In this document: positions 1 through 64,000 of the stretch, piece after piece
Layout of the letters: each line of letters opens with the position of its first letter
Position numbering within the stretch: position 1 is the stretch's first letter
Source of the DNA: Acidobacteriota bacterium
GTDB taxonomy: Bacteria > Acidobacteriota > UBA6911 > RPQK01 > CBDAPI01
Assembly (NCBI GenBank): GCA_965214465.1
Contig: CBDCBX010000020.1
Coordinates: forward strand, 554,363 to 618,362
Length of the DNA stretch: 64,000 nucleotides
Reading direction: 5' to 3'
Made by a program: the position numbers and the translations under genes
Notes under the pieces: generated by a model
Database searches by the model: none
What the model was told of the DNA's origin: nothing
Seen by the model: the letters and a program-made list of their open reading frames with translations, nothing else

Positions 1-1
1 T

Positions 2-196
2 CGGAGGGTCCTGGCGGATTGGCCGGAGGCTGCCAGGCAGTTTGTTCAAGTGATGCCGACCGAGTACAAGCAGGTGCTGGCTAAGGCCCGGGAAGAAAAG
101 GGAGAGGATGGGGACGGTCTTTGGACGCCTCCGGCGATGCTGCCCCATGCATCCGAAAACGACCGTGATCCGTCCCGCCCAGACCGGACGGCCTGA
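2..196 (+). CDS. gltB: glutamate synthase large subunit, C-terminal end (partial, runs off the window start)
   Basis: Frame-2 translation ...FVQVMPTEYKQVLAKAREEKGEDGD... matches the conserved GltB C-terminus (FVKVMPKDYKRVL). TGA stop at 194-196 lies 6 nt before the gltD start. Confidence 0.6.
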   Translation, partial: RRVLADWPEAARQFVQVMPTEYKQVLAKAREEKGEDGDGLWTPPAMLPHASENDRDPSRPDRTA

Positions 197-202
197 CCGG
201 AA

Positions 203-1741
203 ATGGACAAACACCGCGGTTTTAAGAAGTACTCCAGGAAAGCGGTTCCCTACCGCCCTGCACCGGTCCGGATTGATGACTTTGAGGAGATCTTCACGGC
301 TCCCGAGGAAGGGCACCTGCGGCAGCAGGGAGCGCGCTGTATGGACTGTGGCGTCCCCTTTTGTCAGTCAGCCAGCGGTTGCCCGATCGACAACCTGATT
401 CCCGAATGGAACGATCTGGTCTATCGAGGCCGCTGGCGCGATGCCTTGGTCCGGCTCCATCAGACCAACAACTTCCCCGAATTCACAGGACGTACCTGTC
501 CGGCGCCCTGCGAAGGAGCCTGTGTCCTGGGCATCATCCAGCCTCCGGTCACTATCAAGAACATTGAGAACGCAATTATTGACAGAGGTTTCGCCGAGGG
601 TTGGGTGAAACCCCGGAGGCCCCGAACCCGAACCGGAAAGAGAGTGGCCATTGTGGGATCAGGGCCGGCGGGACTGGCCGCGGCCGCTCAGTTGAACCAG
701 GCTGGCCACCTCGTCACGGTCTATGAGCGCTCCGACCGAGTCGGAGGCCTGCTCATGTACGGTATTCCCAATATGAAGCTGGGAAAGCATCTGGTGGAGC
801 GCAGAGTGAATCTTCTGGCAGAAGAAGGGATCCGCTTTGTGACCAATACCTGTATCGGGTCAGAGCGGGACCTGCCGGAAGGCCATGTTGTGAGAATCAT
901 GGAAGAGAACGATGTGCCGGTCAGCTATGTGGATCCCAAGCGGCTGCTTGAAGAGCATGACTCGTTGCTTCTGGCCACCGGGGCGACAACCCCCCGGGGC
1001 TTGCCCATCCCCGGGAAAGATCTGAAGGGAATCCACTTCGCCATGGAATTCCTGACTCGGAACACCAAGAGTCTCCTCGACTCCGGCTTCGAGGATCAGG
1101 CTCACATCTCGGCCAAGGACAGGAAGGTCATCGTCATCGGAGGCGGTGACACCGGCACCGACTGTATTGGCACAGCAGTCCGCCACGGTTGTCAGGGCGT
1201 AGTGAACTTCGAACTCCTGGAGCGTCCTCCCGAAGAGCGCGGTCCGGACAACCCCTGGCCCGAATGGCCCAGGATTCTTCGGGTCGATTATGGACATGAA
1301 GAAGTTGTCGCCAAGTTTGGGACCGATCCCAGGGGCTTCTCGATTCTCTCCAAGGAATTTATTGACGACGGCCAGGGGAATGTGTCGGGCATCAAGACAG
1401 TTCAGATCGACTGGTCGGAGCCGGGAGATAAGGCCCTGTTCAGTGAAGTACCCGGAACCGAGAGAGTGTGGGAGGCTGATCTGGTATTGCTGGCCCTCGG
1501 CTTTCTGGGTCCGGAGCACTCCGTCAGCGAGATGCTGGGCCTTGAGTACGATCAACGTTCCAACTACCAGGCCGAGTATGGAGGGTTCGCGACCAGCGTT
1601 CCCAACGTTTTCGCTGCTGGCGACTGCCGCCGGGGTCAGTCACTGGTGGTCTGGGCCATCAACGAAGGGCGTGCAGCGGCTCATGCCATCGACAAACACC
1701 TGATGGGGAAAAGCCTGCTGCCCAGACCATCGTATTCTTAG
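203..1741 (+). CDS. gltD: glutamate synthase (NADPH) small subunit
   Basis: 512 aa. CMDCGVPFC Fe-S motif and [14 protein letters not shown] dinucleotide-binding motif. Sits directly after the gltB tail. Confidence 0.85.
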
Positions 1742-1798
1742 GTGGGTTCTGGGGTTTGGGTTCTGGAATCTGAAATTCTCTTGGGGTAAGGTCAGCCC

Positions 1799-4060
1799 GT
1801 GAGACATCTTCCGTTTGGGCTCATTGTCCTGGCCTGTCTTCTGATGCTGAGCCGCCCGCTCCTGTCTCCGGACCTGGTCCTCCTACCGGCCGATCTGCTC
1901 CAACACGCCCTGCCTTTTGTTGGCGAACCTGATCCAGAAGTCCAGAACCGGCGAGTTTCCGACGTCATCGAGCAGTTCTATCCCTACTATTCTTTTGTCC
2001 GGGGAGAATTCCGAAAGGGCCGACTGCCGCTCTGGAATCCCTATGTGCTCAGCGGTACGCCTTTTCTCGCCACGGCGGTCTCGGCGGTGTTGTCGCCGCT
2101 CAATCTCCTCCTTCTTCCCATCTCCCTGGAATCTTCTTATGAGTGGGGAGCTCTCCTGAAGCTGATCGTGGCGGCTGCAGGGGTGTTCCTGTTTCTACGA
2201 AGGATAGGACTTTCTTCCTGGGCAGCGGCGATCGGGGGAGCGGCGTATTCCTTCTCGGGTTACCAGATCTTCTTCCTGCTCTATCCAAACACTGCAGTTT
2301 CCATGTGCATGGGGTGGGGGCTCTGGGCTGTGGAGGGGCTTCTCCAGGGGCCGAGTCGCAGGGGCGTCGCCGTGGTTGGCGTCATTGTTGGTGTTTCCAT
2401 CCTCGGGGGGCAGCCGGAATGCTCTCTGCTGGCCGTGATGGCCTGGACACTCTACGGGTTGTCTCGGAATTGGAGGAGAATTGGGGCGGTGCTGGGTGGT
2501 TCCTTGCTGGGCGTCATGATGGCGGCCCTGGTCCTGCTGCCTTTTGTTGAGCTGGTTGTGGGCGGAGGAACCCTGGAGCTGAGATCGTTGGAGGGCCGGA
2601 ATCCCTGGCACATCGGGCTCTGGGAACTGCCGGCTCTGCTCTATCCATACTTTCTGGGAAGCCCGTCCAGCGAATCGGGATCACGAGATGTCTTCTATGG
2701 TCTCATTTTTGTGGGTCTCATTCCGCTGCTCCTGGCATTCGGCTCTTTTTTCTCGTGGAGGCACAGGCAGGTAGTTCGGTCTTTGTGGGCGGTTGCCGGC
2801 GCTGCCTTTGTGATTCTCTTTGGCGTCTTTCCCTTCTTTGATCTATTCACTTCTTTACCGCTGCTCGAGAGTGCCAACCATCTTCACAGTATCCTGGTTC
2901 TGCAGGTGAGCCTGGCCGCCCTGGCCGGCATCGGCGCGGACCTCTTTTCCAGTAAAAAAGGTTCTGTGGTGCCCCGCCGCCTGGGACTGGGGGTGGGGGT
3001 GGGGGCTCTGACAGGACTGGTGGGGCTGGCACTGTTCGTGCAGCCTGCCTGGAATCCTGACGCCGTCTCGGGATCCTACACTCTGGGCCCCTGGCGTAGC
3101 TCCTGCCCGCTCTATCCTCTCCTCGTTCTGGGTGCACTTCCGGGTCTCTACGTGCTCAAACGACAAGCGTTTTCCTTCGCCGTTCTGGTCCTGATCCTGG
3201 TCAATGGCGTCCTGTTCGGTGTGAGCTTCAACCCGGTTGTTTCACGAACAGCCCTGGAGAGCACCAACTCGATTGTCGAGCAACTTGGCCCTCATACCCA
3301 CGAGCGAATCGCCGCGACAGGTGTCGCGACACTACTTCCCAACTACGGGATGAGCCTTGGATTGCGGGATGTGCGTGGGTACGAATCGCTGGTGGTGAAG
3401 CGAGTGCCCGGCTTCTACAGGCTGCTGACGGGGCAAGAGGCGGATGCCCATCATTTTATTCCGTCCCTGGACGAACAGGGCGTTCGGCTGTTGCGCACGA
3501 TGGGTGTGAGCCGGGTTCTTTCGCCAGATCGCTTCGAACTGGAGGGGCTGACTCTTCTCCGATCCAAGTTTCCTTACATCTACGGGGTGGAGGGTGGCAC
3601 CAGAGTCGAGTTCTCCAGGGAGGTGACGGTCGTTCGCGACGGTCCCTCGGCTCTCCGCCATGTGCTGGGCCGCCAACGAACCCGCGACACCGTGGTGGAA
3701 GCCCCTTCCCGGGATCACCTCACCCTTCCCGGAGCAGGGGACAGGGGATTCGCGCTGGAGCGGGACCGGGTCGAATGGATCAGCGATTTGCCCGATCTCG
3801 TGGTATTCAAGACGACAACCTCTGCACCTGCACTGCTGATCCTCCGGGACACCTATTACCGAGGATGGAGAGCCGTTGTCGACGGGGCCGAAGTTCCCAT
3901 CCTGCGAACGGATTATCTCTTTCGGGGAGTCGAGGTGCCGGCGGGTGAGCACACCGTTCGTTTCGAGTTTCGTCCTCTTAGCTTCAGGATCGGTCTGGTG
4001 ATCTCAGTGCTGGCGTGGCTGGCCGGGATAGGACTTTTTGTGGTCAAGAGGATAGACTAA
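1799..4060 (+). CDS. YfhO-family polytopic membrane protein (putative glycosyl transferase)
   Basis: 753 aa with many TM segments. N-terminal region (EQFYPYY...LPLWNPYVLSGTPFLA...YSFSGYQIFF) resembles the YfhO family. GTG start. Confidence 0.55.
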   Translation: MRHLPFGLIVLACLLMLSRPLLSPDLVLLPADLLQHALPFVGEPDPEVQNRRVSDVIEQFYPYYSFVRGEFRKGRLPLWNPYVLSGTPFLATAVSAVLSPLNLLLLPISLESSYEWGALLKLIVAAAGVFLFLRRIGLSSWAAAIGGAAYSFSGYQIFFLLYPNTAVSMCMGWGLWAVEGLLQGPSRRGVAVVGVIVGVSILGGQPECSLLAVMAWTLYGLSRNWRRIGAVLGGSLLGVMMAALVLLPFVELVVGGGTLELRSLEGRNPWHIGLWELPALLYPYFLGSPSSESGSRDVFYGLIFVGLIPLLLAFGSFFSWRHRQVVRSLWAVAGAAFVILFGVFPFFDLFTSLPLLESANHLHSILVLQVSLAALAGIGADLFSSKKGSVVPRRLGLGVGVGALTGLVGLALFVQPAWNPDAVSGSYTLGPWRSSCPLYPLLVLGALPGLYVLKRQAFSFAVLVLILVNGVLFGVSFNPVVSRTALESTNSIVEQLGPHTHERIAATGVATLLPNYGMSLGLRDVRGYESLVVKRVPGFYRLLTGQEADAHHFIPSLDEQGVRLLRTMGVSRVLSPDRFELEGLTLLRSKFPYIYGVEGGTRVEFSREVTVVRDGPSALRHVLGRQRTRDTVVEAPSRDHLTLPGAGDRGFALERDRVEWISDLPDLVVFKTTTSAPALLILRDTYYRGWRAVVDGAEVPILRTDYLFRGVEVPAGEHTVRFEFRPLSFRIGLVISVLAWLAGIGLFVVKRID

Positions 4061-4082
4061 TCGCAGGAGGGCTCATTTCGCG

Positions 4083-5683
4083 ATGAAGTCCATGTCCGGG
4101 TTGATCAGTCTGCTGCTCCTGACCACGGCCTTCGGCGTCGTGGTTGGAGTCCAGAGCCTGTCTCTCGATTTTCCTCTGACCGACGGCGCCTATTATTTCG
4201 ATCATGCCCAGTCGTTTGCGGTCTCTGGCCTTCGGCCGGATCGAGAGTGGTCTCCTCTGTTCGTGATCGGCTACGGAATTCAGCATTTAATCTTCCCGTC
4301 TGGAGATCCCCTCCTGCTCTACCTGACTCACAGGCTGCTGGTTCTCTATGTGGTCGTTCTCCTGTTCTGGGCACTCTCCCGAAAACTTTTTCCGGAGCCG
4401 CTGGCGCTGCTCCTGTCGCTCGGTTTTCTCGGCCATGGGACCGTTCTTTTCGATTTCACGGTCGTCCACGTTGCTGGAGTGGGAGTGATTCTGGTTTTAC
4501 TGCTGGGAGCTTTCTCCCCACGGACCCCCGGCGTCGTCCCCATTCTTCTGGGGTTGGCTTTTCTGGGCGTCTGGATCCGCCCGGAGTACCTTTTCGTCGT
4601 GGCGCGCTGGGTGCCCTGGTTCTGAGACAAGCCTTCACAAGCCGCCGCCTGCTGGGTGGAATGCAGGCCGGGGCGACACTGGCAATCTGCTTGCTGATTT
4701 CTCTTGCGGTGTCGGCTCTTTCCTCCACACCACCTGGGTCCAATCGCTCCTTCGATGTTTTTTCTCAGAGCTTCACGGGGTCAGAAATCCAGGCTTCGGG
4801 GGGGTTGCCGAAGAGCGGACACCTGGACTACGCCCTGCGAGTCGGGGAGGTGTTTGGAGAGGCAGACAGCATCCCTGGGGCGGTACTGGCGAACCCCCGG
4901 GCTTTTCTGGGGCACGTGGCCGGCAACGTGCCCCGCCTGCTCAAGGAATCTCCCTGGGTTTTTCTGCCCGCCCCTGACCGAAGCCAGTGGGCTCCGGTCC
5001 TCTTCCTGCTACTCCTTCTGGTCCTCCTGCAGCCCGGAACCTCCGTCCCCACCACGCCACTGTTCTGGGTGATTTCCGGGGCAGGGGTGGTGGCGAGCCT
5101 GACGGTAGGCCTGGTACTCGAACCCGTCTCACCTTATCTGCTGCCCGCTACCCCGCTGGTCATGGTGGCCGGGACGCTCCTGCTGAAGAGAGCCAGAGAA
5201 GTTCTCCCGGACTGGAAACCGTTTTCCCGGGCCGGGAGACGGCTGCGTTTCGCCGTCATCGTTGCAGCCTTCGTGACCTTGACCCTTCTTCTCGTCCCGC
5301 GGGATATTCACCTGGAGAAGCAGGTGGTGAAACTATCCGAGGCCCTGCTGGCCGAAACGCCGAATCTGGGTACGATTCGGATCCAGGGTTTTTCCAGTTT
5401 GTCCTACTGTGCATATCTTCGAGCCAAAGGCCATCCCTGCGATCGGGTTCCGATCGCGTTGTCCCGAAACCGCAGCGAATGGTCAGCTTTCCTTCGTGTG
5501 AAGGAGGTCAACGCGGTGGTGGTCGATGACTATCTGCGACAGTTCTACGAGGACTCGAACTCTGCAGTCTTGCGAGAGTTCGAGACCGCACCGCAAGAGT
5601 TCGGATTCGAGGCGAGGCTGGAGACCGAGGGAGGCCTTCTGGGCAAGGCCACGCTCTACGTTCCCCGCGGATCGGGGGATTGA
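4083..5683 (+). pseudogene. polytopic membrane protein split by an apparent frameshift near 4600-4625
   Basis: ORF 4083..4625 (frame 0, hydrophobic) ends ...LFVVARWVPWF*. ORF 4247..5683 (frame 2) reads ...GALGALVLRQAFTSRRLLGG... across the same bases and continues as a membrane protein. One indel would join them. Confidence 0.45.
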
Positions 5684-5693
5684 CCTGCCTTCC

Positions 5694-6767
5694 TCAGAGC
5701 CCCAGCCCGGGGATGATTCGGCGGGCGTTCCCGCTGTAAAACTTCTCCAGCACCGCCCTGGGGAGTTCCAGGCATTCCACTTTTCGCCCGGCCATTTCCA
5801 CCGTTCCCGAACCCGCGTAGTACTGGAAATCCTTTCGGTACTGAGCTTCAGCACGCTGCACAAAGGCGTCGATTTCCTCCTGAGAACGATCACCCTCGCC
5901 GGGTCCGAACCCCAGGTCGTAGCCGTAGAGAATTCGGTCCTGGTACTTGATGAAGAAATTACGAACCTTCTCCCTGGGCTGGCGGGTCAGGTCCTTGGTG
6001 CGGGCGGCAACTTCCACGTGAAAGTTGGGAAAAAGATCCAGTCTTTTAGCGACCTCGTCTACGTCGTGGGAAAGCGAGCCGATGTGAGCGCCGATCACGG
6101 TCAAATCCGGGTGTTTTTCCAGAATGTGGTCGCGGGCAGCGATGATCTGCTCGTGCGAGGGAACGCCCTTTTTCGTGTAGAAGTGCCACTCGGGGTTGTT
6201 GGAGTAATAGCCGTAGTGAGTGTTGTCCGGATGCAGTGGTCGCCAGGCTTCGAGGGGTTCCGCCAGGTGGGCGATGAGCGGCTTTCCCCGCAGCCTCAGA
6301 TGATCGTAGATGGGGTCGAAAACCGGATCGTCCGGCATCAAAAAAGACCCGTCGGGTTGCTTCACCTCCATCCCGATTTCCTTCCAGATCTTGGTCATGA
6401 CCGCTCCGGCTTCGAAGGATCGATCGAGCCACTTCCTGACCTGATCGTGGTAGTCCTCCTCGTCACGGCGGGTGACGTCAAAGGTCGAAGCAAAGGCAAA
6501 CAGATCGGGGAACTTGCGATGGGCGTCCTCCACCAGTGCCTCCGCCCGGGGGAGCCATTGCGGGATCGTGCCCCGGGTGCAGATGTTGATGATCCGGAGG
6601 TTGATCCGCCTCATCATGTCCACGAATTCGGGAACCGGCTCGAAGATGTGAGAGTGCACATCAATCTTGACGATCTCGTCAATCCGGGGCGGCGCCGGCG
6701 CGGGAGGCGCCGCGGCCGCCATGACCTGAATCGACGCCATCACGAATACGAATCTAAGTTTTCTCAT
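5694..6767 (-). CDS. metal-dependent amidohydrolase-family protein, secreted
   Basis: 357 aa. Signal-like N-terminus MRKLRFVFVMASIQVMAAAAP. HSHIFEP metal-binding motif typical of amidohydrolase-2-type TIM-barrel hydrolases. Confidence 0.65.
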   Translation of the reverse strand: MRKLRFVFVMASIQVMAAAAPPAPAPPRIDEIVKIDVHSHIFEPVPEFVDMMRRINLRIINICTRGTIPQWLPRAEALVEDAHRKFPDLFAFASTFDVTRRDEEDYHDQVRKWLDRSFEAGAVMTKIWKEIGMEVKQPDGSFLMPDDPVFDPIYDHLRLRGKPLIAHLAEPLEAWRPLHPDNTHYGYYSNNPEWHFYTKKGVPSHEQIIAARDHILEKHPDLTVIGAHIGSLSHDVDEVAKRLDLFPNFHVEVAARTKDLTRQPREKVRNFFIKYQDRILYGYDLGFGPGEGDRSQEEIDAFVQRAEAQYRKDFQYYAGSGTVEMAGRKVECLELPRAVLEKFYSGNARRIIPGLGL

Positions 6768-7071
6768 CGGGCTTCACCTCGTCTACGAACCGGGAAGATG
6801 GTTTGCCGCCTGGACCGGGTACATGGTGTCCAGATTCAAGGATAGATTCTCCATTGCCCGGGATCAAAGCGGGCTCCAGAATCCTAGTGCACTGTCCGGA
6901 AAGTTCGCGCCGCTACTTCGGGCGTCTTTTCGCCGACAGCTTTGTTGCGCTACCTCGAAAGACTCCCGGCCTGCCTGCGTCGCGCGCCTCACTGACGACG
7001 AAAATCCATCCCGAATTAACACCGCGAACTTCCCGGACAGTACACTAGAGAACCGCGCGCGAAGCAAGCGG

Positions 7072-9399
7072 CTAGAAAAACTTCACAGTATAGGTAACCC
7101 GTACCCCCCGCCCGATCTCCGCAGCCAGGTCCTTGATGAAGGAGGCATGGTTTCGGTAAAGCCGATCCCCCACATTGAACACGTTCACTCCCAGTTGGTG
7201 AACGAAGTGCTGACGGGCGACGGTATAGGACGCAGCCAGGTTGATGACCGTGTAGCCTGCCGTGCGGGTCTCCGTCGAGAATACATCATTGCGCTGGTTC
7301 GCCATGACTACCTCGGGCTTGAAGCTCAGTCCCTGGTGGCGGAGCTCAAAGCCGACGCGACCTCGCAGGGCCGGAATGCGGGGAAGGGATTCGGAAGTCT
7401 TCTGGAGTTCGGCGTCCACGGCATCGAGCCCCAGATTGAGCCAGAACGACTCATGAAGATTCACGTCCAGTCGCAATTCGCTGCCCACGAAACGGCTGGC
7501 GGCCTGCAGGTGCTCGTCTTCGGTGAGACCCTCTCGGATCTCGCCGGTGGGGGCCAGGAACACAAAGTTCTGGATGTCGTAATAGAAGAAACTGGCGCTG
7601 GCGTGAATTTTTTCCCCGTGGTGGCGGAGCGCCAGATCGATCCCCTGACTGCGCTCTCGTTCGAGTTGTTCGTTTCCAATCTCGAAGGCCAGATTCCCCA
7701 GGTGGCGTCCGAAGTTGTAGAGTTCCTCCAGGGCAGGGGCTCGGTAGGAACTCGTAAAGTTCGCGACAAACGCTCCTTTTTCCCAGAGCGAGAAGCGGGC
7801 TCCGGCACCCGCCGAAAAACCCGTGAAGGTACGATCCGGGGGGAGTGTCGGCTCTCTCTCACCACTGCTCCCCAAGCCCCGGGGCTCGTACCCGGTGTGC
7901 TCCATCCTCCCTCCCAGTTGCAGCTTGACCCTCTCAAACTCGATCTCCTGCAGGGTGAAGAGGGCAAAGGCCTGCTTGTCGACCGGAGGGGACAGGGCTT
8001 CTTCGCCCTGCACATCGTAGTCCCGAAACAGGCCCCAGAAACCAAAGCTTCCGGAAAACGGACCGCGCCGCGCCTGCCTGAAATCTCCTCGGTAGACCCA
8101 TTGCAGGTTGTCAAAGGTGGTACCGATTTCGGTCCTGCCTCCGGCCAGCGTCTCCACTTCGCTGTGCTGCCAGTCCGTATAGCTGAGCGACAGGCGAATG
8201 TTGTCGACGAAGCCGTCAAGCTTACGAAAGCCTCCCATCAGGCGAGTGTTATGGCGCCGGAAATCGAGATCAACGGACTCGAGGGCTTCCTCGCCGATCG
8301 GCTCTGCTCCCCCTGCTGTGCCCAGTCGGAGAGGCTCTGTTCCTCTTCCTTCAGGTTGGCCTCCGGCGGCGATCTCGGCAGCAAAGGGGATGCCATAGCG
8401 GCCCTCATTAAAGCGGTAGCCGAAGTTGAGGAAGGTCTTTTCTCCATACCAGCCGAGACCGGTCGTGCCGTTGCTGATTCGGGTGCCGGAGTTCTCCACG
8501 ACTCCGATCGGGGTATGGTAGTCGCCCGTCCTCTGGCCGCCACCACCGCCCCAGAAAAGCCACGGTCCGGTCCCGTATTCAGCCCGGGCACTGGCTCCGC
8601 CCTGGGCGTTGGCGGAACCGGCCACCCCGGTGAACTGTCCTCGCAGGCCCTGGTGGGACTGCTGATGGTCACCCACATGTCCGGTGATGGCATTGACCAC
8701 TCCTCCCACGGCGTTGCTTCCATAGAGAAGTGTGGCCGGACCTTTGAGCACCTCGATTCGTTCCAGATTGGCTGCGTCAATCGGCTCCCCGTGGTCGCCC
8801 GACTGGGAGGCCAGTGAGCCGACTCGAACCCCGTCCTCCATGACCAGAACCCGATCGCCGTCAAAACCGCGCAGGATGGGCCGGGCGCTGCCCGGTCCGA
8901 AGCTGCGCTTGGCCACCCCTGGCTGCCCGTCCAGCAGCTCGCCGATGGATGAGGACATCTTCTGAGCCAGATCGAAGGAATCGAGCGAAGTGACCGACTG
9001 GATCGACTCGAAGGCGGTTTCCTGGGTACCTTTGGCCGTGACCGTCACCTCTTCCTTGATGGTGGAGAGCTTGAGCTTGAGATCGATCCTGGTGATCTCA
9101 CCGGGTCGGACCCGGACCAACGCGGTGAGGGAGTTCAAGGAGCCGCCGTACGCCACCAGATCGTAGACGCCCGGGGGAACACCCGCGAAGGTGTAGGTGC
9201 CGTCCGGAGCCGTCTCGGCCATCTGATTCAACTGTACGAGCAGCACCTCGGCGTTGTGCATGGGAGTCCCGGTCTGCTCGAGCAGGACCTTGCCGGTGAT
9301 CGTGCCAGCCGTCTGGGCGGGCAGCAGGGCGACCGCTGAAATCAGAATCAAACCAGGAACGGAAAGGGGTCCGCCTCCCGGTCTCCTTTTGAGACACAT
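7072..9399 (-). CDS. TonB-dependent outer-membrane receptor with N-terminal carboxypeptidase-regulatory-like domain
   Basis: 775 aa. Signal peptide, plug-domain motif NAVGGVVNAITG, beta-barrel and C-terminal aromatic ...TVKFF. Confidence 0.85.
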   Translation of the reverse strand: MCLKRRPGGGPLSVPGLILISAVALLPAQTAGTITGKVLLEQTGTPMHNAEVLLVQLNQMAETAPDGTYTFAGVPPGVYDLVAYGGSLNSLTALVRVRPGEITRIDLKLKLSTIKEEVTVTAKGTQETAFESIQSVTSLDSFDLAQKMSSSIGELLDGQPGVAKRSFGPGSARPILRGFDGDRVLVMEDGVRVGSLASQSGDHGEPIDAANLERIEVLKGPATLLYGSNAVGGVVNAITGHVGDHQQSHQGLRGQFTGVAGSANAQGGASARAEYGTGPWLFWGGGGGQRTGDYHTPIGVVENSGTRISNGTTGLGWYGEKTFLNFGYRFNEGRYGIPFAAEIAAGGQPEGRGTEPLRLGTAGGAEPIGEEALESVDLDFRRHNTRLMGGFRKLDGFVDNIRLSLSYTDWQHSEVETLAGGRTEIGTTFDNLQWVYRGDFRQARRGPFSGSFGFWGLFRDYDVQGEEALSPPVDKQAFALFTLQEIEFERVKLQLGGRMEHTGYEPRGLGSSGEREPTLPPDRTFTGFSAGAGARFSLWEKGAFVANFTSSYRAPALEELYNFGRHLGNLAFEIGNEQLERERSQGIDLALRHHGEKIHASASFFYYDIQNFVFLAPTGEIREGLTEDEHLQAASRFVGSELRLDVNLHESFWLNLGLDAVDAELQKTSESLPRIPALRGRVGFELRHQGLSFKPEVVMANQRNDVFSTETRTAGYTVINLAASYTVARQHFVHQLGVNVFNVGDRLYRNHASFIKDLAAEIGRGVRVTYTVKFF

Positions 9400-9473
9400 T
9401 CTTGAAGACTCCTCCAGTTTGCGACACTTGAGGCGTTGTTTCCTGAGAGGTTTAGAAAAAGGGAAACAGGGGA

Positions 9474-9806
9474 CTAGCTCAGGTGGGCCGGAGGAGCCCG
9501 AAGAGAGGGCGTGAGGAGTTGCAAGAAGGGAGCAATCGGGGTGGATTCGGCGGGCCGGTCGGCCTGAAAGGAGAGAGAAACGAGAGAAGGAGCGGTCAGT
9601 TCAGGTGCAAGCTTGACCAGGTGCAGACAGAGATGGTCTCCCTGTACATGACTCTCGTGGAAGGTCTGATTCTGGTGGGAATGATGATCCTGCTTGCACT
9701 GCTCCTCGATGGGGTGCAGGACTTCCACCACCTGGCCCACGCTGAAGACCAGCAACAGCAGCACCAGTAACCCGGAACATGCCACTCTTACCAAGGGAAG
9801 GAACAC
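9474..9806 (-). CDS. small secreted His/Cys-rich protein (hypothetical), co-oriented 74 bp upstream of the TonB receptor
   Basis: 110 aa. Signal-like MFLPLVRVACSGLLVLLLLVFS followed by HPIEEQCKQDHHSHQNQTFHESHVQGDHLCLH (8 His and 2 Cys in 32 aa). Composition is plausible. The overlapping + strand ORF 9483..9770 looks less protein-like. Confidence 0.3.
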   Translation of the reverse strand: MFLPLVRVACSGLLVLLLLVFSVGQVVEVLHPIEEQCKQDHHSHQNQTFHESHVQGDHLCLHLVKLAPELTAPSLVSLSFQADRPAESTPIAPFLQLLTPSLRAPPAHLS

Positions 9807-10150
9807 GCAACCAGTCTAACACGGGAGGATTCGAATTCCGGAAGAGTGGGCGGTGCCTCAGTGCGGCGATCCCCGGCCCCAACCCGGCATCTTCGCAAGC
9901 GACTGCGCAGAGGCGTTCAGTCACCGGAATCACCTCGCCGGAGACGGTTTTTGCGAAAGTGTACATTTGTTGTTGCCTTATGTAATCCGGTGTGGGATGA
10001 TCCCCTTCGTACCCGAAAGAGGCTGTTAGTTTACGTCGCTCAGGAGGTTGGCGTGCGTTCGAGAGGCTGGGTGACGAGTCCTTCCATCAACTGCTGATCC
10101 TTGCATAAATCCAGAATTTAGAATCTGCAATCCAGGATTGCAAATAGAGT

Positions 10151-10214
10151 TCCCCACCCCCGCCCCGCAAGGGGCGAACACTAAAGCCGGGGCTTCCCCG
10201 CCCCGGCTTTTTTT
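10151..10214 (+). terminator. two-hairpin intrinsic-terminator-like repeat unit, copy 1
   Basis: CCCCGCCCC-GCAA-GGGGCG hairpin with GNRA loop, then GCCGGGGC-TTCC-GCCCCGGC hairpin (10186-10207) followed by a 7-T run. Nearly identical unit at 11411-11477. Confidence 0.5.
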
Positions 10215-10327
10215 GCCCGGTTCCCCACTCAATCGGCCCGCAAGGCCGCAAGGAACGTCCACCAGGCAATTAAGCCGCAGAGGCAGGAGCTTTAAGCGAC
10301 TGCGTCCGGCCGCAGGCCGCGTTCGGA

Positions 10328-10750
10328 CTATCCTCTCGCTTGCTCTTCGAGCAGCCTGAGCAGATGCGCTGTCGTGTAGCATTGGATCCCACTGATCTGG
10401 AGATCGCGGTCGTTAGACCAGAGAGGCAGGTCAAGAGACCGAGCCAGGGCCAGTGGATGGGCATCGTCGGTGTCGCGTGTTCTCAAGAGCTCAGTGGCCC
10501 AGTCAAAGTGTTCAGCGTAAAAGTCAGCCGGGTGGACATCCACAGGCAGGATGCGCAACTGAAGCCGCACCTCATGTTGGGACAGTTCATACTTTGCAGA
10601 GAGACGCGGCAAATAGCGCTCCACTTCCAGGAGGTTGAACTCCGTGGTGTGAACCTGGAGGGCGTGATCAGTGAACACTCGAAGTGCCGCTTTGCCGATG
10701 ATGGCCGAAAGCAGGACGTTGGCATCAGCGACGACGGCAGCGATGGGCAT
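10328..10750 (-). CDS. vapC: type II toxin, PIN-domain ribonuclease VapC
   Basis: 140 aa. PIN-like acidic residues (VVADANVLL ... D ... D). Overlaps the upstream antitoxin by 26 nt. Confidence 0.75.
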   Translation of the reverse strand: MPIAAVVADANVLLSAIIGKAALRVFTDHALQVHTTEFNLLEVERYLPRLSAKYELSQHEVRLQLRILPVDVHPADFYAEHFDWATELLRTRDTDDAHPLALARSLDLPLWSNDRDLQISGIQCYTTAHLLRLLEEQARG

Positions 10751-10985
10751 CGAAATCCTCTTGGACGTCCTCCTCAGTAACGCCCTTAGATCTGAGTTCC
10801 TGATCTAGATAACGTCCCAGAACCCCCGCCAGCTCCCGCCGCAGGTCGTCCGGGATCCGATTCGGCTGGTCGAGAGGCAAATACAGGCCCGAAATCTTGC
10901 CGTGGCGAGTAATCAAGACGGGCTCGTGGCCTCCAAATAGCGAAGCCATCTGAGATCGGACCTTGCGAATTCCTGCAATCTTCAT
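10725..10985 (-). CDS. vapB: type II antitoxin, Phd/YefM-like (VapB)
   Basis: 86 aa. LFGGHEPVLITRHGKISGLYLP resembles the Phd/YefM antitoxin core. Coupled to the PIN toxin. AT-richer region upstream (10990-11220). Confidence 0.65.
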   Translation of the reverse strand: MKIAGIRKVRSQMASLFGGHEPVLITRHGKISGLYLPLDQPNRIPDDLRRELAGVLGRYLDQELRSKGVTEEDVQEDFDAHRCRRR

Positions 10986-11410
10986 GTCGACATGCCCCTG
11001 CTCTGAGCCTACCTCTGGAAGAGGAATGAGTCAACAACTGTGTACACAGATGCGCTGATTTGCCGTGGAGCTGAGTCTGTGAAAATGCGCGCTTCCTGAT
11101 GATCATTAGCACCAAAATGTCAAGGTCACGGGAATTGCATGGGATCCATGCTTGAGTTTCGCAATCTGTTGTGAAATGATGTGATTGAGGGGTCATTCGA
11201 ACAATTTAGTCGTCAGGTTTTTTACTCGAGCAGCAACCGGCTGCGGATCAGAGAGGCTCCTTTCCCGGGCGTTCCGCCCGTACTCAAAGGAAGCTCATAA
11301 CGAGGGTCGGTCTGTAGCCAGTCCCGCAATTTGTGGAACGGACTCAGGAGGCGTTTGAAAGGGAACCCGAGATGCGCATCAGCGGGGGTTCCCGAGGTTA
11401 GTCCAAGATT

Positions 11411-11477
11411 CCCCAACCCCGCCCCGAAAAAGGGGCGAACACTAAAGCCGGGGCTTCCCCGCCCCGGCTTTTTCTTT
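11411..11477 (+). terminator. two-hairpin terminator-like repeat unit, copy 2 (group II intron insertion site)
   Basis: Same unit as 10151-10214. Hairpin 11447-11468, T-run 11469-11477. The intron 5' end GTGCG starts at 11478. Confidence 0.55.
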
Positions 11478-11530
11478 GTGCGCCCGGCAGGGCGCACCCA
11501 TTTGGAGATGAAAGTTCTCTACGAACCCGA

Positions 11531-11581
<51 letters not shown>

Positions 11582-11886
11582 TGAAGGAAGCCGCAGGCAA
11601 AGCGCTGGCCTGACGAACAGGAATCGCATATGAGGCGGACGTGCTGGATGAGAAGGCAAATATCTTCAAAGTCCAATACCTGTACGGAAAGCACGGACGT
11701 AGATGCGGCGGGCATAAGCGTGAAGGTGGGTGCGCATTACCCGGGGAGGTCTGCCAGTAGGCCATAGTGCTACTGTCGTCGAGAGGCGGCGGGATGAACT
11801 GGTAGAAGTCAGCCGAGGGCATATTACCTCCATCGACCGGAGGGAAGGCCCGAACGCGAAGAAACGGAAAGGAGACTCGAATTTCG

Positions 11887-12599
11887 ATGACGAGAGGAGA
11901 CGCAGACAGGAAGGCTGAGAAGCCTGAAACCTGTCCAGGAGGTAGCCGACGGAAGCGGCGAGGGACTGGGCGAGGTGCGTCAAACGTCACGGTAAAGAGA
12001 GAGAACTCCAGTCCGGAAGCGATGCATCTGATGGAAGCAGTGGTCGAACGCGAGAACATGCTGGTAGCTCTCAAGCGGGTAGAGGCCAACGGCGGCGCTG
12101 CGGGAGTCGATGAGATGACCGTAGAAGAACTGAGGCCCTATCTGAAGGAGCACTGGCCGCGGATCAAAGAGGAACTGCTGGAGGGACGGTACCAGCCACA
12201 GCCTGTGCGAAGGGTGGAAATCCCCAAACCAGGTGGGGGAAAGCGCCAGTTAGGCATTCCCACGGTGGTGGACCGGCTGATTCAGCAGGCGCTGCATCAG
12301 GTTCTGACGCCGATCTTTGACCCGGACTTCTCGGAGTCAAGCTACGGCTTTCGCCCTGGCCGAAGTGCCCACCAGGCCGTGCAGCAAGCACGAGCTTACG
12401 TGGTGCAAAGCAAGCGGTGGGTCGTAGATCTGGACTTGGAGAAGTTCTTCGACCGAGTCAACCACGACATTTTAATGTCGCGGGTAGCGAGGAAGGTCAA
12501 GGATAAGCGGATTCTCAGACTGATTCGCCGCTATCTGCAGGCCGGCATGATGACCGGTGGCGTGGTATCGGCGCGCCGCGAGGGGATGCTGCGTATTCC
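11887..12599 (+). pseudogene. group II intron reverse transcriptase-maturase, N-terminal part (split by IS21 insertion)
   Basis: [30 protein letters not shown] ... RWVVDLDLEKFFDRVNHD (RT domains 0-2). Reading frame is broken at 12599/12600 by the IS. Confidence 0.8.
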
Positions 12600-12810
12600 G
12601 GGCCAAACCGGCCACTGATTCCGATTGAAACCGGCCACCTGTTCCGGGCCAATCCGGCCGGTGATTCCGGGGCAAAGTAGGCCACTTTGCCGGGCTTTTC
12701 CGGAATCGGTGGTCAGGTTAGCGGAAAGTTCCTGCCCTCAGGAGTTTGCGACGCTGGGCAACGCGGACTATCGTTGCTCCTTTTTCACTTAGAGAGGAAG
12801 AGGAGAACAG

Positions 12811-14373
12811 ATGGCCAATCGGAGGCTGCCCATGCGCAAGATCAAGGAGATTCTCAGACTACATTTTCAGGCCCACTTGTCAGCTCGCCAGATCGCTCGC
12901 AGCTGCTCGGTGTCTCGGGCTACCGTGGGTGATTACCTGAGCCGGACCCGGGCCGCCCAGCTCGACTGGAAACAGGTGGCCCAGATGAGCGAGGTCGAGC
13001 TGGAAGGACAGCTTTTTTCTCCTCCGGCTCCTCGGGGCCGCCACCGCTCTCCACCGGACTTTGCCTACGTTCACCGAGAGCTGCGGGCCAAGTCAGTCAC
13101 GCTGCAGTTGCTCTGGCAGGAGTACAAACAGGGTCATCCGGACGGCTACCAGTACTCGCAGTTTTGCGATCTGTACAACCGCTGGAGAGGAAAGCTCGAC
13201 GTGGTGCTGCGGCAAAACCACCGGGCCGGCGAGAAGATGTTCGTCGACTATGCCGGCCAGACGGTCGAGATTGTCGATCCCAAGACCGGTGAGATGCGTC
13301 AAGCCAACATCTTCGTGGCCGTCTTGGCGGCCAGTAACTACACCTATGCCGAAGCTACCGAAAGCCAGGATCTTGAATCCTGGATCGGAGCTCACGTGCG
13401 GGCCGTGGAGTTTTACGGTGGCACTACCCGGGTGGTGATCCCGGATAACACCCGCACGGCTGTCTCTCAGGCTTGCTTTTACGAGCCACAGATCAACCCC
13501 AGCTACGCCGAGTGGGCAGCCCATTATTCAGTGGCAGTCATCCCGGCCCGGGTGCGGGCTCCTCGGGACAAGGGGAAAGTCGAATCGGCCGTTTTGATCG
13601 TCGAGCGCTGGATCCTGGCCGCCCTGCGCAAGCGACGCTTCTTCAGCCTGGGTGAGCTCAATGCAGCCATCCACGAACTGCTTGGAGAACTCAACCGCCG
13701 GCCTTTCCGCAAACTTGAGGGCAATCGCCTCGAGCTCTTCCGGCGTCTGGATCAGCCCGCTCTCAGACCCTTACCCAGGATCCGTTATCAGCTGGCTCGC
13801 TGGAAGAAAGCCCGCGTCAACATCGACTACCACGTCGAGTTCGAGCGCCACTACTACAGCGTCCCCTATGCTCTGGTCCGTCAGCAGGTCGAGATCCGTT
13901 ACACCCAACACATCGTGGAGATCCTGCACCGGGGCCAGCGGGTGGCCTCGCATCGTCGCAACCGCGTGTCAGGAGCCGCCTCTACCTGCTCCGAGCACCG
14001 TCCACAGTGTCACCGCCGTTATCTGGAGTGGTCTCCTTCGCGGCTGATCTCCTGGGCTGCCAAGATCGGACCCCACTGTGGTGATCTGGTCGAGAAGATG
14101 CTCGCCTCTCGCCGCTATCCGGAACAGGCCTACCGCAGCTGCCTGGGACTGTTGCGGTTGGGCAAGACCTTCGGCGAGGATCGCCTGGAGGCCGCCTGCC
14201 GGCGGGCCCTGGCCTTCTCCACCTTCTCCTACCAGAGCGTCAAGTCCATTCTCAAGACAGGTCTGGACTCCCAACCATTACCCGAGACCCAACCACCACA
14301 ACCGGCTCTGGAACACTCGAACCTGCGCGGAGCCGACTACTTCACTTGTGAGGAAAACTTCCATGCTCATTAA
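12811..14373 (+). CDS. istA: IS21-family transposase
   Basis: 520 aa. N-terminal HTH (RQIARSCSVSRATVGDYL) then DDE core. Overlaps istB at the ATGCTCATTAA start/stop. Confidence 0.85.
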   Translation: MANRRLPMRKIKEILRLHFQAHLSARQIARSCSVSRATVGDYLSRTRAAQLDWKQVAQMSEVELEGQLFSPPAPRGRHRSPPDFAYVHRELRAKSVTLQLLWQEYKQGHPDGYQYSQFCDLYNRWRGKLDVVLRQNHRAGEKMFVDYAGQTVEIVDPKTGEMRQANIFVAVLAASNYTYAEATESQDLESWIGAHVRAVEFYGGTTRVVIPDNTRTAVSQACFYEPQINPSYAEWAAHYSVAVIPARVRAPRDKGKVESAVLIVERWILAALRKRRFFSLGELNAAIHELLGELNRRPFRKLEGNRLELFRRLDQPALRPLPRIRYQLARWKKARVNIDYHVEFERHYYSVPYALVRQQVEIRYTQHIVEILHRGQRVASHRRNRVSGAASTCSEHRPQCHRRYLEWSPSRLISWAAKIGPHCGDLVEKMLASRRYPEQAYRSCLGLLRLGKTFGEDRLEAACRRALAFSTFSYQSVKSILKTGLDSQPLPETQPPQPALEHSNLRGADYFTCEENFHAH

Positions 14374-15106
14374 CCAGACTCTCGAAAAACTTCACTCCAT
14401 GCGCCTGACCGGCCTGGCCGAGGCTCTCACCCAGCAACTCGAAGATCCCGACTCCTCCGTTCTCAGCTTCGAGGAGCGTATCGGCTGGCTGATTGATCGA
14501 CACTGGCTCTGGAGAGAGAACCAGGTCCAGGCCCGGCGCCTGAAAAACGCCCATCTCAAGGACAGCCAGGCTTGCCTCGAGGATATCGACTACCGTCCTG
14601 CCAGAGGACTGGATCGATCCCTCGTCCGTTCCCTGGCCACCTGCGACTGGATCACCAGACATCAGAATCTCATCCTGCTTGGCCCCTGCGGTGTGGGTAA
14701 GACCTTTCTGGCCTGTGCCTTCGCCCAACTGGCTATCCGCCAGGGCCACACAGCCTTCTATACCCGCCAGCCTGTACTCTTTCGAGAACTCTCCATAGCT
14801 CGCGCCGACGGGACTCTGCACAAACGCCTGGCAAAACTGGCCCGTGTCGATATCCTCATCGTCGATGACTTCGCCATGACGGCCTTGGCTGAGAGCGAAC
14901 GTCGTGACTTCCTCGAGATCTGCGAGGATCGTTACAACACTCGCTCCACCATCTTGATCAGCCAGATCCCCATTGCCGATTGGCACCAACAGATCGGTGA
15001 TCCGACTCTGGCCGACAGCATCTTAGACCGGCTCGTTCACAACGCCCATCGCCTGCAACTCGCAGGAGGTTCCATGCGAAAGCGTCTGGCGGCTTCTCAG
15101 GACTAA
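14363..15106 (+). CDS. istB: IS21-family ATP-binding helper protein
   Basis: Walker A LLGPCGVGKTFLA and Walker B ILIVDDF. Start ATG at 14363 overlaps the istA stop. The ORF-track start at 14078 is an in-frame upstream extension. Confidence 0.85.
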   Translation: MLINQTLEKLHSMRLTGLAEALTQQLEDPDSSVLSFEERIGWLIDRHWLWRENQVQARRLKNAHLKDSQACLEDIDYRPARGLDRSLVRSLATCDWITRHQNLILLGPCGVGKTFLACAFAQLAIRQGHTAFYTRQPVLFRELSIARADGTLHKRLAKLARVDILIVDDFAMTALAESERRDFLEICEDRYNTRSTILISQIPIADWHQQIGDPTLADSILDRLVHNAHRLQLAGGSMRKRLAASQD

Positions 15107-15421
15107 AGGCAAAAAGGCTATGGAAACTGCCGCCCTGTGCAAACCCATTCAGCGCTTTGCAGATCTGCTCAGGATTCCCGCACGTGGGTTCTCACAGGGC
15201 TTGGAAAACTCCTCGCTGCGCTCGGCAGTTTCCCACAGTTCCCACCGCCTCTACGACTACTTCACACACATCTTTATCGGAGGTTTCTTGAATGCCAATC
15301 GATCCAAGCTACATTGACTCAAAACGGCCACCTGGCACATCATGAAATCCCCAGCGTCGCTTCGCTCCGACCGGGTGGCCACTTTCCCCGGATTGGGTGG
15401 CCGGTTTCACCGGAATACGCA

Positions 15422-16174
15422 GATGCCGCAAGGCGGTCCTCTCTCTCCCGTGCTCTCCAATGTGCTACTGGATGAGCTGGACAAGGAACTGGAGAGGCGA
15501 GAACATGCTTTCTGCCGCTATGCTGATGATTGCAATGTCTATGTGCGGTCGCAGCGAGCCGGTGAGCGTTGGTCTCGTTGACACAGTTTCTGGAGAAGCG
15601 CCTCAAGCTGAGAGTCAACACTGCCAAAAGTGCAGTGGATCGCCCGTGGAGGCGAAAGTTCTTGGGTTATTCGATGACGGCGCACCGGGAAACTCGGCTG
15701 AAAGTGGCCGCTAGCTCAGTGCAACGTCTGAAGAAACGGCTCAAGGTGGCTTTTCGTCAAGGAAGGGGACGCAACCGGCAACGATTCATCGAAGAACTCC
15801 AGCCTCTGCTGCGCGGATGGGTACAATACTTCAAGCTGGCAGAGGTGAAAGGGACCTTTGAGGAATTGGACGGCTGGATTCGGCGGCATTTGCGCTGTCT
15901 GATCTGGCGTCAATGGAAACGAACCTGGACCCGGGCCAAGAACCTGAGGGCGCGGGGCCTGACGGAAAAACGTGCATGGAAGTCCGCGACCAACGGACGG
16001 GGTCCCTGGTGGAATGCCAGAGCCTCCCACATGCACGCAGCTTTTCCCAAGGCCTACTTTGATCGGTTGGGTCTCGTGTCGCTGCTGACGGAGCAGCGTC
16101 GGTTTCAGCGTTTTTCGCGAACCGCCGTGGTACGGAACCGTATGCCCGGTGGTGTGGGAGGACGGCAGGGGTGA
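15422..16174 (+). pseudogene. group II intron reverse transcriptase-maturase, C-terminal part (RT motif YADD plus maturase X domain)
   Basis: ...PQGGPLSPVLSNVLLDELD...FCRYADDCNVYV then a maturase-like region (GWVQYFKLAE...). Splicing out the IS restores ...ARREGMPQGGPLSP.... Confidence 0.8.
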
Positions 16175-16189
16175 CCCTGCCTCCTACCC
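16156..16189 (+). ncRNA. group II intron domain V (34-nt hairpin with GNRA tetraloop)
   Basis: GGGAGGACGGCAGGG-GUGA-CCCUGCCUCCUACCC: 14-bp stem, 3'-strand bulge, GUGA tetraloop. The IEP stop codon TGA (16172-16174) lies in the loop. Confidence 0.45.
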
Positions 16190-16398
16190 GATCCCTTCCA
16201 ACCACCGAATCGGCCCGCAAGGCCGTGAGGAAACAGTACTCGCCAGAGCACAACGCTTGTTTCCGGCCCGGGGTTTCTGTATTACCTTTGGAAGGCGTAA
16301 GCTGACATGGTGACCCATCGCTTCATCCTAAGCTGGAACTCTGAAACCAGGAGGCATGGTTCAAGGGGTGCGATAGGCGTAATCCAGACAGAAAAGGC

Positions 16399-17979
16399 AT
16401 GTTGATACTCGGAATTGGGGGCTGGCTGCATGATGGCTCGGCGGCGCTGGTACTTGACGGAAAGTGCGTTGCCGCCAGCGAGGAAGAAAAGTTGCTGCGG
16501 CAAAGGCACCCTGGTGGTTTTCCCGACCGGGCGGTGACGACCTGTCTGAAGATCGCCGGTGCCCGGCGAAAGGACATCGATATCGTTGCCCTTTCCAAGC
16601 CGCTTGCAGCCGGTAAAGAGGCCAGTGCTCTTTTGCATTTGAAGACACTCTTCCCCAATTCGAAAACGGTTATCGTCGATCACCACACTGCGCACGCTGC
16701 AGCTACCTTTTTCCCCTCCCCATTTGAGAATTCCCAGGTTCTGACGCTGGACCACCATGGTGACGTTTGCTGTGGAGCGACCTGGCAAGGTGCTGGAAAT
16801 CAGTTGCAGGCAATAGATGCAAGCTACTATCCAGACAGCCCCGCAGCTCTCTACAGCAAAGTCACAGAGTTGTTGGGCTTTCAGCCTGACTCCGAAGAGC
16901 ACAAGGTCCAGTGGCTGTCGGTCACTGGAGAGCCGAGGTTCAAGGAGATGTTTCTAGCGATCCTTGGTATGGACCGGAATTCACTCCCGAAGCTTGACCA
17001 TAGCTATCTTGATACCGGACGCACTACCCAGGGTGGCTTCAGCGAGCGTTTCTATCGTGAGCTGGACATCAATTCCGATGAGCTTCCGGGCGAGGGCATC
17101 AAAGCGGACGTGGCGGCGAGCATCCAAACAGCCGTTGCAGAGACCGTTGTGCGCATAGCTGGAGAAGGGAAGAACCTCTGCCTTGGAGGAGGTCTGGCCT
17201 ACAACGCCTTGCTGATCCAGAGCATTGAGGACGCCGGCCATTTTGAGAATGTCTGGGTCCAGCCGGTGACAGGGAACGCCGGGACGTCGCTTGGCAGCGC
17301 CCTGTTCGCACTCCACCAGAGCCAGCCCGACGCCGCAAGGCACGTCTTGCGCAACCTCTTCCTGGGTGAAACGTATGGCAGCGAAGAGATCAAGCGGGTG
17401 CTGGAGAATTGCAAACTGAGGTTCGGCTACCATCAGAGTGAGGGCGAGATGGTGAAAGCTGCAGTGCAGCAACTGACCGACAATAAGATCGTGGCATGGT
17501 TCCAGGGCCGAACTGAGTTCGGTCCTCGCGCACTAGGCAACCGCAGTATTCTGGCCTCACCTCGCAATCCTTATGCGACTCAAAACCTCAACGAGTACAT
17601 CAAACATCGTGAACCTTTTCGCAAGTTTGCGGCCTCGGTTCCAGAAGAGCTGGCCTCTGAGTACTTCGAGGTCAGTGACAATGCCCGGTTTCTGGCGACG
17701 GTAAGCCGCGTCAAGTCGAGTCACCGAGAAACATTCAGTCCGGCTTTGCTCGACGCTGACAGAATTCGGGTCCACGTGGTCTGCAGAGAGGAGAATCGGC
17801 TGTACTGGGAACTCCTGCAGGCGGTAGGGAATGCGAGTGGACTTCCTGTGGTCTACAACACCTCGTTCAACCTTTTCGGAGAGCCATTGGTCTCGGACCC
17901 CCGCTCAGCGGTTCGAAGTTTCTACTCTTCGGGAATCGATACCCTCTTCATCGGGCGCTTTTTCGTAGAGAAAGGGTAA
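16399..17979 (+). CDS. NodU/CmcH-family carbamoyltransferase
   Basis: 526 aa. N-terminus MLILGIGGWLHDGSAALVLDGKCVAASEEEK typical of carbamoyltransferases (NodU/CmcH/HypF-like). Confidence 0.75.
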   Translation: MLILGIGGWLHDGSAALVLDGKCVAASEEEKLLRQRHPGGFPDRAVTTCLKIAGARRKDIDIVALSKPLAAGKEASALLHLKTLFPNSKTVIVDHHTAHAAATFFPSPFENSQVLTLDHHGDVCCGATWQGAGNQLQAIDASYYPDSPAALYSKVTELLGFQPDSEEHKVQWLSVTGEPRFKEMFLAILGMDRNSLPKLDHSYLDTGRTTQGGFSERFYRELDINSDELPGEGIKADVAASIQTAVAETVVRIAGEGKNLCLGGGLAYNALLIQSIEDAGHFENVWVQPVTGNAGTSLGSALFALHQSQPDAARHVLRNLFLGETYGSEEIKRVLENCKLRFGYHQSEGEMVKAAVQQLTDNKIVAWFQGRTEFGPRALGNRSILASPRNPYATQNLNEYIKHREPFRKFAASVPEELASEYFEVSDNARFLATVSRVKSSHRETFSPALLDADRIRVHVVCREENRLYWELLQAVGNASGLPVVYNTSFNLFGEPLVSDPRSAVRSFYSSGIDTLFIGRFFVEKG

Positions 17980-18072
17980 CCCCTCGAGAGAAACGACGGT
18001 CCTGAATCACGGGATGGACTCGATGCTTCTCACCTCTTCAAGGAAGTTTTGGCCATTGTAAACGGGGAGGTC

Positions 18073-19847
18073 TGATTGGCGACAGTTAGAATTTCCCACG
18101 TATTGCCTCACTAAGAATCGAACCCAGTTCCGAACAGCTTATTGGTTCCTTACATCAGAAACAACGGGGCGACCGGAGCCGGACCCGCTTCGCGATCTTC
18201 TGCCGGAGCAACTGGGCGAGATTGGAACCCGATTTCGGAGGCTGTCGGCTCCACGCGAGCGATCTCGGCCTTGTAGAGCTGCTCCCTACGCCAGTCCCTC
18301 ACCCGTCGCTGCAGCGTCCGCAGTTGCCCATCGAAGAACCGACCGGGATAGCGTTGCTGAAGGCGAACGAAAAGCGCTTTGGCGGTTTGAGCGGGATTAA
18401 CTTCCAGTTGGACACGAACCTCTGGCCAGACTTCAGCAAAGGGATCCTTTCGAGTCCTCCATGTCCGGGGCTTTTTCGTCCGCCGATATCTTCTGATCTC
18501 TTTGGGTTCTTGTGAAGCGGTGATCTCGACAAGATACTTCCTGACGATTGCATCCATCTCTCTGGGGGAGTCGTTCCCTTCCAGTTCCCTTTGTCCGTTA
18601 GCAAAGGTCCAAAAATAGTCTTGGCGTCGCTCGAGCTCTTTGAGTAAGATCACCGGATCGAGCTTCCGGTAAAAACGCTCGATTCGCTCCCTCTTTCGCT
18701 TGGTGAGATAACCAGAAGCAATGATGCGCTGGTAAGGAGTTTGAGCTCGATCGTAGCGCTTCTTGACGCGTGCGCCGACGCGCTGCTTTTCGATCAGCTT
18801 CATCGAGGGCTGAAAGAAGTTCACATAGAGGCGTAGAATCTCATAAAGCTGAATCAGGGCCCGCCAGGCCCCCAGTCCCTCGTAGCGATCGTACCCGATC
18901 AGCCTTCTCACGACAGAGCCGTTCTTCTCTTCCACAAAGGCCTGATCGTTCTTTCGATTGACCCGGGAACGAGTGAAAGTGATCTGCTCTCTTTGGCAGT
19001 AGCGAAGCATCTCATAGTTGATGAACTCGCTGCCGTTATCCGTATCCAATCCCAGCAAAGGAACCGGGAGCCGGCCACGCAGGGAGTTCAGGGCGCCGAT
19101 CACGTCGGCTTCGCTGCGCCGCAGCAGGGCCACGCACTCGGTCCAGCCCGTTGCGACGTCCACCAGGACCAGCGTGTGCAGAAAACTACCGGCAGCACTG
19201 ACGCCGCAGTGAGCGACCAGGTCCGCTTCCAGAAACCCGGGTTGAAGATCGTCCCAGTCGGCGAAGGTCCGTACCTTGATCTGCTTTTTGAGTAAGCTTC
19301 CCGGCCGGGTTGTACTCACACCACGCTGATTGATTCTCTCGGTGGCCAGCAATCGATCAGCGGTGGCGGGGCTGATCGTCAGAAGCTTTCCCCGGACATC
19401 AGCGGGTAAGGACAAATGACCGTTCCTCTCCATCACCTCGATCAACTCGGGAAGAAAGGGAACCAGTCGCTTGGCGCAGATCCGGTTGGCCGTGGTCCAA
19501 AGGGTAACCAGTACCTGCTTGACTCGCTCATCGTATCGGGCGCGGCGGGGTCGCGAAGAACTAACGCTACCCGGCGGATTGTTCAACAGGGTAATGGCGT
19601 GTTTGCGACCGTAGCCGGTTGCCGCAACCAACTGATCCACGATCTGGCTCTTGATTCCTTTGCGGGCCGATGCGTAATCCTCCGCAGTGCGTGTCAACAA
19701 CTCTCGGCGCAACTCCAAACTCAACTTCTTCCTCAATTCGTCGCCTCCTCATCAAGTGTTCGGTTCGATTCTTGATGAGGCAACGGTCTCACATTAGTTC
19801 GATTTTGGATGAGTCAATGCGTGGGAAATTCTAACTGTCGCCAATCA
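18073..19847 (-). mobile_element. insertion sequence with DDE (rve) transposase, IS481/ISNCY-like
   Basis: About 46-bp imperfect terminal inverted repeats TGATTGGCGACAGTTAGAATTTCCCACG... at 18073 and the reverse complement at 19847 (TG...CA termini). Single 528-aa transposase ORF. No clear target-site duplication. Confidence 0.7.
18150..19736 (-). CDS. DDE-type integrase/transposase (rve core)
   Basis: 528 aa. N-terminal HTH region, catalytic core ...LGLDTDNGSEFIN.... Bounded by the IRs above. Confidence 0.75.
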   Translation of the reverse strand: MRKKLSLELRRELLTRTAEDYASARKGIKSQIVDQLVAATGYGRKHAITLLNNPPGSVSSSRPRRARYDERVKQVLVTLWTTANRICAKRLVPFLPELIEVMERNGHLSLPADVRGKLLTISPATADRLLATERINQRGVSTTRPGSLLKKQIKVRTFADWDDLQPGFLEADLVAHCGVSAAGSFLHTLVLVDVATGWTECVALLRRSEADVIGALNSLRGRLPVPLLGLDTDNGSEFINYEMLRYCQREQITFTRSRVNRKNDQAFVEEKNGSVVRRLIGYDRYEGLGAWRALIQLYEILRLYVNFFQPSMKLIEKQRVGARVKKRYDRAQTPYQRIIASGYLTKRKRERIERFYRKLDPVILLKELERRQDYFWTFANGQRELEGNDSPREMDAIVRKYLVEITASQEPKEIRRYRRTKKPRTWRTRKDPFAEVWPEVRVQLEVNPAQTAKALFVRLQQRYPGRFFDGQLRTLQRRVRDWRREQLYKAEIARVEPTASEIGFQSRPVAPAEDREAGPAPVAPLFLM

Positions 19848-19923
19848 GGGGGACAGGGTTCTCTCGGGTGGTGGGGCCGGCAGGTGCCAGGAAGGGACGT
19901 CAACTAGCGGAAATGACCCCGTG

Positions 19924-21486
19924 TCAGGATCCGGAGCCTGGCCGCCAGACGGTGAGGCCGCTCAGATCCTTGCCGTGTCGGCTTCCGATCAGAAGGCTGA
20001 CGGAATAGGCCACCCCAAAGAGAAGCAGATTGGCAAACGTGCTCACCCAGAAGTTGTCGGGCAGGGCTGCGGATAGGCAGGGGAAGAGTTCCCTACCAGG
20101 ATGGGTATCCAGAAACAGCCATCCGCCGACTGAGAGAACCGTTACTACTGTAGCAGTGATGGCCGCTCGGCTATCCACCCGGAAGGTGACGACACCCAGC
20201 AAGAACAAGCTGAGGAGACCTCCTCCGAGGATCGACAGAAACATTCTTGATAGATCGTCCAAGGTCTCAGACACTCGGTAAAAGTGGATCGTGCAAGCGG
20301 TGGTAATCATCACCAGGCTGAACAGCAGACTGATCAATCTTCCTACTTTGGCATAGTGACGGGGATCCCGATCCTTGGCCTTGACCCACAACCTTCGGTA
20401 GAAGTCGGTAGTCACGGTCGCTGCAGTGGCGTTGATGCTCGAGTCCAGTGTCGACATGGCGGAGGCGAGCAGTCCCGTCAAGACCAGCCCGGCAAGACCC
20501 GGCGGCAGCTGGGTCAGGATGAATCTCGGAAATACAGCGTCCGCCGCGAGTCCCTCCAGCCCGGTATTTGGTACCACTTTCACAAAGACGTAAAGAGCAG
20601 TACCCAGAAACAAGAAGTACGTCCATATCGGCACCGCCAGGCAGCAGCCGATGATGGCACCCCGGGTGGCGTCTTTGTCGCTCCTGGCGGCGGCGTAGCG
20701 TTGAACGCTCGTCTGGTCTGTACAGGCCAACCGCGCCAAGACCATGAATTCGGCGGCCAGGTAGGCCCAGACTGTCCTTCCCTGCAGAGTGAACTGCGGG
20801 TTGCCCAGGTCGAACTTGTTGTCAGCGGCGGCAATACTGAAAAGTTGAGCAAACCCGCCCGGCAGCTGCGAAACGATGATGGGCAGACACAACAGTCCTC
20901 CCCCGATCAGGGCGATTCCCTGGAAGACGTCCGTCCAGATAACGGCCTGGAGTCCTCCCATGATGGTGTAGGCAGAAACCAGGAATCCAGCGACGATGAT
21001 GATCAACGGCAGCGAGTTCTCGTCCGTCTGCAAGATGGATTGGATCGCTAACGAGACCGCGTAGAGAACAATCCCGGTGCGGAAGAAGTGAAAGAGCACG
21101 AAGCTCGCTGCTGCATAGATCCGCGCCCATAGACCGAATCTGCGTTCCAGGTACTCGTAGGCCGAATTCACGCGGGTCGAGCGGTACAAGGGAATAAACA
21201 AATAGACGGTGATCAAGACCGCTGGAATGTACATGAAGTGGGCAAAGAGGTTGCGCCAATTTGTCTCGCCGAAGGCAAAAGCGGGAATCCCAAGGAAGGT
21301 CATGGAGCTGACGGTAGTTGCCATCAAGGAGAAGCCCACCACCCAGCCGGGCATGGACCTGCCGGCAAAAAAGTAACCCTCATCAGTCTGACTGCGACGG
21401 GAGCAGAGAATCCCGATAAGGAGCAGCAGCAGGAAACCGAGGCCGATAATGATCTGGTCGAGCAATCGGATGTCGAGTCCAGGCAT
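19924..21486 (-). CDS. sodium:solute symporter (SSS) family transporter
   Basis: 520 aa polytopic. SSS-like topology and motifs (GRSMPGWVVGFSLMATTVS). Confidence 0.7.
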   Translation of the reverse strand: MPGLDIRLLDQIIIGLGFLLLLLIGILCSRRSQTDEGYFFAGRSMPGWVVGFSLMATTVSSMTFLGIPAFAFGETNWRNLFAHFMYIPAVLITVYLFIPLYRSTRVNSAYEYLERRFGLWARIYAAASFVLFHFFRTGIVLYAVSLAIQSILQTDENSLPLIIIVAGFLVSAYTIMGGLQAVIWTDVFQGIALIGGGLLCLPIIVSQLPGGFAQLFSIAAADNKFDLGNPQFTLQGRTVWAYLAAEFMVLARLACTDQTSVQRYAAARSDKDATRGAIIGCCLAVPIWTYFLFLGTALYVFVKVVPNTGLEGLAADAVFPRFILTQLPPGLAGLVLTGLLASAMSTLDSSINATAATVTTDFYRRLWVKAKDRDPRHYAKVGRLISLLFSLVMITTACTIHFYRVSETLDDLSRMFLSILGGGLLSLFLLGVVTFRVDSRAAITATVVTVLSVGGWLFLDTHPGRELFPCLSAALPDNFWVSTFANLLLFGVAYSVSLLIGSRHGKDLSGLTVWRPGSGS

Positions 21487-22026
21487 AGTTCTAGGGCGAC
21501 CTTAGCGCCTCAGCTCCGGTGTGGCTTGAGCCACTGCCCTATTTTGCTGGGATGCGGTCTCGATGACGCGCTCCAGTGTACCGGGTTCGAGCCGGTGTCG
21601 GAGACGGCAGGATCCCCGACGAATCCATTGCGAGGACCCAATTCCCCCCGCTGCTCCCGGCAGGAACACGCAGGGTGCGCCGGTGGCCTGCTCTAAGCCG
21701 AGATTCCCCATATCAGCCTCGGATCCGAGTTCCTCTGACCTGCCCATGACGAATACTCAAAACCTATCAGCCCTTCAACCAAGGAACAAGCGTTTTTCCT
21801 CATATTTCGGCCGAAAGTATTTGCGAACCTTCTTCTTCTCGTAGCGAGCCACGATTGGTTCCGCAGCCGCAGTCTACCCAGAATAGGCCCGCGGTCCTAA
21901 CATAGAGAGTGGACTCGGTTGTGGGGGTGGGTCACTCCCTCTGATTAATAAACAAAGTTGACACACCACTAGTCTCGTACGGCCCATTTTGTCGAACGCG
22001 TGCGGCTCAAGGACCGATGCAGGACA

Positions 22027-22167
22027 ATCGCTTTCCTGTAGGTGCCAAGTGTGTTCAAATCCTCGGGCGATGAACGAATCAATCTATCAGTGGGGAGTGG
22101 CTCATGCGAATTGAAGCCGTGGAAATGCTTGTTCAGCGGAGGGATAGAACCGAGAGGACATCCATCC
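22027..22167 (+). repeat. about 140-bp direct repeat, copy 1 (5' UTR plus first 22 codons of the hypothetical gene at 27084, truncated here)
   Basis: About 92% identical to 27008-27151. Encodes MRIEAVEMLVQRRDRTERTSIP then terminates. Confidence 0.7.
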
Positions 22168-22323
22168 CGGTCGTACCCAGGTAAGAAGTACGTAGACCCT
22201 CGTCATTCGTCATTCGGTAGACAGAAGGGCCTCGGCGATGTATAGTCAATGTATATCCGTGAATGATGACCGGGCCAGCGGCTCGGGACCTCTGGAGTTG
22301 CTCTCTCGCAGAGGAGGACCCTG

Positions 22324-22566
22324 ATGCGGACTAAGATTCAGAAATGGGGCAACAGCCTCGGCCTCCGAATTCCAAAGTCCTTTGCTGAAGAAGCCGGGGT
22401 TAGGGCCGGATCCAAGGTCGATCTCTCGGTGGAAGACGGTGAATTGATCGTCCGTCCGGCCCGGGTACCGAGATACAATCTGAAGGACCTGCTGCAAGGC
22501 GTTTCTGCCCGGAATCTCCACAAGGCGGTAGAGACCGGTGAAACTGTCGGTCTGGAAGTCTGGTAA
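22324..22566 (+). CDS. mazE: type II antitoxin MazE (SpoVT/AbrB fold)
   Basis: MRTKIQKWGNSLGLRIPKSFAEEAGV... swapped-hairpin antitoxin signature. GAGGAGG RBS. Start of mazF overlaps the stop. Confidence 0.75.
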   Translation: MRTKIQKWGNSLGLRIPKSFAEEAGVRAGSKVDLSVEDGELIVRPARVPRYNLKDLLQGVSARNLHKAVETGETVGLEVW

Positions 22567-22910
22567 TGGCCAAGGCCTATGTTCCGGATCGCGGCGATAT
22601 CGTGTGGCTCCAATTCGATCCGCAGGCCGGACACGAGCAAGCTGGACGCAGGCCGGCATTCGTCGTGTCGCCACGTGCCTACAACCGTAAGGTCGGCCTG
22701 GCTCTGTTCTGCCCCATCACCTCGCGAGTGAAAGGCTATCCCTTCGAAGTTCTGCTCCCGAAGGGAGGCAAAGCCCGCGGCGCTATCCTTTCCGACCAAT
22801 TGAAGAGCCTTGATTGGCGGGTGCGGGAGGCTGCTCGGTTCGATCGTGCATCCGAGGAAGTCGTTCTCGAGGTCACTGCGCGACTCATTGCGCTGGTGCA
22901 TCCTGAATGA
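22566..22910 (+). CDS. mazF: type II toxin MazF/PemK endoribonuclease
   Basis: PDRGDIVWLQFDPQAGHEQAGRRPAFVVS...CPITS: PemK/MazF signature. Confidence 0.8.
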   Translation: MAKAYVPDRGDIVWLQFDPQAGHEQAGRRPAFVVSPRAYNRKVGLALFCPITSRVKGYPFEVLLPKGGKARGAILSDQLKSLDWRVREAARFDRASEEVVLEVTARLIALVHPE

Positions 22911-23276
22911 AGGATACGGGGGTAGCGCCTGTACCCTGGCGATCGCCGCCCTTGCCTCCGGTTGCGATCAACAGCCCGAAGCGGGCCAGGTCCTTGGCGC
23001 TCATAACCGCCCAACCGGGTCCGCCCCGCACGACTTGTCCGTGACCGAAATTGACAAGAAGGTGGTCGGAGACGGAGCGACGGGAGATCTCACCAGGCGG
23101 CTCATCCAACTCTATGACGAGGAGGTCAAGAAGGGCGAGCCGGTCAATGTGGAATGAGTCTTGGCGGGCTCGCGGGTAGGTCTCGCCGAGCCATACCGCC
23201 GATACCTGACCCGGCTTGCCTTCGCTACCCTCCGGGGCTATTATCGCAACTCAAATCAGCGTACACTCGGGGCGGT

Positions 23277-24068
23277 ATGGCGGGAACAGACAAGACTTCG
23301 GAAAAGTCGAGAAAGTACGTCATCCCCGCGGTGGAAAAGACCTTCGCTATCCTCGAGTTTTTTGCCACCGACGGCGGAGCCCACTCCATCTCGGAGATGA
23401 GCCGTCTCATGAAACTCCCCCTCAGCTCCATCAATACGCTGCTTCGATCGCTCGAGTATTGTGGCTACCTGACTCGCGAGGGCGAGACGAGGGGGGCCTT
23501 TCGACTCTCCGGCAAGATCCTGGCGCTGGCCCACAGAGCGCAAGGTCAGATCAACCTGGCCGCCATCGCCGGGCCCTCTTTAGACTCGGTCCGTGATGAC
23601 ACCGGCCTGACCGCCATCCTGGCGGTTCTGGAAGGGGATCATGTCGTCTATCTTGTCAAGTCCCAGGGTGTGACACAGGTCCAGCTCAACGCCTACGTGG
23701 GAAAAAGCTTGCCCCTGCACTGTTCGACGACAGGGAGGGCGATCCTGGCCTACTTGCCCCCTGCAGAGAGTGATGTCCTCCTCAGGAGCATCAAATTGAG
23801 ACGCATGACCCCCTATACAATCACTTCCAAAGCTGAGCTAAGAGCCGATCTCGAAAGAATCAGGCAAAGAGGTTACGCCGAAGACAAGGAGCAGTACGCG
23901 CGGGGAATTCAGGCGGTCGGTGCTCCTGTTTTCGACCATTCCGGGCACGTCCCCTGTGCGGTCGCCATAGCGGGCGGCATCTTCGATTTCCGGGGTAAGG
24001 GAAGGATCCTCGCCCGCCGGCTCAAGCAGTGCGCCGAGGAGATCTCCAAGCGCCTGGGCAGTCCTTAG
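23277..24068 (+). CDS. IclR-family transcriptional regulator
   Basis: N-terminal wHTH (VEKTFAILEFFA...HSISEMSRLMKLPLSSINTLLRSL) and C-terminal effector domain. ATG chosen at 23277; the ORF-track start at 23154 is an upstream extension. Confidence 0.75.
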   Translation: MAGTDKTSEKSRKYVIPAVEKTFAILEFFATDGGAHSISEMSRLMKLPLSSINTLLRSLEYCGYLTREGETRGAFRLSGKILALAHRAQGQINLAAIAGPSLDSVRDDTGLTAILAVLEGDHVVYLVKSQGVTQVQLNAYVGKSLPLHCSTTGRAILAYLPPAESDVLLRSIKLRRMTPYTITSKAELRADLERIRQRGYAEDKEQYARGIQAVGAPVFDHSGHVPCAVAIAGGIFDFRGKGRILARRLKQCAEEISKRLGSP

Positions 24069-24510
24069 CTTCGATCACCTTTCGATCCGCCACCCGGCCC
24101 AGCGTCTGGCCGAACGTTATCGAAGTAGGACTTCAGATCCACGTCCAGCACCCGGGCTTTGTTCTCCGCAAGCTTCTATCTGCCCGCGTTTCCACTCAAT
24201 CCACGATGGTCTGGATGACTCGGAAAATCCAGTCGCGGTCTCCTTGATATTGAGAACCGAAGTAGGCGGACCCGTGTACCGCTCGTTTGATTTTGGTCAT
24301 TTAGAGGTTCTTGGTTCTCAGTGGTACTTATAAAATCGAGCAACTATTCATAATGTTCTGAGAATCGAGTCAAGTTCTTGTGCCTGCCTGCTGGGCGAGG
24401 CCGGACAACCCTTCTTGACTCCGCAGCGAGCAAGGTTTCAGGTGTTCACTGCTGACAAATCGAGTCATGCATCACAAGCGGTTTGGGCCCGACGGTGGGT
24501 AGTTCTTGCC

Positions 24511-25365
24511 TCAAGACTCGAGACTCTGCGTGAAGCTTCGGATTCCATCCCTTAACAGACTGATTTCGCTGGGACCCTCAAAAAAGCGGACTCCGAGTCT
24601 GCGGAGCTCGACAATGGTTTCCGGGTCAAGCCCATTGGAACCCACAACCACTTCGCTCTCTTGGCAGGCGTTACAAATGCGCTCCATAGCGTGTATCACC
24701 ACAGGGCTATTCAGTTCTCCTGGGGTTCCCAACTCGATGGACAGGTCAAAGGTTCCGACGTAGCACACATCGACTCCGGGGCAGGCGACAATTTCTTCGA
24801 TGTTCTCCAGCCCCGCGCGCGTCTCGACATGAGCGATGATAGCCAACTCCTCATTGAGTTTTTTCATGTGATCTAAGGCATGCAGCGGCACATAATCCGC
24901 ACTTGCCATGCCCGTAACTCCCGCACGCGTCCCCTCGGGTGGATACTTCGAGAGTTCGATGAATCGGGTGACATCCGAGGCGCTCTCTGTTCGAGGGAGT
25001 TGAATTCCAGAGATGCCAGCCTCCAGAATCTTGCCGATCAGGTGACGATAGAGATCTGGAGTCTTCATCACGACCGGGAGACCGTTGTCCCGCGCGCAGA
25101 TGACAAAATCATTTAAGTTGGCGGGATCCATCAAGCCGTGTTCGTACTCGACATAGACGAAATCAAAACCACCTTGCTTGTAGAGTTTGACCAGAGCTGG
25201 CCTCATGTACTCCATCACGGTGGCACCCACGAGCAGGTCTCTTTCTTTCAACAAGCGCTTGAGTGTAACCATACGTACCGCCCCGTCAAATTCCGCGGTG
25301 ATGGACAGGGCCTTCTCGATGGGCTGCGTCAGAGTAAAGCTGATGCGTCCCCCGTCTAAGCACAC
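24511..25365 (-). CDS. HpcH/HpaI-family aldolase (2-keto-3-deoxy-acid aldolase / citrate-lyase-beta-like)
   Basis: 284 aa. TIM-barrel aldolase motifs (FDFVYVEYEHG ... DVCYVGTFDL). Confidence 0.7.
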   Translation of the reverse strand: MCLDGGRISFTLTQPIEKALSITAEFDGAVRMVTLKRLLKERDLLVGATVMEYMRPALVKLYKQGGFDFVYVEYEHGLMDPANLNDFVICARDNGLPVVMKTPDLYRHLIGKILEAGISGIQLPRTESASDVTRFIELSKYPPEGTRAGVTGMASADYVPLHALDHMKKLNEELAIIAHVETRAGLENIEEIVACPGVDVCYVGTFDLSIELGTPGELNSPVVIHAMERICNACQESEVVVGSNGLDPETIVELRRLGVRFFEGPSEISLLRDGIRSFTQSLES

Positions 25366-25481
25366 GGGGATGTTGCCAGAAAACGGGGGGTAAATCCAGT
25401 TAGAATCATTTGTTCGCCCTTCAATCTCGTCCGGCTCGGTGTGACAGACTCCGCAGGCAGCGACTCGTACCAGGCCTTCTC

Positions 25482-26933
25482 CCTAGCAGCCCGTGGTGAA
25501 AGTCGCCTCTCGGTCAGCCATGGCCAATAGACTTGTGCCATGTCGATGGGCAAGCGTAAGAGACAGAGGCAGAGCGAGATGTGGGTGCCGGCAACAGAGC
25601 TGGCCAAAGCGCCGGGACACCCTTTTTACCAACGCCTGAACCGAGTGCTGGGCAAGCACGGTTTCGATGATTTTGTGGAAGCGGAATGCGCCGCTTTCTA
25701 TGCCCCCAGCCGAGGGCGGCCCGGCCTGGCACCGGGCATCTATTTCCGGCTGCTGCTGGTGGGTTACTTCGAAGGGTTGAGCTCGGAGCGAGGCATTGCC
25801 TGGCGAGCCGCTGATTCGCTGGCGCTGCGCGGTTTTCTGGGACTGAATCTGAGTGAGTCACCTCCGGATCATTCGACCATCTCCAGGACCAGGCGACTGA
25901 TCGATGTGGCCACGCATGAGGCGGTTTTCTCCTGGGTGCTGAAGCGGGTAGCCGAGAGCGGGTTATTGAATGGCAAGACGATCGGCATCGATGCCACCAC
26001 GCTGGAAGCCAATGCGGCGCTGCGCAGCATCGTGAGACGAGACTCCGAGCAGGGCTACGAAGAGTTCTTAACGGAGCTGGCAGTAGCCTCCGGCATCCAG
26101 ACGCCTACTCGAGAAGATCTGGCCCTACTGGACCGCAAGCGAACCGGCAAGGGATCGAACCAGCAGTGGAAGCACCCGCAGGATGGGGATGCGCGCATCG
26201 CCAGGATGAAGGATGGGCGGACGCATCTGGCGCACAAGGCAGAGCATGCAGTGGATCTGGAGACGGGAGCCATCGTCTCGGTCACGGTGCAAGGAGCGGA
26301 TCGAGGCGATACGCAAACGATGGTCAAGACACTGATACAGGCGGCCGAGCAGGTGGAACAAGCGCTGCCGAAGGGATCGGGCATCGAAGAGGTGGTGGCC
26401 GACAAGGGATATCACAGCAGCGAGCGGATGGTGGATTTAGAAGCGCTGGGACTGCGCAGCTATGTGAGCGAACCGAAACGAGGGAAAAGACGCTGGAGAG
26501 GAGACACTCAGGCCCGTGATGCGGTCTATGGGAACCGGCGACGAATCCGGGGTCGGCGAGGACGGCAACTTTTACGACAACGAGGTGAGCTACTGGAGAG
26601 ACCGTGTGCTCACCTTTACGAGACCGGCGGGATGAGACGGGTTCACGTTCGGGGCCATGAGAATGTCTTGAAGCGGCTGCTGATTCAGGTGAGCGGATTC
26701 AATCTGGGGCTGCTGATGCGCCAGCAGTTGGGTGTGGGCACGCCGCGGGGGCTGCAGGGGCGGATTTGCCTCGTCTTGCTCCTCATTTTGTCGCTGTGGA
26801 AGCGTCTGAAGGGCCTGTTTGGCTTGATTCCGACCGCCCAGACTCAAAAGTCCCGGTCAACGCTCCCGTCGCTTCTGCCACCGGTCCGCTCGGTCTGAAG
26901 TCTGAAAACCTATTTGCACCACGGGCTGCTAGG
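25482..26933 (+). mobile_element. IS5/IS1182-like insertion sequence
   Basis: Terminal IRs CCTAGCAGCCCGTGGTG (25482-25498) and the reverse complement at 26917-26933. Single transposase ORF. A solo copy of the right end recurs at 43230-43272. Confidence 0.65.
25540..26898 (+). CDS. IS5/IS1182-family DDE transposase
   Basis: 452 aa. N-terminal region (FYQRLNRVLGKHGFDDFVE, InsH-N-like) and DDE_Tnp_1-like core (IGIDATTLEANA ... ADKGYHS). Confidence 0.75.
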   Translation: MSMGKRKRQRQSEMWVPATELAKAPGHPFYQRLNRVLGKHGFDDFVEAECAAFYAPSRGRPGLAPGIYFRLLLVGYFEGLSSERGIAWRAADSLALRGFLGLNLSESPPDHSTISRTRRLIDVATHEAVFSWVLKRVAESGLLNGKTIGIDATTLEANAALRSIVRRDSEQGYEEFLTELAVASGIQTPTREDLALLDRKRTGKGSNQQWKHPQDGDARIARMKDGRTHLAHKAEHAVDLETGAIVSVTVQGADRGDTQTMVKTLIQAAEQVEQALPKGSGIEEVVADKGYHSSERMVDLEALGLRSYVSEPKRGKRRWRGDTQARDAVYGNRRRIRGRRGRQLLRQRGELLERPCAHLYETGGMRRVHVRGHENVLKRLLIQVSGFNLGLLMRQQLGVGTPRGLQGRICLVLLLILSLWKRLKGLFGLIPTAQTQKSRSTLPSLLPPVRSV

Positions 26934-27007
26934 ATCGGGTACCGGCAACCCTGCCAATCCCAAAGGGATCTCGACCTCTTTGAGAGAAACAATCTTCTTG
27001 AGCACCA

Positions 27008-27151
27008 TTGCTTTCTTATAGGCGCCAAGTGTGTTCAAATCCTGGGGCGATGAACGAATCAATCTGTCAGTGGGGAGTGGCTCATGCGAATTGAACCCGT
27101 GGAAATGCTTGTTCAGCGGAAGGACAGAACCGAAAGGACATCCATCCCCAT
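27008..27151 (+). repeat. about 140-bp direct repeat, copy 2 (native 5' region of the gene at 27084)
   Basis: See 22027-22167. Confidence 0.7.
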
Positions 27152-27830
27152 TGGATCTGTGGCAGGAGCGCGATATTCTTCTCGAGACGTGGCCGGCATG
27201 CGCAAGCAAATCGACGCAATGCTGGCCCGCGGCGAGGCTGGAACTAAGACCAATCCGGCGATCTTCCACATCGGTCGCTACCTGCTGACTCAAGCGGTCG
27301 AATTTGAAGTGCAAGGTCCGCTGACCGGTGGAGAGGCTGAAATTGTGGCCATCCGAGACGGGAACGACATCTTTATCTCGGTGGGCAGCGACCAGTGTGA
27401 CCGGGAATTAGATCCCCTCTTTCAAGATAAGCCCAAGCAGATGTGTCCGCATCCCATTGGCTCCACGGCTTGGGTCTACAGCGATGTCCAGGACCACTGG
27501 GATAGCCTGAGAATATCCAGCCAGGTGACGGTTGGAGAACACGTCTTGCCTCTTCAAGACTGCGCCGCCTCTGAGTTGGTTGACCTGGAATATCTTCTGG
27601 CGATGAAGGATGTGCAGTCACTGATCCTTCCATCGTTTCTCTATTGTGGCGCCGTGCCGTTTCTGGACTCGGTAGCCCAGGCCGTCGAGGACTATTCTGT
27701 CCCCGAAGAGACCCGCCACGGCGTCGGCGACGCTTTCCTGGCCCGGTTGCACGACCCCGTGCTGAATCGGACGATCGAACATCGCTACCGGGCTGTTCCG
27801 GTTGGAGATGATTTAGCGGAAAGGCGCTGA
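27084..27830 (+). CDS. hypothetical protein (no family recognised by eye)
   Basis: 248 aa, soluble, reasonable composition. Its first 22 codons and upstream region are duplicated 5 kb upstream. Confidence 0.5.
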   Translation: MRIEPVEMLVQRKDRTERTSIPIGSVAGARYSSRDVAGMRKQIDAMLARGEAGTKTNPAIFHIGRYLLTQAVEFEVQGPLTGGEAEIVAIRDGNDIFISVGSDQCDRELDPLFQDKPKQMCPHPIGSTAWVYSDVQDHWDSLRISSQVTVGEHVLPLQDCAASELVDLEYLLAMKDVQSLILPSFLYCGAVPFLDSVAQAVEDYSVPEETRHGVGDAFLARLHDPVLNRTIEHRYRAVPVGDDLAERR

Positions 27831-27869
27831 CTCAAGAATCTCGGGCCAACCTGGGCACGCGCCCCCCAA

Positions 27870-28514
27870 TTAGTTCAACTTCCGGGTCGGAAGTTCACGT
27901 GAAACGGACCACTTGATGCGCGCATCGGGAAGAGGGACAGACGTGAAGAGATCACGCGCTATCCCCTGGATGGCTCCCTCAGCTGGCGAGATGGAGAAGT
28001 CCTGCTCCACAACGCCGGGCTCGGCGAGGTTGATTTGTTCTTCGATGGCTGTGTAGCCGGCTTTGAATGCCACAGCCCAACCTCGGAGATGCGCTTCCGA
28101 GTGAAGTCTGTAGTACCCCTGCAGGTTTGATGAGGCTTCCAGTACTACTTCCTCAAATTCCTCCGTCACTGGGTCCCTGGAGTCGTAGAAGCAAACCGTC
28201 GCCCCGGCAAGGGGCTCCTCATGTCCGGCGGACAGAATGTGGCCCTCGATCACGAAATCCTGGAACGGAGAAGACCATCTCCTCAGGTCTTGTAGCTTTC
28301 GTCGAAAGACCGGATCAAGCCTCGAAGCGGGTGACCCTGCTTCCGTCGTCCCTTTACTTTCAAGATGGTCTCTTGGATCAACCCTGGTCTGGTGGGGCCC
28401 CGCGGGCTGGAGCTTCGTGCCAAGCCCCCAATCCGGACCAATGAAGAGCACTCCAATGACCAGAAGGAGACAGGTCACGAGCGCGATCACCAGATATCTA
28501 CTCATGGTCTCCAA
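27870..28514 (-). CDS. membrane-anchored hypothetical protein with carboxypeptidase-regulatory-like beta-sandwich
   Basis: N-terminal TM (YLVIALVTCLLLVIGVLFI). ...ATVCFYDSRDPVTEEFEEVVLEASSNLQGYYRL resembles CarboxypepD_reg folds. Confidence 0.4.
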   Translation of the reverse strand: METMSRYLVIALVTCLLLVIGVLFIGPDWGLGTKLQPAGPHQTRVDPRDHLESKGTTEAGSPASRLDPVFRRKLQDLRRWSSPFQDFVIEGHILSAGHEEPLAGATVCFYDSRDPVTEEFEEVVLEASSNLQGYYRLHSEAHLRGWAVAFKAGYTAIEEQINLAEPGVVEQDFSISPAEGAIQGIARDLFTSVPLPDARIKWSVSRELPTRKLN

Positions 28515-28873
28515 TGCTCTGACCGTTGGCCGGGTGGAGACAAGCGATCAATCGCGCCCGTACGCTGACAGCACTGATTGCCCTTTTCGAAGATCGTTGC
28601 ATAGGTGCTTTCTTTCCTAGACGCACTTAGGCTGACCGATGTTCCTTCACAGAATCGCCCATGCTTGCATTCTTAGGTGAACATAACGGGGAATAAGATC
28701 CTCTGGTCTGCTGGTAGCCCGAGAAGGGCGGGGAATGTGCTGCTTAAGGTTCTCTGAACACCGGTCGATCTCGCAACCGAGGGAGCAAGGAACTCCACCG
28801 CCCAGTCGAGAAGGAGAAGCCCGCCCACTACACGCAGATACGCTCGCCAGAGTCCCTGAGCTGTAACCCACAG

Positions 28874-29032
28874 GGTGATGCCCACTACGAGAAGGTCCGT
28901 CGCCAGGGCAGCATTCAGGATGTGGCTGTCTTGAAAGCGACCGGCGTGAACTGCTGGGGCAAGCGGGAGGTGATTGGTATCAGCTGCGGCTCATCACCGC
29001 TGTCGTCGAGGAGATTCACGAAGACTGGCTGA
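28874..29032 (+). pseudogene. IS256-family (mutator-type) transposase internal fragment
   Basis: GDAHYEKVRRQGSIQDVAVLKATGVNCWGKREVIGIS matches the IS256 transposase core (DATY.KVR..G.V...AVL.A.GV..DG.REVLG). Frame breaks after it; no start and no ends. Confidence 0.45.
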
Positions 29033-29398
29033 TCGGCAAGCAGTACCTCAGCCTGGTCGATTTCAAACCACAGGAGAATCCCGTCTCGGAACTCTCTCAG
29101 TCAAATTACAGAAAAACAGTTGCGTAGCCTAACCCACCCACCTGGCAATCCATACCCCCTTGACCGGGGTGAGAGGGCAGGACACTCCTCGTCTCCCCTT
29201 CCACCCACGATTAACTCTGGCCCCGTAGGGCGGTAGCGCACTTCGCCCAGAGCAATTGACTGCTCTGGTGATCTCCCATAGTCTCTACTGACAGACTTAA
29301 TCTGGGAATGATCCGAGTTGGTTGCGTTACAGCCCGCCGCTGGTACTCCCTCGGCTGCCCGGGGTGCCCCCGGAAGGATTTGTAAAGGAGAACAAGTC

Positions 29399-30382
29399 AT
29401 GTCGGAGTCAATCATGAAAAAGCACGTTCTGGTACTGGCCAGTCCCGGTCATCCCGACCTTCCGACCCTGGATGTCATCCGTGATCGGGCCCACATTCAG
29501 GTAGCCGATAGTCCTGAGCAGGCCCGGTCAGCCGTCGGCCAGGCGGAGATCGTCTTTGCCTTGCAGTTCGACAAGCACTGGTTGCTCCAGGACATCTGAC
29601 CTGGAGCCAGCTCAGTACGCTGGGTTCAATCTTCCTACGCCGGCGTCGAATCGTTGATGTTTCCGGAGTTGTTGGAAAGCCAGGTCGTCCTGACCAACGC
29701 GCGCGGTCTCTACAGCCGTGTACTGGCCGAGTTCGTGGTTGCAGCCATTCTCTATTTCGCCAAGCGTCTGGATGAACTGCGAAGCAACCAGAGAGCCGGC
29801 ATCTGGTCTCGGCTCCAGGTCGAAGAGGTCTGGGGAGGGACGGTCGGGATCGTAGGCGTGGGAGATGTAGGCCGGGCCTGTGCGGGGCAGGTTCAGGCTC
29901 TGGGCATGCGCCTGCTGGGATGCAAGCGGAATCCGGATACCATGCCCGAAATTCACCCTTTTGAACGGATGGTTTCACCCGACCGACTCCTGGAGATACT
30001 CCCGGAGTGCGACTGGGTCGTGCTGGCGACTCCTCTCACAACAAGAACCCGGGGGATGATTGGGGAACCCGAGCTGCGGGCCATGAAACCAAACAGTGTG
30101 CTCATCAACATCGGCCGGGGTGCCACGATCAGAGAGCCGGCTTTGATTCGGGCGCTGCAGGAGGGTTGGATTCGGGGAGCAGCTCTGGACGTGGTCGACC
30201 CGGAGCCGCTTCCAGCCCACAGCCCTCTGTGGGGAATGGACAATGTACTGCTGACTGCTCACTCTGCAGACCACACCTCCGATGACCTGGTGCAGGCAGG
30301 CCGGCTTTTCGTAGGGAACTTTCGCCGTTACGTCGACGGAAAACCCCTGCTCAACATGGTGAATAAACAAGCCGGGTATTGA
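29399..30382 (+). pseudogene. D-isomer-specific 2-hydroxyacid dehydrogenase interrupted by an in-frame TGA (29597-29599)
   Basis: AAGGAG RBS 8 nt upstream of the ATG. ORFs 29399..29599 and 29654..30382 are in the same frame. Readthrough gives ...DKHWLLQDI*PGASSVRWVQSSYAGVESL..., the conserved catalytic/NAD-domain junction. GxGxxG-like VGIVGVGDVGRA follows. Confidence 0.6.
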
Positions 30383-30399
30383 TTTCGGATACCGGAGCA

Positions 30400-31461
30400 C
30401 TAGCCTCCTGCCCCTAGTATCTCCCGCTTCAAATCCTCGTCCAGATTGGCCCCGCTGACCACGAGGCAGACGGTCCGGTTCCTTATGGATTCCCTGGATT
30501 GCAGCGCACCTGCCAGTGGGGCGGCAGCAGCCCCCTCGACCAGATGCCCGGTAGCCTCGTAGAACAATCTCACAGCTTCCTTCAGGGCCCCTTCCGACAC
30601 CAGGATCATCCGATCCACGACCTCCAGCATCAACTTCACCGCTTTCGGGATGGCAATGCGCACTGCCAAGCCGCTCGCAAAGGTGTCGCATGTGGCGGTA
30701 TCCACCGGCCGGCCAGCCTGAAACGACAGGGCCATGCAGGGAGCCGCTTCGGATTGCACACCCACCACCTCGAGATCAGGATCGTGCTCTTTGAGGATGG
30801 ATCCGATCCCCCCGATCAAGGCACCGTTCCCTACAGGCACAAAGACAACCTCCACCTCCGGCAGTGATTTCGCGATCTCCAGCCCGATCGTGGAGGTGCC
30901 GTCATAAATCTCGGGGGTTGATCCATCCTCGACGAAAAGACTTTCTTTGGAAAGGGCATCTGTTAGAAGCTCCTTGGTCTCGTCGATATCTCGCCCCAGA
31001 AACTCGAGGTTGGCCTCAAACTGGCGAATGAGCCTGACCTTGCTCTGGTCACACCCGACTGGAACGCCGACGGTCAAGGGCACTCCATACTGCTGGCAGG
31101 CAAACGCCATAGCGGCGCCGTGATTGCCGGTAGAGGCCGTGACCAGGTTGGGCAGCGTCGCTGCCGGACCAGCGGTCAGGTGGTGAAGAAGATTCAGCGC
31201 ACCTCGGATCTTGAACGATCTCACAGGATTGTCGAATTCGTAGCGCGCATAGGCACGACATCCCACGAGGTTGCTCAAGACAGCCTCCGCCTTCAGCGCG
31301 GAAGGCTTGAGATGCTTCTCCAGAATCCTGGCTGCCGCCACAGCCCGATCAATGGTGGGACGCAGGTTGGTCACAAATGATGGCTCCAGAGAAAGAATAT
31401 CAGAGCCTCGGCAAGGTGTACATGGCCAACGCCGGTGTCTTCGATGACCTGGACGTGGCAC
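30400..31461 (-). CDS. PLP-dependent threonine/serine dehydratase-family enzyme
   Basis: SFKIRGALNLL lysine motif and glycine-rich PLP loop (GNHGAAMA). The true start is probably internal (N-terminal 60 aa are Arg-rich and atypical). Confidence 0.7.
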   Translation of the reverse strand: MPRPGHRRHRRWPCTPCRGSDILSLEPSFVTNLRPTIDRAVAAARILEKHLKPSALKAEAVLSNLVGCRAYARYEFDNPVRSFKIRGALNLLHHLTAGPAATLPNLVTASTGNHGAAMAFACQQYGVPLTVGVPVGCDQSKVRLIRQFEANLEFLGRDIDETKELLTDALSKESLFVEDGSTPEIYDGTSTIGLEIAKSLPEVEVVFVPVGNGALIGGIGSILKEHDPDLEVVGVQSEAAPCMALSFQAGRPVDTATCDTFASGLAVRIAIPKAVKLMLEVVDRMILVSEGALKEAVRLFYEATGHLVEGAAAAPLAGALQSRESIRNRTVCLVVSGANLDEDLKREILGAGG

Positions 31462-32339
31462 TGGACTGGCATCCGGACGTCAAGACCGGAGTCAACAATC
31501 AGGCCGAACAGGCCTTGAACAACTTCACTGTCGAATTTTTCGGCCAGGCGGCCCACGGCGCTTACGATCCCTGGAACGGGCGAAGCGCCCTCGACGCGGT
31601 GGAGCTGATGAACCATGGCATGAACATGATGCGGGAGCATATCGAGCCTACCGCCAGAATCCACTACGTGATTCCTTCCGGTGGGGAGGCTCCCAACGTG
31701 GTTCCGGAGTACGCCAGAGTCTGGTACTTCGTCCGCGATATCAGCCGGGAGAAAGTGGAACGCAACTATGCCTGGGCTCTGGACATTGCCGCCGGAGCAG
31801 CCCGAGCCACGCAAACGGATCACAAGGTCTTTCTAATCACCGGGGTGCACGCCATGCTGCTGAACCGCCCCCTCCAGGAAGCCGCTCAGAAGAATCTCGA
31901 GATCGTAGGAGCTCCCGCTTACACCGAAGAAGAGCAGTCGTTTGCCCGGGAGCTGCAGGGGTTTCTTAAGATTGAACAGAAGGGGCTCTCCACCTCGATC
32001 CGTCCCCTGGCGGGAGAACCGGAACTGGCTGAGGGTGGGTCCACCGACGTGGCAGAGGTCAGCCGCATCACTCCCACCGTCAGCATCACAGTGGCCTCTG
32101 CCGGAGAAGGGCTCCCCTGGCACAGCTGGGCTACCTCCGCTTCCCACGGCATCGCCGGAGCTTCCCGGGCAGCCCAGGTGGCAGCCAGGGCCCTGGCTTT
32201 GAACGGAGTCGATCTCCTGACCGATCCCGACCTCCTGACCCGGGCCCACGCCTTCTTTCTCGAGGAGAAGGGCGAACAGCCGTATCAATCCCCGATACCA
32301 GTCGATCAGAAACCGCCGCTTCCGGAGGGTCGCCAGTAG
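31377..32339 (+). pseudogene. M20D-family amidohydrolase/peptidase (AbgB/hippuricase-like), 5'-truncated fragment
   Basis: Contains the dimerisation-domain and C-terminal catalytic-domain segments (FTVEFFGQAAHGAYDPWNGRSALDA ... IPSGGEAPNVVPE). Lacks the N-terminal roughly 150 aa with metal ligands. Upstream space is occupied by the convergent dehydratase gene. Confidence 0.5.
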
Positions 32340-32417
32340 GAGGACCCTCCGTGGTCCGATCAGATCTTCAGGTTCTGATGACTGCTCGGGGCAAGGACTC
32401 AGAACGTCCCACAATCC

Positions 32418-33062
32418 CTAGGCCAGAAGCTTCTCCACCAGATTGCCGTGGACGTCCGTGAGGCGGTGGTGGCGGCCCTGGTACTTGAAGGTCAGTTTCT
32501 TATGATCGATCCCCAGGCAGTGGAGGACGGTGGCCTGCAGATCGTGGACGTGCACCGGATCCTCCAGGATGTTGTAGGAAAAGTCGTCCGTCTTCCCCAG
32601 CGTGATTCCTGCTTTGACCCCGCCTCCCGCCATCCACATGGTAAAGCAGCGGGGATGGTGATCCCGGCCGTAATTGTCATCCTTCAGGGCACCCTGGCAG
32701 TAGACGGTCCTGCCAAACTCCCCGCCCCAGACCACCAGCGTGTCGTCGAGCAGTCCGCGCTGTTTCAGATCGGTAACAAGCGCGGCTGAAGCCTGGTCGA
32801 CGTCACGGCACTGCAGCCGGATGTCACGGGGTAGATCTTTGTGCTGGTCCCAGCCCCGGTGGTAGAGCTGGATGAAACGGACGTCTTTTTCGAGCAATCG
32901 CCGGGCCAGCAGGCAGTTGGCCGCGTACGTACCCGGCGTCCTGGAGTCCGGACCGTAAAGCTCGAAAGTACTTTCCGGTTCAGTGGACAAATCCGTCAGC
33001 TCGGGTACCGACACCTGCACTGGAAGCCAGAGCGCGGGCCGCTTCGACGAAGGTGGTGTCAT
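32418..33062 (-). pseudogene. DUF1501 (sulfatase-like) protein, C-terminal half only
   Basis: [11 protein letters not shown]...[19 protein letters not shown]... is the DUF1501 C-terminus. The N-terminal roughly 250 aa are absent and the ORF overlaps the upstream DUF1553 gene. Confidence 0.55.
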
Positions 33063-34794
33063 TCAGAAGCACCAGCGGCTGAAGAGGTGTATTGGTTCGG
33101 GATCGGCGAACCGTACAGAACTCGCGATCCGGGGCGTCGAAGGTGCCCAGCAAAGGAGGTGGCACGGTGCGCTTCCAGAAAGTGTAGAGGCTGCGTCTGT
33201 AGAGATCAGAGCCCGTGCTCTGGTGGTAAACCTGAGCCGTGTAGAATGCCCCGAAAGCCATTTCTTTCCAGAGACCGGCAGGCTGGTAAGGAAAACCGCT
33301 GGGGCCCCCGATCTCCAGGTTCAGTAATCCGCCCAGAGCCAGAGCTGAATCCCGAATCATCTCAGCCGGCAATCTCAATCGACTGGCGCGAGACAGCCAT
33401 CTGTTCTCCGGGTCGTGGGCGCCCGACCAGGCATTCATCTTCGAGGACTGGCGATAGGTAGCAGAGGTCACGATAAGTTTCTGCATCGCCTTCACATCCC
33501 AGCCGCTGTCCACAAACTCTCTGGCCATCCAGTCGAGCAACCCCGGGTGACTGGGAGGACTGCCCTGAGAGCCGAAGTCCTCACTGGTCTTGACCAGTCC
33601 GATTCCGAAATAGCCCTGCCAGAAACGATTCATGATCACCCGGGAGGTCAGCGGATGGTCAGCGCTGACCAGCCAGCGGGCCAGGCCCAGCCGGTTATTG
33701 GGAAGTTGCTCAGACATTGCGGGCAAACAGTCGGGTACTCCTGACTGTACTTCCTCGCGCTGATTCCGATAATCTCCCCGCTCCAGTAAGAAAGTCTTAA
33801 GAGGCTCCTCTCTTTCCCGCATCACCATGGTCCCGGCCATGGCAGACCGGATCTCCTTGAGCTCCGTGGCTAGAGCCGTCTGCCGAAGGTGTGCATCGCG
33901 CAGCCCGGCCGGGGCGCGGTGCTCGAGAAAGTAATCTCTCAATTCTTTCTTCTGCCCTGGCTTCAGCTCCTCTGCGTCAACCCGGAGCAAGGCTCTGACA
34001 GGCTCATCCCGGGTGAGTTGCAGGATTTCCTCCCGGCCCAGTTGCCGGCTGTAAAAGCGCAGGTCGTCCAGCAGAGCGGTCGTGCCTCTTCGTTGCTTCA
34101 TGAAAGGAAAGTCGGAGTTGACTCCCAGATAGAGGTTGCGATCGTTCTCGATGGTCCCGTTCAAGGTGTCCGAGTCCACCCTGCCTTCCTGCAACTCTCC
34201 ATCCAGGAAAATCTGCAGACCCGGGGCTTGCATAGATCCGTCGTAGACGATGGCGAGATGCTGCCATTTCTTATTCCGCAGGGGGTCCGGCAGCGAGATA
34301 GTCAGGGCTTGATGCGGCCACTCCCGAATCATTCTGAAGGAAAACGGCGTGCCTGGCTGGCCCGGGACCGACACTACCTGATCGCCCAAAAAGATCCCGA
34401 ACCCCCGCTCACCCTGATCCGGATCCCGTCGCGAGAGCAGATATCCCTCAGCGTTACCTGCCGGGAAAAGCCAGAGTGCAATCGTAAACGGTCTTTCTCC
34501 AGTCAGTTGGGCCGCTGCTCCCAGATCGACAAATGTCTCTCCGTCCAGGTTGATACCCTGCCCGACTCGACCCGCTTGATGCCTCACGAACTCACTGCTG
34601 GGGTGGGCGTGGTGATAGTTCCCACTGGTGTCGGCAAAATGACCGTCGAATTCATAGTGGGCGAGCAGGCTGTCATGGGAGGGGACCGGAAACTGGCCGA
34701 GAGCAAGGATCGAAGCTGGAGAGCCCCGTGGAATCCGCGGCAGGATCACAGGAAGACGAACACTGAATAGTGATAAAGTGAGGTGTTTTGGCAA
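32980..34794 (-). CDS. secreted LamG-like plus DUF1553 (PSD1) domain protein, apparently C-terminally truncated
   Basis: Signal peptide, concanavalin/LamG-like region, then DUF1553-like segment ending ...[21 protein letters not shown]. No DUF1549/PSCyt N-terminal portion. Confidence 0.55.
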
Positions 34795-36293
34795 ATCTGG
34801 CCGAAGAGGAAGTAATGACTACCGGCACCTGGCTCCATCGGAAACTCCTGCTCCGCGGGCTCACCGCCGTTCTGATCCTTTTCCTCCTGGTTTGGACGCC
34901 TGTGTGGGCGCAACAGGCTCCATCGGGAGTCCGCTGGGTGGTCTCGCAGGGTCAGATCCCCCCGGTCGTCTGGGGAATCTACGACCTGGAGTCGCGAACA
35001 TGGGTCAACCGGGCCTCCGGAAGATGGGGCTCGGCCTCGGCGCCGCCTGGCCAGTACAGCGTCTACGTACGCTGGACACCGGAGTCACCCCTGGAGTGGT
35101 GGGCGATGGTTGAAGTCTATGACGGGACATTCACACCCCTGCAGTCTCGCCAGCCTCTCGCCCTTTTCAGCGGAATCGCACAGTTGGTCCAGAATGCCTA
35201 TGTGGAACCTCCGCGGATGGAGCAGGCTCTGGATGGGGCCCTGGTGGCCATGATCGAGTCACTGGATCCTTATTCGAGCTATGTCAACGCTGCTACCTTC
35301 AAGGCTTTGGACCATGGGCATCAGGCCTCCCCTGGCCTGATCGTCAACAAACTCTTCGGCTACCTCTATGTGGTCTCTGTCGTGGAGGGGAGTCCGGCGG
35401 AAGAAGAAGGGCTTTACACGGGCACCCTCATTGAATCGATCAACGGAACCACCACTGCTTTTATGAGTCTCTGGGAAGCAGAGCAACGCCTGAAGGGTCC
35501 CCCCGACACCCGAGTCGAGCTTCGAGTCGTGCGCGCCCGCAGCAGCGAGCCGGTTCAACTCCAACTGTTGCGGAGTCTGGCCGACCCTCCTGATGTTGCG
35601 ACCGAGCCACTGGGAGACGGGATCGTGCGGCTGCACCTTCCTCACCTGGGAGCGGGCGTTGCGCTGGCTCTGGAGTCGATCCTCTCCGAGATCGACAATC
35701 CCCAGACCAGTGGATTGGTCCTGGACCTCCGCGGCACCGCCCAGGGCTTGATGAAGGAATCGGTGGCAAGCGCCGACCTCTTTCTGGATGAGGGTGCGAG
35801 CATCATGACTCTTTCAGGGCGGGAAGGGCCCAGCCAAGAGTTCGTGGCAGCAAAGGGAGTCGCACTGGCGGATGTGCCGATGGTAGTTCTGATTGATCGG
35901 GGGACCAGTGGTGCCGCCGAGATTCTGGCCGCGGCCCTTGAGGATCACGGACGGGCGGAAACCCTGGGCGTGAGGAGCATTGGAAACGGAGGAGTCCAGG
36001 AGAGGCAGGATCTGGAGGACGGCGCGATGCTCCTGCTCACCACCCGGAAGGTGGTGCGCTCCACAGGCTTACCCCTGCAATCCAAGGATTTGCGGAAGTC
36101 GGGCATCAAACCCTCCCTGCGCTGGCCGGACCAGAACTGGGAGATGCAATACTACTACGACCACCTCCCGGCGGGAGACGGGTTTGATCTGGAGTCTCAC
36201 CGCGACCTGCGCAAGGCCATTCTGGAGGAGCAGCTTCGAAAGGCCATTGAAAGAATTCATGAAGCCATCCAGACCCGTAAGAAAGCAGCCTGA
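34788..36293 (+). CDS. S41-family C-terminal processing peptidase (PDZ-containing)
   Basis: 501 aa. N-terminal TM/signal, PDZ region, S41 core (VVLIDRGTSGAAEILAAAL). Confidence 0.65.
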   Translation: MANLAEEEVMTTGTWLHRKLLLRGLTAVLILFLLVWTPVWAQQAPSGVRWVVSQGQIPPVVWGIYDLESRTWVNRASGRWGSASAPPGQYSVYVRWTPESPLEWWAMVEVYDGTFTPLQSRQPLALFSGIAQLVQNAYVEPPRMEQALDGALVAMIESLDPYSSYVNAATFKALDHGHQASPGLIVNKLFGYLYVVSVVEGSPAEEEGLYTGTLIESINGTTTAFMSLWEAEQRLKGPPDTRVELRVVRARSSEPVQLQLLRSLADPPDVATEPLGDGIVRLHLPHLGAGVALALESILSEIDNPQTSGLVLDLRGTAQGLMKESVASADLFLDEGASIMTLSGREGPSQEFVAAKGVALADVPMVVLIDRGTSGAAEILAAALEDHGRAETLGVRSIGNGGVQERQDLEDGAMLLLTTRKVVRSTGLPLQSKDLRKSGIKPSLRWPDQNWEMQYYYDHLPAGDGFDLESHRDLRKAILEEQLRKAIERIHEAIQTRKKAA

Positions 36294-36305
36294 TTTGAGA
36301 AACCC

Positions 36306-37967
36306 ATGATGTTTCATTCTGCATCCGTCCCGACCAAGACCCGGAGTGTTTTCAGACCAGGAACTGCAGCTTTCCTGCTGTCCCTGCTGGTGATGGCCGC
36401 AGCCTGGACAGGCTCACGCCCCCTGGAGGCTGCCAATGACAAGGCGGACCCCGATCTACTCAAGGCGCTCCAACAGTTCTCTGGGGTTCTGAGCCGAGTG
36501 GAGAGTAGCTACGCCACCGAGGTCGATTCTGCAGAGCTGGTAGAAAGCGCAGTACGAGGAATGCTGCGGACGCTGGACCCACACAGTTCCTTTTTTGCGG
36601 CCTCCGACTACTCAAAACTCCAAGAAGAGCAGGAAGGCCAGTACTTCGGCCTGGGAATACTGATTCGCCCGGCGGCGCCGGGCTCGGGCAGAGTCGTGGT
36701 GGTGGAGCCTCCCTCCCCTGGAACCCCCGCCTACAAAGTCGGACTTCAGCCTGGCGACGTGATTTTCAGGGTCGACGGAGAACCCATCGACGAGTGGGTT
36801 TACCCCGACGAGGTTATCCCCAGAATCAAGGGACCGAAGGGTACTACGGTCAAGATCAGCGTGCAGCGCCCCGGGGAAGCGTCCCCGCTCGAGCTTGAAG
36901 TGGAGCGCGATGCGATTCCCATCTACACCATCAAGCACGTCTTTCACCTGAAGCCCGAGGTGGGCTACATCCGCATCGAGCGCTTTGGCTCGACAACCGG
37001 GAAGGAGTTGCGTGATGCTCTGGAGGAGCTTGGTGAAAAGGAGCTCGAGGGTCTGGTTCTGGACCTTCGCAACAATCCCGGAGGCTCCCTCCGGGAAGCG
37101 ATTGCCGTTTCCGACCGGTTTCTGAAACGGGACCAGGTGATCGTCAAGACTCGCAACCGGGACGGGGAAACCAAACCCTATCCGGCGCCCGAAGGACGGC
37201 AGCATCTCTACCCGATGGTGGTCCTCATTAATCACTACTCAGCCAGCGGAAGCGAGATCGTGGCGGGTGCCCTGCAGGACCATGACCGGGCGCTGCTGCT
37301 CGGAGCAACGACGTTTGGCAAAGCTCTGGTGCAGACGGTCTTTCCGCTCCCGGGAGAGCGTGGGCTGGCACTGACCACGGGGCGCTACCAGACACCCAGC
37401 GGCCGCCTCATCCAGAGACCCTTTCAGCCCGGTTTCTATGACTACCTCTATGCCAGCCAGGGTGCAGCCCCGGCTCTGGACCAGGCCTTTCTGACCGACT
37501 CCGGAAGACCGGTCTATGGGGGAGGCGGAATCCGCCCCGATGTAGAAGAAGATATCGACCGCTATACTCCATTCGCCGCCAATGTGAATCGAAAGAACTT
37601 CTTCTATAAATTCGCGGGAATGCTGATCCATGGTGAGGTCGAAGGGGAAACGCGCTTCCAGCACTCCCTGGACGAGATTCGGGAGTTGAGCGGGCAGGAG
37701 CTCGACCAACTCAAGCAGGAAGTTGCCGTCTCCGAGGAGGGAGAGACTCTCGGGAGATTCCGACAGTTCTTGGAAGGAGAGGGGCTCGAGTTTTCGGACG
37801 CAGATTTCGATGAGAGCCGCCGCCAGCTAGCCAATCGCCTGCAGCAGGAAGTCTTCCTGGTCCTGTTCGGTGAGACTGAAGGAGTCCGGATTCAGCTTCG
37901 AATCGACAATCAGGTCCAGAAGGCACTGGAGCTGTTACCCCGGGCCCGGGACTTGATGGAACGGTAG
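36306..37967 (+). CDS. S41-family carboxyl-terminal processing protease (CtpA-like)
   Basis: 553 aa. Signal peptide, PDZ, VVLINHYSASGSEIVAGALQDHDRALLLGATTFGKALVQT (Ser-Lys dyad region). Confidence 0.8.
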   Translation: MMFHSASVPTKTRSVFRPGTAAFLLSLLVMAAAWTGSRPLEAANDKADPDLLKALQQFSGVLSRVESSYATEVDSAELVESAVRGMLRTLDPHSSFFAASDYSKLQEEQEGQYFGLGILIRPAAPGSGRVVVVEPPSPGTPAYKVGLQPGDVIFRVDGEPIDEWVYPDEVIPRIKGPKGTTVKISVQRPGEASPLELEVERDAIPIYTIKHVFHLKPEVGYIRIERFGSTTGKELRDALEELGEKELEGLVLDLRNNPGGSLREAIAVSDRFLKRDQVIVKTRNRDGETKPYPAPEGRQHLYPMVVLINHYSASGSEIVAGALQDHDRALLLGATTFGKALVQTVFPLPGERGLALTTGRYQTPSGRLIQRPFQPGFYDYLYASQGAAPALDQAFLTDSGRPVYGGGGIRPDVEEDIDRYTPFAANVNRKNFFYKFAGMLIHGEVEGETRFQHSLDEIRELSGQELDQLKQEVAVSEEGETLGRFRQFLEGEGLEFSDADFDESRRQLANRLQQEVFLVLFGETEGVRIQLRIDNQVQKALELLPRARDLMER

Positions 37968-37981
37968 GGAAACCAGGGGGC

Positions 37982-38046
37982 CCATCGTAGGGGCCGGTCT
38001 TGTGCCGGCCCGTTTGGCGGGCGACAACAAGGGTCGCCCCTACAAA
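37982..38046. repeat. REP-like two-hairpin extragenic element, copy A
   Basis: CGTAGGGGCCGGTCTTGTGCCGGCCCGTTTGGCGGGCGACAACAAGGGTCGCCCCTACAA. Inverted copy at 48423-48487. Both sit just 3' of a gene. Confidence 0.6.
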
Positions 38047-39419
38047 TCGTTCTCCGGGGGCTGGACCGGTCGAAAGCCCACCAGGGTCAGCGTCGCAACG
38101 ACAGCCACAGCGATCCCCTGCCAGGGTGAGAGGAAGGCAATGGCAAAGGCAATCAGCAACGCCGTGCTTCGCTCAATTCGAGTGTGCACAAGTCCAATGG
38201 CCACATAGAAACAGGCAAATCCGGTCAGCATCAGGGTCAAAGCCAGGGCGATCGGCATGAGTGGCTTGAGTAACGTCACAAGGGGCAGGATCATGTAAAG
38301 TAGCGGGGTTCCAAGACCGTAGTAAGACGAGATTCCGCTGAACAATGAATCGATTGCCCGCCGTCCCTCGGTCCAGCGCTGCACAATGATCACGTGCACG
38401 CCCGTCCAGAGTGCGCCCTGGGTCGGAAAGAAAGGTGCAAACAGGGCCATCAGCCCGTTCCTGATCGCCAGAGAATAGTGAGATCGGGTCAAATTGATGT
38501 CGATCTTTTCATCCGGACGGGAGGGAGTCGCCGACTTGAGGACTTCAATCCCGGTGATCAGATCCCCAAACAGAATGACATAGCCCATCAATGCCAGAGG
38601 AATGGTCTGCAGAAACATTTCCAGACCGGGCCACCCGATGCTGAAGGGAGAGGCCTTACTCCACAGATCAAACACAGGCGGGATCAGGATGCCCGACTGG
38701 ATCTCGTATTCCAGTTCGCCCACGAAGGGCCCTACGATTCCCGCCCCCACGAAACCCGGGAGAAGCCCCAGAGAGGCCAGAAAGGCGACCCACCTGTACT
38801 TCTGCTTGAGCCTCTGTACCGGGAGTGAAAAAGTCAGAAGCAGACACAGTCCCAGGGCAACCAGCGTACTCACCGGTTGAATGTCAAGGGCCTCCCCTTC
38901 CACCAGGAACACGCGGTACAAAGCCGCCAGGGCGGCTCCCATGACAATACCCGCTTTGAAGGTGGCAGGGAGCCACTTCATGAACTTCTTGCCCAGCCCC
39001 GTGAAGCCCATGAAAAAGAGAATCACGGTGAAGTTAAGCGAGACCGCCGTCATGAGCTGGAAACGTTCGGTGGGAGTAGGATACACAGCGAGGCCGTCTG
39101 CCCCGGTTGCCAGCACGACACTCAGAACCAGCGGCAGAGCCGGCGTCACCCAGCCGGGAGCAAAAGGCTCCCCAAAAACGATGAAGGAACTGCATACGAG
39201 CAGAGAAAGCAGCGCGATAAAAGCGACGGCCTCCTCGAAGACGAGGCCGAACTCGCCGGTCAGGAGGGGGGCCAGGGCCAGGCCGGTGGCGCCCGCGACC
39301 AGAAATCCCTGCAACAGTTCCGGAACTTCCATGCGGGTGTGATAGATGGGCACCCGACAGGTAAACGGGCCCCATTTCCATCCCGGTTGAACAGCGCCGT
39401 GTGGACGTTGGACTGGCAT
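38040..39419 (-). CDS. polytopic membrane protein (transporter-like, family not recognised)
   Basis: 459 aa, at least 10 TM segments. Confidence 0.5.
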   Translation of the reverse strand: MPVQRPHGAVQPGWKWGPFTCRVPIYHTRMEVPELLQGFLVAGATGLALAPLLTGEFGLVFEEAVAFIALLSLLVCSSFIVFGEPFAPGWVTPALPLVLSVVLATGADGLAVYPTPTERFQLMTAVSLNFTVILFFMGFTGLGKKFMKWLPATFKAGIVMGAALAALYRVFLVEGEALDIQPVSTLVALGLCLLLTFSLPVQRLKQKYRWVAFLASLGLLPGFVGAGIVGPFVGELEYEIQSGILIPPVFDLWSKASPFSIGWPGLEMFLQTIPLALMGYVILFGDLITGIEVLKSATPSRPDEKIDINLTRSHYSLAIRNGLMALFAPFFPTQGALWTGVHVIIVQRWTEGRRAIDSLFSGISSYYGLGTPLLYMILPLVTLLKPLMPIALALTLMLTGFACFYVAIGLVHTRIERSTALLIAFAIAFLSPWQGIAVAVVATLTLVGFRPVQPPENDL

Positions 39420-39515
39420 ATTGGGTCAGGATGGTACCGGAATGAGACCGCTTTCTAAAGGGCCGCGCCAACTTCGAGACCCCTGGCCGGCAGAGGCAGA
39501 TTTTGCGGCCGCAGA

Positions 39516-40886
39516 CTACTCCGTGGAGATGCGGTAGAGACTGCTTCCCCTCAAGTAGATCTCGTCTCCGACAGCCGCCATGGAGGCATCGAAGCCGTCC
39601 TCCAGCGAGTTGGTGGCCAGCACCTCGGGCTCGGATCCTGCCTTGACGACGACGGTCTTGCCTGCTCTGTCGGTAACGTACACCCGGCCGCCCGCCCCCA
39701 CGGGAGAAGCATAGATGTTGCCCAGGCCTTCCAGACGCTGCTGATAATGGCGCTCGCCGGTGGTGGCGTCAAAAGCGGAAAGAATTCCGGTATTTCCCTT
39801 CAGCAAGTAGATGATTCCCCCGTAGAGCAGCGGAGAGGGAACGTAGGGAGTATCGCGATCAAGGCTCCAGAGGATCGCTTCAGAACCCGTAATGTCTCCC
39901 CTGGCCTGGGCCAGACGAACCGCCATCAGGGCGTTCCCACGAAAGCCGCTGGTCAGGTAGACAATCCCATCCTCAGACACGGGCGAGGGAATTGTATTGT
40001 TGGTCATGCCGGTCAATTCCCAGAGCAGCTTCCCGTCGGAAAGATCGTAGGTGCGCACCTTGCGGGTGGCGCTGGTCACCACCTGGGCAACGCCTTCGTG
40101 CTCGACGACCAGGGGCGTAGCCCAGGAGGTAATCTCATCCCGTTCTGCTCGCCACAGTTCCTCACCGGTTTCTTTGTCCAGGGCGACAATGAAAGACTCT
40201 CCCTCGTGGTCCCAGGGGATGACAATGGCCTGATTGTGGAGCACCGGGGAAGCGCCCTCTCCGAAACTGACCTTGATGGTCATCTTCCCAAAGGCCTTCT
40301 TCCATTTGACGTTCCCCTCAGTATCGAGACAGTAGAGCCCGCGGGACCCGAAAAAAGCGTAAATGTGTTCTCCATCCGTGACCGCCGAGCCCCCGGCGAA
40401 GGATCCCGTCTGGTGAATTCCTTCGTGAGGAACAACTTCCTCGACCGTTTTCTCCCACGCGATCTCGCCGGTCTGCCGGTCGATGGCCAGAACAACGAAA
40501 CGCAAATACTCGGTTGGCGGTGTCCTGTTCCTGTGGAATCCCCTTCGGCCGCGCCGGCCCGCCGGCTGGTCCCCCTGAGGTGAAGGTTCGGGTTCGGGCT
40601 GAGGCGGAGCTTCAATCTTGTTGCCGGTCGGAACTGCAGTCGTCAGGTAGATCCGATTCCCCCACAGGACCGGACTGCTGGAACCTTTTCCTGGAATCGC
40701 CACTTTCCAGCGGATGTTCTGATCTTCGCCCCACTCGACCGGAGGGCTTCCGGTGCCGGCGGCGCCGGTCGCATTCGGACCTCTCCACTGTGGCCATTGC
40801 TGATCGGTATCGGCCAGAGGGGGTCCGGCTAGCGCAACTGCTGTCAGCAAAAAGACTGTGGCCAGACACATCCACTTCACGTTCAT
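39516..40886 (-). CDS. secreted PQQ-like beta-propeller repeat protein
   Basis: Signal peptide. Repeated ...G.IY.....G.L.A.D..TG...W blades typical of PQQ/BamB-like propellers. Confidence 0.7.
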   Translation of the reverse strand: MNVKWMCLATVFLLTAVALAGPPLADTDQQWPQWRGPNATGAAGTGSPPVEWGEDQNIRWKVAIPGKGSSSPVLWGNRIYLTTAVPTGNKIEAPPQPEPEPSPQGDQPAGRRGRRGFHRNRTPPTEYLRFVVLAIDRQTGEIAWEKTVEEVVPHEGIHQTGSFAGGSAVTDGEHIYAFFGSRGLYCLDTEGNVKWKKAFGKMTIKVSFGEGASPVLHNQAIVIPWDHEGESFIVALDKETGEELWRAERDEITSWATPLVVEHEGVAQVVTSATRKVRTYDLSDGKLLWELTGMTNNTIPSPVSEDGIVYLTSGFRGNALMAVRLAQARGDITGSEAILWSLDRDTPYVPSPLLYGGIIYLLKGNTGILSAFDATTGERHYQQRLEGLGNIYASPVGAGGRVYVTDRAGKTVVVKAGSEPEVLATNSLEDGFDASMAAVGDEIYLRGSSLYRISTE

Positions 40887-41136
40887 ATAGAAATCTCCCT
40901 GTTGGTCAGTCTAGACATGCGGAATCTATCAGACCATCTTACGCCAGTCTGACCTTCGGGGTTACAGGCTGGTGGACTCGCCAGATCTAATCAGAACCGG
41001 GGGCGTTAGGCCGCGGCTACCACTCGGCCCTCGCTACCACTCGGCCCTCGCTAGCGCTCGGGTTCTGATTCAATGGGAGTGAACGCCCTTTGACACTCTT
41101 GCTGGATTTCGGCACCATTCCAGGCGAGGAGCAGGT

Positions 41137-42192
41137 TTGAATTCACTCAGAGACCCCATAGGTCAGCTTCCGCTTGCCCTGCGGGGACTGTGCCTCGCAA
41201 CCCTGATTCTGCTGGCAGCTCCGGGATCCTCGGGTGCCCAGACCAGACAGGTTGAAGGGTCTCTCTCCTCAGGAGCTCGGCTTTTTCGAGATCACTGCCA
41301 GCGCTGTCACAATCCGGAGCTTCGGAACTCGGGACTGGACCTCTCCTCGAGAGAATCAGCCCTGGTCGGCGGCAAGCAGGGTCCGGCTCTCCATCTCGAC
41401 CAACCAGAAGAAAGCCCTGTCTTCAAGAAAACCGCCTCCGGGGAGATGCCTTTTGATGTCAGACTGCCGGAGACGGAAAAACTGCAGCTTCTGGAGTGGC
41501 TCGCATCCGCTGCACCCTGGCCGCAGTATGCGGCGGATGGACCTGCTCTGCCCGACGACGAAGTGCACCGGAATGTCCGAGAGGGAAATACAACCTCCAG
41601 CCAATTTACGGAAGGCAAAGACGAACAGCACTGGGCGTTTGCCCGGACTGAGAAACCGCGTGTACCCGGAGTCGAGGCTGGGAATACACACCCGATTGAC
41701 GCCTTTCTCCTCACTCAGCAGGAAAAGCTGGGGCTCACACCAGTGGGAGAGGCGGACCGCCAAATACTTGTCCGTGGAGATCCACCCGGATGCCCTGGCC
41801 ACAGCTACGAACCTGGATGTCGCCAGCTGGCCGGCCGACATCGTCGACAACCCGGACACCTGGCGGATTCCACTCTGGTAGTGTGGGGAGGAGAATTTGG
41901 TCGGCTCCCCATCAGCCAGCGTTCGGAGTTCGGGACCCAGGGACGCGACCACAACCCGCGGGGGTTCTGCATGTGGATGGCCGGGGGCGGTATCAAGGGT
42001 GGAGTCAGCTACGGTGCCACCGACGAGATCGGCTGGAAGGCTGTGGAGGGTCGAGTCTCAGTCAATGACCTGCACGCCACGATTCTGCACCTGATGGGGC
42101 TGGATCACGAACGCCTTACCTACAGTCACAACGGGCGGCCCTTCCGCCTGACCGATGTGGCCGGCAGGCTGATCCATCCGATTCTGGCTTAA
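41137..42192 (+). pseudogene. chimeric PSCyt1 (CxxCH) plus DUF1549 N-terminus fused to DUF1501 C-terminus (internal deletion derivative)
   Basis: Signal peptide. CQRCH heme-binding motif. DUF1549-like [12 protein letters not shown]...HPIDAFL. Then abruptly the DUF1501 C-terminus [11 protein letters not shown]...[14 protein letters not shown].... Confidence 0.5.
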
Positions 42193-42839
42193 CCTCCAAG
42201 ACTCTCGAGCCGCTTTTCAAAGTAACCGCGCCAGCTCGGGGGCAGGGCCTCAGTCTCGATGGCCTTGCGCAGGAGCTCCCGGTTCTCCCGCTCGGTTGTA
42301 TAAAGGCTCGTCACTTCCCGAACTCGAAGATCGGAGTCGGGGCTCTTCTCCAGGAGCTCGATCGTATCTCCTGCCGCTACCCGACCTTCCTCTTCAACGC
42401 CAAAGTAAAAACCGGTCCTCTGACTCTGCAGAAAGCGCTTGATCATCTTGGGATCACCGAAACGGAGCCCCAGCTTGAAACAGGGCATACGCGGTTCGGT
42501 GACGACCAGTTGGGCCGTGCCCACCCGAAACCGATCCCCGATCGAAACCGACTCTTCGTCCAGGCCTTCCGTCGTCAGGTTCTCGCCAAACCGACCCCAC
42601 TCGAATACCGTGCCGGGCAGTTCCCCGCGCCAGAACTCATAGTGCTCGGAAGGATAGGCGTAGACGACCTTGGTGGGACCGCCGTGAACCGTCAGATCAG
42701 CCTGCCGGTCTCCGTCCAGATTGAGCCGGGCAACTCGCACCGGTCCTTCCACGGGCTCCTTGAAGATGCCCGTGGAGATCGTTCGCCCCTGCCAGTAGAC
42801 ATCTCGGGGCAAGCCGACATTGACCGAAACGATACGCAT
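42189..42839 (-). CDS. MOSC-domain protein (YiiM-like)
   Basis: 216 aa. [12 protein letters not shown]...[12 protein letters not shown]...PCFKL motifs. Confidence 0.8.
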
Positions 42840-43229
42840 CGGTATCTATTCTTGGCCATCTCGCCTGGGTGTGCAAACCGCTTGTCGCTACCGCGCAGGC
42901 ATACAGCATCGAAAACCATCGACCAAGGGCTTTTTATTGGGGACTCAGAGGGGATCACGATCACTCCAGATGGAGAGCTGGTCTATGTGCAAACACCAAA
43001 GAATCAGGCTCGGCTCTGCTCGGCGCGCTTGTTGGCTGGGGCGATCTCTTCAGGCTCTGTCCTGGCCGGCGGCAAGGGCGGCAAGCCAGACAAGGGAACA
43101 CCAGCCAGCTTCACCGTCCTCTTCAGCGGCGAGGTCTCGAGCAGCAATCTCCTGGGAGATTGCTCGGGGAACCGCATAACTAACAGATCGAACAAGATCG
43201 GGCAACTTCGTCGACACCGCTCTAGCGGT

Positions 43230-43272
43230 CTGAAGTCTGAAAACCTATTTGCACCACGGGCTGCTAGGCGTG
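43230..43272 (+). repeat. solo copy of the IS5/IS1182-like right terminal sequence
   Basis: CGGTCTGAAGTCTGAAAACCTATTTGCACCACGGGCTGCTAGG is identical to 26891-26933. No transposase adjacent. Confidence 0.55.
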
Positions 43273-43448
43273 GCGAGAGTCGATGGCGCCCCCACTTGCC
43301 CGGACCTCCTCGAGGAAGAAGGATCACCGACACTGAATCCGACCGCGTGGCGGCTGCCAAGCAGTCACTAGCAGTTCGCTCGATTTCACCCCCCCCTTCT
43401 GTCATATAATCCCTCCGAATTATCTATACATGCCTGAGGGATCGATCT

Positions 43449-44756
43449 ATGAACAAGGAATATGACGTCATCATCATTGGAGCCGGTATTATCGGGTGTT
43501 CGACCGCCTTCGAGCTGTCCAAGAAAGGCCACCGGACTCTGAACATCGACAAGAATCCTGTGGCCGGTTACGGGTCCACCAGTAATTCCTGCGCCATTGT
43601 CAGAGCTCACTACTCCACCTACGAAGGTGTGGCCATGGCCTACGAGAACTTCTACTATTGGCAGAACTGGGAGAAGTACCTGGACGCTGAAGATGAGAGC
43701 GGGTACTCCCAGTTCCGTAACACAGGCACCATTCTGCTCAAGACCCGGGGACACGATTTCGAGAAGGTCCTGCGTCGATACAGAGAAGTGGGAGTCGAAT
43801 TCGAGGAGTGGGATCTGGCGGAACTGGAACAGAAGATGCCTCTTTTCGATCACCACTGTTTCTATCCTCCCCGGCGACCCAGTGATCCCAAGTTCTGGAT
43901 CAAGCCCGAGGAGCAGATTGACGGGGCGATCTTTACGCCTGGCTCCGGATACGTGAACGATCCCCAGCTGGCCACTCACAACCTGATGCGCGCCGCCGAA
44001 GCCAAAGGGGGCGAGTTCCTGTTCAACAGTGCGATCACGGCCATTCCGCGCAGCAAGGGCCGAGTGCAGGGCGTTGTGCTTGCCGACGGCACCCGAATTG
44101 AGGCTCCCGTCGTGGTTAATGTGTCCGGACCCCATTCCTTTGTCATCAATCGGATGGCCGGTGTGGAAGAGGGCATGAACATCAAGACCAGAGCGTTGCG
44201 CCACGAGGTTCACCATGTCCATTCTCCCGAGGGCTTTGATTTTCAAAAAGACGGCTATCACACCTCCGACGGCGACACGGCCATCTACTTCCGTCCCGAA
44301 ACCGGCAACTCGATTCTGGTAGGCAGTGAGGATCCGGAATGCGACGAGAAGGTCTGGGTGGAAGACCCGGATGACTTCGATCGGAATGTTAGCCCGGAGC
44401 AGTGGGAAGCTCAGGTGTACCGGCTGGCAAAACGCATTCCCTCGCTACGGATTCCCAACCGGCCCAAGGGACTGGTGGATCTTTACGATGTCTCGGACGA
44501 CTGGATTCCCCTTTACGACAAATCCGACCTGAAGGGCTTTTACATGGCCGTCGGGACCAGCGGTAACCAGTTCAAGAACGCCTCGGTGGTGGGTGTGCTG
44601 ATGAGAGACCTGATCGAGGCCTGCGAAAACGGGCGGGATCACGATGCCGACCCGGTACAGGTGGAGCTGGAGCATACCGGGCTGACCCTCAATTCCGGTT
44701 TTTACTCCCGACTCCGTGAGATCAATCGGGATAGTAGTTTTTCGGTGAACGGGTGA
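43449..44756 (+). CDS. FAD-dependent oxidoreductase (DAO family; sarcosine-oxidase-beta/glycine-oxidase-like)
   Basis: N-terminal DVIIIGAGIIGCSTAFELSKKG Rossmann motif. 435 aa. Confidence 0.75.
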   Translation: MNKEYDVIIIGAGIIGCSTAFELSKKGHRTLNIDKNPVAGYGSTSNSCAIVRAHYSTYEGVAMAYENFYYWQNWEKYLDAEDESGYSQFRNTGTILLKTRGHDFEKVLRRYREVGVEFEEWDLAELEQKMPLFDHHCFYPPRRPSDPKFWIKPEEQIDGAIFTPGSGYVNDPQLATHNLMRAAEAKGGEFLFNSAITAIPRSKGRVQGVVLADGTRIEAPVVVNVSGPHSFVINRMAGVEEGMNIKTRALRHEVHHVHSPEGFDFQKDGYHTSDGDTAIYFRPETGNSILVGSEDPECDEKVWVEDPDDFDRNVSPEQWEAQVYRLAKRIPSLRIPNRPKGLVDLYDVSDDWIPLYDKSDLKGFYMAVGTSGNQFKNASVVGVLMRDLIEACENGRDHDADPVQVELEHTGLTLNSGFYSRLREINRDSSFSVNG

Positions 44757-44762
44757 ATCTTG

Positions 44763-44790
44763 AATTCCAGATTCCAGATTCCAGATTCCA
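44763..44790. repeat. heptanucleotide microsatellite (ATTCCAG)x4, followed by GCTGAC-type repeats to about 44855
   Basis: Direct reading of the intergenic sequence. Confidence 0.6.
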
Positions 44791-45015
44791 AATCGGGGAG
44801 AGAGCCAGGAGCTGACGGGCTGACGGCTGACAAACTGAGCTGACACCTATCTGGAAGAACCGGGGCTGCCAGGCCGGGGCGGGGAGTGTGGAGTCAGGCT
44901 ACCCGGGCCGCCCGGGAGGCGGGGGGACCTTGGAACCTGGAATCTCCCCACGATCCCGGGTATAAACAACCTGTCCCTTTCTTCAATCAGTAATGTCTTG
45001 GAAAGTGAGGAAGTG

Positions 45016-48000
45016 ATGAACCTCAAGAGTTGGTTCTTCCGTGTGGGAAAGCTTCTGCCTGCCGGGGCAGTTCTTTCCCTTGTCACCACGGCACCGACCT
45101 CGGCCCAGCAGGCGAAGTATCTGGACCATCGGGTCGATCCGACCTGGGATGTCACCCGGGCCCGCGGGGAGACGTACGACCTCGACTTCACGACGGAAGA
45201 GGGAACCTGGATGTCAGTCGACATCTCTCCGGACGGAAACTGGGTGGTCTTCGATCTGCTGGGTCACATCTATCGAGTCCCAGCCGGTGGAGGGAACGCT
45301 GAAACCCTGACTGAGGGTAGCGGCATCGCTCTCAATTTCCACCCCCGCTACTCTCCCAACGGACTCCAAATCGCTTTCATCTCGGATCGGACCGGTCAGA
45401 ACAACCTGTGGACGATGGATGCTGACGGGTCCAATCCCGAGCCGGTATTTCTGGATCCGGTCAGCCGTCTCACCGGTCCTGTCTGGATGCCCGATGGAAA
45501 ATCGATCATTGCGGTTCGCGAATTTCCCACCTACGCACTGCATCGGCGATCAGCACGGATCTGGCGCTTCCCGGTGAAGAGCCGCAGCCTCGATCCTGAA
45601 GCTCTGCTGGGTGAGCCCTCCGGAACCCAGGCCTACTGGCCGACCGTATCCCCCGACGGCTCGGCTATCTATTTCCAGTCCAACACCTTCGCGGAACCTG
45701 TACACGGGATGATGCGGTATCAGCACATCCGCCGCCTCGATCTCGGGACTCGTACCGTCGTCAGCACAACTGCGGGTGCAGGAGCCCAGGTGTACCGTGC
45801 CGAGGGAAGCACGGAGATGGCACCCGAGATCTCGCCGGACGGACGGCTGCTGGCCTTTGCTCGCAGAATTCCAGGCGGCCTCCTCGAGTACCGGGGACAT
45901 CGGCACCGCGGGCGAACGGCCCTGTGGCTGCTCGATCTGGAGACGGGCAGGCAGCGGATTCTGATGGATCCGATCACCTTCGACATGCAGAACGCCCACG
46001 GTATGAAAAACCTGCGGGTTCTCCCTGGCTACGCCTGGTCCAAAGATTCGCAGTCGCTGGTGCTCTCCCAGGGCGGCAAGCTGCGGCGCGTGTGGCTGGA
46101 TGGTCGCGTGGAGACGATTCCCTTCCGGGCCCGGGTACATCGCACTTTGACAGAGCAGACCCGCTCCCGCCACGACATTTCCGATGAGCCTTTCCGTTCC
46201 CGCCACATCCGCTGGCCTGCCGTGACACCCGACGGCAAGACGGCTGTCTTTGAGGCCGTGGGTTGGATCTGGCGGATGGAACTGCCATCGGGCACGCCCC
46301 GGAAACTGGCCGATCAGGGGGAGAACCTGTTTCAGTTCATGCCCGAAATATCCCCCGACGGACAACACGTCACTTTTGTGTCCTGGAATGACCACACGCT
46401 GGGACACCTCTGGCGAGTCCCCATCGACGGTGGAGTCCCTCAGCACCTGACAGCACAGGCGGCAGAGTATCTGTTTCCGACCTGGACTCCGGACTCTCGA
46501 TCCGTGGTCGTTTTCGGCTCTCAAGAAGTGGATCCGGCTGCGCTGGCGGGAGGAGCTCCGGCGCACTACCGGCGGGTTCTGCTGGACGCGGTGACAGGAG
46601 AGTCCAGGATTCTACAGCAGCGGGCCCGGCCGCAGTCGGCCCGTTTTGGACCCGATGGGAGGATTTATTATCTGGTGAGCTACGGCGCAGGCGATGTCCA
46701 GAGTCCGCTGGCCCAGGGCAAGCCGGTTCCGGATCGGTATTCGGACCTGGTCTCGATTGATGCGAAAAAGGAAGGCGATCCACAGCACCACCTGCGTTTC
46801 CCGGCGGCCCGGGAAGCGGTTGTCTCGCCCGCAGGCGACTGGGTCGCCTATCGGGAGAATTTCGACATCTGGCTGGCGCCTCTGCATCGAACTACGGCGG
46901 TCTATCACTCGGAGACACCACTGGTCTGGGAAGGACCCGAGAAACCCTACGAGACCATTAAGGAAGATCCGCGGGCTGGAATCCGTCGTTTGAGCACCGG
47001 CGGGGGAGCCTATGTCCGCTGGCGGGACGACCACACGGTGCAATTCTCCAGTGCCGATCAGATTCACCTCTACGACACCCGAACCCGGAACACCAGGATT
47101 GTGGACGTGGAGGTCCGGATCCCCCGGCCGGTTCCAGCGGGATCCATCGCTCTGCGGGGCGCCCGGATTGTCACTCTCCACAACCGACAGGTGATCGAGA
47201 ATGGCACGATTGTGGTCAAAGGCGCGCGCATCGAGTGCGTGGGAGCCTGCGACCTCTCGTCGATCGACTACGTTGTGCCCCTGGATGGAAAAACCATCAT
47301 CCCCGGGTTCGTGGACGTCCACGGTCATCAGGGCCTGGGTGGACCACTCCCGATCATTCCTCAGCACCTGCCCTCGACCTCATTCTTTCTGGCCTACGGT
47401 GTCACCACCACACTGGATCCCTCCACCAGCAGCTTTGCCTACTTCCCCGTTGCTGAGCTGGTTCGAGCCGGGCGCATGGTGGGACCAAGGATGTATGCCA
47501 CCGGCGAAGTGCTGCTGCCCCAGGCTCCTCTGACGGGGCCGCCCAATTATGCGGAGGCCGAGCATCTGGTACGCCGGATCGCGACCCAGGGTGGAATCTC
47601 AGTCAAGATCTATCTGACCCCTCGCCGGGATCAGCGGCAGATGATCTCTGAGGCGGCCAGAAAGTTCGGGCTTTCCGTAACCAACGAAGGAGCCGACCTC
47701 TACCACAATGTGGGAGCGATACTGGACGGGAACACCGGCTTCGAGCACCCGCTTCACTACCTGCCCATGTGGGACGATGCGATTCAGTTTTTTGCCCGAA
47801 CCAGAGCCGTTTATTCTCCCACCCTGATCGTGGCCAGCGCGGGGCCCTGGTTGGAAGAGTACTACCAGTCCCGCAGCGATCTGTGGAACGACGAGAAGCA
47901 GCGCCGTTTCATGCCCTGGCGAAATCTGGCCAGACGCATCAATCACGCGGTCAAACCGAAGACGGAATATCCATTCCCCCTCATGATGGAGGCCGTTGCC

Positions 48001-48399
48001 GATCTCCTGCGTGCCGGTGGACAAGCGTCCATCGGAGGGCACGGAGAGCAGTGGGGTCTGGACTCTCACTGGGAAGTGTGGGGCTATGCGGAGGCGCTCG
48101 ACCCCATCGAGGCCCTGGAGATGGCCAGCCTCGGAGGGGCCTACATGGCCGGCCTGGAGGATGACCTGGGGTCCATCGAGACCGGAAAGCTGGCAGACCT
48201 GATCATCCTCAACTCGAATCCACTGGAAGCCATTGCGAATACCATCGATATTGCCTACGTCATGAAGGGCGGGAGACTCTTCAACGACGATACGCTGGAC
48301 GAAGTCTGGCCCAAAACGAGACCCTATGGAGTCCCCCCCTGGCTGGAAGAGGAGGTCTACCGAACCGATACACGATCGGTCAGCCATTGGGATCAATGA
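45016..48399 (+). CDS. large secreted protein: TolB/PD40-like beta-propeller repeats fused to a C-terminal metal-dependent amidohydrolase domain
   Basis: Signal peptide. Repeated ...SPDG...FVS.R.G..NLW... PD40 blades. C-terminal GFVDVHGHQ amidohydrolase metal motif. Start taken at MNLKSW. Confidence 0.7.
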   Translation: MNLKSWFFRVGKLLPAGAVLSLVTTAPTSAQQAKYLDHRVDPTWDVTRARGETYDLDFTTEEGTWMSVDISPDGNWVVFDLLGHIYRVPAGGGNAETLTEGSGIALNFHPRYSPNGLQIAFISDRTGQNNLWTMDADGSNPEPVFLDPVSRLTGPVWMPDGKSIIAVREFPTYALHRRSARIWRFPVKSRSLDPEALLGEPSGTQAYWPTVSPDGSAIYFQSNTFAEPVHGMMRYQHIRRLDLGTRTVVSTTAGAGAQVYRAEGSTEMAPEISPDGRLLAFARRIPGGLLEYRGHRHRGRTALWLLDLETGRQRILMDPITFDMQNAHGMKNLRVLPGYAWSKDSQSLVLSQGGKLRRVWLDGRVETIPFRARVHRTLTEQTRSRHDISDEPFRSRHIRWPAVTPDGKTAVFEAVGWIWRMELPSGTPRKLADQGENLFQFMPEISPDGQHVTFVSWNDHTLGHLWRVPIDGGVPQHLTAQAAEYLFPTWTPDSRSVVVFGSQEVDPAALAGGAPAHYRRVLLDAVTGESRILQQRARPQSARFGPDGRIYYLVSYGAGDVQSPLAQGKPVPDRYSDLVSIDAKKEGDPQHHLRFPAAREAVVSPAGDWVAYRENFDIWLAPLHRTTAVYHSETPLVWEGPEKPYETIKEDPRAGIRRLSTGGGAYVRWRDDHTVQFSSADQIHLYDTRTRNTRIVDVEVRIPRPVPAGSIALRGARIVTLHNRQVIENGTIVVKGARIECVGACDLSSIDYVVPLDGKTIIPGFVDVHGHQGLGGPLPIIPQHLPSTSFFLAYGVTTTLDPSTSSFAYFPVAELVRAGRMVGPRMYATGEVLLPQAPLTGPPNYAEAEHLVRRIATQGGISVKIYLTPRRDQRQMISEAARKFGLSVTNEGADLYHNVGAILDGNTGFEHPLHYLPMWDDAIQFFARTRAVYSPTLIVASAGPWLEEYYQSRSDLWNDEKQRRFMPWRNLARRINHAVKPKTEYPFPLMMEAVADLLRAGGQASIGGHGEQWGLDSHWEVWGYAEALDPIEALEMASLGGAYMAGLEDDLGSIETGKLADLIILNSNPLEAIANTIDIAYVMKGGRLFNDDTLDEVWPKTRPYGVPPWLEEEVYRTDTRSVSHWDQ

Positions 48400-48422
48400 G
48401 AGAGGGTTCTGGGGGAATAAGA

Positions 48423-48487
48423 TTCGTAGGGGCGACCCTCGTGGTCGCCCGCCGAAACGGGCCGGCACAAGACCGGCCCCTACGGTT
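48423..48487. repeat. REP-like two-hairpin extragenic element, copy B (inverted relative to 37982-38046)
   Basis: CGTAGGGGCGACCCTCGTGGTCGCCCGCCGAAACGGGCCGGCACAAGACCGGCCCCTACGG. Confidence 0.6.
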
Positions 48488-48555
48488 CTTGCCGTCCCGG
48501 GCAGACGTCTCGCTCCATACCGTGACCAAGTCCATGATGGAAGAGGGGTGAAAGC

Positions 48556-49851
48556 ATGAGCACAGTTAAACTGATTCAAATCGCCACTTTGATTCTGGCG
48601 CTCAATGTGGGGCTCACCGCAGGCAACTTTCGTGCCTCGGTCGTGAAGGTCGACATTACTCCCGACCCGGACACTCCTCACTGGCTGGCTGGGTACTTTG
48701 CCCGTCAGTCCACCGGTGTGCATGACCGCCTCTACCACCGGATCGTCGTCATGCACGACGGCGAGAAGCCTTTCGTTCTGGTCTCGACCGACGTCGTCGG
48801 ATTCTCTCCGGTCCTGTATGACGAGTTCGCTGAACAGCTAGAGAAGGAAACTGGAGTGGGCAGAGAACAGCTCTGGTGGACCGTGACCCACACTCACTCG
48901 GCACCCGAAGTGGGGCCTCCGGGACTGGGCCGGAGTTTCCTGGGGGAGCGCTACCAGCACGAGTGGGATCGCGAATACCAGAGGTTCCTGAGAGATTCCC
49001 TCTCCGCAGGGATCCGAGAAGCGCTGGCTGATTTAATCCCGGCCCGGCTGGCGGTGGGCTCGGGAATGTCCCTGGCCAACATCAACCGCCGGGCCCCCGG
49101 ACCCGACGGGACCGTCACTCTGGGACTGAATCCGGAAGGAGCCGTGGACCGCAAGATCGGCCTCCTTCGCCTGGAGCGCCCCGACGGGTCCCCAATCGCG
49201 CTGATTGCCAATTACGCGGTACACGGGACCTACTTGAGCGGGCGCAATCTGGAGATCAGCGGAGATGTACAGGGCGTTGTCGCATCCTATGTGGAGGATA
49301 AGCTGGGCGTCCCCATGCTGTTCATCAACGGGGCTGCAGGCAATCTTGCGCCGATTTACACTTTCAATTCTAATTTTGCTTATATCACCAAGTTCAACGT
49401 GTTGCTGGGAGATCGGATCCTGGATGTGAATCGGTCGATTCGTGCGGACGAGAGTGCAGAGATCGACTTCGAATTCGGTGAGATCATCGTCGAAACTCCC
49501 AAGTTCCCGAGCCTGAAATGGCCCGAAGACCATCATCGCTATCTTCGCACGACCGAGGACGGACAGGCACTGGTCCGCCTCCCGGTACGGTTCTTTAAGA
49601 TCAGAAGGGATATCGTTCTGTGGGCCGCGCCCCTGGAAATGTTCTGTGAATACGCCATCAAGATCCGGAATCTGTCGCCCTTTCCCAACACTTTCTATTT
49701 CGGCTATGCCAACGGGTGGCTCGGGTATCTTCCCACAGCCGTGTCCTACGGACAGGGAGGCTACGAGGTTCGAGTCACTCCCTACACGGAACAGGCGGAA
49801 ACCGACTTCACCGAGGCGGTAGTGGGGTATTTGCAGGGGATGCCGAGGTAG
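48556..49851 (+). CDS. neutral/alkaline ceramidase-like hydrolase
   Basis: Signal peptide. N-terminal region WLAGYFARQSTGVHDRLYHRIVVM...HTHSAPE resembles the Ceramidase_alk N-terminal domain. Confidence 0.65.
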   Translation: MSTVKLIQIATLILALNVGLTAGNFRASVVKVDITPDPDTPHWLAGYFARQSTGVHDRLYHRIVVMHDGEKPFVLVSTDVVGFSPVLYDEFAEQLEKETGVGREQLWWTVTHTHSAPEVGPPGLGRSFLGERYQHEWDREYQRFLRDSLSAGIREALADLIPARLAVGSGMSLANINRRAPGPDGTVTLGLNPEGAVDRKIGLLRLERPDGSPIALIANYAVHGTYLSGRNLEISGDVQGVVASYVEDKLGVPMLFINGAAGNLAPIYTFNSNFAYITKFNVLLGDRILDVNRSIRADESAEIDFEFGEIIVETPKFPSLKWPEDHHRYLRTTEDGQALVRLPVRFFKIRRDIVLWAAPLEMFCEYAIKIRNLSPFPNTFYFGYANGWLGYLPTAVSYGQGGYEVRVTPYTEQAETDFTEAVVGYLQGMPR

Positions 49852-49938
49852 GTTCTGGGTTCTGGGTTCTGGAAACTTTAGTTGCCTTCAGCCACCCCGG
49901 TACCCGACAATTGAACCGTCAACCAGGAGGTACTGTCG

Positions 49939-51432
49939 ATGAAATCGGCCGGCAAAATGATCACCACCGCTTTCGCCCTCGCCGGGGCTGCAGCATCGCT
50001 CCCCTCGTGCGCCTCGCCGGACACGCAGGATCATGTCACCACGGTCTCATCGACACCGACGCAGGCTTTGAGTGCCGACGGGCAGTACATCTCCTGGAAA
50101 GAACACTTGATCGACGGCGAGGAACTGGGGGGAGTCCCGATCCAGGGAGGCGATGGTCTGCAGATGGCCGATCTGGACCTGGACGGGTATCTGGACATTG
50201 TTTCTGTCCACGAGTCCGACGTTGTCTACGGACAGAGCACCGAGGGCTATGTTCGAGTCGCTTTCGGATCTGAGAACCCGGACGAATGGGAACTGGTGAC
50301 TCTGGCCGAGGGAAAAGAGGCCGCAGCCGCAGAAGATGCATCCATCGGCGATCTCAACAACGATGGCTATCCCGACATTATTGTCGCCTGCGAACTGGCT
50401 CATCTTCTCTACCTCCAGAATCCGGGAGACGACATCCGGCAGGGAGCGAGGTGGCAGCGCGTCATCCCCGACGTTTCCCGGAACCGGGGCTCTTACATCC
50501 GCGTCTTTTTTGCCGACTTCAACGACGATGGCCGACTCGAGGTGGTGGCGGCGAACAAAGGAGAGCAGAGTCCCAGCCTGCAGAGCGCCCGGCTCTACCC
50601 GATCTCTTTGTTTCAAGCCCCCGACGATCCACTGGACAGTTCCGGCTGGGTCGAACGGGAGCTGACTCACGTACTGACCCCGATCAATTCACGCCCGGTT
50701 GATCTGGACGGGGACGGGGATCTGGACATCCTGGGCGGAAGTCGCTTTGAATCGCGCATGCTCTGGCTCGAGAATTTAGGGACTGGTGAGATCCAGTTTC
50801 GATAACACCGAATTGAAGTAGCAGGCCGGAGCGCCCCCTGGCGGGCGCGGGAAATGCATCTGACCGGAATGAACGTTGCCTTTCTGGATGTCAATCGAGA
50901 TGGCAGGCTCGACATTCTCACCCAGGAGACGTTCTCGAAGCTGATCTGGCTGGAGCAACCTGAAGAGCCTGCGTCACCGTGGCAGATCCACCCCATCGGT
51001 TCCATCTTTCCGGATCACGGTGTCGGTGTCGCCGTGGGAGACCTGAACCAGGACGGGCACTCGGACCTGCTTATCGGCAGCTACAGCCGAGGCCCCCGGG
51101 ATCAGGATGGCCCGGAGATCACCAAGGACCATCCGGTGGCGCGGATCGCCTGGTTTCAAAACCCCGGTTCGGAAACTGAAGCATGGGTCAGACACGACAT
51201 CACCCGGCGCAAACGCGGGATGTATGACCAGTTGATCCTGCTTGATCTGGACGGAGACGGTGACCTCGATTTCACAGGAACGCGTGGGAACAGCGCCCGG
51301 TTTGACGGAGTTTTCTGGGTGGAACAGGTCCGTACTCAAAGCCCCGCCGCCGCCTTTCAGCCGGCCCGACAGCAGGAGAGCGAGGAACTCGCCCTCACCT
51401 CCAACGGACTGGAATGGGAAGAACCGGAATAG
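49939..51432 (+). pseudogene. FG-GAP-repeat lipoprotein interrupted by an in-frame TAA (50803-50805)
   Basis: Lipobox LPSCAS. Repeated DxDxDGxxD FG-GAP units in both ORFs (49939..50805 and 50854..51432, same frame). The 48 nt between them are stop-free and continue the repeat (...EIQFR*HRIEVAGRSAPWRAREMHLTGMNVAFLDVNRDGRLD). Confidence 0.55.
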
Positions 51433-51476
51433 TTGGCGAATTGCGTCGACCCGAGAGATTGAGCTACGCTACGCAC

Positions 51477-52964
51477 ATGCGGCGATTGGCTCTGAACCTC
51501 TTTCTTCCTGTGCTCGCTGTCTCGGGGACAAATCTACTTCGGGCACAGCAGGTGGAGACGACCACGCCGGCTCCACGCCTTGCTCTCCTGTCGACCTGTG
51601 AGACTACGGAGCCCTCCCCCAGAGTTGCAGGACTTCAGCTTCCACCGGACCTGGAAGCGGCCGGGCGTGAGCTGCGGGGTCGGCTTGTGGCCGATCCATC
51701 CGATGTCTCGGTCCAGTTTGACCTGGGAACGCTGTTCGAAGTCCAGAGAGATTTCTCAGGCGCGCTGATTGCCTACCAGGAGGCTTTGAAACTGGACCGG
51801 TCCTGTTCGGACTGTGCCGTATCTCTGTCCTCCCTCCTGCATCACTGCAAGCAGAACGTGGATTCCGTCCGTGTGATGGAAGATTTCCTGGAAGCCAATC
51901 CCAGGTCGGCTCCGGCCGTGACTCATCTGGCCCTGCTTCACATAGAACTGAAGCAGTACAGTGAAGGCCTGCGCCTGGCCCGGCAGGCTCAAAAGCTGGA
52001 GAGCGATTCGGCGGTCGGGTACCACCTCCAGGCTGTGGCCCACCTCGGGCTGGAGCAGAGAGATGAAGCTGAGGCCTATTTCAAGATTGCCGTCGAGAAT
52101 GATGATCCATTGGCCGAATCCCACCTTCAACTGGGGCTTCTCTATGGCAAACAACCGGAGACCTTCGATCAGGCAGCAGTACACTTGCGAAAGGCCCTCG
52201 ATCTGGGGCTCGTACATCCTGAAATCTACAAGGATCTGGGCCGGGTCCTGGTCAATCAGGAGCAGCATCTGGATGCCATTGTGGAGCTGCAGAATGCTCT
52301 GACCCTCAATTCAGACTACGCGGAACCCTACTATTTCCTCTCCAAGTCGTACGAGAAACTGGGGCAGCAGGCCCAGGCTGAAGCTGCAATAGAGCGCTTT
52401 CGGACACTGGATGCCGCCCAGGTCGCACCTTCTGAGACAAGAACCCAGGCCCAGGCTCACTATCTGAGCGGTATGGCGTTGCTGCAGCAACGCAATGCGA
52501 ATGAGGCCTACCCGGCTTTCCTGAGAGCTATTGAAGTCGACGCGACCTTCGACTCCCCCTACTTTCGCCTGGCCCAGCTCAATTCAATGTCCGATCGCCC
52601 GCAACAGGCAGTTGAGCTGGTGCGCAAGGCCATTGCCCTGAATCCGATCCTGCCCGAGTACCATCTGCTTCTCGGTGAGAGCCTCCCCAAAAGCGAAGCC
52701 GAAGCCGCCATTGAGGCCATCCTGGAAGCCATCAAACTGAACCCTTCGGCGGCAACTCCCTACAATTCTCTGGGGAACATCCAGTTCGCCGACGGCCAAT
52801 ACGACCAGGCCCTCCGCGCCTACAGCCAGGCGATCAAGCTCGACGACGAGAACCCGATTTTTCACCTGAATCTTTCCTCCGTGCTCCGCCAGACGGGCGA
52901 CGAGGAAGGGAGCAAGAGGGAGCGCGATCTCTACACGCGTCTTTCGGCCAACCCGAACGACTAG
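51477..52964 (+). CDS. TPR-repeat protein, secreted
   Basis: Signal peptide MRRLALNLFLPVLAV, then multiple 34-aa TPR units (AY..A...D.......LG). Confidence 0.7.
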   Translation: MRRLALNLFLPVLAVSGTNLLRAQQVETTTPAPRLALLSTCETTEPSPRVAGLQLPPDLEAAGRELRGRLVADPSDVSVQFDLGTLFEVQRDFSGALIAYQEALKLDRSCSDCAVSLSSLLHHCKQNVDSVRVMEDFLEANPRSAPAVTHLALLHIELKQYSEGLRLARQAQKLESDSAVGYHLQAVAHLGLEQRDEAEAYFKIAVENDDPLAESHLQLGLLYGKQPETFDQAAVHLRKALDLGLVHPEIYKDLGRVLVNQEQHLDAIVELQNALTLNSDYAEPYYFLSKSYEKLGQQAQAEAAIERFRTLDAAQVAPSETRTQAQAHYLSGMALLQQRNANEAYPAFLRAIEVDATFDSPYFRLAQLNSMSDRPQQAVELVRKAIALNPILPEYHLLLGESLPKSEAEAAIEAILEAIKLNPSAATPYNSLGNIQFADGQYDQALRAYSQAIKLDDENPIFHLNLSSVLRQTGDEEGSKRERDLYTRLSANPND

Positions 52965-52985
52965 TTACGTTCCAAGGTTGGAACG

Positions 52986-54744
52986 TCAATCCCCCGCCAC
53001 CTGGTCCCATCCCCTCCGGGACAGGTCCCAGTAGATGACCACACCCCCCAGTGCCCCGACCAGAAGGAAGAAAAGGCCCAGGGCATAGTGGCCAAAAATC
53101 AGTTTTCCGACGCCAAAAACACCTCCGTAGACGAGAATCGTCCCACACAGCCAGTCTACGAACAGCCACCCAAAACCTGAATCGGGCTGGACGTGGGGAG
53201 CTACCTTGCGCAGTCTGGACCAGCCAATACCTCCCGGACGGACTTTTTCATAAAAGCGAATCAGGTGCTGCTGTTCCACCGGCCTGGTCAGCAGGGTGAC
53301 CGCCAGCCAGGCGACCGTAGTGACCCCAACGATGTAGTAAAGAGAGGTCGGGAAGACGATTTCCGTATAGAGACTCACATAGCCATAGACGAAAAAGGGT
53401 ACGACGGTTGCCACGATCTCACTCCAGGCATTGATCCGCCACCAGTAGAAGCGCAAGATCAGCACCAGCCCGATTCCGGCACCTGCTTCAATAATGAACT
53501 GCCAGGCCCCGGAGATGGTGTGGATAACGAGAGTGACCAGGACCGACGCGACCATCAGAAGGAAGGTGGCCGAGCGGGAGACGAAGATGTAATGCCTGTC
53601 GGAAGCCCCGGCGTTCAGAAAGCGCTTGTAGAAATCGTTGACCAGGTAAGAACTTCCCCAGTTGAACAGCGTTGTAATGGTCGACATGTAGGCCGCCAGG
53701 AAAGTGGCGACCAACAGTCCTTTCAGTCCCGGGGGCAGGAAATCACGCATGGCGTAGATGTACCCCAAGCGCTTCTCGTCGGGACCCAGCTCCGGATAGA
53801 GCACCAACGTTGACAGCCCCACCAGAATCCAGGGCCAGGGCCGCAGGCAATAGTGAGCGAGGGTGAACCACAGGGTTGCTAGCAAGGCGTGCTTCTCGTC
53901 CTTGGCGGAGAGCATCCGCTGGGCAATGAACCCTCCTCCGCCCGGCTCCGATCCCGGATACCAGGAGGCCCACCACTGAATGAAAATGTGAGCCACAAAC
54001 GCACTCACGGTCAGGGCTAGGACCCCTCCAGCAACCGCCTCGCCTCCCCCCACAACGGGAGTGAATCGAAACACCCAGTCCGGGAGCTTGGCCTGCAGAC
54101 CTGAAATCCCTCCCACCTCGGGCCTCCGCAAGACAACGAACATCAGGATGGTCGTTCCGGTCATGGCGATGACAAATTGAATGGCATCATTGAAGGCGAC
54201 TCCCCACAACCCTGCCAGCGCAGAGTAAACGGCCACGAACAGGAGGGCACCAAAAACGTAGTACCGAACTTGAGAAGACGGGATGCCAAACATTCCCTCC
54301 AGGATGGACATCATGGCCAGGTTGACCCAGCCCATCACCACCACATTGATGAAGAGTCCCAGGTAGAGCGCTCGGAACCCTCTCAGAAACGCCCCGGTCT
54401 TACCCGAGTAACGCAGCTCGATGAACTCCACATCGGTGACGACTCCGGTCCTGCGCCACAGGCGGGCAAAGAAAAAGACCGTCAGCATTCCTCCCAGAAT
54501 GAAGTTCCACCATAGCCAGTTTCCGGCAATGCCATTGCGGGCGACCAGTTCGGTGATCGCCAGCGGCGTATCGGTGGCAAAAGTGGTGGCGACCATGGAA
54601 GTTCCAGCAACCCACCAGGGAAGGCTTCGGCCCGAGAGGAAAAACTCCTCCATGTTCTTACCCGCCCGCTTCGAAAAGTAGACCGCCACCGAGAAGCTGA
54701 TCATGAGATAGAGGCCAACAATGATCCAGTCGACTGCATGCATA
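52986..54744 (-). CDS. sodium:solute symporter (SSS) family transporter
   Basis: GRSLPWWVAGTSMVATTFATDTPL SSS signature. About 585 aa from MHAVDW. The ORF-track upstream extension overlaps the next gene. Confidence 0.7.
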
Positions 54745-54839
54745 GGCTTGAATGTTAAAGGTTCAAGGCTAGAATTTGAAGATCGTCCGACCTTGCGTCG
54801 TTTCCATGCACTGGTCCTGTGTGGTAAACAGATGCTGTC

Positions 54840-55559
54840 ATGAGCCACCTCTTTCTGGTCCGGCACGGTCAGGCCACTTTTCCCTATCTGGACCAGGATC
54901 ATCTGACCGGAATTGGGCAGGCTCAGGCCCGGCTGCTTGGTTGTTTCTGGGCAGCTCAGGGAATGGAATTCGACCAGATCTACACGGGACCCGGCGGCCG
55001 TCACCAGGAGACCGCCGCCCTGGCCGGCAAAGTGCTGCTTGATCAGGGTCTGCAGTGGCCGGAGCCAGTCGTTCTCGAGTCACTGGACGAATACCAGGCA
55101 GGAGCGCTTCTCAACCTGGGAGTGGCCCGATTTCGCGAGGTTGACCAGCGCATCGGTGAACTGTGGGATGCTTCCAAGTCGGCTGCCGATCCGGTCGAAA
55201 AAGAAAGAGCCTGGAACCGCATGTTTGAGGCCATCCTCCACGCCTGGGCCCATCAAGAGGTCGAACTGGACGGCGTCGAGCCATGGGGAGATTTCTGTGT
55301 TCGGGTGGAGGGGGGAATCTCCGAGATCGTCAAGCAGGGCGGAAAAGGTCGGCTCGTGGCTGCCTTTACCTCGGGCGGACCCATTGGAGTCGCCGCCCGG
55401 CACGCCCTGCAAACCTCAACCGAGAAGACTCTGCAAATGGCCTGGATGGTTCGCAACACCTCCTTGAGCGAGTTTCTCTTCTCTGATGACCGTTTCACCT
55501 TGAGTACTTTCAATGCCTTCCCACATTTCCGGGAGCCGTCCGTACTGACGTATCGTTAA
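54840..55559 (+). CDS. histidine phosphatase (phosphoglycerate-mutase-like) family protein
   Basis: LFLVRHGQA RHG catalytic motif. Confidence 0.75.
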   Translation: MSHLFLVRHGQATFPYLDQDHLTGIGQAQARLLGCFWAAQGMEFDQIYTGPGGRHQETAALAGKVLLDQGLQWPEPVVLESLDEYQAGALLNLGVARFREVDQRIGELWDASKSAADPVEKERAWNRMFEAILHAWAHQEVELDGVEPWGDFCVRVEGGISEIVKQGGKGRLVAAFTSGGPIGVAARHALQTSTEKTLQMAWMVRNTSLSEFLFSDDRFTLSTFNAFPHFREPSVLTYR

Positions 55560-55581
55560 CGAGCACCAGGAGGAAGCCTTT

Positions 55582-56694
55582 ATGGATTTCAGCATAGACC
55601 CCCAAACACAGGAGCTCCTGGAAAAGATCCAGGACCTCGTCGAGCGGAAACTCTATCCCCTCGAAGCGGACCTGGAAATAAGCGGTATCAAGAGTCTCTT
55701 ACCCAGACTCAGCGAGATTCGAGAAGAGGTAAGAGAACTGGGCTTCTGGTGTCCCCACATCTCCAGGGAACACGGCGGCATGGGCCTCAGCCTGGTGCAG
55801 CACGCACTGGTAAGCGCCGTCCTGGGCCGCTGCCAGCTCGGCCACTATGTGTTCAATTGCCAGGCCCCCGACGCTGGGAACATGGAGATTTTGATCAAGA
55901 ACGGCACCTCAGAACAGAAGCAGACCTTCCTGGAGCCTCTGCTGGAGGGCCGCATTCGAAGTTGCTTTGCCATGACCGAGCCCGAGCGGCCGGGATCGAA
56001 TCCGACCTGGATGGAGACCAGCGCAGTCAAAGATGGCCAGGACTACGTCATCAATGGGCACAAGTGGTTTACCAGCGCAGCCGACGGAGCCAGCTTTGCC
56101 ATTGTGATGGCTGTGACCGACGCCGAGGCCGGTCGCTACGATCGAGCCAGTATGATCCTGGTGCCCACGGACACTCCCGGGTTCCGGCGACTGCGAAACA
56201 TCCCCATCATGGGTCATGTGGGAGAGGACTACTTCAGCCATGCGGAGGTCGTCTTCGAGGACTGTCGGATTCCCCGCGAGAATCTTCTGGGAGCAGAGGG
56301 AGCCGGTTTCAGAATCGCCCAGCAGCGGCTGGGCGCTGGTCGAATCCACCACTGCATGCGCTGGATCGGTATCGGTGAGCGCTCGATCGAGCTGATGTGC
56401 CAGCGGGTCGCAGACCGCGAGCTGGCCCCGGGCCGTCCCCTGGGTTCGAGACAGATCGTGCAGACCTGGATTGCTGACAGCTGGGCGGAGATCCGGGCGG
56501 CGCGCCTCATGGTGCTCGATGCTGCCTGGAAGATGGAGCAAGACGGTCAGCTGGGGGCTCGCAAAGAGATTTCCGCCATCAAGTTTTATGCGGCCAACGT
56601 ACTTCTCAAGGTGCTGGATCGCGCCATCCAGGCCCACGGAGGCTTGGGCGTTACCAGCGATACCCCTCTGGCCCGGATTATGCATGAGATCTGA
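55582..56694 (+). pseudogene. acyl-CoA dehydrogenase, N-terminal 370 aa (gene split by IS1380-like insertion; C-terminal 32 aa at 58341-58439)
   Basis: ACAD fold motifs. ...TPLARIMHEI then stop from inserted DNA. The fragment at 58341-58439 (ERAGRIYDGPDEVHRIVVARELLRPYGVKVTF*) aligns gaplessly with the human MCAD C-terminus ([30 protein letters not shown]). Confidence 0.7.
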
Positions 56695-58340
56695 ATCCGA
56701 GTGAGATTTGGGCCCATAAAAAGAGCCGTAGCTCTCTGATATAAAAGGGTTTACACAAACAAGACTCTAACCAGGAGCTACGGCAATGTTAAGAGCAGTC
56801 TGCCAGAATACCCTGCCATTTCACAGCCACAGAAAGATCACGGCGCGTTTTGATGGGGGAGCCTCACTTCCGACGCAGGATGGTTGTTGTTTGGATCGGT
56901 GGATCGGCAACATCGGCTCTGCGAGGGCTTCAGTTCGTGTATTTCGGAGAGTCGAGACCAACGCTACATTCGTCATGATCTGTTGAAGTTGATCCGACAA
57001 CGAGTCTTGCAGATCGTGGCCGGCTACGAAGACTGTAATGACGCCGATACGCTGCGCTCGGATCCGATGCTCAAAACCGTCTGTGATCAGTTGCCGGAGA
57101 GCGATCCGGATTTGGCCACGCAGCCGACTTTCTCCCGCTTGGAGAACTCCGTCACCAGGAAGGATCTGATGCGTTTGAGCCAGTGGCTGCTAGGCCGTTA
57201 TGTGCGCTCCCTGAAGAAAAGACGTCCCGGTAAGATCATCCTGGATCTGGACAGTACCGACGACCACACCCACGGCCAGCAGGAGTTCTCCTTCTACCAC
57301 GGGTATTACCGAAGCCACATTCTGCATCCTTTGCTGATCTTCGATGCCGACACGGGAGACCTGGTGTGTGCCGTGTTGAGACCTGGCAACAAGGGAGCTG
57401 CCTCTCACATCGTGCCCATTCTGAAGCGAGTCGTGGAGGCTATCCGACAAGGAGTGGGGACGGATGTCGAGATTGAGATTCGGGCCGACAGCGGCTTTGC
57501 CACGCCGCGGCTCTACGAGTTCTGTGAGGCTGAAGAGAATCAACTCCAGTATGTCATTGGGTTAAGTCGAAACCCTCGCCTGCAGCGAGTGGTCGAGCCC
57601 CTGCTGGATTCGACTCGGGAAAGGTTCCTTGAGCTGGAGGAAAAACAGCGTCAGTTTGACGAGTTTCTTTATCGAGCCAACAGCTGGGATCGATCTCGTC
57701 GCGTCATCGTCAAAGTGGAGGTCGATCAGCGCGGGATCAATCGTCGCTTTGTGGTCACCAACCGGGACGATCTCTGCTCCCAATCACTTTATGACCACTA
57801 CACAAACCGAGGACAGACCGAAAACTTCATCAAGGCCTTCAAGAATCATCTGAGCATGGACCGACTCAGCTGTCATCGATTCCTGGCCAATCAGTTTCGA
57901 CTCCTCCTGCATGCCCTGGCTTACCAGATGTTCGTGCGCCTGCGCGACTATCTGCACGGGACCCCCTGGCACAAGCTCGAAATCGAAACCTTACGTCGTC
58001 GTGTCCTCAAGATCGGGGCCCGGATCCGACAAACCACTCGACGCATCTGGGTCCATCTTTCCTCAGCCTTTCCCGAACAACCCCTCTTCCACCTCGTCTT
58101 GAGTCGTCTCAACTCCAGCTAGCCTCTCCCAGCTCCCCGAAAAACCGCTTCCGATACTCACCCAGGCCCAGATCTGTCTGAAATTCACTCCCCAACCACT
58201 TCAAACGCCTCGCCAACCGATATTCTTCGCAAATCCGCCTGTCACACCTGTCCGCTTTCGAGTTGAGCCACTTCTCGAGTCGTTTTTCAACTCCGGACTA
58301 CGGTTCTTGCATAATCCGGGCTGGCGGCCTTCTTTCGAAA
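56695..58340 (+). mobile_element. IS1380-family-like insertion sequence with frameshifted transposase (boundaries approximate)
   Basis: Lies between ACAD codon ...I (56689-56691) and R (58345-58347). Weak terminal IR candidates around 56712-56745 and 58290-58325 (AGARCCGTAG core). No clean target-site duplication found. Confidence 0.55.
56786..58122 (+). pseudogene. IS1380-family DDE transposase with a frameshift near 56880-56990
   Basis: The N-terminal KITARFDGGASLPTQDGCCLDRWI (ORF 56786..56986) is in a different frame from the main body (56884..58122), which carries IAGYEDCNDADTLRSDP and YTNRGQTENFIKAFK motifs. Confidence 0.65.
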
Positions 58341-58439
58341 CGAACGAGCGGGTCGCATTTATGACGGACCTGACGAAGTCCATCGCATCGTGGTGGCCCG
58401 TGAACTGCTCAGGCCGTATGGGGTCAAGGTGACTTTCTA
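58341..58439 (+). pseudogene. acyl-CoA dehydrogenase C-terminal remnant
   Basis: See 55582-56694. Confidence 0.65.
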
Positions 58440-58485
58440 GCTGCTAAGGCCCCCAACCTTCAGGCGCAACTGGAACAGGTAAAAA

Positions 58486-59574
58486 GTGGTTACAAGAGAC
58501 TCCCAGGAGAACAAGTTCCTCGACTTGAGCACCACGGTGCGCCCTGGGGAGGAGTTGGACCTGACCCGGCTGGAACCCTACCTGAGAAATCGGTTCCCCC
58601 GGGAATCCGGTCCACTGATCGTGGAGCAGTTCCCTCAGGGACACTCCAATCTGACCTACCTGGTTCGTCTGGGAGATCGGGAACTCGCACTGAGACGCCC
58701 TCCCTTTGGCAGCAGGGTGAAGACGGCCCATGACATGGGCCGCGAATACCGCGTCCTGTCCAGGCTGCACAAGGCCTATCCCCCGGCCCCGCGCCCCTTC
58801 TTTTACTGTGACGATGAGTCCGTACTGGGAGCCCCCTTCTATGCCATGCAGCGGGTCCGGGGGGTGATCATGCGCAAGGACCTTCCACCCGGACTGGAGA
58901 TCCCGCCCGAGACAGCTCGGCGAATGTCCGAATCTTTCATCGACAACCTGACGGAGTTGCACGGATTGGATTACGAGGCCGTTGGCCTGGGCAACCTGGG
59001 CAAACCGGAGGGGTTTGTGGCCAGACAGATATCCGGCTGGATCAAGCGCTATGAGCGATCCCGAACCCACGAACTGGAAGGAGTGGAGAAAATCTCATTG
59101 TGGCTGACGGAGCAAATGCCGCCGGAAGCCGGAAGCGCCCTGATCCACAACGACTACAAGTACGACAATGTCGTCCTCGACGCGGCTGACCTGACACGGA
59201 TCGTTGGCGTTCTGGACTGGGAAATGTGCACTCTGGGGGATCCGCTGATGGACCTGGGAACGGCCCTGAACTACTGGGTGAATGCTGACGATCCGGACGA
59301 CCTGCAGCAGATTCGGTTTGGCCTCACTACCTTGCCGGGAACTCTCACGCGGAGAGAACTGGCGGATCGATACGCCGAGAAATCCGGCCAGGATATTTCC
59401 AACCTTGCGTATTACTACGCGTTCGGCCTCTTCAAGACAGCCGTCATCTGCCAGCAGATTTACTACCGATACCACCACGGTCTCACCAAGGACGAGCGCT
59501 TTCCCGCGTTTCTCGACGCCGCCCGAATCATGATGAAAACGGCAGTCCGGGTTTCCGAAACCGGAATCGTCTGA
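58486..59574 (+). CDS. phosphotransferase (APH/choline-kinase-like) family protein
   Basis: IHNDYKYDNVVLD catalytic loop and VLDWEMCTLGDP motif. Adjacent to ACAD, as in ACAD10/11-type arrangements. Confidence 0.75.
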   Translation: MVTRDSQENKFLDLSTTVRPGEELDLTRLEPYLRNRFPRESGPLIVEQFPQGHSNLTYLVRLGDRELALRRPPFGSRVKTAHDMGREYRVLSRLHKAYPPAPRPFFYCDDESVLGAPFYAMQRVRGVIMRKDLPPGLEIPPETARRMSESFIDNLTELHGLDYEAVGLGNLGKPEGFVARQISGWIKRYERSRTHELEGVEKISLWLTEQMPPEAGSALIHNDYKYDNVVLDAADLTRIVGVLDWEMCTLGDPLMDLGTALNYWVNADDPDDLQQIRFGLTTLPGTLTRRELADRYAEKSGQDISNLAYYYAFGLFKTAVICQQIYYRYHHGLTKDERFPAFLDAARIMMKTAVRVSETGIV

Positions 59575-59617
59575 TCGGCCGCTGCTCCTAGGTGAACAGG
59601 AACGAGCAACGCACCCC

Positions 59618-60391
59618 CTACCAGGCTGTCATGCCTCCGTCCACGACCAGCACATGCCCGGTCACGTAGTCGGAAGCCCGGGAGGCGAGGAAGACCGCGG
59701 CCCCCTTCAGATCGTCCTTTCCGCCTACCCGGCCCAGAGGGATAGAGGGAAGAATATGGTCTTTGCGGTTCTCGATGATCCAGCCGGACATTTGAGTTGG
59801 AAACCAGCCGGGAGCGATGGCGTTCACCTGAACATTGTGGGGGGCCCAGCCACAGGCCAAATCTTTGGTGAGGGCTGCCACTCCGCCCTTGGATGCGCTG
59901 TAGCCGGAAGCCTGCATGATCTCCGGGCGCCCGCCCCCCAGGGCTGCGGTCGAGGCGATATTGATGATCTTCCCCTGGCGGCGTTCGATCATCGTTCTGG
60001 CTACCGCCTGGGCACAGAGAAAGGTGCCGGTCAGATTGGTCTGAATCACCTGGTTCCACCGCTCCAGCGGCATCTCCTCAGCCGGGGCACCCCAGGCCGT
60101 TCCGGCGTTGTTGACAAGGATGTCAATCTTTCCAAAGCTGTCCATTGTGAAGTCCACGAGAGCCGTAATGTCCTCTGGGATCGTCACGTCACAGCCATGA
60201 GCCAGAGCTCGAATCCCGTGATTCTCGAGTGCAGTGGCAGCCTCCTGACAGCGTTCCTGCTTACGAGCGCTGAGCACCAGGCTGGCGCCCATCTCGGCAA
60301 AACCTTCGGCGATCTGTCTGCCCAGGCCAGTCCCCCCCCCGGTAATGATCGCCACGCGCCCAGAAAGGTCGAACAGCTCCTTTGTATTCAT
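59618..60391 (-). CDS. SDR-family oxidoreductase
   Basis: VAIITGGGTGLGRQIA Rossmann motif and YSASKGG catalytic motif. Confidence 0.8.
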   Translation of the reverse strand: MNTKELFDLSGRVAIITGGGTGLGRQIAEGFAEMGASLVLSARKQERCQEAATALENHGIRALAHGCDVTIPEDITALVDFTMDSFGKIDILVNNAGTAWGAPAEEMPLERWNQVIQTNLTGTFLCAQAVARTMIERRQGKIINIASTAALGGGRPEIMQASGYSASKGGVAALTKDLACGWAPHNVQVNAIAPGWFPTQMSGWIIENRKDHILPSIPLGRVGGKDDLKGAAVFLASRASDYVTGHVLVVDGGMTAW

Positions 60392-61549
60392 TCAGTCTCC
60401 CAGAAGATCCCGGATTCGCGTTCGGCCGGCTGGCTGCCCACCCCGCAGTAGAAGCAGATGGAGGCCGCCACCACCCGTTGACACCCGGCGCAATTCCTCG
60501 AAAAAAGCCAGTGGCTTCAGGCATTCCGGAGCCCAGACGCCGGGCTCAGCGAGGGCCCGGCGAAGCATAAGTAGTACTCCGGCGGCGGCCGGCACGCCGG
60601 TTGCCTCCTCCATCTTCATCTCCGAGCCAGCGGCAAAGCGGTATCCATCCCCATCAATCGTTACGTCGATTTGTAGTCCCGAGCCGTAGCGGACCGCCTC
60701 CACCTGATGGAGTTCCTCGAAAGAACAATATTGGCCGTACAAGGCCGCGTCGACGCCTTCCCGCTGCAGCGTCTTGAGGTCACATTGACGGGCGAGAGCC
60801 CAGCACAGATGAAGATACTCAGGGGGAGAGATCCCACCCTGGTTCGTGATCTGGCCGACACCAGTGAAGCGCGGCAAAGTCAGTGGCTCCGGATGTCCGA
60901 GCGTCAGGATGACTTGCCGCCCGACGGGGTCGGGAAACTGCAGGTGACGCGGCTTCAAATCGTCCCACTCCGGTACCTCCAAGACTCCCGGCAGCGCCGT
61001 CGCAAAGCAATGAATGACGTGGTCAAACGCGGCCCGGGTCATGTCCGCCCGATCCACCGTCCACGCCAATTCAACCGCTGCCCGCCGAGGATCTTCTAGG
61101 GCGTCCAGGGCGGTCCGGATCAGGATGTTGGTGGTGCCGGGAGCTGAGCCCATTCCAATCAGTGCCCGAATTCCCGCGGTGCGGGCTTCGGGCTCCAGAG
61201 CCAGAAGGAGCTCCGTAGTATCCACATCATCACAGATGTCCAGGTAGTCGGCTCCCAACTCGATCGCGAGTTCCAGAGCGGCGGTACCGATCACATAGAA
61301 GGGACCGGCCATGTTCACCAGCAGCGAAACGGTCCCACTTCTTGCCGTCAGCAACTCTCGCTCATCCGAGAGAACGTCCCCCGTTACGACTTCGACTCCG
61401 AGAGTCTCCATTTCCGCACGGACTTCTGGGCCCCAGGACAGGTCCACGGCTGTCAGGCCCGAGAGGTCCAGGGCCCGGGAGAGGTATTTCAGCATGGCCT
61501 GGGCCTGTGACCCGGCAGCACCCACAAGAACGATTCCGTTGGCTTCCAT
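60392..61549 (-). CDS. saccharopine-dehydrogenase-like NAD(P)-binding domain protein
   Basis: N-terminal IVLVGAAGSQAQAMLKYL Rossmann-like. Similar to the Sacchrp_dh_NADP family. 385 aa. Confidence 0.6.
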   Translation of the reverse strand: MEANGIVLVGAAGSQAQAMLKYLSRALDLSGLTAVDLSWGPEVRAEMETLGVEVVTGDVLSDERELLTARSGTVSLLVNMAGPFYVIGTAALELAIELGADYLDICDDVDTTELLLALEPEARTAGIRALIGMGSAPGTTNILIRTALDALEDPRRAAVELAWTVDRADMTRAAFDHVIHCFATALPGVLEVPEWDDLKPRHLQFPDPVGRQVILTLGHPEPLTLPRFTGVGQITNQGGISPPEYLHLCWALARQCDLKTLQREGVDAALYGQYCSFEELHQVEAVRYGSGLQIDVTIDGDGYRFAAGSEMKMEEATGVPAAAGVLLMLRRALAEPGVWAPECLKPLAFFEELRRVSTGGGGLHLLLLRGGQPAGRTRIRDLLGD

Positions 61550-61572
61550 GCTGACCGATCCTAGTAGTAAAA

Positions 61573-61860
61573 GTGAAAAGTCGCAAGCTGGAACTGCACC
61601 GGCTTCCCTCCGACCACTCGAATCCCATGATCTGGATCGCGGGCCACGTTCTGAACAGCCGCGCCGACCTGGCCCGCTACCTGAAAATCGAGGCCCACTG
61701 TCCCTGGAGTGAGTTGTTCGAACGCCACAGCCAGCTTCAGCCCGCTGCTGCCTATCCTGACGTAGAAGAGATTCTGGGGGTGCTGGAATACGACCAACCG
61801 GGCCCTGCGAATTGGGAGCGATCGGTTGAGCCCCGAAGAGTTGTCGGGACCGAGTCCTGA
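61573..61860 (+). CDS. hypothetical small protein
   Basis: 95 aa ORF divergent from 60392..61549. Alternative antisense ORF 61561..62064. Weak support. Confidence 0.25.
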   Translation: MKSRKLELHRLPSDHSNPMIWIAGHVLNSRADLARYLKIEAHCPWSELFERHSQLQPAAAYPDVEEILGVLEYDQPGPANWERSVEPRRVVGTES

Positions 61861-61915
61861 GTAGGTGGCTGGGGTATGAGGGGCTGGTGGGCTGACGCCG
61901 TTCCTCGTTCCGAGT

Positions 61916-63694
61916 TTAGTTGTGAAGTCGGAATTCGGACTCGGAGCTTTCTTTGTAGCCGTAGCGAACGGCCCGCGCCCGCTTTGGACTGCTGTTCGCC
62001 AACTCGATCGGTTCAGTGTAGAGCCTCCAGCGAGGTGTCTCACCCTCCTCGGTCGAGTAGGCAATGGACGCCCCTTCGGTGCGACAGGAGAGTGTGACTT
62101 TCATAGAACGGCCCAGCTCTCCTCCTGACGGGTGGATCGAGGGAGCGGCGGTTGCGGGTTGCTCCCCACCCGGCCACATCTGCTCCATCATCTCGTCCTC
62201 CGGTATGCGACCCATGTCTCCAACCTCGGTCCGCCACGCCTCCAGAGCCTGGCGGAGGCGCGCAAGGGTCTGCTGGTGCCCGGGGTCCTCGGCCAGGTTT
62301 TCGATTTCATGGGGGTCCGAGTACAAATCGTAAAGCTCTTGCGGCGGCTTTTGGGATCGGAACCAGAGCTGCTGCGGCCCTTCCAGACGGCCTTCTTGAT
62401 GCAGGCGCAGCAACTCCTGCATGAGAGGCATACGGTTCCGATAGCGGATGGTCTGGACATAGGGCTTCTCGGGCTGAAAGTGGAGGATATACTTGAAGCG
62501 CTCATCGCGGGCCGCACGCATCCTGTCGTAGGCCTCGTCCATTCGATCCCGGGCCGCGAAAACATACTCCCTGGCAGGACCGGCGGCAGCCCCCAGAAAG
62601 GCTTTGCCCTGTATGTGCTCGGGGATCTCCACCCCGGCCAGAGAGGGGACCGTGGGCGCAAAGTCGACGAAACTGACCAGCCGATCGGTGACGGAGCCCG
62701 GAGCGACTTCGCCGGGCCAGCGGACGAACATGGGAACGTGGAGCCCGGAATCGTACACCCATCTCTTGGCCCGGGGGAGTCCGTCTCCATGGTCGCTGAA
62801 AAAGAAAACGATGGTGTTGCCCGACAGGTCGTCCTCTGCCAGCTGCTCCAGAATTTGTCCCACCCAGATATCGACCCGAGTGATGTTGTCGTAGTGGCGG
62901 GCCAGGTCGGTCCTCACCACCGGAGTGTCCGGGTAGTAGGGGGGCACCTCGACCCGCGCCGGATCCAGGATTGGCTCTTCGTCCGGATTGGGCCAGACCC
63001 GGCTCTCATGGGTACGAGCGGAGTTGAAGACGGCAAAGAAAGGCTGGCCCGGTGCTCGACCACGCCAGTGGGCCGTCCGGCTGGACTCGTCCCAGGCCGT
63101 CAGCGGTGTTCCGAACTGGTAGTCGGTCTTGGCGTTGTTGGTGCAGTAGTATCCGGCCGCCCGAAGAGACTCGGTAAAGGTCTTCACATCCGGAGGGGGA
63201 ACCGCCAGATAGGGGCCCGGAAGACCGGGCCCCTGGTTGCTGGTACGCATGTGGTGGGTGCCAATAGAGATCGGGTAGGTCCCCGTGATCAGGGCCGAGC
63301 GGCTGGGAGCACACACCCCCGAAACGGAAAAAACACGGGTAAAGGTCATCCCTTCCGAAGCCAGCCGGGGGCTTAGATCCTCAACCGTGATCCAGAGGAT
63401 GTTGGGGCGGGTTGCGACGGCGGGGACGGGACCGGTAGTGAACAGGCAGTGAGTGCAAGCGCAAGAAGGTTCCGGCACCTCCGCACCTGTGGCCCGATGG
63501 CTCGTTTGCGGTCCCTCCCACTTTCCGATCTCAGATTGCACCGCCGCTTGCGTTACTGGCGAGACAGCCAGGGAATGATCATGGAGACTTTCTTCCGGTA
63601 GCTGCGCTAGGCCTCGCCGTCGAAGACCACGTGATTGACGAGTCCATAGACTACGGCGAAAACCCTGCCCATTTCCTATCCTTCTGGTTACCAT
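61916..63694 (-). CDS. sulfatase (arylsulfatase/formylglycine-dependent family)
   Basis: RPNILWITVEDL...SGVCAPSRSALITGTYP: the C-x-P-x-R formylglycine motif. The N-terminal roughly 90 aa of the ORF are atypical, so the true start is probably internal (no convincing signal peptide seen). Confidence 0.75.
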   Translation of the reverse strand: MVTRRIGNGQGFRRSLWTRQSRGLRRRGLAQLPEESLHDHSLAVSPVTQAAVQSEIGKWEGPQTSHRATGAEVPEPSCACTHCLFTTGPVPAVATRPNILWITVEDLSPRLASEGMTFTRVFSVSGVCAPSRSALITGTYPISIGTHHMRTSNQGPGLPGPYLAVPPPDVKTFTESLRAAGYYCTNNAKTDYQFGTPLTAWDESSRTAHWRGRAPGQPFFAVFNSARTHESRVWPNPDEEPILDPARVEVPPYYPDTPVVRTDLARHYDNITRVDIWVGQILEQLAEDDLSGNTIVFFFSDHGDGLPRAKRWVYDSGLHVPMFVRWPGEVAPGSVTDRLVSFVDFAPTVPSLAGVEIPEHIQGKAFLGAAAGPAREYVFAARDRMDEAYDRMRAARDERFKYILHFQPEKPYVQTIRYRNRMPLMQELLRLHQEGRLEGPQQLWFRSQKPPQELYDLYSDPHEIENLAEDPGHQQTLARLRQALEAWRTEVGDMGRIPEDEMMEQMWPGGEQPATAAPSIHPSGGELGRSMKVTLSCRTEGASIAYSTEEGETPRWRLYTEPIELANSSPKRARAVRYGYKESSESEFRLHN

Positions 63695-64000
63695 GGGTGA
63701 ACACCGATAAGTCCAAGGAGAAAGGCTCCCGGTCCCCGCAGGAGGTTACTCAGAGGGCAGGACTATGTTGAAAGGGTCACCAACAATTAAGTAATGGAGA
63801 AAGAATAACCCCGGGCGGAGGCTTACGCAACGTCCGATTCACACCATGCTATCGCCTTACATTTTTGAAGACACACTCCCTTCTGGTTTAGAGTTGCCAG
63901 AAACAACACGGGGGAAAACGTTCTGGAGGGCAAGATGCGTAATGGAGCCGGGTGGCCGAAGTACCTGTTGATACCGGCACTGGCCGGTTTATTCTCAACC

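Follow-up and report, generated by a model that had tools for sequence, protein, structure and literature searches.

A class IIC group II intron behind one of two near-identical terminator modules, with an empty paralogous site nearby, in Acidobacteriota

Class C group II introns, among them Bacillus halodurans B.h.I1 and Oceanobacillus iheyensis O.i.I1, are small elements that insert a few nucleotides past a terminator stem-loop. Their proteins combine a reverse transcriptase with a maturase and, as is characteristic of the class, have no endonuclease domain; a CGC triad in domain V is typical of IIC introns. Two further kinds of site serve as a reference here, the empty homing or retrotransposition sites of mobile introns and the truncated group II intron fragments in bacterial genomes. 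Bacterial IIC introns pair with the 5' exon through 3-4 bp of IBS1-EBS1, have no EBS2, take a terminator stem-loop outside ORFs as their target and have splice sites 3-11 nt after the stem (PMC1702495). IIC is also the intron class known to associate with attC sites (PMC7923331). The locus described here lies in a 64-kb stretch of Acidobacteriota DNA, the whole of which we call the window. It is of a known kind, a IIC intron behind a terminator with an unoccupied paralogous site nearby. It differs from the sites of B.h.I1 and O.i.I1 in its target: a conserved noncoding module supplies the terminator, and an empty paralog of the module stands 1.26 kb upstream.

The intron occupies positions 11478-16192 of the plus strand and measures 1878 nt without the insertion sequence that it contains; it is recognised by the Rfam families RF02001 and RF01998, and its ends are set by the homologs L009-L011. 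The 5' end reads GTGCGCCCGG, the D1-D4 region at 11563-11850 scores 152 bits against RF02001 and 63 bits against RF01998, and the EBS1 loop lies near 11656-11663. At the 3' end, domain V is placed at 16121-16154 and domain VI at 16156-16190, with a bulged adenosine (A16186) 7 nt from the intron 3' end, which closes in GAT. The Rfam model for domains V and VI, RF00029, gave no match to this end even at E <= 10, a difference from B.h.I1 and O.i.I1, so that the assignment of the two domains rests on folding and on the homologs. The last 73 nt of the intron fold into a domain V-like 34-nt hairpin followed by the domain VI hairpin (z = -4.8), the domain VI stems show compensatory changes among the four introns compared, and the triad position of domain V reads CGC. 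Both the 5' end and domain V presumably resemble those of O.i.I1.

The boundaries of the intron were established with the homologous introns for which DNA could be compared, L009, L011 and L010, which are 95, 93 and 74% identical to it. In BLAST comparisons of the reconstruction freed of the insertion sequence, with 100-nt flanks, against these three, the alignments started at query positions 91-100 and all stopped exactly at 1978, which corresponds to position 16192 of the window. All four introns start with GTGCGCCCGGCAGGGCGC and end with CCTCCTACCCGAT, the window intron reading GTGCG...CCTCCTACCCGAT, and their 3' flanks are unrelated to one another. A sequence that is repeated behind both copies of the terminator unit, here called the tail, starts a few bases 3' of 16192, in the 3' exon, and is found in none of the flanks of the homologs. 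The preliminary description had taken 16210-16236 for a domain VI-like sequence at the intron 3' end. This placement is corrected here: the intron stops at 16192, short of the stretch at 16208-16236, and its actual domain VI (GGGAGGACGGCAGGGGTGACCCTGCCTCCTACCC) does not resemble the tail.

When the repaired intron protein was used as query, thousands of relatives were returned, the best at 95% identity, and intact homologs have 439-467 aa with PF00078 and PF08388 only. Within the window protein, Pfam recognised RVT_1 in the N-terminal half (11887-12618) and GIIM in the maturase half (15569-16174) and no endonuclease domain, as in B.h.I1 and O.i.I1. Contrary to those introns, however, the window intron is dead. 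An IS21-family element at 12590-15421 (plus strand) lies inside the intron ORF, as recognised from Pfam matches, from its inverted ends (TGCGTATTCC...GGAATACGCA) and from a 5-bp target duplication, GATGC, at 12585-12589 and 15422-15426; its istA gene is at 12811-14373 (520 aa) and its istB gene ends at 15106. Removing the element joins REGM to PQGGPLSP and restores the reading through to YADD, and a frameshift persists near 15565 in the reverse transcriptase. Judged from these lesions, the IS21 insertion and the frameshift have inactivated the intron.

The ends of the IS21 element coincide with synteny breaks in two genomes that are about 99% identical, represented by L002/L003 (ENA ERZ25074053) and L005/L006 (ERZ28763718). 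There the intron is split, the 5' half adjoining IS21 and IS21 adjoining the 3' half in the opposite orientation, about 590 kb apart. Since the halves are inverted and each adjoins IS21, this arrangement indicates an inversion that would have taken place between two IS21 copies. The 95% relative, L009 776-2803 (ENA ERZ28763718:ctg125560), is the closest intact one, yet it is itself broken at about intron position 347 by a second element of about 2 kb with a 453-aa reverse transcriptase/maturase, an intron nested in an intron. The locus as a whole is rich in mobile elements (IS21, other transposases and toxin-antitoxin cassettes). Elsewhere in the window we noted a 148-nt direct repeat with 92% identity (22021-22168 and 27001-27148) and a perfect 43-nt repeat (26891-26933 and 43226-43268), the first copy of which overlaps the end of a 452-aa ORF at 25540-26898; both repeats probably derive from insertion sequences, as their ends or as solo ends.

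The 5' exon of the intron is the second, downstream copy of a two-hairpin unit. Copy 1, at 10150-10214 of the plus strand, carries no intron and consists of a C-rich leader (TTCCCCACCCC), hairpin 1 at 10161-10176 with a GCAA loop, a spacer, terminator hairpin 2 at 10186-10207 with the loop TTCCCC, and a run of seven T residues at 10208-10214. Copy 2, at 11409-11477 of the same strand, has hairpin 1 at 11420-11437 with a GAAAAA loop, terminator hairpin 2 at 11447-11468 and the T-run TTTTTCTTT. In a repeat comparison within the window, 10169-10212 and 11430-11473 were identical at 44 of 44 nt, and the terminator 30-mer AAAGCCGGGGCTTCCCCGCCCCGGCTTTTT occurs exactly twice in the 64 kb, compared with 0 expected from shuffles. 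Aligned over about 66 positions, the copies show one substitution and differ otherwise in the hairpin 1 loop and the T-run. Each unit folds as a 6-bp hairpin, a spacer, a GC hairpin of 8-11 bp and the T residues (z = -5.8 for copy 2), and a generic scan called terminator-like sites on both strands at both units. With an identical 44-nt core and hairpins that fold, the two-hairpin unit described earlier does exist in two copies; the GNRA tetraloop that had been ascribed to both is found in hairpin 1 of copy 1 only, the loop of copy 2 being the 6-nt GAAAAA.

Behind the T-run of copy 1, the tail at 10215-10256 (plus strand) comprises GCCCGG, the spacer TTCCCCACTCAAT, hairpin 3 (CGGCC-CGCAA-GGCCG, 10234-10248) and CAAGGAAC. 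It is colinear with 16193-16233 (plus strand), the tail of copy 2, which lies beyond the point where all homologous introns stop matching and comprises CCCTTCCAACCACCGAAT, hairpin 3 (CGGCC-CGCAA-GGCCG, 16211-16225) and TGAGGAAA. The repetition of the tail, reported in the preliminary description, is confirmed, with 87% identity between 10225-10255 and 16202-16232; in the window the 18-mer AATCGGCCCGCAAGGCCG occurs at these two places only, where 0.14 would be expected. The tail spacer TTCC..CCAC..AAT is common to both window tails and absent from the tails of other species, so part of the likeness between the window tails may stem from lineage-specific gene conversion rather than simple descent.

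We then compared copy 1 with the copy-2 site after removal of the intron, joining 11380-11477 to 16193-16290. The joined sequence gave one colinear local alignment with copy 1, with a score of 148; the unit by itself scores 110 and the tail by itself 43. It spans 10146-10256, runs straight across the junction and leaves no residue over, whereas copy 1 aligns with the intron-containing sequence over the common unit only. Since removal of 11478-16192 produces this colinearity, 10146-10256 is an empty sister copy of the copy-2 site, and the tail is 3' exon. Copy 1 resembles the empty homing or retrotransposition sites of mobile introns in that it corresponds exactly to the copy-2 site with the intron taken out and keeps the stem-loop and TTT; it differs from them in lying within the same genome, as a paralogous rather than allelic site, and in being a predicted target. 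The TTT at 10212-10214 matches the AAA of the intron EBS1. With an identical stem-loop and TTT at the right distance, copy 1 is, as far as its sequence tells, a compatible but unused target and not a relic.

The distribution of the unit was examined by scanning an exact 20-mer over 185,579 species-representative genomes. It is present in two of them, both Acidobacteriota and one a complete 5.4-Mb chromosome, once each and at the orthologous locus. A metagenome scan gave one true match, also orthologous, on a short contig (Ga0310123_10283665, L012 below); another metagenome match, L013, was rejected as a chance match inside a coding region. A fourth lineage, L014, was found through a look-up of neighbouring genes. 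Next to amidohydrolase neighbours at 64-67% identity, synteny is lost and the module is absent. The module is so far known from about five closely related Acidobacteriota sequences.

Compared with copy 1, the ortholog in L007 is 100% identical, that in L008 differs by 1 base and that in L014 by 3. Unit 1 of L007 has ...TTTGTCTGCCCGGCCCGCAGGCCATTAGGAAC, the unit being followed by GTCTGCCCGGCCCGCAGGCCATTAGGAAC; the single unit of L014 has ...TTTTGCCTGGCCAAAAAGATCACCGGCCCTCAGGCCGCCAGGGCAC, the unit being followed by TGCCTGGCCAAAAAGATCACCGGCCCTCAGGCCGCCAGGGCAC; and unit 2 of L008 has ...TTTGCCCGCAGACC, the unit being followed by GCCCGCAGACC, with the tail in reduced form. In L008 about 380 nt separate units 1 and 2, and neither a toxin-antitoxin cassette nor an intron is present. 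A CGGCC-loop-GGCCG hairpin, together with GCCYGG, stands 3' of the T-run in intron-free copies of both paralogs across these three other lineages, and L008 and L007 have a degraded or shortened tail. Between genomes the unit is 97-100% identical, compared with 70-80% in the intergenic DNA beside it and 79-89% in the flanks, which consist mostly of genes. The copy-specific hairpin 1 loops, GCAA and GAAAAA, are kept across species, which points to an old paralogy at one locus and to vertical descent. In the lowest part of the terminator stem, A has changed to G twice independently, once in L014 and once in L008A and L012, and both times pairing is kept only as G-U, on the plus strand.

The metagenome contig L012 reads, on the reverse strand over positions 1-64, ...GGCTTTTTTT GTGCGCCCGGCAGG CTTAAGC.... 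Here GTGCGCCCGGCAGG matches the first 14 nt of the intron perfectly, at the exact junction behind a copy-2-type unit. Past this stub come 820 unrelated nucleotides, with a 260-aa membrane protein on the minus strand, and then the carbamoyltransferase upstream region. The stub is probably a deletion scar of the intron at the copy-2 site. It is like the truncated group II intron fragments in bacterial genomes, with 14 nt at the expected junction, whereas copy 1 of the window differs from such fragments, having neither GTGCG nor any domain V/VI sequence. As in the window, L012 joins unit 2 to the carbamoyltransferase gene, and this linkage suggests that the window arrangement is the older one. 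Separately, L014 has a domain V/VI match at 625-703 of the plus strand (RF00029, 56 bits), about 1.9 kb from its unit; no full intron was recognised there, and the match represents a fragment of an unrelated intron in this locus.

Between the two units of the window, at 10328-10985 of the minus strand, lie a PIN-domain toxin gene (10328-10750; Pfam PIN_2, E = 6.6e-18) and a small antitoxin ORF (10725-10985), supported by gene calls in L001. The cassette occupies this position in the window lineage only; it is absent there in L008 and located elsewhere in L007. A second short repeat, composed of GCAGAGGCAGGAGC, 7-9 nt, GAYTGCGC and a CGGCC-loop-GGCCG hairpin, occurs at 10274-10327 of the window, at about 3960-4080 in L007 and at about 2180-2320 in L014. 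In the window and in L007 this repeat stands 3' of the PIN cassette, and in L014 it is arranged in tandem, with no gene; it may delimit toxin-antitoxin cassettes that can move.

Taken together, we consider it highly probable that 10146-10256 is an intron-free module, that the corresponding module at copy 2 was hit by a IIC intron, and that the modules end two noncoding units, A and B. The preliminary description had instead read 10215-10256, behind copy 1, as what an internal deletion left of an intron at a second homing site, namely a 5' stub (TTGCCCGG) and domain VI (AATCGGCCCGCAAGGCCG). Three observations speak for such a remnant: the GCCCGG 3' of the copy 1 T-run equals intron positions 5-10, the tail recurs near the intron 3' end, and the stub in L012 shows that relics do form in this system. 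However, the likeness between TTGCCCGG and the intron 5' end is not significant, GCCCGG or its complement occurring 115 times in the window and TTGCCCGG six times, and the sequence presented as domain VI lies outside the intron according to all three homologs. Copy 1 is colinear with the copy-2 site from which the intron has been excised, with nothing left over for a remnant to account for. It had also been proposed that, should genome-wide copies of the unit all carry the tail with no intron, the tail would belong to the repeat, and the orthologs in L007, L008 and L014 do carry it. An internally deleted intron at copy 1 is therefore refuted as proposed, and we regard it as extremely improbable. 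Because GCCCGG equals intron positions 5-10 and L012 holds a stub, there is a small possibility that GCCYGG is a much older intron scar.

The preliminary description had also offered the unit itself as a repeated target module, and this was right in essence, although the module measures about 110 nt with its tail, not 65, and is a locus-specific tandem paralog rather than a genome-wide repeat. A REP- or MITE-like mobile repeat, consisting of the unit or of the unit with its tail and serving as a portable intron target throughout the genome, would agree with two hairpin-rich, intergenic copies within 1.3 kb and with the IS21, other transposases and toxin-antitoxin cassettes around them. Yet the window has the two copies only, the 20-mer was found once per genome in two related species representatives and always at the orthologous locus, the copy-specific loops have been kept by orthologs across species, and the other intron copies sit behind unrelated terminators; a dispersed repeat is on these grounds very unlikely. 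A REP-like nature of the tail hairpin was considered and rejected, CGGCC-N3-6-GGCCG occurring three times in the window and every time inside this locus. We find it hardly credible that the repeats are attC-type integron cassette boundaries flanking the PIN cassette, with the intron as an attC-associated IIC element. Direct repeats of about 110 nt do lie on either side of a toxin-antitoxin cassette, the second short repeat with its CGGCC-loop-GGCCG hairpin stands 3' of the PIN gene in the window and in L007 and in tandem in L014, and the intron is of the class associated with attC sites (PMC7923331). But no RYYYAAC or GTTRRRY core site was found on either strand when the sequence was read by eye; the unit is made of separate local hairpins and a T-run, not of one long bulged hairpin; L008 has both units with no cassette between them; there are two copies and no array, with no integrase gene found beside the units; and the other three introns stand behind plain terminators.

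An intron target at copy 2, with copy 1 as its empty paralog, fits what the four introns have in common. All are inserted 7-9 nt 3' of a GC hairpin and T-rich run, the window intron 9 nt after the stem. EBS1 AAA faces IBS1 TTT in the window intron and L010, and EBS1 ACA faces IBS1 TGT in L009 and L011; the domain I loop is GCAAAUAU in the introns whose 5' exon closes with TTT and GCACAUAU in those whose 5' exon closes with TGT. This is compensatory covariation of EBS1 and IBS1 of the 3-bp type, as in B.h.I1 and O.i.I1. For EBS3/IBS3, no G/A/T/C column that covaries was found across the four introns. The terminators used by the other three copies are plain ones, unrelated to the unit. Since the terminator targeting, the 3-bp IBS1 and the distance after the stem fit the published account (PMC1702495), the window intron is a class IIC intron, and its insertion behind a terminator is ordinary for the class.

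The history of the locus would then run as follows. A module of about 110 nt, with a C-rich leader, hairpin 1, a spacer, a GC-rich intrinsic-terminator hairpin, a T-run, GCCYGG, a second spacer and a CGGCC-loop-GGCCG hairpin, would end each of two tandemly duplicated noncoding transcription units in a narrow Acidobacteriota clade. A IIC intron would have recognised the terminator stem-loop of copy 2 together with the 3-bp IBS1 (TTT with EBS1 AAA) and reverse-spliced 9 nt past the copy 2 stem. This insertion would have moved the tail of copy 2 to 16193-16233, and the intron would later have been inactivated by the IS21 insertion and the frameshift.

The units that the modules are proposed to end extend over about 10008-10214 (A, about 207 nt) and about 11187-11477 (B, about 291 nt). 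Each is preceded on the plus strand by a promoter-like box, at 9973-10001 for A (TTGCCT, 17 nt, GATGAT) and at 11152-11180 for B (TTGAGT, 17 nt, AATGAT). The box TTGNNT-N17/18-NANNAT, with the core TGYAATCYGKTGTG, heads all seven of the A and B copies in the window, L007, L008 and L014; the conserved boxes fall below the threshold of a generic promoter scan, which called no site in 9900-11600. Within the unit B box, a 20-nt core, AATCTGTTGTGAAATGATGT, does not vary among the window, L007 and L008. The noncoding body of unit B (11181-11408, plus strand) is 72-78% identical to L007, L008 and L014; in L014, a box of the A type goes with a body of the B type. The conserved noncoding DNA upstream of each two-hairpin unit has indels that break the frame, of 29 nt and 1 nt in the unit B body, which argues against coding. 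At E <= 10, Rfam assigned no family to the unit or the bodies in the window locus, L007, L008 and L014. Weak sub-threshold matches to mmgR/suhB (21.9 bits), SorX (18.7 bits) and ftsZ-DE were terminator-driven and far below the gathering thresholds; mmgR/suhB and SorX are small RNAs with a hairpin-hairpin-terminator layout like that of A and B. RNAalifold on 2-4 orthologs gave no compensatory support for the unit B body, with an unfavourable covariation term from sequences that are few and too similar.

Several other features adjoin unit A. A perfect palindrome, TGCAATCC-A-GGATTGCA, lies at 10127-10143, just upstream of the first two-hairpin unit, and is kept in L007 and L008 (TGCAATCTAGAATTGCA); it overlaps a minus-strand TTGCAA-17 nt-TAAATT, and it could be an operator or a divergent promoter. 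The 121-aa ORF at 9601-9966 (minus strand) lacks homologs and has no conserved counterpart in L007 or L008, which makes it unlikely to be a gene. A TonB-dependent receptor gene at 7072-9399 (minus strand) is absent at this position in L007 and L008 and present in L014.

RsaE/RoxS and CcsR-type RNAs are sibling small RNAs with a Rho-independent terminator and C-rich motifs. Units A and B are like them in being adjacent paralogous units with their own promoter-like boxes and in combining unpaired C-runs (UUCCCCACCCC and the loop UUCCCC) with a strong terminator. They differ from known small RNA families in having no family membership and no structural covariation. We infer that A and B are probably tandem sibling small RNAs on the plus strand, with a near-invariant C-rich 3' domain that is probably functional and that is predicted to expose the two C-runs. 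A simpler explanation is that the units are terminators, possibly bidirectional, of the flanking protein genes, duplicated along with flanking DNA and with no small RNA involved. The terminator-like sites on both strands at both units agree with this, as do the PIN gene of the window and the 260-aa membrane-protein gene of L012, which converge on the units from the minus strand, and the lack of structural covariation in the upstream bodies. However, it is rare for a plain terminator to keep 97-100% identity when the intergenic DNA beside it falls to 70-80%, the C-rich leader, hairpin 1 and spacer are as conserved as the terminator stem, and a promoter-like box stands 200-370 nt upstream of every copy on the plus strand. 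Unit 2 of L008 follows about 370 nt of conserved noncoding DNA, with no plus-strand gene to terminate. Plain terminators are for these reasons conceivable but rather unlikely. Since minus-strand genes such as the PIN operon converge on the units, the proposed small RNA units may act as bidirectional terminators for them in addition or instead.

For intron biology, these results remove a false lead, as there is no 40-nt intron relic in the window and the apparent domain VI is flanking exon. A IIC intron chose one of two near-identical terminator modules, which leaves a natural pair of an occupied and an empty site. This pair could serve to test what directs IIC target choice beyond the stem-loop and the 3-bp IBS1. 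To our knowledge, no small RNAs have been characterised in Acidobacteriota. It is possible, though we hold it tentatively and with some doubt, that A and B represent an undescribed family of tandem sibling small RNAs in a narrow Acidobacteriota clade, whose terminators would have been repeatedly invaded and vacated by IIC introns, with the L012 stub, and perhaps GCCYGG, as scars. The two units form a candidate pair of conserved noncoding RNAs in Acidobacteriota that would be worth looking for in transcriptomes.

What the first reader, a model, noticed from the sequence alone, without database searches (positions are those of the whole stretch)
22027..27151. 4.8-kb island (MazEF, IclR regulator, HpcH aldolase, IS5/IS1182-like IS) bracketed by about 140-bp direct repeats that duplicate a gene's 5' end
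Copy 2 (27008-27151) is the native promoter/5' UTR plus first 22 codons of the hypothetical gene 27084-27830. Copy 1 (22027-22167) is 92% identical but runs into unrelated sequence and a stop. The directly repeated gene-5' duplication looks like the product of a site-specific or homologous insertion/cointegrate resolution rather than simple IS transposition. No integrase is present, so the mobilising function is missing or lost. The island could be lost by recombination between the repeats.
Basis: seen in the sequence. Interest (0 to 1): 0.6.

Follow-up and report, generated by a model that had tools for sequence, protein, structure and literature searches.

The report
Rearrangement scar around a duplicated gene start
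The two repeats are real, but they mark an ordinary recombination scar in a transposon-rich, heavily reshuffled chromosome region. A gene's start was duplicated and one copy decayed to a stub; this is not a mobile island that lost its integrase.

Summary
The repeat is confirmed: 22021-22168 and 27001-27148, 148 nt, 92% identical, and the only two copies in the window. By origin the duplication is 139 nt (22030-22168 / 27010-27148).

Three assemblies carry the two-copy form.

The interpretation needs correcting in three ways.
- Copy 1, not copy 2, sits in the ancestral upstream context.
- The left edge of copy 2 is an illegitimate joint. The start codon of a truncated alcohol dehydrogenase gene is fused to position -74 of DUF2848 through a shared GCTTTC.
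- The "island" is not a coherent element. It is a patchwork: a mazEF cassette, an IclR gene, an HpcH gene, stubs of three other resident genes, and a later insertion sequence (IS).

One stub is the 3' end of an aminotransferase gene. In the sister lineage that gene lies 5 kb downstream of DUF2848 in the same orientation, which suggests rearrangement in place.

Most likely the DUF2848 unit was duplicated through microhomology and the original copy then decayed. A single-crossover integration or excision is the main rival. There is no evidence for site-specific recombination. This is ordinary and of low interest.

The parts
19924..21486 (-). Sodium:solute symporter gene (520 aa). It is the left flank, in the ancestral context.
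   Evidence: Pfam SSF, E=8e-41. Window 19848-22168 is collinear with L020 7779-10065 at 96.6%.
21487..22029 (.). Ancestral intergenic region upstream of DUF2848. It includes 21993-22029, which is also found upstream of the intact gene in L002.
   Evidence: Base-by-base alignment with L020 and L024. Match to L002 9890-10065.
22030..22168 (+). Copy 1: promoter region plus 21.7 codons of DUF2848. It is a dead stub left at the original site. The remnant ORF 22104-22184 has 26 codons.
   Evidence: It shares the derived T at +41 with L020.
22169..22223 (.). 55 nt of unknown origin just right of junction J1 (22168|22169).
   Evidence: No match in the 39 loci.
22224..22913 (+). mazEF toxin-antitoxin cassette (mazE 22324-22566, mazF 22566-22910) with its own promoter-like site at 22218-22246.
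   Evidence: Pfam MazE_antitoxin and PemK_toxin. 90.6% identical to L027 4365-5058 in an unrelated context, with sharp edges. Promoter scan.
23036..23163 (+). 3' stub of a class IV aminotransferase gene.
   Evidence: 98.4% identical to L020 15687-15814, the end of an intact Aminotran_4 gene. That gene lies 5 kb downstream of DUF2848 in the same orientation.
23277..24068 (+). IclR-family regulator gene (263 aa).
   Evidence: Pfam HTH_IclR and IclR_C. NCBIfam PcaR/PcaU-like, below the cut-off. Gene call in L001.
24199..24291 (-). 3' stub of a beta-lactamase-family gene.
   Evidence: 76 nt at 98.7% identity to L002 1345-1420 and L026 2961-3036. 87% amino-acid identity to residues 360-390 of that 392-aa protein.
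24276..25445 (-). HpcH/HpaI aldolase segment (gene 24511-25365).
   Evidence: Pfam. 97.95% identical to L033/L034 11192-10023 from the sister lineage, where it lies in a different context without DUF2848.
25412..25481 (-). Inner piece of the 5' stub of a zinc alcohol dehydrogenase gene, left of the IS.
   Evidence: Window 25412-25482 matches L021 4833-4903 at 88.7%. It translates as the continuation of the dehydrogenase N-terminus.
25482..26933 (+). IS1182/IS5-like insertion sequence (transposase 25540-26898). It is a separate, later insertion inside the dehydrogenase stub.
   Evidence: 20-nt inverted ends, 95% complementary. Pfam DUF772 and DDE_Tnp_1. NCBIfam best hit is IS1182. CTAG at both ends. 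L021 has the uninterrupted site.
26934..27015 (-). Outer piece of the alcohol dehydrogenase 5' stub, reaching its first codons. 27010-27015 (GCTTTC) is the microhomology of junction J2.
   Evidence: Window 26932-27015 matches L021 4911-4994 at 94%. In L021 the start codon follows GCTTTC directly.
27010..27148 (+). Copy 2: the duplicated promoter and 5' end that heads the intact gene.
   Evidence: It differs from L020 at 8 of 139 positions, against 9 of 664 positions at +84 to +747 of the gene body.
27084..27830 (+). Intact DUF2848 gene (248 aa).
   Evidence: Pfam PF11010. 68-95% amino-acid identity to homologues in 18 related genomes.

Best explanation
The repeats are the scar of ordinary recombination in a chromosome region that is being reshuffled. 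They are not the ends of a mobile element.

The ancestral order, still present in the sister lineage, was: symporter(-), intergenic region, DUF2848(+), about 4 kb of other genes, aminotransferase(+).

In the window's lineage I propose three steps.
1. A second copy of the DUF2848 unit (from -74 through the stop codon) was created. It was joined to the start codon of a truncated alcohol dehydrogenase gene by illegitimate recombination at a GCTTTC microhomology (junction J2). The simplest route is a tandem duplication of the stretch from DUF2848 to the dehydrogenase.
2. The original copy then lost everything from codon 22 to near the end of the aminotransferase gene (junction J1). A mazEF cassette now sits in that gap.
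3. An IS later landed in the dehydrogenase stub.

The net result is that DUF2848 moved about 4.8 kb to the right, leaving a 139-nt stub (copy 1) at the old place. No recombinase is needed. The two copies remain a possible substrate for RecA-type deletion; the longest identical run is 29 nt.

Shown:
- both junction positions
- the microhomology at J2
- the un-rearranged allele
- the mosaic nature of the cargo
- the separate IS insertion

Inferred:
- the order of events
- that the duplication was tandem
- that the sister lineage never had the duplication

I put about 0.85 on the general claim (a recombination scar, not an island) and about 0.5 on this particular path.
For: 1. The un-rearranged allele exists. 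L020, L024 and L039, from three samples, have symporter, 583 bp, then intact DUF2848. Window 19848-22168 and 27010-27830 map onto them contiguously, overlapping by 139 nt.
2. Copy 1 is the copy in native context. It has 2.3 kb of collinear upstream DNA in L020, and it shares a further 37 nt upstream of the duplication (21993-22029) with the intact L002 gene.
3. J2 is a microhomology joint. Window 26932-27015 is the first 28 codons of a zinc alcohol dehydrogenase, as seen in L021. Both parent sequences share GCTTTC exactly at the switch point, and 10 of 12 bases around it.
4. The cargo is a patchwork with at least eight internal breakpoints, including stubs of three genes.
5. Collinearity. The aminotransferase stub (98.4% identical) lies between the copies. 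In the sister lineage the intact gene lies 5 kb downstream of DUF2848 in the same orientation. This would be an odd coincidence for an inserted foreign element.
6. The cargo is resident DNA. The HpcH segment is 97.95% identical and the aminotransferase stub 98.4% identical to sister-lineage DNA, as close to it as the flanks and gene body are (96.6-97.7%).
7. There is no integrase, and the only IS has its own CTAG flanks and its own empty site.
8. The region is a rearrangement hot spot. Thirteen more distant genomes keep synteny over +-10 kb around DUF2848. The window, L020, L021 and L002/L026 each have different flanks.
Against: 1. A tandem duplication needs two further deletions, one in each copy. 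No second copy of the cargo is left in the window to prove it.
2. The two copies differ at 9 of 139 positions (6.5%), while copy 1 differs from L020 at only 5. Copy 1 and L020 share a derived T at +41 that copy 2 lacks. Differences between the window gene and L020 are concentrated at -74 to +83 (10 of 19; Fisher p=0.001). This fits better if the duplication predates the split from the sister lineage, which then lost it by crossover. It also fits if copy 2's start came from elsewhere.
3. What follows the aminotransferase gene differs between the window (IclR) and L020 (an AMP-binding enzyme gene). The proposed ancestral order to the right of that gene is therefore not documented.
4. The partner sequence of J1 is unknown, so no microhomology can be checked there.
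Confidence: 0.55

Rival explanations
1. Single-crossover (Campbell-type) or homology-facilitated integration. A DNA segment already carried the dehydrogenase stub fused to a DUF2848 5' end. It came from a co-occurring relative or from elsewhere in the same genome, possibly after circularisation. It recombined with the resident DUF2848 gene inside the shared 139 nt, or with one homologous and one illegitimate end. The reverse crossover would delete it again.
For: - The occupied and single-copy alleles differ exactly as substrate and product of one crossover inside the repeat.
- Copy 2's start is unusually divergent from the sister lineage, while the gene body right of about +84 is 98.6% identical. 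This is what a recombination tract ending there would give.
- Related lineages co-occur in the same samples: the window type and the L020 type are both in ERZ25074053 and in ERZ28669063.
- A chimeric DUF2848 allele (P0129) exists.
- In E. coli, single crossovers with circular molecules gave duplications of 109-950 bp of the homologous segment (PMC3240628).
- Homology-anchored insertion that leaves stubs has been proposed for type VI secretion effector-immunity arrays (PMC5361080).
Against: - The cargo (HpcH segment, aminotransferase stub) is as close to the sister lineage as the rest of the genome, about 2% divergent. It is not about 6% divergent like copy 2's start, so a divergent donor for the whole block is unlikely.
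- The aminotransferase stub is collinear with the sister lineage's gene order.
- This model only pushes the origin of the fused 5' copy back one step.
- No donor arrangement was found in any locus.
Confidence: 0.3
2. One-step replicative template switching. Replication ran through DUF2848 to +65. It jumped to 22169 at another locus and copied 4.8 kb up to the dehydrogenase start. It then jumped back to -74 through the GCTTTC microhomology and replicated -74 to +65 a second time.
For: - An insert flanked by a duplication of the resumption interval, with microhomology at the return junction, is the expected product.
- It needs only one event.
Against: - It predicts a second copy of the 4.8-kb template elsewhere in the genome. 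This could not be checked beyond the 64-kb window, which has none.
- The insert itself contains many older breakpoints.
- The divergence between the two copies is larger than expected for a recent copy.
Confidence: 0.08
3. A site-specific integrative island. Its attachment site lies in the 5' end of DUF2848, it carries a replacement 5' end, and its integrase has been lost.
For: - Direct repeats flank a block that includes a toxin-antitoxin pair.
- A single-copy site exists in relatives.
- A second lineage (L002/L026) also has a 5' stub of the same gene about 4 kb upstream of the gene.
Against: - There is no tyrosine or serine recombinase between the repeats. The nearest rve-domain protein (18150-19736) belongs to an IS with its own 52-nt inverted ends, outside the repeats.
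- The left edge of copy 2 is a fusion with another gene's start codon at a microhomology.
- The cargo is made of resident gene stubs.
- The second lineage's repeat has different edges (-57 to +84, against -74 to +65), lies next to IS ends, and carries different cargo.
- The block is unknown on plasmids and phages.
Confidence: 0.03

Closest known systems
Tandem duplication followed by loss of complementary parts (the duplication-random-loss route to gene-order change, best known from mitochondrial genomes; from my own knowledge)
   Same: - A junction joins a downstream point to an upstream point through microhomology.
- One copy of the gene survives and the other is reduced to a stub.
- The gene ends up on the other side of its former neighbours, in the same orientation.
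   Different: - No intermediate with two full copies was seen.
- The surviving second copy has also lost everything downstream.
- A toxin-antitoxin cassette and an IS were added.
Campbell-type single-crossover integration, and homology-facilitated illegitimate recombination (PMC3240628; PMC5361080 and references therein)
   Same: - A direct duplication of the shared segment (139 nt here; 109-950 bp in the E. coli experiments) flanks the extra DNA.
- An allele with one copy exists.
- One junction is illegitimate.
   Different: - No donor molecule is known.
- The cargo looks resident rather than foreign.
- The direction (gain or loss) is unresolved.
Integrative genomic islands that carry a replacement gene end (for example islands in the 3' ends of tRNA genes; from my own knowledge)
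   Same: - A partial gene duplicate brackets the extra DNA, and the target gene stays intact.
   Different: - There is no integrase.
- The repeats are 93.5% identical rather than sharing an exact core.
- The repeat edge is a gene fusion at a microhomology.
- The cargo is a mosaic of stubs.
- The block is not found as a unit elsewhere.
Orphan stubs in rearrangement hot spots such as Rhs and type VI effector-immunity arrays (PMC5361080)
   Same: - Repeated displacement leaves truncated gene ends next to an intact copy.
- Two lineages here have independent 5' stubs of the same gene.
   Different: - Those arrays keep a constant 5' part and orphaned 3' parts under selection for immunity.
- Here the stub is a 5' end with no evident function, and the gene is a metabolic protein of unknown function.

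Membership tests
Site-specific integrative island | An integrase or recombinase gene is present at one end. | tested here: not met
   ORFs and Pfam hits between 22169 and 27000 are MazE, MazF, IclR, HpcH and a DDE transposase. The rve protein at 18150-19736 lies outside the repeats, in an IS with its own inverted ends.
Site-specific integrative island | The attachment repeats share an exact core, and their edges are set by the element. | tested here: not met
   There are 9 mismatches in 139 nt, and the longest identical run is 29 nt. Copy 2's left edge is a fusion to a dehydrogenase start codon at GCTTTC.
Site-specific integrative island | The same element is found as a unit at the same site, or elsewhere. 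| tested here: not met
   It is found only in the window's own lineage (L001, L025). Its pieces occur separately in L020, L021, L026, L027 and L033. The plasmid and phage collections match only mazF, at 73% identity or less.
Composite transposon or simple IS insertion | IS copies lie at both ends, or a short target duplication flanks the insert. | tested here: not met
   There is one IS, and it is internal (25482-26933) with CTAG at each end. Its unfilled site is seen in L021. The flanking duplication is 139 nt.
Campbell-type or homology-facilitated recombination product | A direct duplication of the homologous segment flanks the extra DNA, and an allele with a single copy exists. | tested here: met
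   Window 19848-22168 and 27010-27830 map onto L020 7779-10747 with a 139-nt overlap.
Campbell-type or homology-facilitated recombination product | An identifiable donor molecule or donor arrangement exists. | tested here: not met
   No fetched locus has the dehydrogenase stub fused to DUF2848 except the window type itself.
Tandem duplication with later loss | The novel junction joins a downstream sequence to an upstream one at a microhomology. | tested here: inconclusive
   J2 has the microhomology. That the dehydrogenase originally lay downstream of DUF2848 is not documented. In L021 it lies 5 kb upstream.
Tandem duplication with later loss | The stub-bearing copy is collinear with the ancestral gene order. 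| tested here: met
   The order symporter, intergenic region, DUF2848 5' end, then aminotransferase 3' end is the same, in the same orientation, as in L020 and L039.
Type II toxin-antitoxin module (mazEF) | An antitoxin gene and a toxin gene are adjacent in one operon, each with the family domain. | tested here: met
   MazE_antitoxin E=4e-14 and PemK_toxin E=2e-26. The genes overlap at 22566. A 690-nt cassette is shared with L027. Activity was not tested.
IS1182/IS5-type insertion sequence | A DDE transposase, terminal inverted repeats and a target duplication are present. | tested here: inconclusive
   Pfam DUF772 and DDE_Tnp_1 are met. The NCBIfam IS1182 score is 176 bits against a cut-off of 270. 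The 20-nt inverted ends are met. CTAG at both ends is palindromic, so it cannot be told apart from part of the ends.

The most novel reading that the evidence does not exclude
Two lineages independently carry a ~140-nt stub of the same promoter and 5' end, 4-5 kb upstream of the intact gene and in the same orientation. In the window the stub spans -74 to +65; in L002/L026 it spans -57 to +84. In addition, the ~830-bp DUF2848 unit sits in four different contexts with nearly the same edges. This could mean that the start of this gene is a preferred recombination site for an unrecognised way of shuffling gene-sized units. Alternatively, the stub's promoter may have been captured and kept to drive the genes that now follow it (mazEF here, an aldehyde dehydrogenase in L026).
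Probability: 0.07. Interest if true: 0.55.

Novelty: already known. Interest (0 to 1): 0.2.

Why it matters
There are three modest points.
- Repeat-bracketed blocks that contain a toxin-antitoxin pair and an IS should not be called mobile islands from sequence shape alone. Comparison with sister genomes showed which copy is native and that one repeat edge is a microhomology fusion.
- It documents, at base resolution, how a gene can change place in an IS-rich uncultured Acidobacteriota lineage through duplication and decay.
- The two alleles co-occur in the same samples, so recombination between the repeats could be looked for directly in the reads.

Tried and rejected
- Dispersed repeat family: rejected. 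There are only two copies in the window, and one per locus in most relatives.
- Structured RNA or riboswitch in the repeat: no Rfam match at E<=1 over 21400-28000.
- N-terminally truncated gene variants: the 226-aa cluster members looked like genes lacking the first 22 codons (248-22). They are in fact C-terminal frameshift variants.
- Circle junction: the sequence left of the stub in L026 matches DNA downstream of DUF2848 in L002, which looked like a circle junction. It is the end of a small IS-derived inverted-repeat element, 169 nt long in L002 10755-10923.
- IS as the cause of the repeat: rejected. The IS has its own flanks and its own empty site.
- Origin of the unassigned pieces (22169-22223, 22914-23035, 23164-23280, 24069-24198): no match in any fetched locus.
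- Literature search for the organism name 'Versatilivorator': nothing found.
- Look-up of HpcH variant P0265: not on record.
- Direction of the event: I tried to decide between gain in the window lineage and loss in the sister lineage from substitutions. The signal rests on about ten sites and one shared derived base. I consider it unresolved.

Full report
**1. Observation**

The window holds one long direct repeat, 22021-22168 and 27001-27148. It is 148 nt with 12 mismatches, no gaps and a spacing of 4980. BLAST of either copy against the whole window finds only the other copy (E=4e-58), so it is not a dispersed family.

Copy 2 covers 83 nt upstream of the ATG at 27084 plus 21.7 codons of a 248-aa DUF2848 protein. 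Copy 1 keeps the ATG at 22104 but diverges inside codon 22 and stops after 26 codons.

Between the copies lie these genes:
- mazE and mazF
- an IclR-family regulator
- an HpcH/HpaI aldolase on the minus strand
- a 1452-bp IS with 20-nt inverted ends and a DDE transposase

GC content shows no step at the borders. The same structure is present at 99.8% identity in assemblies of two ENA samples (L001 and L025), so it is real.

**2. Relatives**

A scan of one genome per species found 18 loci with a DUF2848 homologue. They come from Acidobacteriota MAGs, several of them labelled Candidatus Versatilivoraceae.

Thirteen of these (L003-L016) keep the same neighbours over +-10 kb. The neighbours are DUF1549/1553 and DUF1501 genes upstream, and BNR-repeat and enolase-superfamily genes downstream. 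The window shares nothing with them but the gene itself.

The 90%-identity protein cluster of the gene has 11 members. Their contigs define four close lineages, and every one has different flanks:

| Lineage | Loci | Identity to the window gene region |
|---|---|---|
| Window type | L001, L025 | 99.8% |
| L020 type | L020, L024, L039 | 97.7% |
| L021 type | L021-L023 | 94.8% |
| L002/L026 type | L002, L026 | about 95% |

The region is therefore a rearrangement hot spot in this clade.

**3. The single-copy allele**

In L020, L024 and L039, which come from three samples, the 520-aa symporter gene is followed by 583 bp and then the intact DUF2848 gene.

Window 19848-22168 aligns to L020 7779-10065 at 96.6%. 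Window 27010-27830 aligns to L020 9927-10747 at 97.7%. The two alignments overlap in L020 by 139 nt. The base-by-base alignment shows the window following L020 up to ...GGACATCCATCCC and then departing.

L024 comes from the same sample as L001. It is only 96.5% identical in the flank, so it is a different lineage and not an excision product of the window strain.

**4. Which copy is native**

Copy 1 is the native one. It is continuous with 2.3 kb of upstream DNA shared with L020. It also carries 37 further upstream bases (21993-22029) that precede the intact gene in L002. Copy 2 has neither.

**5. The right-hand junction (J2)**

Window 26932-27015 matches L021 4911-4994 at 94%, and window 25412-25482 matches L021 4833-4903. 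In L021 this is the N-terminal end of a zinc alcohol dehydrogenase gene on the minus strand (MKAMVLKEIVPLKEVE...). Its start codon follows GCTTTC directly.

The upstream region of DUF2848 also reads ...AATCGCTTTC... at -74. The switch between the two parents falls within this shared hexamer, and 10 of 12 bases around it agree.

J2 is therefore an illegitimate, microhomology-mediated fusion. The first 9 bases of the 148-nt repeat are dehydrogenase sequence. The true duplication is 22030-22168 / 27010-27148, which has 9 mismatches and a longest identical run of 29 nt.

**6. The IS is a bystander**

The IS sits inside the dehydrogenase stub with CTAG at each end. L021 shows the same stretch without it.

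**7. The cargo is a mosaic**

| Coordinates | Content | Evidence |
|---|---|---|
| 22169-22223 | unknown origin | |
| 22224-22913 | mazEF cassette with its own promoter-like site; 90.6% identical to L027 in an unrelated setting, with sharp edges | |
| 22914-23035 | unknown origin | |
| 23036-23163 | last 128 nt of a class IV aminotransferase gene; 98.4% to L020 | |
| 23277-24068 | IclR regulator | |
| 24199-24291 | last ~30 codons of a beta-lactamase-family gene that is intact in L002/L026 | |
| 24276-25445 | HpcH aldolase segment; 97.95% to the sister lineage's copy, which lies at another locus with no DUF2848 nearby | |
| 25412-25482 and 26932-27015 | dehydrogenase stub, split by the IS | |

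In more distant lineages HpcH follows a malate synthase gene. The block as a whole is absent from the plasmid and phage collections; only mazF matches, at 73% identity or less. No integrase is present.

**8. Mechanism**

Two facts favour rearrangement in place over arrival of an element.
- The cargo pieces that can be compared are about 2% divergent from the sister lineage, no more divergent from it than the flanks and gene body are.
- The aminotransferase stub lies to the right of copy 1 in the same orientation. In L020 and L039 the intact aminotransferase gene lies 5 kb to the right of DUF2848. The left half of the structure is thus the ancestral order with its middle deleted.

I therefore favour this path:
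1. The DUF2848 unit was duplicated and joined to the dehydrogenase start through GCTTTC.
2. The body of the original copy was lost, together with its downstream neighbours, up to the aminotransferase 3' end.
3. mazEF came to lie in the gap.
4. The IS inserted later.

This needs several steps, and no intermediate was seen.

**9. What does not fit neatly**

- The two copies differ more from each other (9 of 139) than copy 1 differs from L020 (5 of 139).
- Copy 1 and L020 share a derived T at +41.
- All three (copy 1, copy 2, L020) share an A at -64 against the other lineages.
- Of 19 differences between the window gene and L020 over -74 to +747, ten lie in -74 to +83 (Fisher p=0.001).

Relative to the window, L020 therefore looks like copy 1 on the left and copy 2's gene on the right. 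A crossover between the repeats would give this (loss in the L020 lineage after an older duplication). So would integration of a diverged 5' copy into an L020-like gene.

The numbers are small: P=0.06 for 9 differences against an expected 4.9. I cannot decide the direction.

The Campbell-type reading is a serious rival. It has an experimental parallel in E. coli, where single crossovers gave duplications of 109-950 bp (PMC3240628). It resembles the homology-anchored displacement proposed for effector-immunity arrays (PMC5361080).

**10. A second, independent stub**

L026 has a 142-nt direct repeat, 5988-6129 and 9943-10084, 98% identical and 3955 nt apart. It covers -57 to +84 of the same gene.
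- Both copies begin at the same TAG next to IS ends.
- The cargo differs: a DUF1501 stub, an aldehyde dehydrogenase and an ISNCY-type IS.
- L002 is the same structure with a further IS cutting into the stub.

The different edges, the different cargo and the much higher identity between these two copies indicate a separate, more recent event. Recurrence at one gene start is the only feature here that might hide something unusual. I rate that as unlikely.

**11. Verdict**

- recombination rather than transposition: right
- a single-copy site in relatives: right
- loss through the repeats is possible: right
- which copy is native: wrong
- a lost mobilising function: wrong

The feature is an ordinary recombination scar in an IS-rich genome.

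Noticed in passing
L026:5988-6129 and 9943-10084; L002:5899-6017 and 9966-10084: A second lineage has its own direct duplication of the DUF2848 promoter and 5' end (-57 to +84; 142 nt at 98% in L026). The copies are about 4 kb apart and lie next to IS ends. The cargo differs: a DUF1501 stub, an aldehyde dehydrogenase, and an ISNCY-type IS or an Nramp-like gene.
   Followed up: partly
window 27010-27830 compared with L020, L021, L002 and L026 at about 9926-10758: The DUF2848 unit (about -75/-57 to about +750) is the only DNA shared between four close lineages within +-10 kb of the gene. Thirteen more distant genomes keep full synteny there. The HpcH gene shows the same gene-sized pattern (window 24506-25280 against L035).
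   Followed up: partly
window 43226-43268: This is an exact 43-nt copy of the right end of the IS (26891-26933), with no transposase next to it. It looks like a solo IS end left by a deletion.
   Followed up: no
window 18072-19848: An IS with 52-nt inverted ends (88% complementary) and a 528-aa rve-domain transposase lies directly left of the symporter gene. Homology to L020 starts exactly at its right end (19848).
   Followed up: partly
window 28877-29129: These are degenerate pieces of an IS256-type element (90-93% identical to parts of the L020 copies), about 1 kb downstream of DUF2848. In L020 two identical 1335-nt copies in inverted orientation flank the symporter, DUF2848 and a 186-aa ORF.
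   Followed up: no
window 21694-21867: Part of the symporter-DUF2848 intergenic region recurs at 87-88% identity next to and inside IS1380-like (DDE_Tnp_1_4) elements in L020 and L035. It is probably a remnant of such an element. It does not match the window's own copy at 56668-58325.
   Followed up: partly
window 56668-58325: An IS1380-like element is 94-96% identical to copies in L002, L021 and L033. The protein match is split (aa 68-93 and 89-512), which suggests a frameshift.
   Followed up: no
window 10169-10212 and 11430-11473: A perfect 44-nt direct repeat contains a GC-rich hairpin followed by a run of T (AAAGCCGGGGC...GCCCCGGCTTTTT). The copies are 1261 nt apart. They look like terminators.
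   Followed up: no
proteins P0123, P0125, P0127, P0129 (L026 type): Several assemblies encode a 226-aa DUF2848 variant with a frameshift near residue 195. This is either real decay or long-read indel error. P0129 combines residues typical of L002 at the start with residues typical of the window in the middle; it may be a recombinant or a chimeric contig (940 bp).
   Followed up: no
L002:10755-10923: A 169-nt element with 37-nt inverted ends flanked by CTAG is inserted just after the DUF2848 stop codon. It is absent from L026. A partial copy lies at L002 4305-4376 and L026 5920-5993.
   Followed up: partly

Follow-up and report, generated by a model that had tools for sequence, protein, structure and literature searches.

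The D-2-hydroxyacid dehydrogenase gene described here very probably carries a real G-to-A transition which turned the tryptophan codon 62 from TGG into TGA in one of two near-identical copies of the gene, i.e., a tolerated nonsense mutation in a redundant paralogue. The lesion would be tolerated because the gene belongs to one of the two copies of a duplicated 2.7-kb segment. The process is ordinary early gene decay, a pseudogene formation by nonsense mutation. All coordinates refer to the window, which is the whole stretch of 64 kb that was analysed. The gene comprises the following features:

29414..30382, forward strand: D-2-hydroxyacid dehydrogenase, copy B, 322 aa if read through (Pfam PF02826, intact homologues)
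29597..29599, forward strand: premature opal stop TGA in place of Trp62 (TGG), caused by G to A at 29599 and followed by C
29404..29407, forward strand: GGAG, a Shine-Dalgarno-like motif 6 nt upstream of ATG 29414, taken from the boundary alignment of the window with contig L001

The interrupted gene and its ancestral codon

The bases 29590-29599 read ggacatcTGA, and the in-frame TGA at 29597-29599 stands in the context CAGGACATC-TGA-CCTGGAGCC. Translation of 29399-30385 in a single frame contains one internal stop only, which is codon 67 when counted from ATG 29399 and codon 62 when counted from ATG 29414; the terminal TGA of the gene lies at 30380-30382. The preliminary description had reported two open reading frames, 29399-29599 and 29654-30382, that lie in the same frame with one TGA between them. 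Translation as well as the end-to-end alignment of homologues bear this out, and a frameshift, which had already been discounted there, is rejected as both ORFs share one frame.

ATG 29414 is probably the true start of the dehydrogenase, since the homology with all other versions begins at 29404-29413 and the upstream ATG is missing in copy A, the second copy of the segment. The alternative start at ATG 29399, which is absent from copy A, would give a product of 327 aa, in which Trp62 is numbered Trp67. The GGAG at 29404-29407 represents the first bases common to copy A and copy B and is regarded as a putative ribosome-binding site.

If read through, the product matches PF02826 (2-Hacid_dh_C) with E = 1.7e-51 and 174.5 bits (cut-off 25.1) over profile positions 2-178 of 178, the domain comprising residues 115-290 of the 327-aa form. 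The catalytic-domain model PF00389 gives a weaker match over residues 36-322, and the stop lies inside the matched span. Likewise, the read-through product aligns end to end with thousands of homologues of 320-330 aa (best 99% identity, E = 3e-211), and the intact proteins P0001 and P0130 are 99-100% identical to it. The best NCBIfam model is NF041369 (D-2-hydroxyacid dehydrogenase; E = 1e-60), and as its 205.6 bits stay below the equivalog cut-off of 400, the substrate of the enzyme is left unassigned. The GxGxxG dinucleotide-binding motif occurs as GVGDVG. Furthermore, R240, E269, H288, and D264 (327-aa numbering) are invariant over 24 aligned homologues, the first three being the known catalytic Arg, Glu, and His of this family.

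The uninterrupted frame over both halves of the substrate-binding domain is broken by the TGA at codon 62 in the window and in contig L002, and it is intact in eight other sequences of the same species. Judged by this homology, the split is that of a single gene and not a chance neighbouring of two ORFs. The split products have been deposited as P0121 (66 aa) and P0122 (241 aa), the latter predicted separately by gene callers, and the 241-aa C-terminal ORF (ATG 29657) might be thought to be translated alone as an NAD-binding protein, the more so as it retains the whole PF02826 domain. Nevertheless, 86 residues at the N-terminus of the substrate-binding domain, the conserved AGVE/D segment among them, would be missing. 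In addition, one point mutation was enough to create the split, ATG 29657 is not preceded by a Shine-Dalgarno-like motif, and selection has not had the time to shape so young an allele. A functional split gene is scarcely credible on these grounds, and the two ORFs are better treated as one interrupted gene.

As a separate observation, two related strains (P0126 and P0128, 96% relatives) feature an in-frame deletion of seven residues (QVADSPE) in the N-terminal domain of the dehydrogenase; therefore, the N-terminal region tolerates change in this clade.

The alignment of orthologues, which the preliminary description had proposed for finding the expected sense codon, points to tryptophan (TGG). 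In the alignment of 24 homologues, Trp occupies the stop column in all of the ten closest ones (P0001-P0010, 52-99% identity), where it is part of a conserved W-P motif, and more distant homologues feature W, F, V, L, R, N, or H, with Cys in none. The same residue is found in all ten intact members of the 90%-identity cluster. As the close relatives have Trp, and Trp has one codon, TGG, the ancestral codon was TGG. By this comparison, the event is a change from TGG to TGA, i.e., a G-to-A transition at 29599. The recent nonsense mutation, which had been listed first among the options, is thus supported by Trp in the ten close homologues and the ten intact conspecifics.

At 29599, the window and L002 carry A; L003, L088, L091, L001, L089, L090, and the outgroup L086 carry G. 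Among the eight copies of the variant table, the TGA allele is carried by two of the five copy B sequences and by none of the three copy A sequences. The split products P0121 and P0122 are on record on an 831,022-bp contig (NCBI and ENA), from which the window was probably taken, and on contig L002 of 11,556 bp. The latter (assembly ERZ25068966) aligns to window positions 27418-38970 with eight substitutions and three indels, and is, with a coverage of about 2x judging by its name and possibly a related sample as origin, independent of the window at the level of haplotype and assembly only. Besides the A at 29599, eight further alleles are common to L002 and the window against L003. L003, which comes from a 529-kb contig whose genes are arranged as in the window, shows 99.88% identity to the window over 20,984 bp and has TGG, 29599 being the sole difference between the two within the dehydrogenase gene. 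From this distribution, the stop is a derived allele of a small sub-lineage, which is recent, yet old enough for two haplotypes to have diverged slightly.

The same data bear on a sequencing or assembly base error, in which case the codon would in truth be TGG and the frame unbroken. The single substitution in a gene that is otherwise identical to intact alleles fits such an error. However, it is unlikely because L002, from a separate assembly with 11 other differences from the window, has the same A at 29599; the local context ACATCTGACCTGG is without a homopolymer run, and mis-polishing between the copies could import only an allele existing in one of them. Accordingly, the error, listed as an option in the preliminary description, has to be considered highly improbable, and the A at 29599 is treated as a real allele in the following.

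An exact-pattern scan of JGI metagenome contigs gave no matches for either allele. A scan of the GTDB species representatives with the intact protein yielded relatives of at most 48% identity, mostly from Acidobacteriota. The dN/dS of the dehydrogenase amounts to 0.22 against L084 and 0.23 against L086, which shows long-term purifying selection on the gene. Within the 99% clade, three non-synonymous changes and one nonsense change stand against one synonymous change, which is suggestive of a relaxed constraint after duplication, the counts being too few for significance.

Relocation and gene conversion of a duplicated segment

The segment that carries the interrupted gene and its surroundings comprise the following features:

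29404..32106, no strand: 2.7-kb segment with dehydrogenase, PLP enzyme, and truncated M20 amidohydrolase; twice per genome in sister strains, the window containing copy B
28515..29403, no strand: upstream region specific to copy B, which takes the place of the ancestral divergent intergenic region between Amidohydro_3 and the dehydrogenase
30400..31374, reverse strand: PLP-dependent threonine/serine dehydratase-like gene of 324 aa (Pfam PALP, E = 5e-67), which lies within the duplicated segment and converges with the dehydrogenase
31377..32339, forward strand: 5'-truncated M20 amidohydrolase remnant, which covers positions 125-346 of 366 of TIGR01891 only

In a blastn comparison of L001, L089, and L090 with the window, the match was confined to 29404-32106 and showed 99.6-99.7% identity, the counterpart in L001 being 9991-12693. 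On these three contigs, copy A is accompanied by acyl-CoA dehydrogenases, an enoyl-CoA hydratase (ECH), and Amidohydro_3 upstream, and by an IS3-type element downstream. This upstream arrangement is to be regarded as ancestral because a related species with 87% nucleotide identity (L084, L085) has it too. Copy A is intact in every strain seen. Copy B is preceded in the window, L002, L003, L088, and L091 by a DUF2848 gene, a 211-aa ORF, and an 880-bp stretch in which nothing could be recognised, and is followed by truncated DUF1501 and PSD1 genes and two S41 peptidases.

Upstream of 29404-29413, no homology of the copy B region to L001 or L084-L087 was detected. ORFs of 28515-29403 gave nothing above noise against Pfam, and neither a convincing ORF nor an Rfam match was found in this region. 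Likewise, no sigma-70-like promoter was found in 28400-30500, in a scan that is uninformative for this phylum. The boundary alignments show copy B to be a relocated copy, which has lost the ancestral upstream region up to the putative ribosome-binding site. Within the copy B region, a piece of 127 bp (29024-29136) matches L087 5581-5707 in the opposite orientation with 80% identity.

The presence of both copies in one genome is indicated by several records. The 5,680,161-bp contig that carries copy B (L091, product P0127) has the same length as the longest contig on record for P0001, the product of the second dehydrogenase gene (322 aa), and for P0133, the Amidohydro_3 neighbour, which is found next to copy A only. 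From these matching exact-protein records of P0127, P0001, and P0133, both copies can be deduced to lie on one contig of 5.68 Mb. Both contexts also occur within the single assemblies ERZ28669063 (L088 and L090) and ERZ21829562 (L003 and L089). In addition, NCBI-sourced records include a 149,646-bp contig with the intact P0132 and the M20 fragment P0167; P0133 is NCBI-sourced as well. Based on the sister strains and on the NCBI-sourced P0132, P0167, and P0133, we infer that the strain of the window itself possesses an intact copy A.

The variant table of the eight copies reveals an exchange between the two loci. The alleles 29544T, 30050G, and 30853T are common to L091 (copy B) and L001 (copy A), and 29534A, 30316A, and 30540T are common to L088 (copy B), L089 (copy A), and L090 (copy A). 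Moreover, L002 (copy B) features copy-A-type alleles at 32003 and 32018, and L089 (copy A) features copy-B-type alleles at 32003-32090. Strain-specific SNPs are thus shared across copies A and B and not within the same copy between strains, which argues for recurrent gene conversion. Duplication and gene conversion are shown for the sister strains.

Termination at codon 62 would leave an N-terminal peptide of 61-66 residues. Such a peptide would be devoid of the NAD-binding domain and of the catalytic Arg, Glu, and His, so that copy B is probably null or slightly leaky at most. Redundancy with copy A would mask the loss of copy B and render the lesion nearly neutral. Gene conversion could later erase the stop or spread it to copy A.

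Decoding of the UGA codon

Downstream of the stop, one further feature had given rise to the consideration of recoding:

29607..29623, forward strand: hairpin inside the coding sequence, with a 5-bp stem (CCAGC at 29607-29611, GCTGG at 29619-29623) and a 7-nt loop

Programmed recoding would imply that UGA is read as selenocysteine by means of a downstream SECIS element, or that an alternative genetic code assigns it to Trp or Gly. In favor of it, an in-frame UGA is combined with a hairpin that begins 7 nt after it. The preliminary description had noted this CCAGC-N7-GCTGG hairpin and had called it weak, which proved right on both counts. The 64 nt from the TGA have a folding energy of -18.2 kcal/mol, the mean of the shuffled sequences being -17.2 (z = -0.33), and of 200 shuffles, 66 were at least as stable. 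In addition, the hairpin is identical in the TGG alleles, with no variant in 29607-29623. An Rfam scan of 29350-29800 by E-value returned matches at chance level only (E near 1), and neither a tRNA-Sec nor any other tRNA gene is located in the window. No Sel domains were found among the scanned proteins of the 64-kb window. The description had further assigned recoding a low prior and held selenocysteine to be mechanistically implausible at this position, to be reconsidered if selABC should be present and the UGA conserved in orthologues. This judgment stands: the orthologues have Trp and never Cys or Sec, and the TGA is absent from diverged relatives and unconserved even among 99.9%-identical strains.

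The use of stop codons in the window argues in the same direction. TGA is the commonest stop codon locally and ends nine of the 17 called neighbouring genes as well as 18 of the 40 long ORFs of the window. None of these 17 genes contains an internal stop, Trp is encoded by TGG throughout, and the dehydrogenase itself ends in TGA where all homologues end (...AGY). Programmed recoding therefore deserves next to no credence.

Three candidates of this type were rejected individually. A selenoprotein gene is contradicted by the unconserved TGA, by the aligned Trp, and by the lack of SECIS support in fold and Rfam scan. An alternative genetic code does not agree with a TGA that terminates called genes including the dehydrogenase without occurring inside them. 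Programmed read-through is at odds with a TGA that occurs in two of eight conspecific copies only and in no diverged relative.

A leaky stop is of a different nature. A Trp-tRNA with the anticodon CCA would misread UGA-C, a small fraction of wild-type enzyme would be formed, and copy B would be a weakly functional hypomorph. In E. coli K-12, read-through of UGA by competition of Trp-tRNA with RF2 amounts to about 2% at 37°C and about 4% at 25°C (PMC10570021), and UGA_C is a weaker terminator than UGA_U in eukaryotic reporters (PMC9841425). As the UGA replaces a Trp codon here, near-cognate read-through would restore the native residue; moreover, the base after the TGA is C, and no other lesion is found in the rest of the gene. 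UGA followed by C was reportedly described by Poole and colleagues in 1995 as a weak terminator in E. coli too. Nevertheless, there is no sign of selection for the stop, which is limited to two of five copy B and none of three copy A sequences, and the downstream structure is not significant. A few percent of product from a redundant copy without its ancestral upstream region are also unlikely to matter. Altogether, a leaky stop that keeps copy B weakly functional seems unlikely. Very unlikely is the extended form of this idea, in which read-through by Trp-tRNA at a few percent and a toggling of the stop by conversion constitute a reversible dosage-lowering allele kept in the population. The tolerated nonsense mutation in a redundant paralogue remains the preferred reading.

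Gene remnants around the locus and comparison with known systems

The interrupted dehydrogenase is surrounded by other damaged genes. For the PLP gene, the best NCBIfam model is a threonine dehydratase with 226 bits, below the curated cut-off of 317 bits. The start of the adjoining M20 remnant, in which roughly the N-terminal third is missing, abuts the divergent start of the PLP gene with a gap of 2 bp because of a deletion of about 800 bp in the M20 gene. Full-length M20 genes of 494-518 aa are present in L086 and L087, and the window is without an equivalent of L086 8006-8808 (about 800 bp). Altogether, the window is rich in remnants and mobile elements: besides the truncated M20 and DUF1501 genes, it contains a broken group II intron, several IS elements, and a fusion of the type PSCyt1::DUF1501. 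It seems that genes are commonly lost piece by piece in this genome.

Several of these elements can be described more closely. In a scan of the whole window at the gathering threshold, Rfam matches were restricted to group II intron domains. The RNA domains are located at 11563-11850 (RF02001 with 152 bits, RF01998 with 63 bits; within 11563-15103). The neighbouring reverse-transcriptase ORF (11887-12615) matches the first 123 of 205 RVT_1 positions only and appears to be cut by a pair of an IS21-type transposase and IstB (12811-14370, 14078-15103). On the reverse strand, 32418-34791 contains a damaged PSCyt/PSD1-DUF1501 pair, the DUF1501 ORF of which (32418-33059) covers profile positions 198-390 of 390 only and overlaps the PSD1 ORF. 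On the forward strand, in the single ORF 41137-42189, an N-terminal PSCyt1 domain is fused to the final 100 positions of DUF1501. Both pairs look like internal deletions.

Repeats are found in the window as well. A direct repeat of 148 bp with 92% identity (22021-22168 and 27001-27148) brackets about 5 kb with a MazE/PemK toxin-antitoxin pair, an IclR regulator, an HpcH/HpaI aldolase, and a DDE_Tnp_1 transposase. Inverted repeats of 53 bp with 91% identity (18072-18123 and 19797-19848) flank the ORF of a 528-aa transposase (18150-19736; rve and Y4rL_C in the annotation of L003) and probably mark the termini of an IS element that is still intact. Dispersed repeats of 43-69 bp with 93-100% identity occur at 26891-26933/43226-43268, 37986-38048/48421-48484, and 10146-10212/11406-11473, the first pair being a perfect 43-bp direct repeat whose units are 16 kb apart. 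A further observation concerns the gene for the glutamate synthase small subunit (203-1738), the best named relatives of which (67-74% identity) belong to Planctomycetota (Pirellulaceae, Phycisphaera sp., and Lignipirellula). The PSCyt1, PSD1, DUF1501, and sulfatase genes of the window fit these relatives.

Regarding annotation, P0121 and P0122 should be presented as one pseudogene with an internal stop, and not as a selenoprotein or recoding event. In more general terms, apparently broken genes of metagenome-assembled genomes can turn out to be genuine alleles that segregate and are masked by a hidden paralogue. In addition, the locus illustrates on a small scale how duplicated segments undergo gene conversion in nature, here in a genome with many mobile elements.

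Compared with known systems, the locus bears several partial resemblances. In the genetic code of table 4, UGA is read as Trp, and in that of table 25 as Gly. These reassigned codes resemble the present case in a UGA where relatives have Trp; they differ in that the genome here features about 59% GC, TGA as the most frequent stop, and TGG for all other Trp codons seen. In bacterial selenoprotein genes of the fdhF type, the UGA is directly followed by a SECIS hairpin bound by SelB. The likeness consists in the in-frame UGA and a small stem-loop within about 10 nt. However, the orthologues here have Trp encoded by TGG, the UGA is unconserved, the hairpin is of shuffle-level stability and already present in the TGG alleles, and the position is that of a non-catalytic hydrophobic residue.

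Read-through by Trp-tRNA as known from E. coli K-12 (PMC10570021) comes closer, as the UGA stands at a former Trp codon with C at +4 and read-through would give the wild-type protein, but signs of conservation or selection of the stop and a stimulatory structure are absent here. Likewise, as in concerted evolution by gene conversion, strain-specific SNPs are common to the two 2.7-kb copies, and short tracts in one copy bear alleles of the other, with the difference that one copy has a nonsense mutation which conversion has so far neither erased nor spread. The closest correspondence is found with the ordinary nonsense-mutation pseudogene ("internal stop" in NCBI annotation). What marks such a pseudogene, a premature stop against intact near-identical alleles, is observed here and reproduced in a second assembly; the single stop, the full-length 99.9%-identical alleles in conspecifics, and a genome rich in IS elements and remnants are shared with this class. 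Nothing essential sets the locus apart from it; the one addition is that the affected gene is one of two converting copies, so that the lesion is masked and may be reversible.

Follow-up and report, generated by a model that had tools for sequence, protein, structure and literature searches.

Inverted GTAG-headed hairpin doublets at gene ends in an Acidobacteriota genome: probable dimers of a REP family common to many phyla

Short palindromic doublets stand at two gene ends in the window, the whole 64-kb stretch of Acidobacteriota DNA that we analysed. The first (copy A) lies between convergent genes and starts 19 nt past the TAG of an S41/PDZ peptidase gene (36306–37967); on its other side, a 459-aa open reading frame (ORF) on the reverse strand (38040–39419), called as a gene in the public assembly, ends on a TAG within the element itself. 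The second (copy B) lies between co-directional genes, starting 26 nt past the TGA of a tricorn-like/amidohydrolase gene that ends at 48399, with a ceramidase-like gene (48556–49851) beginning 72 nt beyond it. The exact limits are 37987–38043 for copy A, with the unit that we call REP1 on the forward strand and REP2 on the reverse strand, and 48426–48483 for copy B, with REP2 on the forward strand and REP1 on the reverse strand (Table 1). The copies are therefore mutually inverted, and 57 of 60 core columns of their alignment are identical (95%), the differences being one indel and two substitutions; with flanks included, average identity is 87% over 92 alignment columns. A first-pass annotation of this DNA had reported reverse-complementary copies at 37982–38046 and 48423–48487 that are about 85% identical, which we confirm, the figure being fair over those wider coordinates.

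Table 1 Parts of the two window doublets, further doublets in the sibling assembly and transposases linked to the family
Feature	Position or locus	Strand	Description
Copy A REP1	37987–38011	+	GTAG head, 8-bp stem (last pair T-G), loop CTTGT; GTAGGGGCCGGTCTTGTGCCGGCCC
Copy A spacer	38012–38018	.	GTTTGGC, 7 nt
Copy A REP2	38019–38043	-	GTAGGGGCGACCCTTGTTGTCGCCC
Copy A TAG in REP2 head	38040–38042	-	Stop codon of the 459-aa ORF 38040–39419
Copy A flank beside REP2 head	38044–38048	-	GATTT; GATTC in most copies
Copy B flank beside REP2 head	48421–48425	+	GATTC
Copy B REP2	48426–48450	+	GTAGGGGCGACCCTCGTGGTCGCCC
Copy B spacer	48451–48458	.	GCCGAAAC, 8 nt
Copy B REP1	48459–48483	-	GTAGGGGCCGGTCTTGTGCCGGCCC
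Doublet	L131 5926–5985		Decayed; 18 nt after rpoC
Doublet	L131 11800–11857		32 nt after UbiA-family gene
Doublet	L132 4277–4333		GTAG gives the TAG stop of PfkB-family gene 3327–4280
Doublet	L132 8800–8856		2 nt after RNase H gene
Transposase P0122	L175		72% identical to L169 transposase
Transposase P0123	L176–178		64% identical to L169 transposase
Transposase P0146	L179/180		46% identical to L169 transposase; labelled Candidatus Brocadiae

Each copy is built from two 25-nt units in inverted orientation, with their GTAG heads outward and a spacer of 7–8 nt between them. REP1 (GTAGGGGCCGGTCTTGTGCCGGCCC) is identical in copies A and B and is paired with REP2 (GTAGGGGCGACCCTYGTKGTCGCCC); the two arms have 16 of 25 positions in common and differ in their stems. 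Folded singly, either unit leaves four bases (GTAG) unpaired and forms a G+C stem of 7–8 bp with a loop of 5–7 nt, the predicted DNA folds in copy A reaching −9.7 kcal/mol for REP1 (z = −4.0) and −8.0 kcal/mol for REP2 (z = −5.1). The complete doublets also fold better than shuffled controls on both strands, as RNA (z from −2.5 to −4.1) and as DNA (z from −3.4 to −4.4), which bears out the hairpins marked at first pass. The terminal CGTAGGGGC/GCCCCTACG arms described there are present as well, but they do not form a separate outer stem: they consist of the two GTAG heads with the first stem bases, and overlap the hairpin stems. Because GGGGC is part of the stem of each hairpin, an outer stem and two full hairpins compete, and the minimum-energy folds alternate between one long imperfect hairpin and two hairpins of similar energy (RNA, −41.3 to −43.3 kcal/mol); DNA folding of the doublet likewise predicts both forms. 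Elsewhere, the 25-nt unit is found solitary or paired over 1–89 nt, from which we take the 25-nt hairpin to be the unit and the 60-nt object to be its dimer.

Chance does not account for the pair. A 26-nt probe for the left half, allowing up to 3 mismatches, matches copies A and B alone in the window (0.00 sites expected from 100 dinucleotide-preserving shuffles), and a probe for the right half (REP2) finds 2 sites versus 0.02 expected. A third doublet was sought in the 64-kb window with both half probes and a repeat scan, and none was found. Rfam 15 gives no gathering-level hit at either copy, and a nearby miRNA match is at chance level (E = 0.54). Readings as a CRISPR, attC, tRNA-like element or riboswitch were discarded, there being no regular array, no tRNA and no Rfam hit.

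To sample more of the species, we followed two multi-copy transposases encoded in the window to other loci. Six loci amounting to 128 kb elsewhere on the source contig held no family member. A sibling assembly, 99.3–99.9% identical to the source where the two overlap, yielded four further doublets in about 0.3 Mb (Table 1), and the element is thus not confined to two copies genome-wide. The source and sibling sequence together hold six doublets in an estimated 0.4 Mb of non-redundant sequence (overlapping loci removed), which extrapolates, with a wide error margin, to tens of doublets per 5.7-Mb genome. All six follow gene ends in convergent or co-directional spacers and are extragenic or touch the stop codon; the GTAG head itself supplies that codon in two (copy A and L132 4277–4333). 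REP1 is paired with an inverted REP2 across 7–8 nt in every case and is identical in five of the six, with variation in the REP2 loop and the spacer. The bases preceding GTAG on the REP2 side are GATTC, GATTT, GACTC or GATGT in all six, the common feature on the REP1 side being limited to a pyrimidine. A REP1+REP2 doublet of the window type also occurs in two metagenome-assembled genomes labelled Acidobacteriota (L062 and L116) and in a metagenome contig (L140).

A cluster look-up returned at least 15 related assemblies. Both window sites are empty in related species, at 85–89% nucleotide identity. In one related species (L181), whose flanking genes are 88.5% identical in nucleotide sequence, the copy A site is empty: the TAG of the peptidase gene is followed directly by CATTC-AATCGGTATTTTCCCGGGGCTGGACCGG (CATTC-AATCGG), whereas in the window the TAG is followed by 15 extra bases, CATC, the 57-nt doublet and then AAATCGTTCTCCGGGGGCTGGACCGG. 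This comparison of filled and empty sites reveals no target-site duplication. Read on the strand of REP2, the empty junction is CGATT|GAATG, and the GATTY before REP2 together with the GATT at this one clean empty site would be in keeping with a short fixed target 3′ of which the element inserts. In a second related species (L183; 81–88% identity), only 52 nt, without an element, separate the tricorn-like gene from the ceramidase-like gene, compared with 156 nt in the window. A third relative (L182) was uninformative for copy B, as the whole tricorn-like gene is missing there.

The 459-aa ORF that ends within copy A is also absent from L181, where an indel of 1.3 kb, at about 38100–39412 in window coordinates, leaves the peptidase and PQQ-propeller genes adjacent. 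The ORF has no Pfam match, its 90% cluster has two members only, and its last 20 or so codons cross sequence that is intergenic in L181 up to the TAG of the REP head. Some 2 kb further on, a 351-aa ORF (41137–42192) combines an N-terminal PSCyt1 domain with only the C-terminal third of DUF1501; at the corresponding position L181 has two separate genes, a 719-aa PSCyt1/PSCyt2/PSD1 gene and then a DUF1501 gene. In the window, a deletion seems to have joined the two. PSCyt1, PSD1 and DUF1501 domains give the window a planctomycete-like character.

The hairpin is not confined to close relatives. We searched a species-representative genome collection with a degenerate unit consisting of GTAGGGGC, four stem bases, a CTYGT loop, pairing bases and GCCC, written as a pattern that spans REP1 and REP2 (GTAGGGGCSRSYCTYGTKSYSGCCC) and does not force pairing. 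It occurs in at least 117 stretches from many phyla versus fewer than one expected by chance, an arithmetic estimate from the information in the pattern and the size of the collection. The matching records include Chloroflexota, Acidobacteriota, Planctomycetota, several proteobacterial classes, Bacteroidota, Firmicutes (Flavonifractor), Gemmatimonadota, Patescibacteria, Deinococcales and Latescibacterota. Among the matches listed, the commonest core is GTAGGGGCGACCCTTGTGGTCGCCC (58 hits), and other cores have a GCGGCC/GGCCGC stem (27 hits) or a GCGGGC/GCCCGC stem (15 hits); many hits are dimers whose partner carries another stem.

Complementarity in the stem is kept as its sequence changes. 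All four degenerate stem positions are paired in 138 of 143 hits among the matches listed, versus 9% by chance, and of 46 distinct partner sequences, picked by a GTAGGGG head and proximity alone, 35 have 7 or 8 of their 8 stem positions paired, with at least 10 different stems. In a set of 34 units, from which poorly pairing and probably spurious partners had been left out by selection, 97% of cells are paired, and in five of the eight pairs both sides have changed. Covariation in this set scores 0.574, whereas shuffles give 0.16 and sliding the partners gives no more than 0.15. The GTAG head is the same in all units, the GGG after it and the CTTGT loop are nearly fixed, and a pyrimidine precedes GTAG in 87% of 142 hits among the matches listed.

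Derivatives of the family were seen in L116 (OZ240092.1, around 5230–5370), L008, L036, L043, L045, L048, L056, L064 and L169. Some are collapsed palindromes with two heads only (GTAGGGGCGGAGTCGCCCCTAC); others are tandem iterations of the 3′ part of the unit, such as GACCCTTGTGGTCGCCC three times over, and look as if cleavage and rejoining, or slippage, had been repeated at one side of the hairpin. In L116, the 5′ half of a REP1 directly adjoins the start codon (ATG) of the gene that follows the REP cluster downstream.

An exact REP1 scan of metagenomes returned 34 stretches, among them a 1-kb contig (L169) that carries a 167-aa Y1 transposase gene with an HVH motif and a YIATNP tyrosine motif, set between arrays of REP1-type and GCGGCC-type units. 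Three homologues of this protein (P0122, P0123 and P0146; Table 1) likewise have family units on both sides, within about 40–310 nt. In total, RAYT-like genes are flanked on both sides by the family in at least seven loci, exact or 1-nt-variant REP1 included, and a profile search for the clade found RAYT-like ORFs adjoining REP hits in L005, L030, L048 and L104. The linked transposases best match NF047646 (REP-associated tyrosine transposase), at 62–80 bits against a curated NCBIfam cut-off of 80 bits that most proteins of the clade just miss; against the IS200 model they score 20–29 bits (cut-off 55). Their superfamily is large, with 21,750 cluster representatives at E ≤ 1e-3 and 9,847 at E ≤ 1e-10, and for one member, from Thermoanaerobaculia, more than 100 homologues are 50–65% identical, including proteins from Nitrospira, Delta- and Alphaproteobacteria and Acetithermum. 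Neither a RAYT nor any other Y1 gene turned up in the window, in the further 128 kb of the source contig or in the roughly 0.3 Mb of sibling loci. The idea, raised at first pass, that the element is a RAYT substrate is thus favoured by family REPs that flank RAYT-like genes in other genomes, but no RAYT accompanies it in the roughly 0.5 Mb covered from the source and its sibling.

Two other RAYT genes near family hits were not counted. One, in L118 (NF047646, 97 bits), lies between two family REPs and was dropped as a link because its homologues in Mucilaginibacter (L173 and L174) have other flanking repeats (GTAGTC..GACTAC and CGAAGTCAGAGACTTCG) and no GTAGGGGC units. The repeats that flank these Sphingobacteriales/Mucilaginibacter genes in all three loci are TGTAGTC-NNN-GACTACA and CGAAGTCAGAGACTTCG, and in L118 they stand directly beside GTAGGGGC-family units, so that two REP families are juxtaposed. 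The other, in L170 (88.5 bits), is 2.7 kb from a REP1 hit and has no clear family flanks.

We hold with good confidence that the doublets are head-outward dimers of GTAG REP hairpins, that is, BIME/REPIN-like non-autonomous DNA elements of a REP family common to many phyla. The REP/BIME class to which the first-pass annotation had assigned them agrees with the unpaired GTAG head, the short G+C hairpin, the inverted dimers and the extragenic location just past the 3′ ends of genes. Strong G+C hairpins on both strands, placed just downstream of stop codons and between convergent or co-directional genes in all six copies, would also be expected of structures that act mainly as transcription terminators or mRNA 3′-end stabilizers and that arose, or were selected, in place without being mobile. 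We judge this very unlikely. No T-run follows either window copy and a consensus terminator scan of 37500–49000 calls neither, against the bidirectional terminator that had been entertained at first pass; sequence as well as structure is kept between loci and phyla, the unpaired GTAG head and the CTTGT loop included; the same sites lack the element in related species; and transposase genes elsewhere have the family at their flanks. Relative to the upstream gene, the copies show no orientation bias, with three of the six each way, which argues against a strand-specific role in RNA.

Two further readings accept mobility and differ in the enzyme. The doublets could be PATEs of a conventional multi-copy IS200/IS605 element, moved by the TnpA of that insertion sequence rather than by a single-copy domesticated RAYT: the Y1 chemistry would be common to both, with hairpin ends and no target duplication, and the conserved GATTY 5′ of REP2 and the GATT at the empty site recall the fixed tetra- or pentanucleotide 3′ of which IS200/IS605 elements insert. 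The linked transposases nevertheless score far higher with the RAYT model than with the IS200 model and are without a TnpB partner in the loci seen, their flanks are REP arrays rather than distinct left and right ends, and about 0.5 Mb of the species contains no IS200-like gene, which leaves this origin improbable. Least credible is an origin as a MITE from a DDE-type insertion sequence, which would carry terminal inverted repeats and show a target-site duplication. The element is indeed small, palindromic and multi-copy, in a genome rich in DDE and rve insertion sequences, but no copy has a flanking direct repeat, the empty-site comparison is free of duplication, the ends match those of no insertion sequence in the window, and solitary 25-nt units are unexpected for MITE ends.

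Under the preferred interpretation as REP dimers, we infer mobilization by a RAYT by analogy with characterized enzymes. The copies would have been placed, and would perhaps still be maintained, by a RAYT-like transposase: as in E. coli TnpA-REP and IS200/IS605 TnpA, a Y1 HUH enzyme would recognize the folded single-stranded hairpin together with its GTAG head, before cutting and rejoining single-stranded DNA, with no duplication of the target. The outward GTAG heads present one reading frame with a TAG stop, whichever side a gene comes from, and the retention of copies at gene 3′ ends probably reflects tolerance there. REPs in E. coli are reported to act in mRNA 3′-end stability, and the doublet might have an effect on mRNA 3′-end formation or stability. 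The REP interpretation explains two oddities of gene ends, namely a stop codon supplied by the element and spacer lengths that differ between species, and it allows the window palindromes to be annotated as REP-type mobile-element remnants, with no need for a new category.

The covarying stem and the fixed GTAG head and CTTGT loop, found beside one RAYT-like clade, suggest a recognition code that would depend on sequence in the head and loop and on shape in the stem. A more far-reaching proposal is that one REP hairpin (Y-GTAGGGGC, N4 stem, CTTGT loop, the bases that pair with the N4, GCCC) and one RAYT-like clade form a single, sequence-conserved partnership across well over a dozen phyla, among them Chloroflexota, Acidobacteriota, Planctomycetota, Proteobacteria, Bacteroidota, Firmicutes, Gemmatimonadota, Patescibacteria and Deinococcota. 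We advance this tentatively, as something that may well turn out otherwise; that the breadth of the family is both real as a single system and so far undocumented is similarly doubtful. If true, it would mean either very old conservation of a recognition code or repeated transfer between phyla, in contrast to REPIN–RAYT pairs seen as lineage-specific and vertically inherited, and the window doublet would be one outpost of the system. A 25-nt hairpin that recurs across phyla is in any case a lead for work on REPIN–RAYT evolution and on the specificity of HUH enzymes.

A literature search with the raw sequence or the encoded peptides returned nothing relevant. GTAG-tagged REPs, the closest known system, are described as 20–40-bp G+C palindromes with an unpaired GTAG at one end, which fall into 24 families and have stems of 6–9 bp with complementary changes between sub-families; they form head–head (HH) dimers with the GTAG heads outside, lie between convergent or co-directional ORFs and sometimes overlap ORF ends, and some families are associated with RAYT genes (PMC3733652). 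The window doublet has these defining features of GTAG-tagged REPs and of their head–head dimers, and it departs from them in the loop, a conserved 5-nt CTTGT here as opposed to mostly 2–4 nt in the published families (PMC3733652). The peptides listed there for GTAG-20 and GTAG-21 of Rhodopirellula baltica differ from those of our unit, the comparison with the 24 families being by way of those peptides only (PMC3733652).

The doublet resembles the BIMEs of E. coli, with their Y- and Z-type REPs, in being an inverted hetero-dimer of two REP types with a short linker, and it resembles the TnpA-REP/RAYT system in its GTAG head and in the linked arrangement of a single Y1 transposase gene flanked by REPs (PMC3333891, PMC3479197). 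It differs in copy number (tens per genome by extrapolation, compared with hundreds for E. coli BIMEs), in giving no evidence for IHF or gyrase motifs, and in a linked transposase clade that is divergent and mostly below the NCBIfam cut-off. As with the REPINs of Pseudomonas fluorescens, the doublet rather than the single REP is the repeated unit in the source species, presence or absence differs among relatives, and the repeats stand on the flanks of RAYT genes, here those of the linked clade (PMC3116915). Unlike a strict REPIN, its arms share 16 of 25 positions, so that the long hairpin is imperfect, and whereas REPIN–RAYT systems are described as lineage-specific and vertically inherited, here the unit is nearly constant across phyla (PMC3116915). 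RAYT Groups 1 and 4 span 17–21 bacterial classes, including Caldilineae, Chlorobia and Cyanobacteria, and their flanking 16-mers are moderately repeated, with 12–14 copies, a breadth and modest repetition that fit the modest copy number and wide spread found here (PMC5581495). Wide RAYT groups with moderately repeated flanking 16-mers are thus known already; less ordinary is the constancy of the unit across phyla.

Several other elements were noticed in the window and in the loci compared with it. A group II intron, with Rfam domains RF02001 and RF01998 at 11563–11850, appears to be split by an IS21-family element over 11563–16174: its reverse transcriptase ORF (11887–12618) stops after the RVT_1 domain and is followed by IstA (12811–14373) and an IstB-like ORF that extends to 15106, copies of this IS21 element differing slightly from one another. 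A sibling locus (L137) has a 201-aa GIIM maturase ORF at the position that matches window 15569–16174. A 44-nt exact direct repeat resembling a terminator hairpin closely precedes the intron, at 10169–10212 and 11430–11473. An rve-type insertion sequence at 18072–19848 has imperfect terminal inverted repeats of 52 nt, with its 528-aa transposase present on at least 22 contigs, and a DDE_Tnp_1/DUF772 insertion sequence at 25579–26898 encodes a 439-aa transposase found on at least 16; a 43-nt stretch over the stop codon of the latter (26891–26933) recurs alone at 43226–43268.

Simple repeats of the GGTTCTGGG/TCCAGATTCCAGA type stand right after genes at 1740–1782, 44762–44790 and 49846–49888 and in L183 at 9949–10000, and one of these sits in the empty copy B spacer of a related species. 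On the source contig, L123 carries right after a gene a GTAG-ended perfect palindrome (17647–17675; GTAGGGCACGGTT-GATAA-CCGTGCCCTAC), which may be a member of a second REP-like family or a lone terminator hairpin. A 148-nt direct repeat, 92% identical between its copies at 22021–22168 and 27001–27148, 5 kb apart, is also found in the sibling locus L137.

Follow-up and report, generated by a model that had tools for sequence, protein, structure and literature searches.

An in-frame stop codon private to one assembly splits an FG-GAP propeller lipoprotein gene in an acidobacterial DNA stretch rich in broken genes

The window, i.e. the entire 64,000-nucleotide stretch of an Acidobacteriota contig that was analyzed, contains an FG-GAP repeat gene that is interrupted by an in-frame TAA codon (Table 1). 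Both the list of open reading frames and the translation place the segments 49939-50805 (288 aa) and 50854-51432 (192 aa) in one frame, as stated in the initial sequence-only reading, and translation of 49939-51435 yields a single open frame whose sole internal stop is codon 289. Positions 50794-50811 read CAG TTT CGA TAA CAC CGA, followed by ATT GAA. The 48 nt past the TAA are open and encode HRIEVAGRSAPWRARE, a run of 16 residues that aligns without gaps with full-length homologues. A search of a protein collection with the read-through product, in which the stop was replaced by X, returned 3016 matches with E<=1e-5. The best match is a protein of 497 aa with 97% identity at 100% coverage (E=0) and, among the matches listed, nearly all measure 460-520 aa and span 89-100% of the query. 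As the read-through product is matched over its full length by 497-aa proteins, the two open reading frames are not a chance juxtaposition, and the proposal that the TAA splits one FG-GAP repeat gene is confirmed. Both halves match Pfam profiles above the gathering threshold, with two hits each for FG-GAP_3 (68 and 55 bits) and FG-GAP (49 and 45 bits). At the column of the stop, 15 of 18 aligned homologues carry Glu and three carry Gln, and Glu289 is at least 90% conserved in an alignment of 40 sequences. The assignment as a lipoprotein is probable: the cysteine of the predicted lipobox, Cys24, is at least 90% conserved, with L-A/S-A/T directly ahead of it in relatives and LPS in the window. 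For annotation purposes, the two open reading frames are best recorded as one disrupted gene.

The surroundings of this gene had been described as rich in broken genes, and this description holds, with eight of about 38 non-mobile genes disrupted in addition to five or six mobile elements. The reverse transcriptase (RT) gene of a group II intron harbors an IS21 element, with istA at 12811-14373 and istB at about 14370-15106. The Pfam families found in the intron and IS21 genes are RVT_1, GIIM, rve together with Mu-transpos_C_2, and IstB_IS21. The window also has an rve transposase, a DDE_Tnp_1/DUF772 transposase and two toxin-antitoxin pairs. The coding density of about 89% (about 11% intergenic sequence) argues against long-standing erosion.

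Table 1. Positions of the split gene, further disrupted genes and mobile elements, counted from the first nucleotide of the window.
Feature	Position	Strand	Description
Membrane protein gene with frameshift	4083..5683	+	Frameshift between nt ~4602 and 4628; relatives about 529 aa
Group II intron	11563..16174	+	D1-D4 RNA at 11563-11850 (Rfam RF02001, RF01998); RT at 11887-12618 and 15318-15566; maturase at 15569-16174
IS256-type (Mutator family) transposase remnant	28877..28993	+	Transposase_mut profile 166-204 of 379 only, E=2.7e-5
D-2-hydroxyacid dehydrogenase gene with TGA	29399..30382	+	TGG>TGA (Trp67>stop) at 29597-29599; 2-Hacid_dh_C (Pfam) and Dhydh_Halo (NCBIfam) on downstream part
M20 peptidase remnant, 5'-truncated	31377..32339	+	320 aa; begins 2 nt from the start codon of a divergent PALP gene; same call in L030
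DUF1501 fragment overlapping DUF1553/PSD1 + Laminin_G_3 fragment	32418..34749	-	DUF1501 at 32418-33020; DUF1553/PSD1 + Laminin_G_3 at 32980-34749; same calls in L030
Chimeric ORF	41137..42192	+	351 aa; PSCyt1 N-terminus and last ~100 residues of DUF1501; same call in L002/L003
5' piece of FG-GAP/VCBS beta-propeller lipoprotein gene	49939..50802	+	Codons 1-288: signal peptide, predicted lipobox Cys24, blades 1-4; aligns to homologue residues 1-288
In-frame TAA, codon 289	50803..50805	+	T at 50803 private; ancestral codon GAA (Glu)
3' remainder of FG-GAP gene	50806..51432	+	Codons 290-497, blades 5-7; 192-aa ORF from ATG 50854, no signal peptide
Acyl-CoA dehydrogenase gene cut by IS1380 insertion	55582..56694	+	370 aa vs 401 in L001, L002 and L003; Acyl-CoA_dh_1 to profile position 127 of 150
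IS1380-family element, private	56673..58320	+	1648 bp; DDE_Tnp_1_4; junctions read; inverted repeats CCGGATTATGCA

The likely shape of the intact protein was derived from the AF2 model of a homologue with 97% identity (P0001; pLDDT 86, pTM 0.86), which is a closed, seven-bladed beta-propeller. DxDxDG loops are located at about residues 78-86, 138-146, 193-201, 255-263, 317-325, 368-376 and 436-444, and residue 289 lies in the strand formed by residues 287-291, between the fourth and fifth of these loops. Among solved structures, Foldseek places the model closest to the aldos-2-ulose dehydratase propeller (AUDH, PDB 4A7K), CRTAC1 (9ETN) and the integrin alpha head, at E-values of about 1e-12 and TM-scores of 0.55-0.61. 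With these proteins, the intact FG-GAP protein shares the repeated calcium-type DxDxDG loops and the FG-GAP and FG-GAP_3 domains, complemented by a weak match to AUDH_beta_propeller. It differs from them in being a bacterial lipoprotein that has neither a UnbV_ASPIC nor a cupin/lectin domain, and sequence identity amounts to 14-15%. The family of the split gene has more than 3000 members with 50-60% identity in Acidobacteriota, Verrucomicrobiota, Bacteroidota and Gammaproteobacteria, and none of them has been characterized. There is no curated NCBIfam model for this lipoprotein family, the family profile, when run against PDB sequences, gave only marginal matches (E about 0.005), and no conserved gene neighborhood was found among distant relatives.

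A single G>T transversion, turning GAA for Glu289 into TAA, has probably split a conserved single-copy gene for a predicted exported, lipid-anchored seven-bladed propeller. Translation would stop inside a strand and leave a four-blade fragment that should be unable to close the propeller. Given that the stop falls after the fourth of seven blades in the model and that the downstream 192-aa open reading frame lacks a signal peptide, the most likely state of the gene is that of a null allele, making it a very young pseudogene. A functional role for the stop, i.e. one that is tolerated or used through readthrough or recoding, through a reassigned code or through a two-piece protein re-initiated at ATG 50854, can hardly be credited. 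The open stretch after the TAA and the presence of this ATG 16 codons downstream would be compatible with such a role, as would the finding that neither piece yet shows decay, although the youth of the mutation accounts for this absence of decay. Against it, no relative has a stop at codon 289, which is GAA, GAG or CAA throughout. The downstream piece has no lipobox or signal peptide for export, the interruption falls within a beta-strand of the closed propeller, and ATG 50854 is preceded only by GGGAA with a spacing of 0 nt. Two candidate mechanisms were rejected individually: programmed readthrough or recoding on account of the sense codon present at this column in all aligned homologues, and an altered genetic code on account of TAA serving as the normal stop of 12 of the 47 window genes.

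The age of the lesion can be approached through comparison assemblies of the same species, which were retrieved by exact-protein look-up of neighboring window genes. L002 (ERZ28669063, a 1.68-Mb contig) and L003 (ERZ21829562, 529 kb) come from two other samples and are 99.8% identical to window positions 38540-61504 (over 21 kb). L030, which is 99.85% identical to positions 17054-37829, and L031, which differs from positions 1-12500 by about nine SNPs and one 6-bp indel, were both taken from one 5.68-Mb contig of ERZ25074053, and L032 (ERZ28763718) is as close to the window as L031. More distant sequences are L001, a relative with 97% identity, L023 (OZ252114.1), a sister species with 88% nucleotide identity, and L004 with 83% nucleotide identity. 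L002 and L003 have an intact FG-GAP gene of 497 aa with GAA as codon 289; the G>T change at 50803 is the sole difference from these two sequences across the whole gene. L001, L023 and L004 have GAG at this codon. These sequences suggest a codon history in which GAG changed to GAA, a synonymous and shared step, before the private change from GAA to TAA. The 90% cluster of the FG-GAP protein comprises 12 members, eight of which are intact at 497 aa, on at least 10 contigs. The 288-aa (P0153) and 192-aa (P0147) products are present in the protein collection from one contig only, an 831-kb sequence in NCBI and ENA that is evidently the window's own. Exact look-ups of window alleles (the 288-aa and 192-aa pieces and a HisPhos variant) returned nothing from the gene-position index, and JGI metagenomes scanned for the site with the SNP position masked as N contained no match. 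The TAA lesion is confined to this sequence, being either of very recent origin or an error of the consensus. As the gene carries no other change, the event, if real, should be younger than the divergence of about 0.2% from the nearest sequenced relatives.

Until recently, purifying selection acted on the FG-GAP gene. Its dN/dS against L001 is 0.156, and the mean of the ten-gene locus is 0.139; these figures were obtained from L001 only, with L023 and L004 left out because their frameshifts corrupted the codon alignment. For the dN/dS check named in the sequence-only reading, the value is 0.14 against the 97% relative and about 0.3-0.4 among strains with 99.8% identity, a difference that corresponds to the usual time dependence of this ratio and refers to about 60 kb only.

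Further lesions are private to the window. The TGA at 29597, which had been listed as a further lesion, lies in a gene for a D-2-hydroxyacid dehydrogenase. L030 has G at 29599 and an intact dehydrogenase of 327 aa. Selenocysteine at this position was also considered and rejected, as the 99.85%-identical L030 carries TGG (Trp) and the enzyme does not belong to a selenoprotein family. In addition, an IS1380-family element flanked by the target-site duplication CTGGC (56668-56672 and 58321-58325) is absent from L001, L002, L003, L004 and L023, and no further copies of the element were found in the retrieved loci. With a DDE_Tnp_1_4 transposase of about 445 aa after repair, a length of about 1.65 kb, inverted repeats starting with CC and a 5-bp target duplication, the element agrees with the generally known properties of the IS1380 family. 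It departs from a typical member in that its single open reading frame is broken. The frameshift that had been noticed in its transposase (56786-58122) is a private -1 change in the run of five G residues at 56855-56859. Adding one G to this run restores a transposase of 445 aa, and the match to the DDE_Tnp_1_4 profile grows from positions 25-431 (452 bits) to 4-431 (486 bits). Since programmed frameshifting is not known from IS1380 elements, the copy in the window is defective or mis-assembled. The insertion of this element also truncates an acyl-CoA dehydrogenase gene, a disruption missing from the sequence-only reading; the displaced last 37 codons are found at 58321-58437.

A second class of lesions is common to independent assemblies. 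The frameshift reported near position 4610 is confirmed by homologue P0121 (529 aa), of which residues 1-173 align to the frame of 4083 and residues 183-528 to the frame of 4571. In a representative search, homologues of 526-530 aa match the membrane protein at residues 1-173 only. The stretch has zero differences from L031 and L032, both of which are called as proteins of 180 and 340 aa. The 5' truncation of the M20 gene was likewise verified, with the M20_dimer domain alone remaining at residues 48-128. Among the genes described as truncated or chimeric, the DUF1501 fragment covers profile positions 198-390 of 390, and the DUF1553 (PSD1) fragment has lost PSCyt1/DUF1549 as well as the last part of PSD1; both fragments are deletion remnants. 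The chimera joins PSCyt1, at residues 54-105, to DUF1501 profile positions 287-390. As the lesions near 4610 and in the M20, DUF1501, DUF1553 and chimeric genes are identical in independent assemblies of other samples, they are not assembly errors and they are older than the private class.

The private lesions require a separate assessment. The TAA is considered a real allele, either fixed or segregating in the sampled population, with a likelihood of about two-thirds. An assembly or consensus error at 50803, perhaps along with further ones behind the A at 29599 and the G lacking from 56855-56859, would mean that the real gene is intact; this explanation is unlikely, although it carries appreciable weight. 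The TAA allele is private to one assembly, and the near-identical assemblies each have private lesions of their own, namely a nonsense codon in L002, an insertion cluster in L003 and a shortened IstA in L032. In L003, the APH gene contains three single-nucleotide insertions over a span of 130 bp, a cluster that looks like consensus noise, and the name of the comparator contig (ERZ25074053) includes "12x", which was read as low coverage. The frameshift in the G5 run of a freshly inserted element has the appearance of a typical long-read homopolymer error, and the other private 1-nt length differences of the window, at 43306 and 28617, are missing bases as well. On the other hand, the TAA lesion itself is a substitution in non-repetitive sequence, and no recurrent methylation motif or other systematic context was found within ±10 nt of the private SNPs. 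In addition, the private single-base differences of the window, at about 41 transitions to 16 transversions and with 24 synonymous, 22 missense and two nonsense changes, show the excess of transitions and of synonymous changes that real divergence would produce, whereas random errors would be expected to give about 25% synonymous changes and a transition to transversion ratio near 0.5. Polarization with L001 assigned five synonymous, three missense and one nonsense change to the window. A point for caution is that the two observed nonsense changes come near the 2.4-3.3 expected if there were no selection against nonsense, a count that fits very young mutations, relaxed selection and errors equally well. 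The private length variants include a 6-bp repeat unit, which is in frame, and a 17-bp tandem duplication, and both are typical biological polymorphisms. Finally, the shared lesions prove that gene decay is real in this lineage, and the same genes have been frameshifted or deleted independently in sister species.

These sister lineages hold independent lesions of their own in the same neighborhood, with the FG-GAP gene affected twice. In P0154, from an L001-type strain, the FG-GAP protein is frameshifted after about residue 385, and in L023 the gene has a +1 frameshift at codon ~268 that is not located in a homopolymer. L023 also has its APH gene in three frames and has lost the Tricorn and ceramidase-like genes. 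L004 has Tricorn in three frames and a ceramidase-like gene that is both truncated and frameshifted. Within the species, L002 has its own TGG>TGA change in the Tricorn-amidohydrolase gene. The pattern fits a clade with weak purifying selection or ongoing gene loss. One could also propose that the losses are adaptive or niche-driven, with the Tricorn-amidohydrolase/ceramidase-like/FG-GAP/APH neighborhood being dispensable or costly in the habitat of the clade and lost repeatedly. The recurrence of independent hits would support this proposal. Besides the window, L023 and P0154 carry a disrupted FG-GAP gene. Tricorn is damaged in L002 as well as in L004, and a deletion has removed it from L023. 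The ceramidase-like gene has been shortened in L004 and is likewise deleted from L023, whose APH gene is disrupted too, as is that of L003, there possibly by error. It is nevertheless improbable, since L001, L002/L003 and the 5.68-Mb genome keep the FG-GAP gene intact, its dN/dS remains low (see above), and unrelated window genes (those for the 2-hydroxyacid dehydrogenase, the acyl-CoA dehydrogenase, a membrane protein, M20 and DUF1501/1553) are also often broken, so that frequent pseudogene formation in general could account for the repeated hits.

Overall, the preferred explanation, with a probability of roughly 0.66, is that a recent GAA>TAA nonsense mutation in this strain produced an ordinary young pseudogene within the wider decay of a lineage with active insertion sequences. 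The families active in the lineage would include IS1380, IS21, IS256-type and other DDE/rve transposases, together with a group II intron. Deletions and frameshifts of older date would have become fixed in the species, while near-identical strains vary in newly arisen nonsense alleles and insertions; either drift or a weakness of purifying selection may be the cause. The pseudogenisation had originally been called recent without distinction; this term applies to the private class, i.e. the TAA, the TGA, the IS1380 insertion and the transposase frameshift, and not to the older shared lesions. Of the causes then offered (relaxed selection, a bottleneck or assembly error), assembly error does not apply to the shared lesions and may hold for the private ones.

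The event is of a known kind: a nonsense pseudogene of very recent origin or else an error in the consensus. Young nonsense pseudogenes accompanied by the expansion of insertion sequences are familiar from Shigella, Yersinia pestis, Burkholderia mallei, Sodalis and early host-restricted symbionts. The window shares with these textbook cases a single-base nonsense change in a recently constrained gene, lesions that vary between near-identical strains, several active families of insertion sequences, an insertion in coding sequence and deletion chimeras between paralogous families. It differs from them in representing an uncultured Acidobacteriota MAG with a large genome (the conspecific contig measures 5.68 Mb), free-living-type genes and a coding density that is still about 89% in the window. 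Frameshift and nonsense artefacts, in turn, are a known problem of long-read and metagenome assemblies. Here, the singleton lesion, the homopolymer frameshift in the transposase and the closely spaced 1-nt insertions of a sister assembly resemble such artefacts; unlike them, the focal lesion is a substitution outside repeats, and most other lesions are reproduced in assemblies from other samples.

Taken by itself, the lesion has little weight: it is a further case of a young pseudogene, or else of a consensus error, from an uncultured bacterium. The use of near-identical independent assemblies allows reproducible lesions to be separated from singletons. A broader proposal is that the clade is in an early phase of lineage-wide genome erosion, with bursts of insertion sequences, a build-up of nonsense and frameshift alleles at nearly the neutral rate and recurrent, independent inactivation of the Tricorn-amidohydrolase/ceramidase-like/FG-GAP/APH neighborhood. 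This proposal is tentative and rather unlikely; if true, it would point to a recent lifestyle shift, such as host association, in a phylum that is usually seen as free-living. Should the private lesions be real and their density extend genome-wide, the lineage would offer a natural example of the earliest gene decay in Acidobacteriota. In that case, pseudogenes that have not yet diverged would keep the order of events readable, from the expansion of insertion sequences through deletions between paralogues to the point lesions.

Segments 1-15421 and 17054-37829 of the window are contiguous here but lie approximately 600 kb apart on a 5.68-Mb contig of a conspecific assembly, where they map to 3.15 Mb and 2.56 Mb, respectively. 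Comparison with the two matching parts of that contig (L030 and L031) places the breakpoint of collinearity within 12600-17054, a region occupied by an IS21 element and a group II intron. Either an insertion sequence has rearranged one strain relative to the other, or one of the assemblies was misjoined at a repeat. The mobile elements of this region are nested, as IS21 (istA/istB) sits inside the RT domain of the intron. The intron is identified by Rfam matches to domains D1-D4 together with RT and maturase domains, while no downstream domain V/VI match was obtained at the Rfam gathering threshold; pieces of a related intron are present in the 97% relative (L001, 3704-4244). The IS21 copy diverges by about 5% between the window and both L031 and another close assembly, L032. 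In these two, istB is cut to 137 aa and adjoins a Neur_chan_LBD gene.

Relative to L030, the window also has 66 bp inserted at one end of the rve-transposase element and 35 bp deleted at the other, which suggests differing excision or insertion footprints, or different IS copies, in the two strains. Smaller repeats and length polymorphisms were observed as well. Two intergenic copies of a ~68-bp repeat, 93% identical and inverted in orientation relative to the L031 copies, flank a PIN/antitoxin pair and may represent a MITE- or REP-like element. In comparison with L031 and L032, one extra in-frame TGGGGG unit in a YfhO-like gene is private to the window, and a private 17-bp tandem duplication (GCTACCACTCGGCCCTC x2) is located upstream of the PSCyt1-DUF1501 chimera.

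Positions in the window of the features discussed
Feature	Position
~68-bp repeat copies	10146-10212 and 11406-11473
Nested IS21 and group II intron	11563-16174
rve-transposase element	18150-19736
Length differences flanking the rve-transposase element, window vs L030	19822-19887 and 18096-18102
YfhO-like gene, extra TGGGGG unit	2976-2993
17-bp tandem duplication	41016-41049
FG-GAP lipoprotein gene	49939-51432
Acyl-CoA dehydrogenase gene, parts	55582-56694 and 58321-58437

The IS1380 element private to the window lies within a gene and not in intergenic DNA: it severs an acyl-CoA dehydrogenase gene 37 codons short of its end, a disruption missing from the lesions listed in the sequence-only reading. 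Private lesions are likewise carried by the near-identical comparators. In L002, a TGG>TGA change at 7372 (window 45927) splits a 1127-aa Tricorn-amidohydrolase gene, and in L003 three 1-nt insertions fall inside 130 bp of an APH gene (18416-18546; window 58623-58751), a cluster that looks like local consensus noise.

Breakage of the FG-GAP lipoprotein gene recurs among relatives. The sister-species copy (OZ252114.1; L023:10001-11474) has its own +1 frameshift at codon ~268, and the protein P0154 from an L001-type strain is frameshifted after residue ~385, which, together with the lesion in the window, brings the independent lesions in the 12-member FG-GAP 90% cluster to three. When intact, this lipoprotein belongs to an uncharacterised family, which has neither an NCBIfam model nor a solved structure and whose conservation is unusually high. 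Identity within the family is 50-60% over Acidobacteriota, Verrucomicrobiota, Bacteroidota, Gemmatimonadota and Gammaproteobacteria, and invariant positions number more than 100, many of them charged residues or histidines. Family member P0104 carries a fused amidohydrolase domain.
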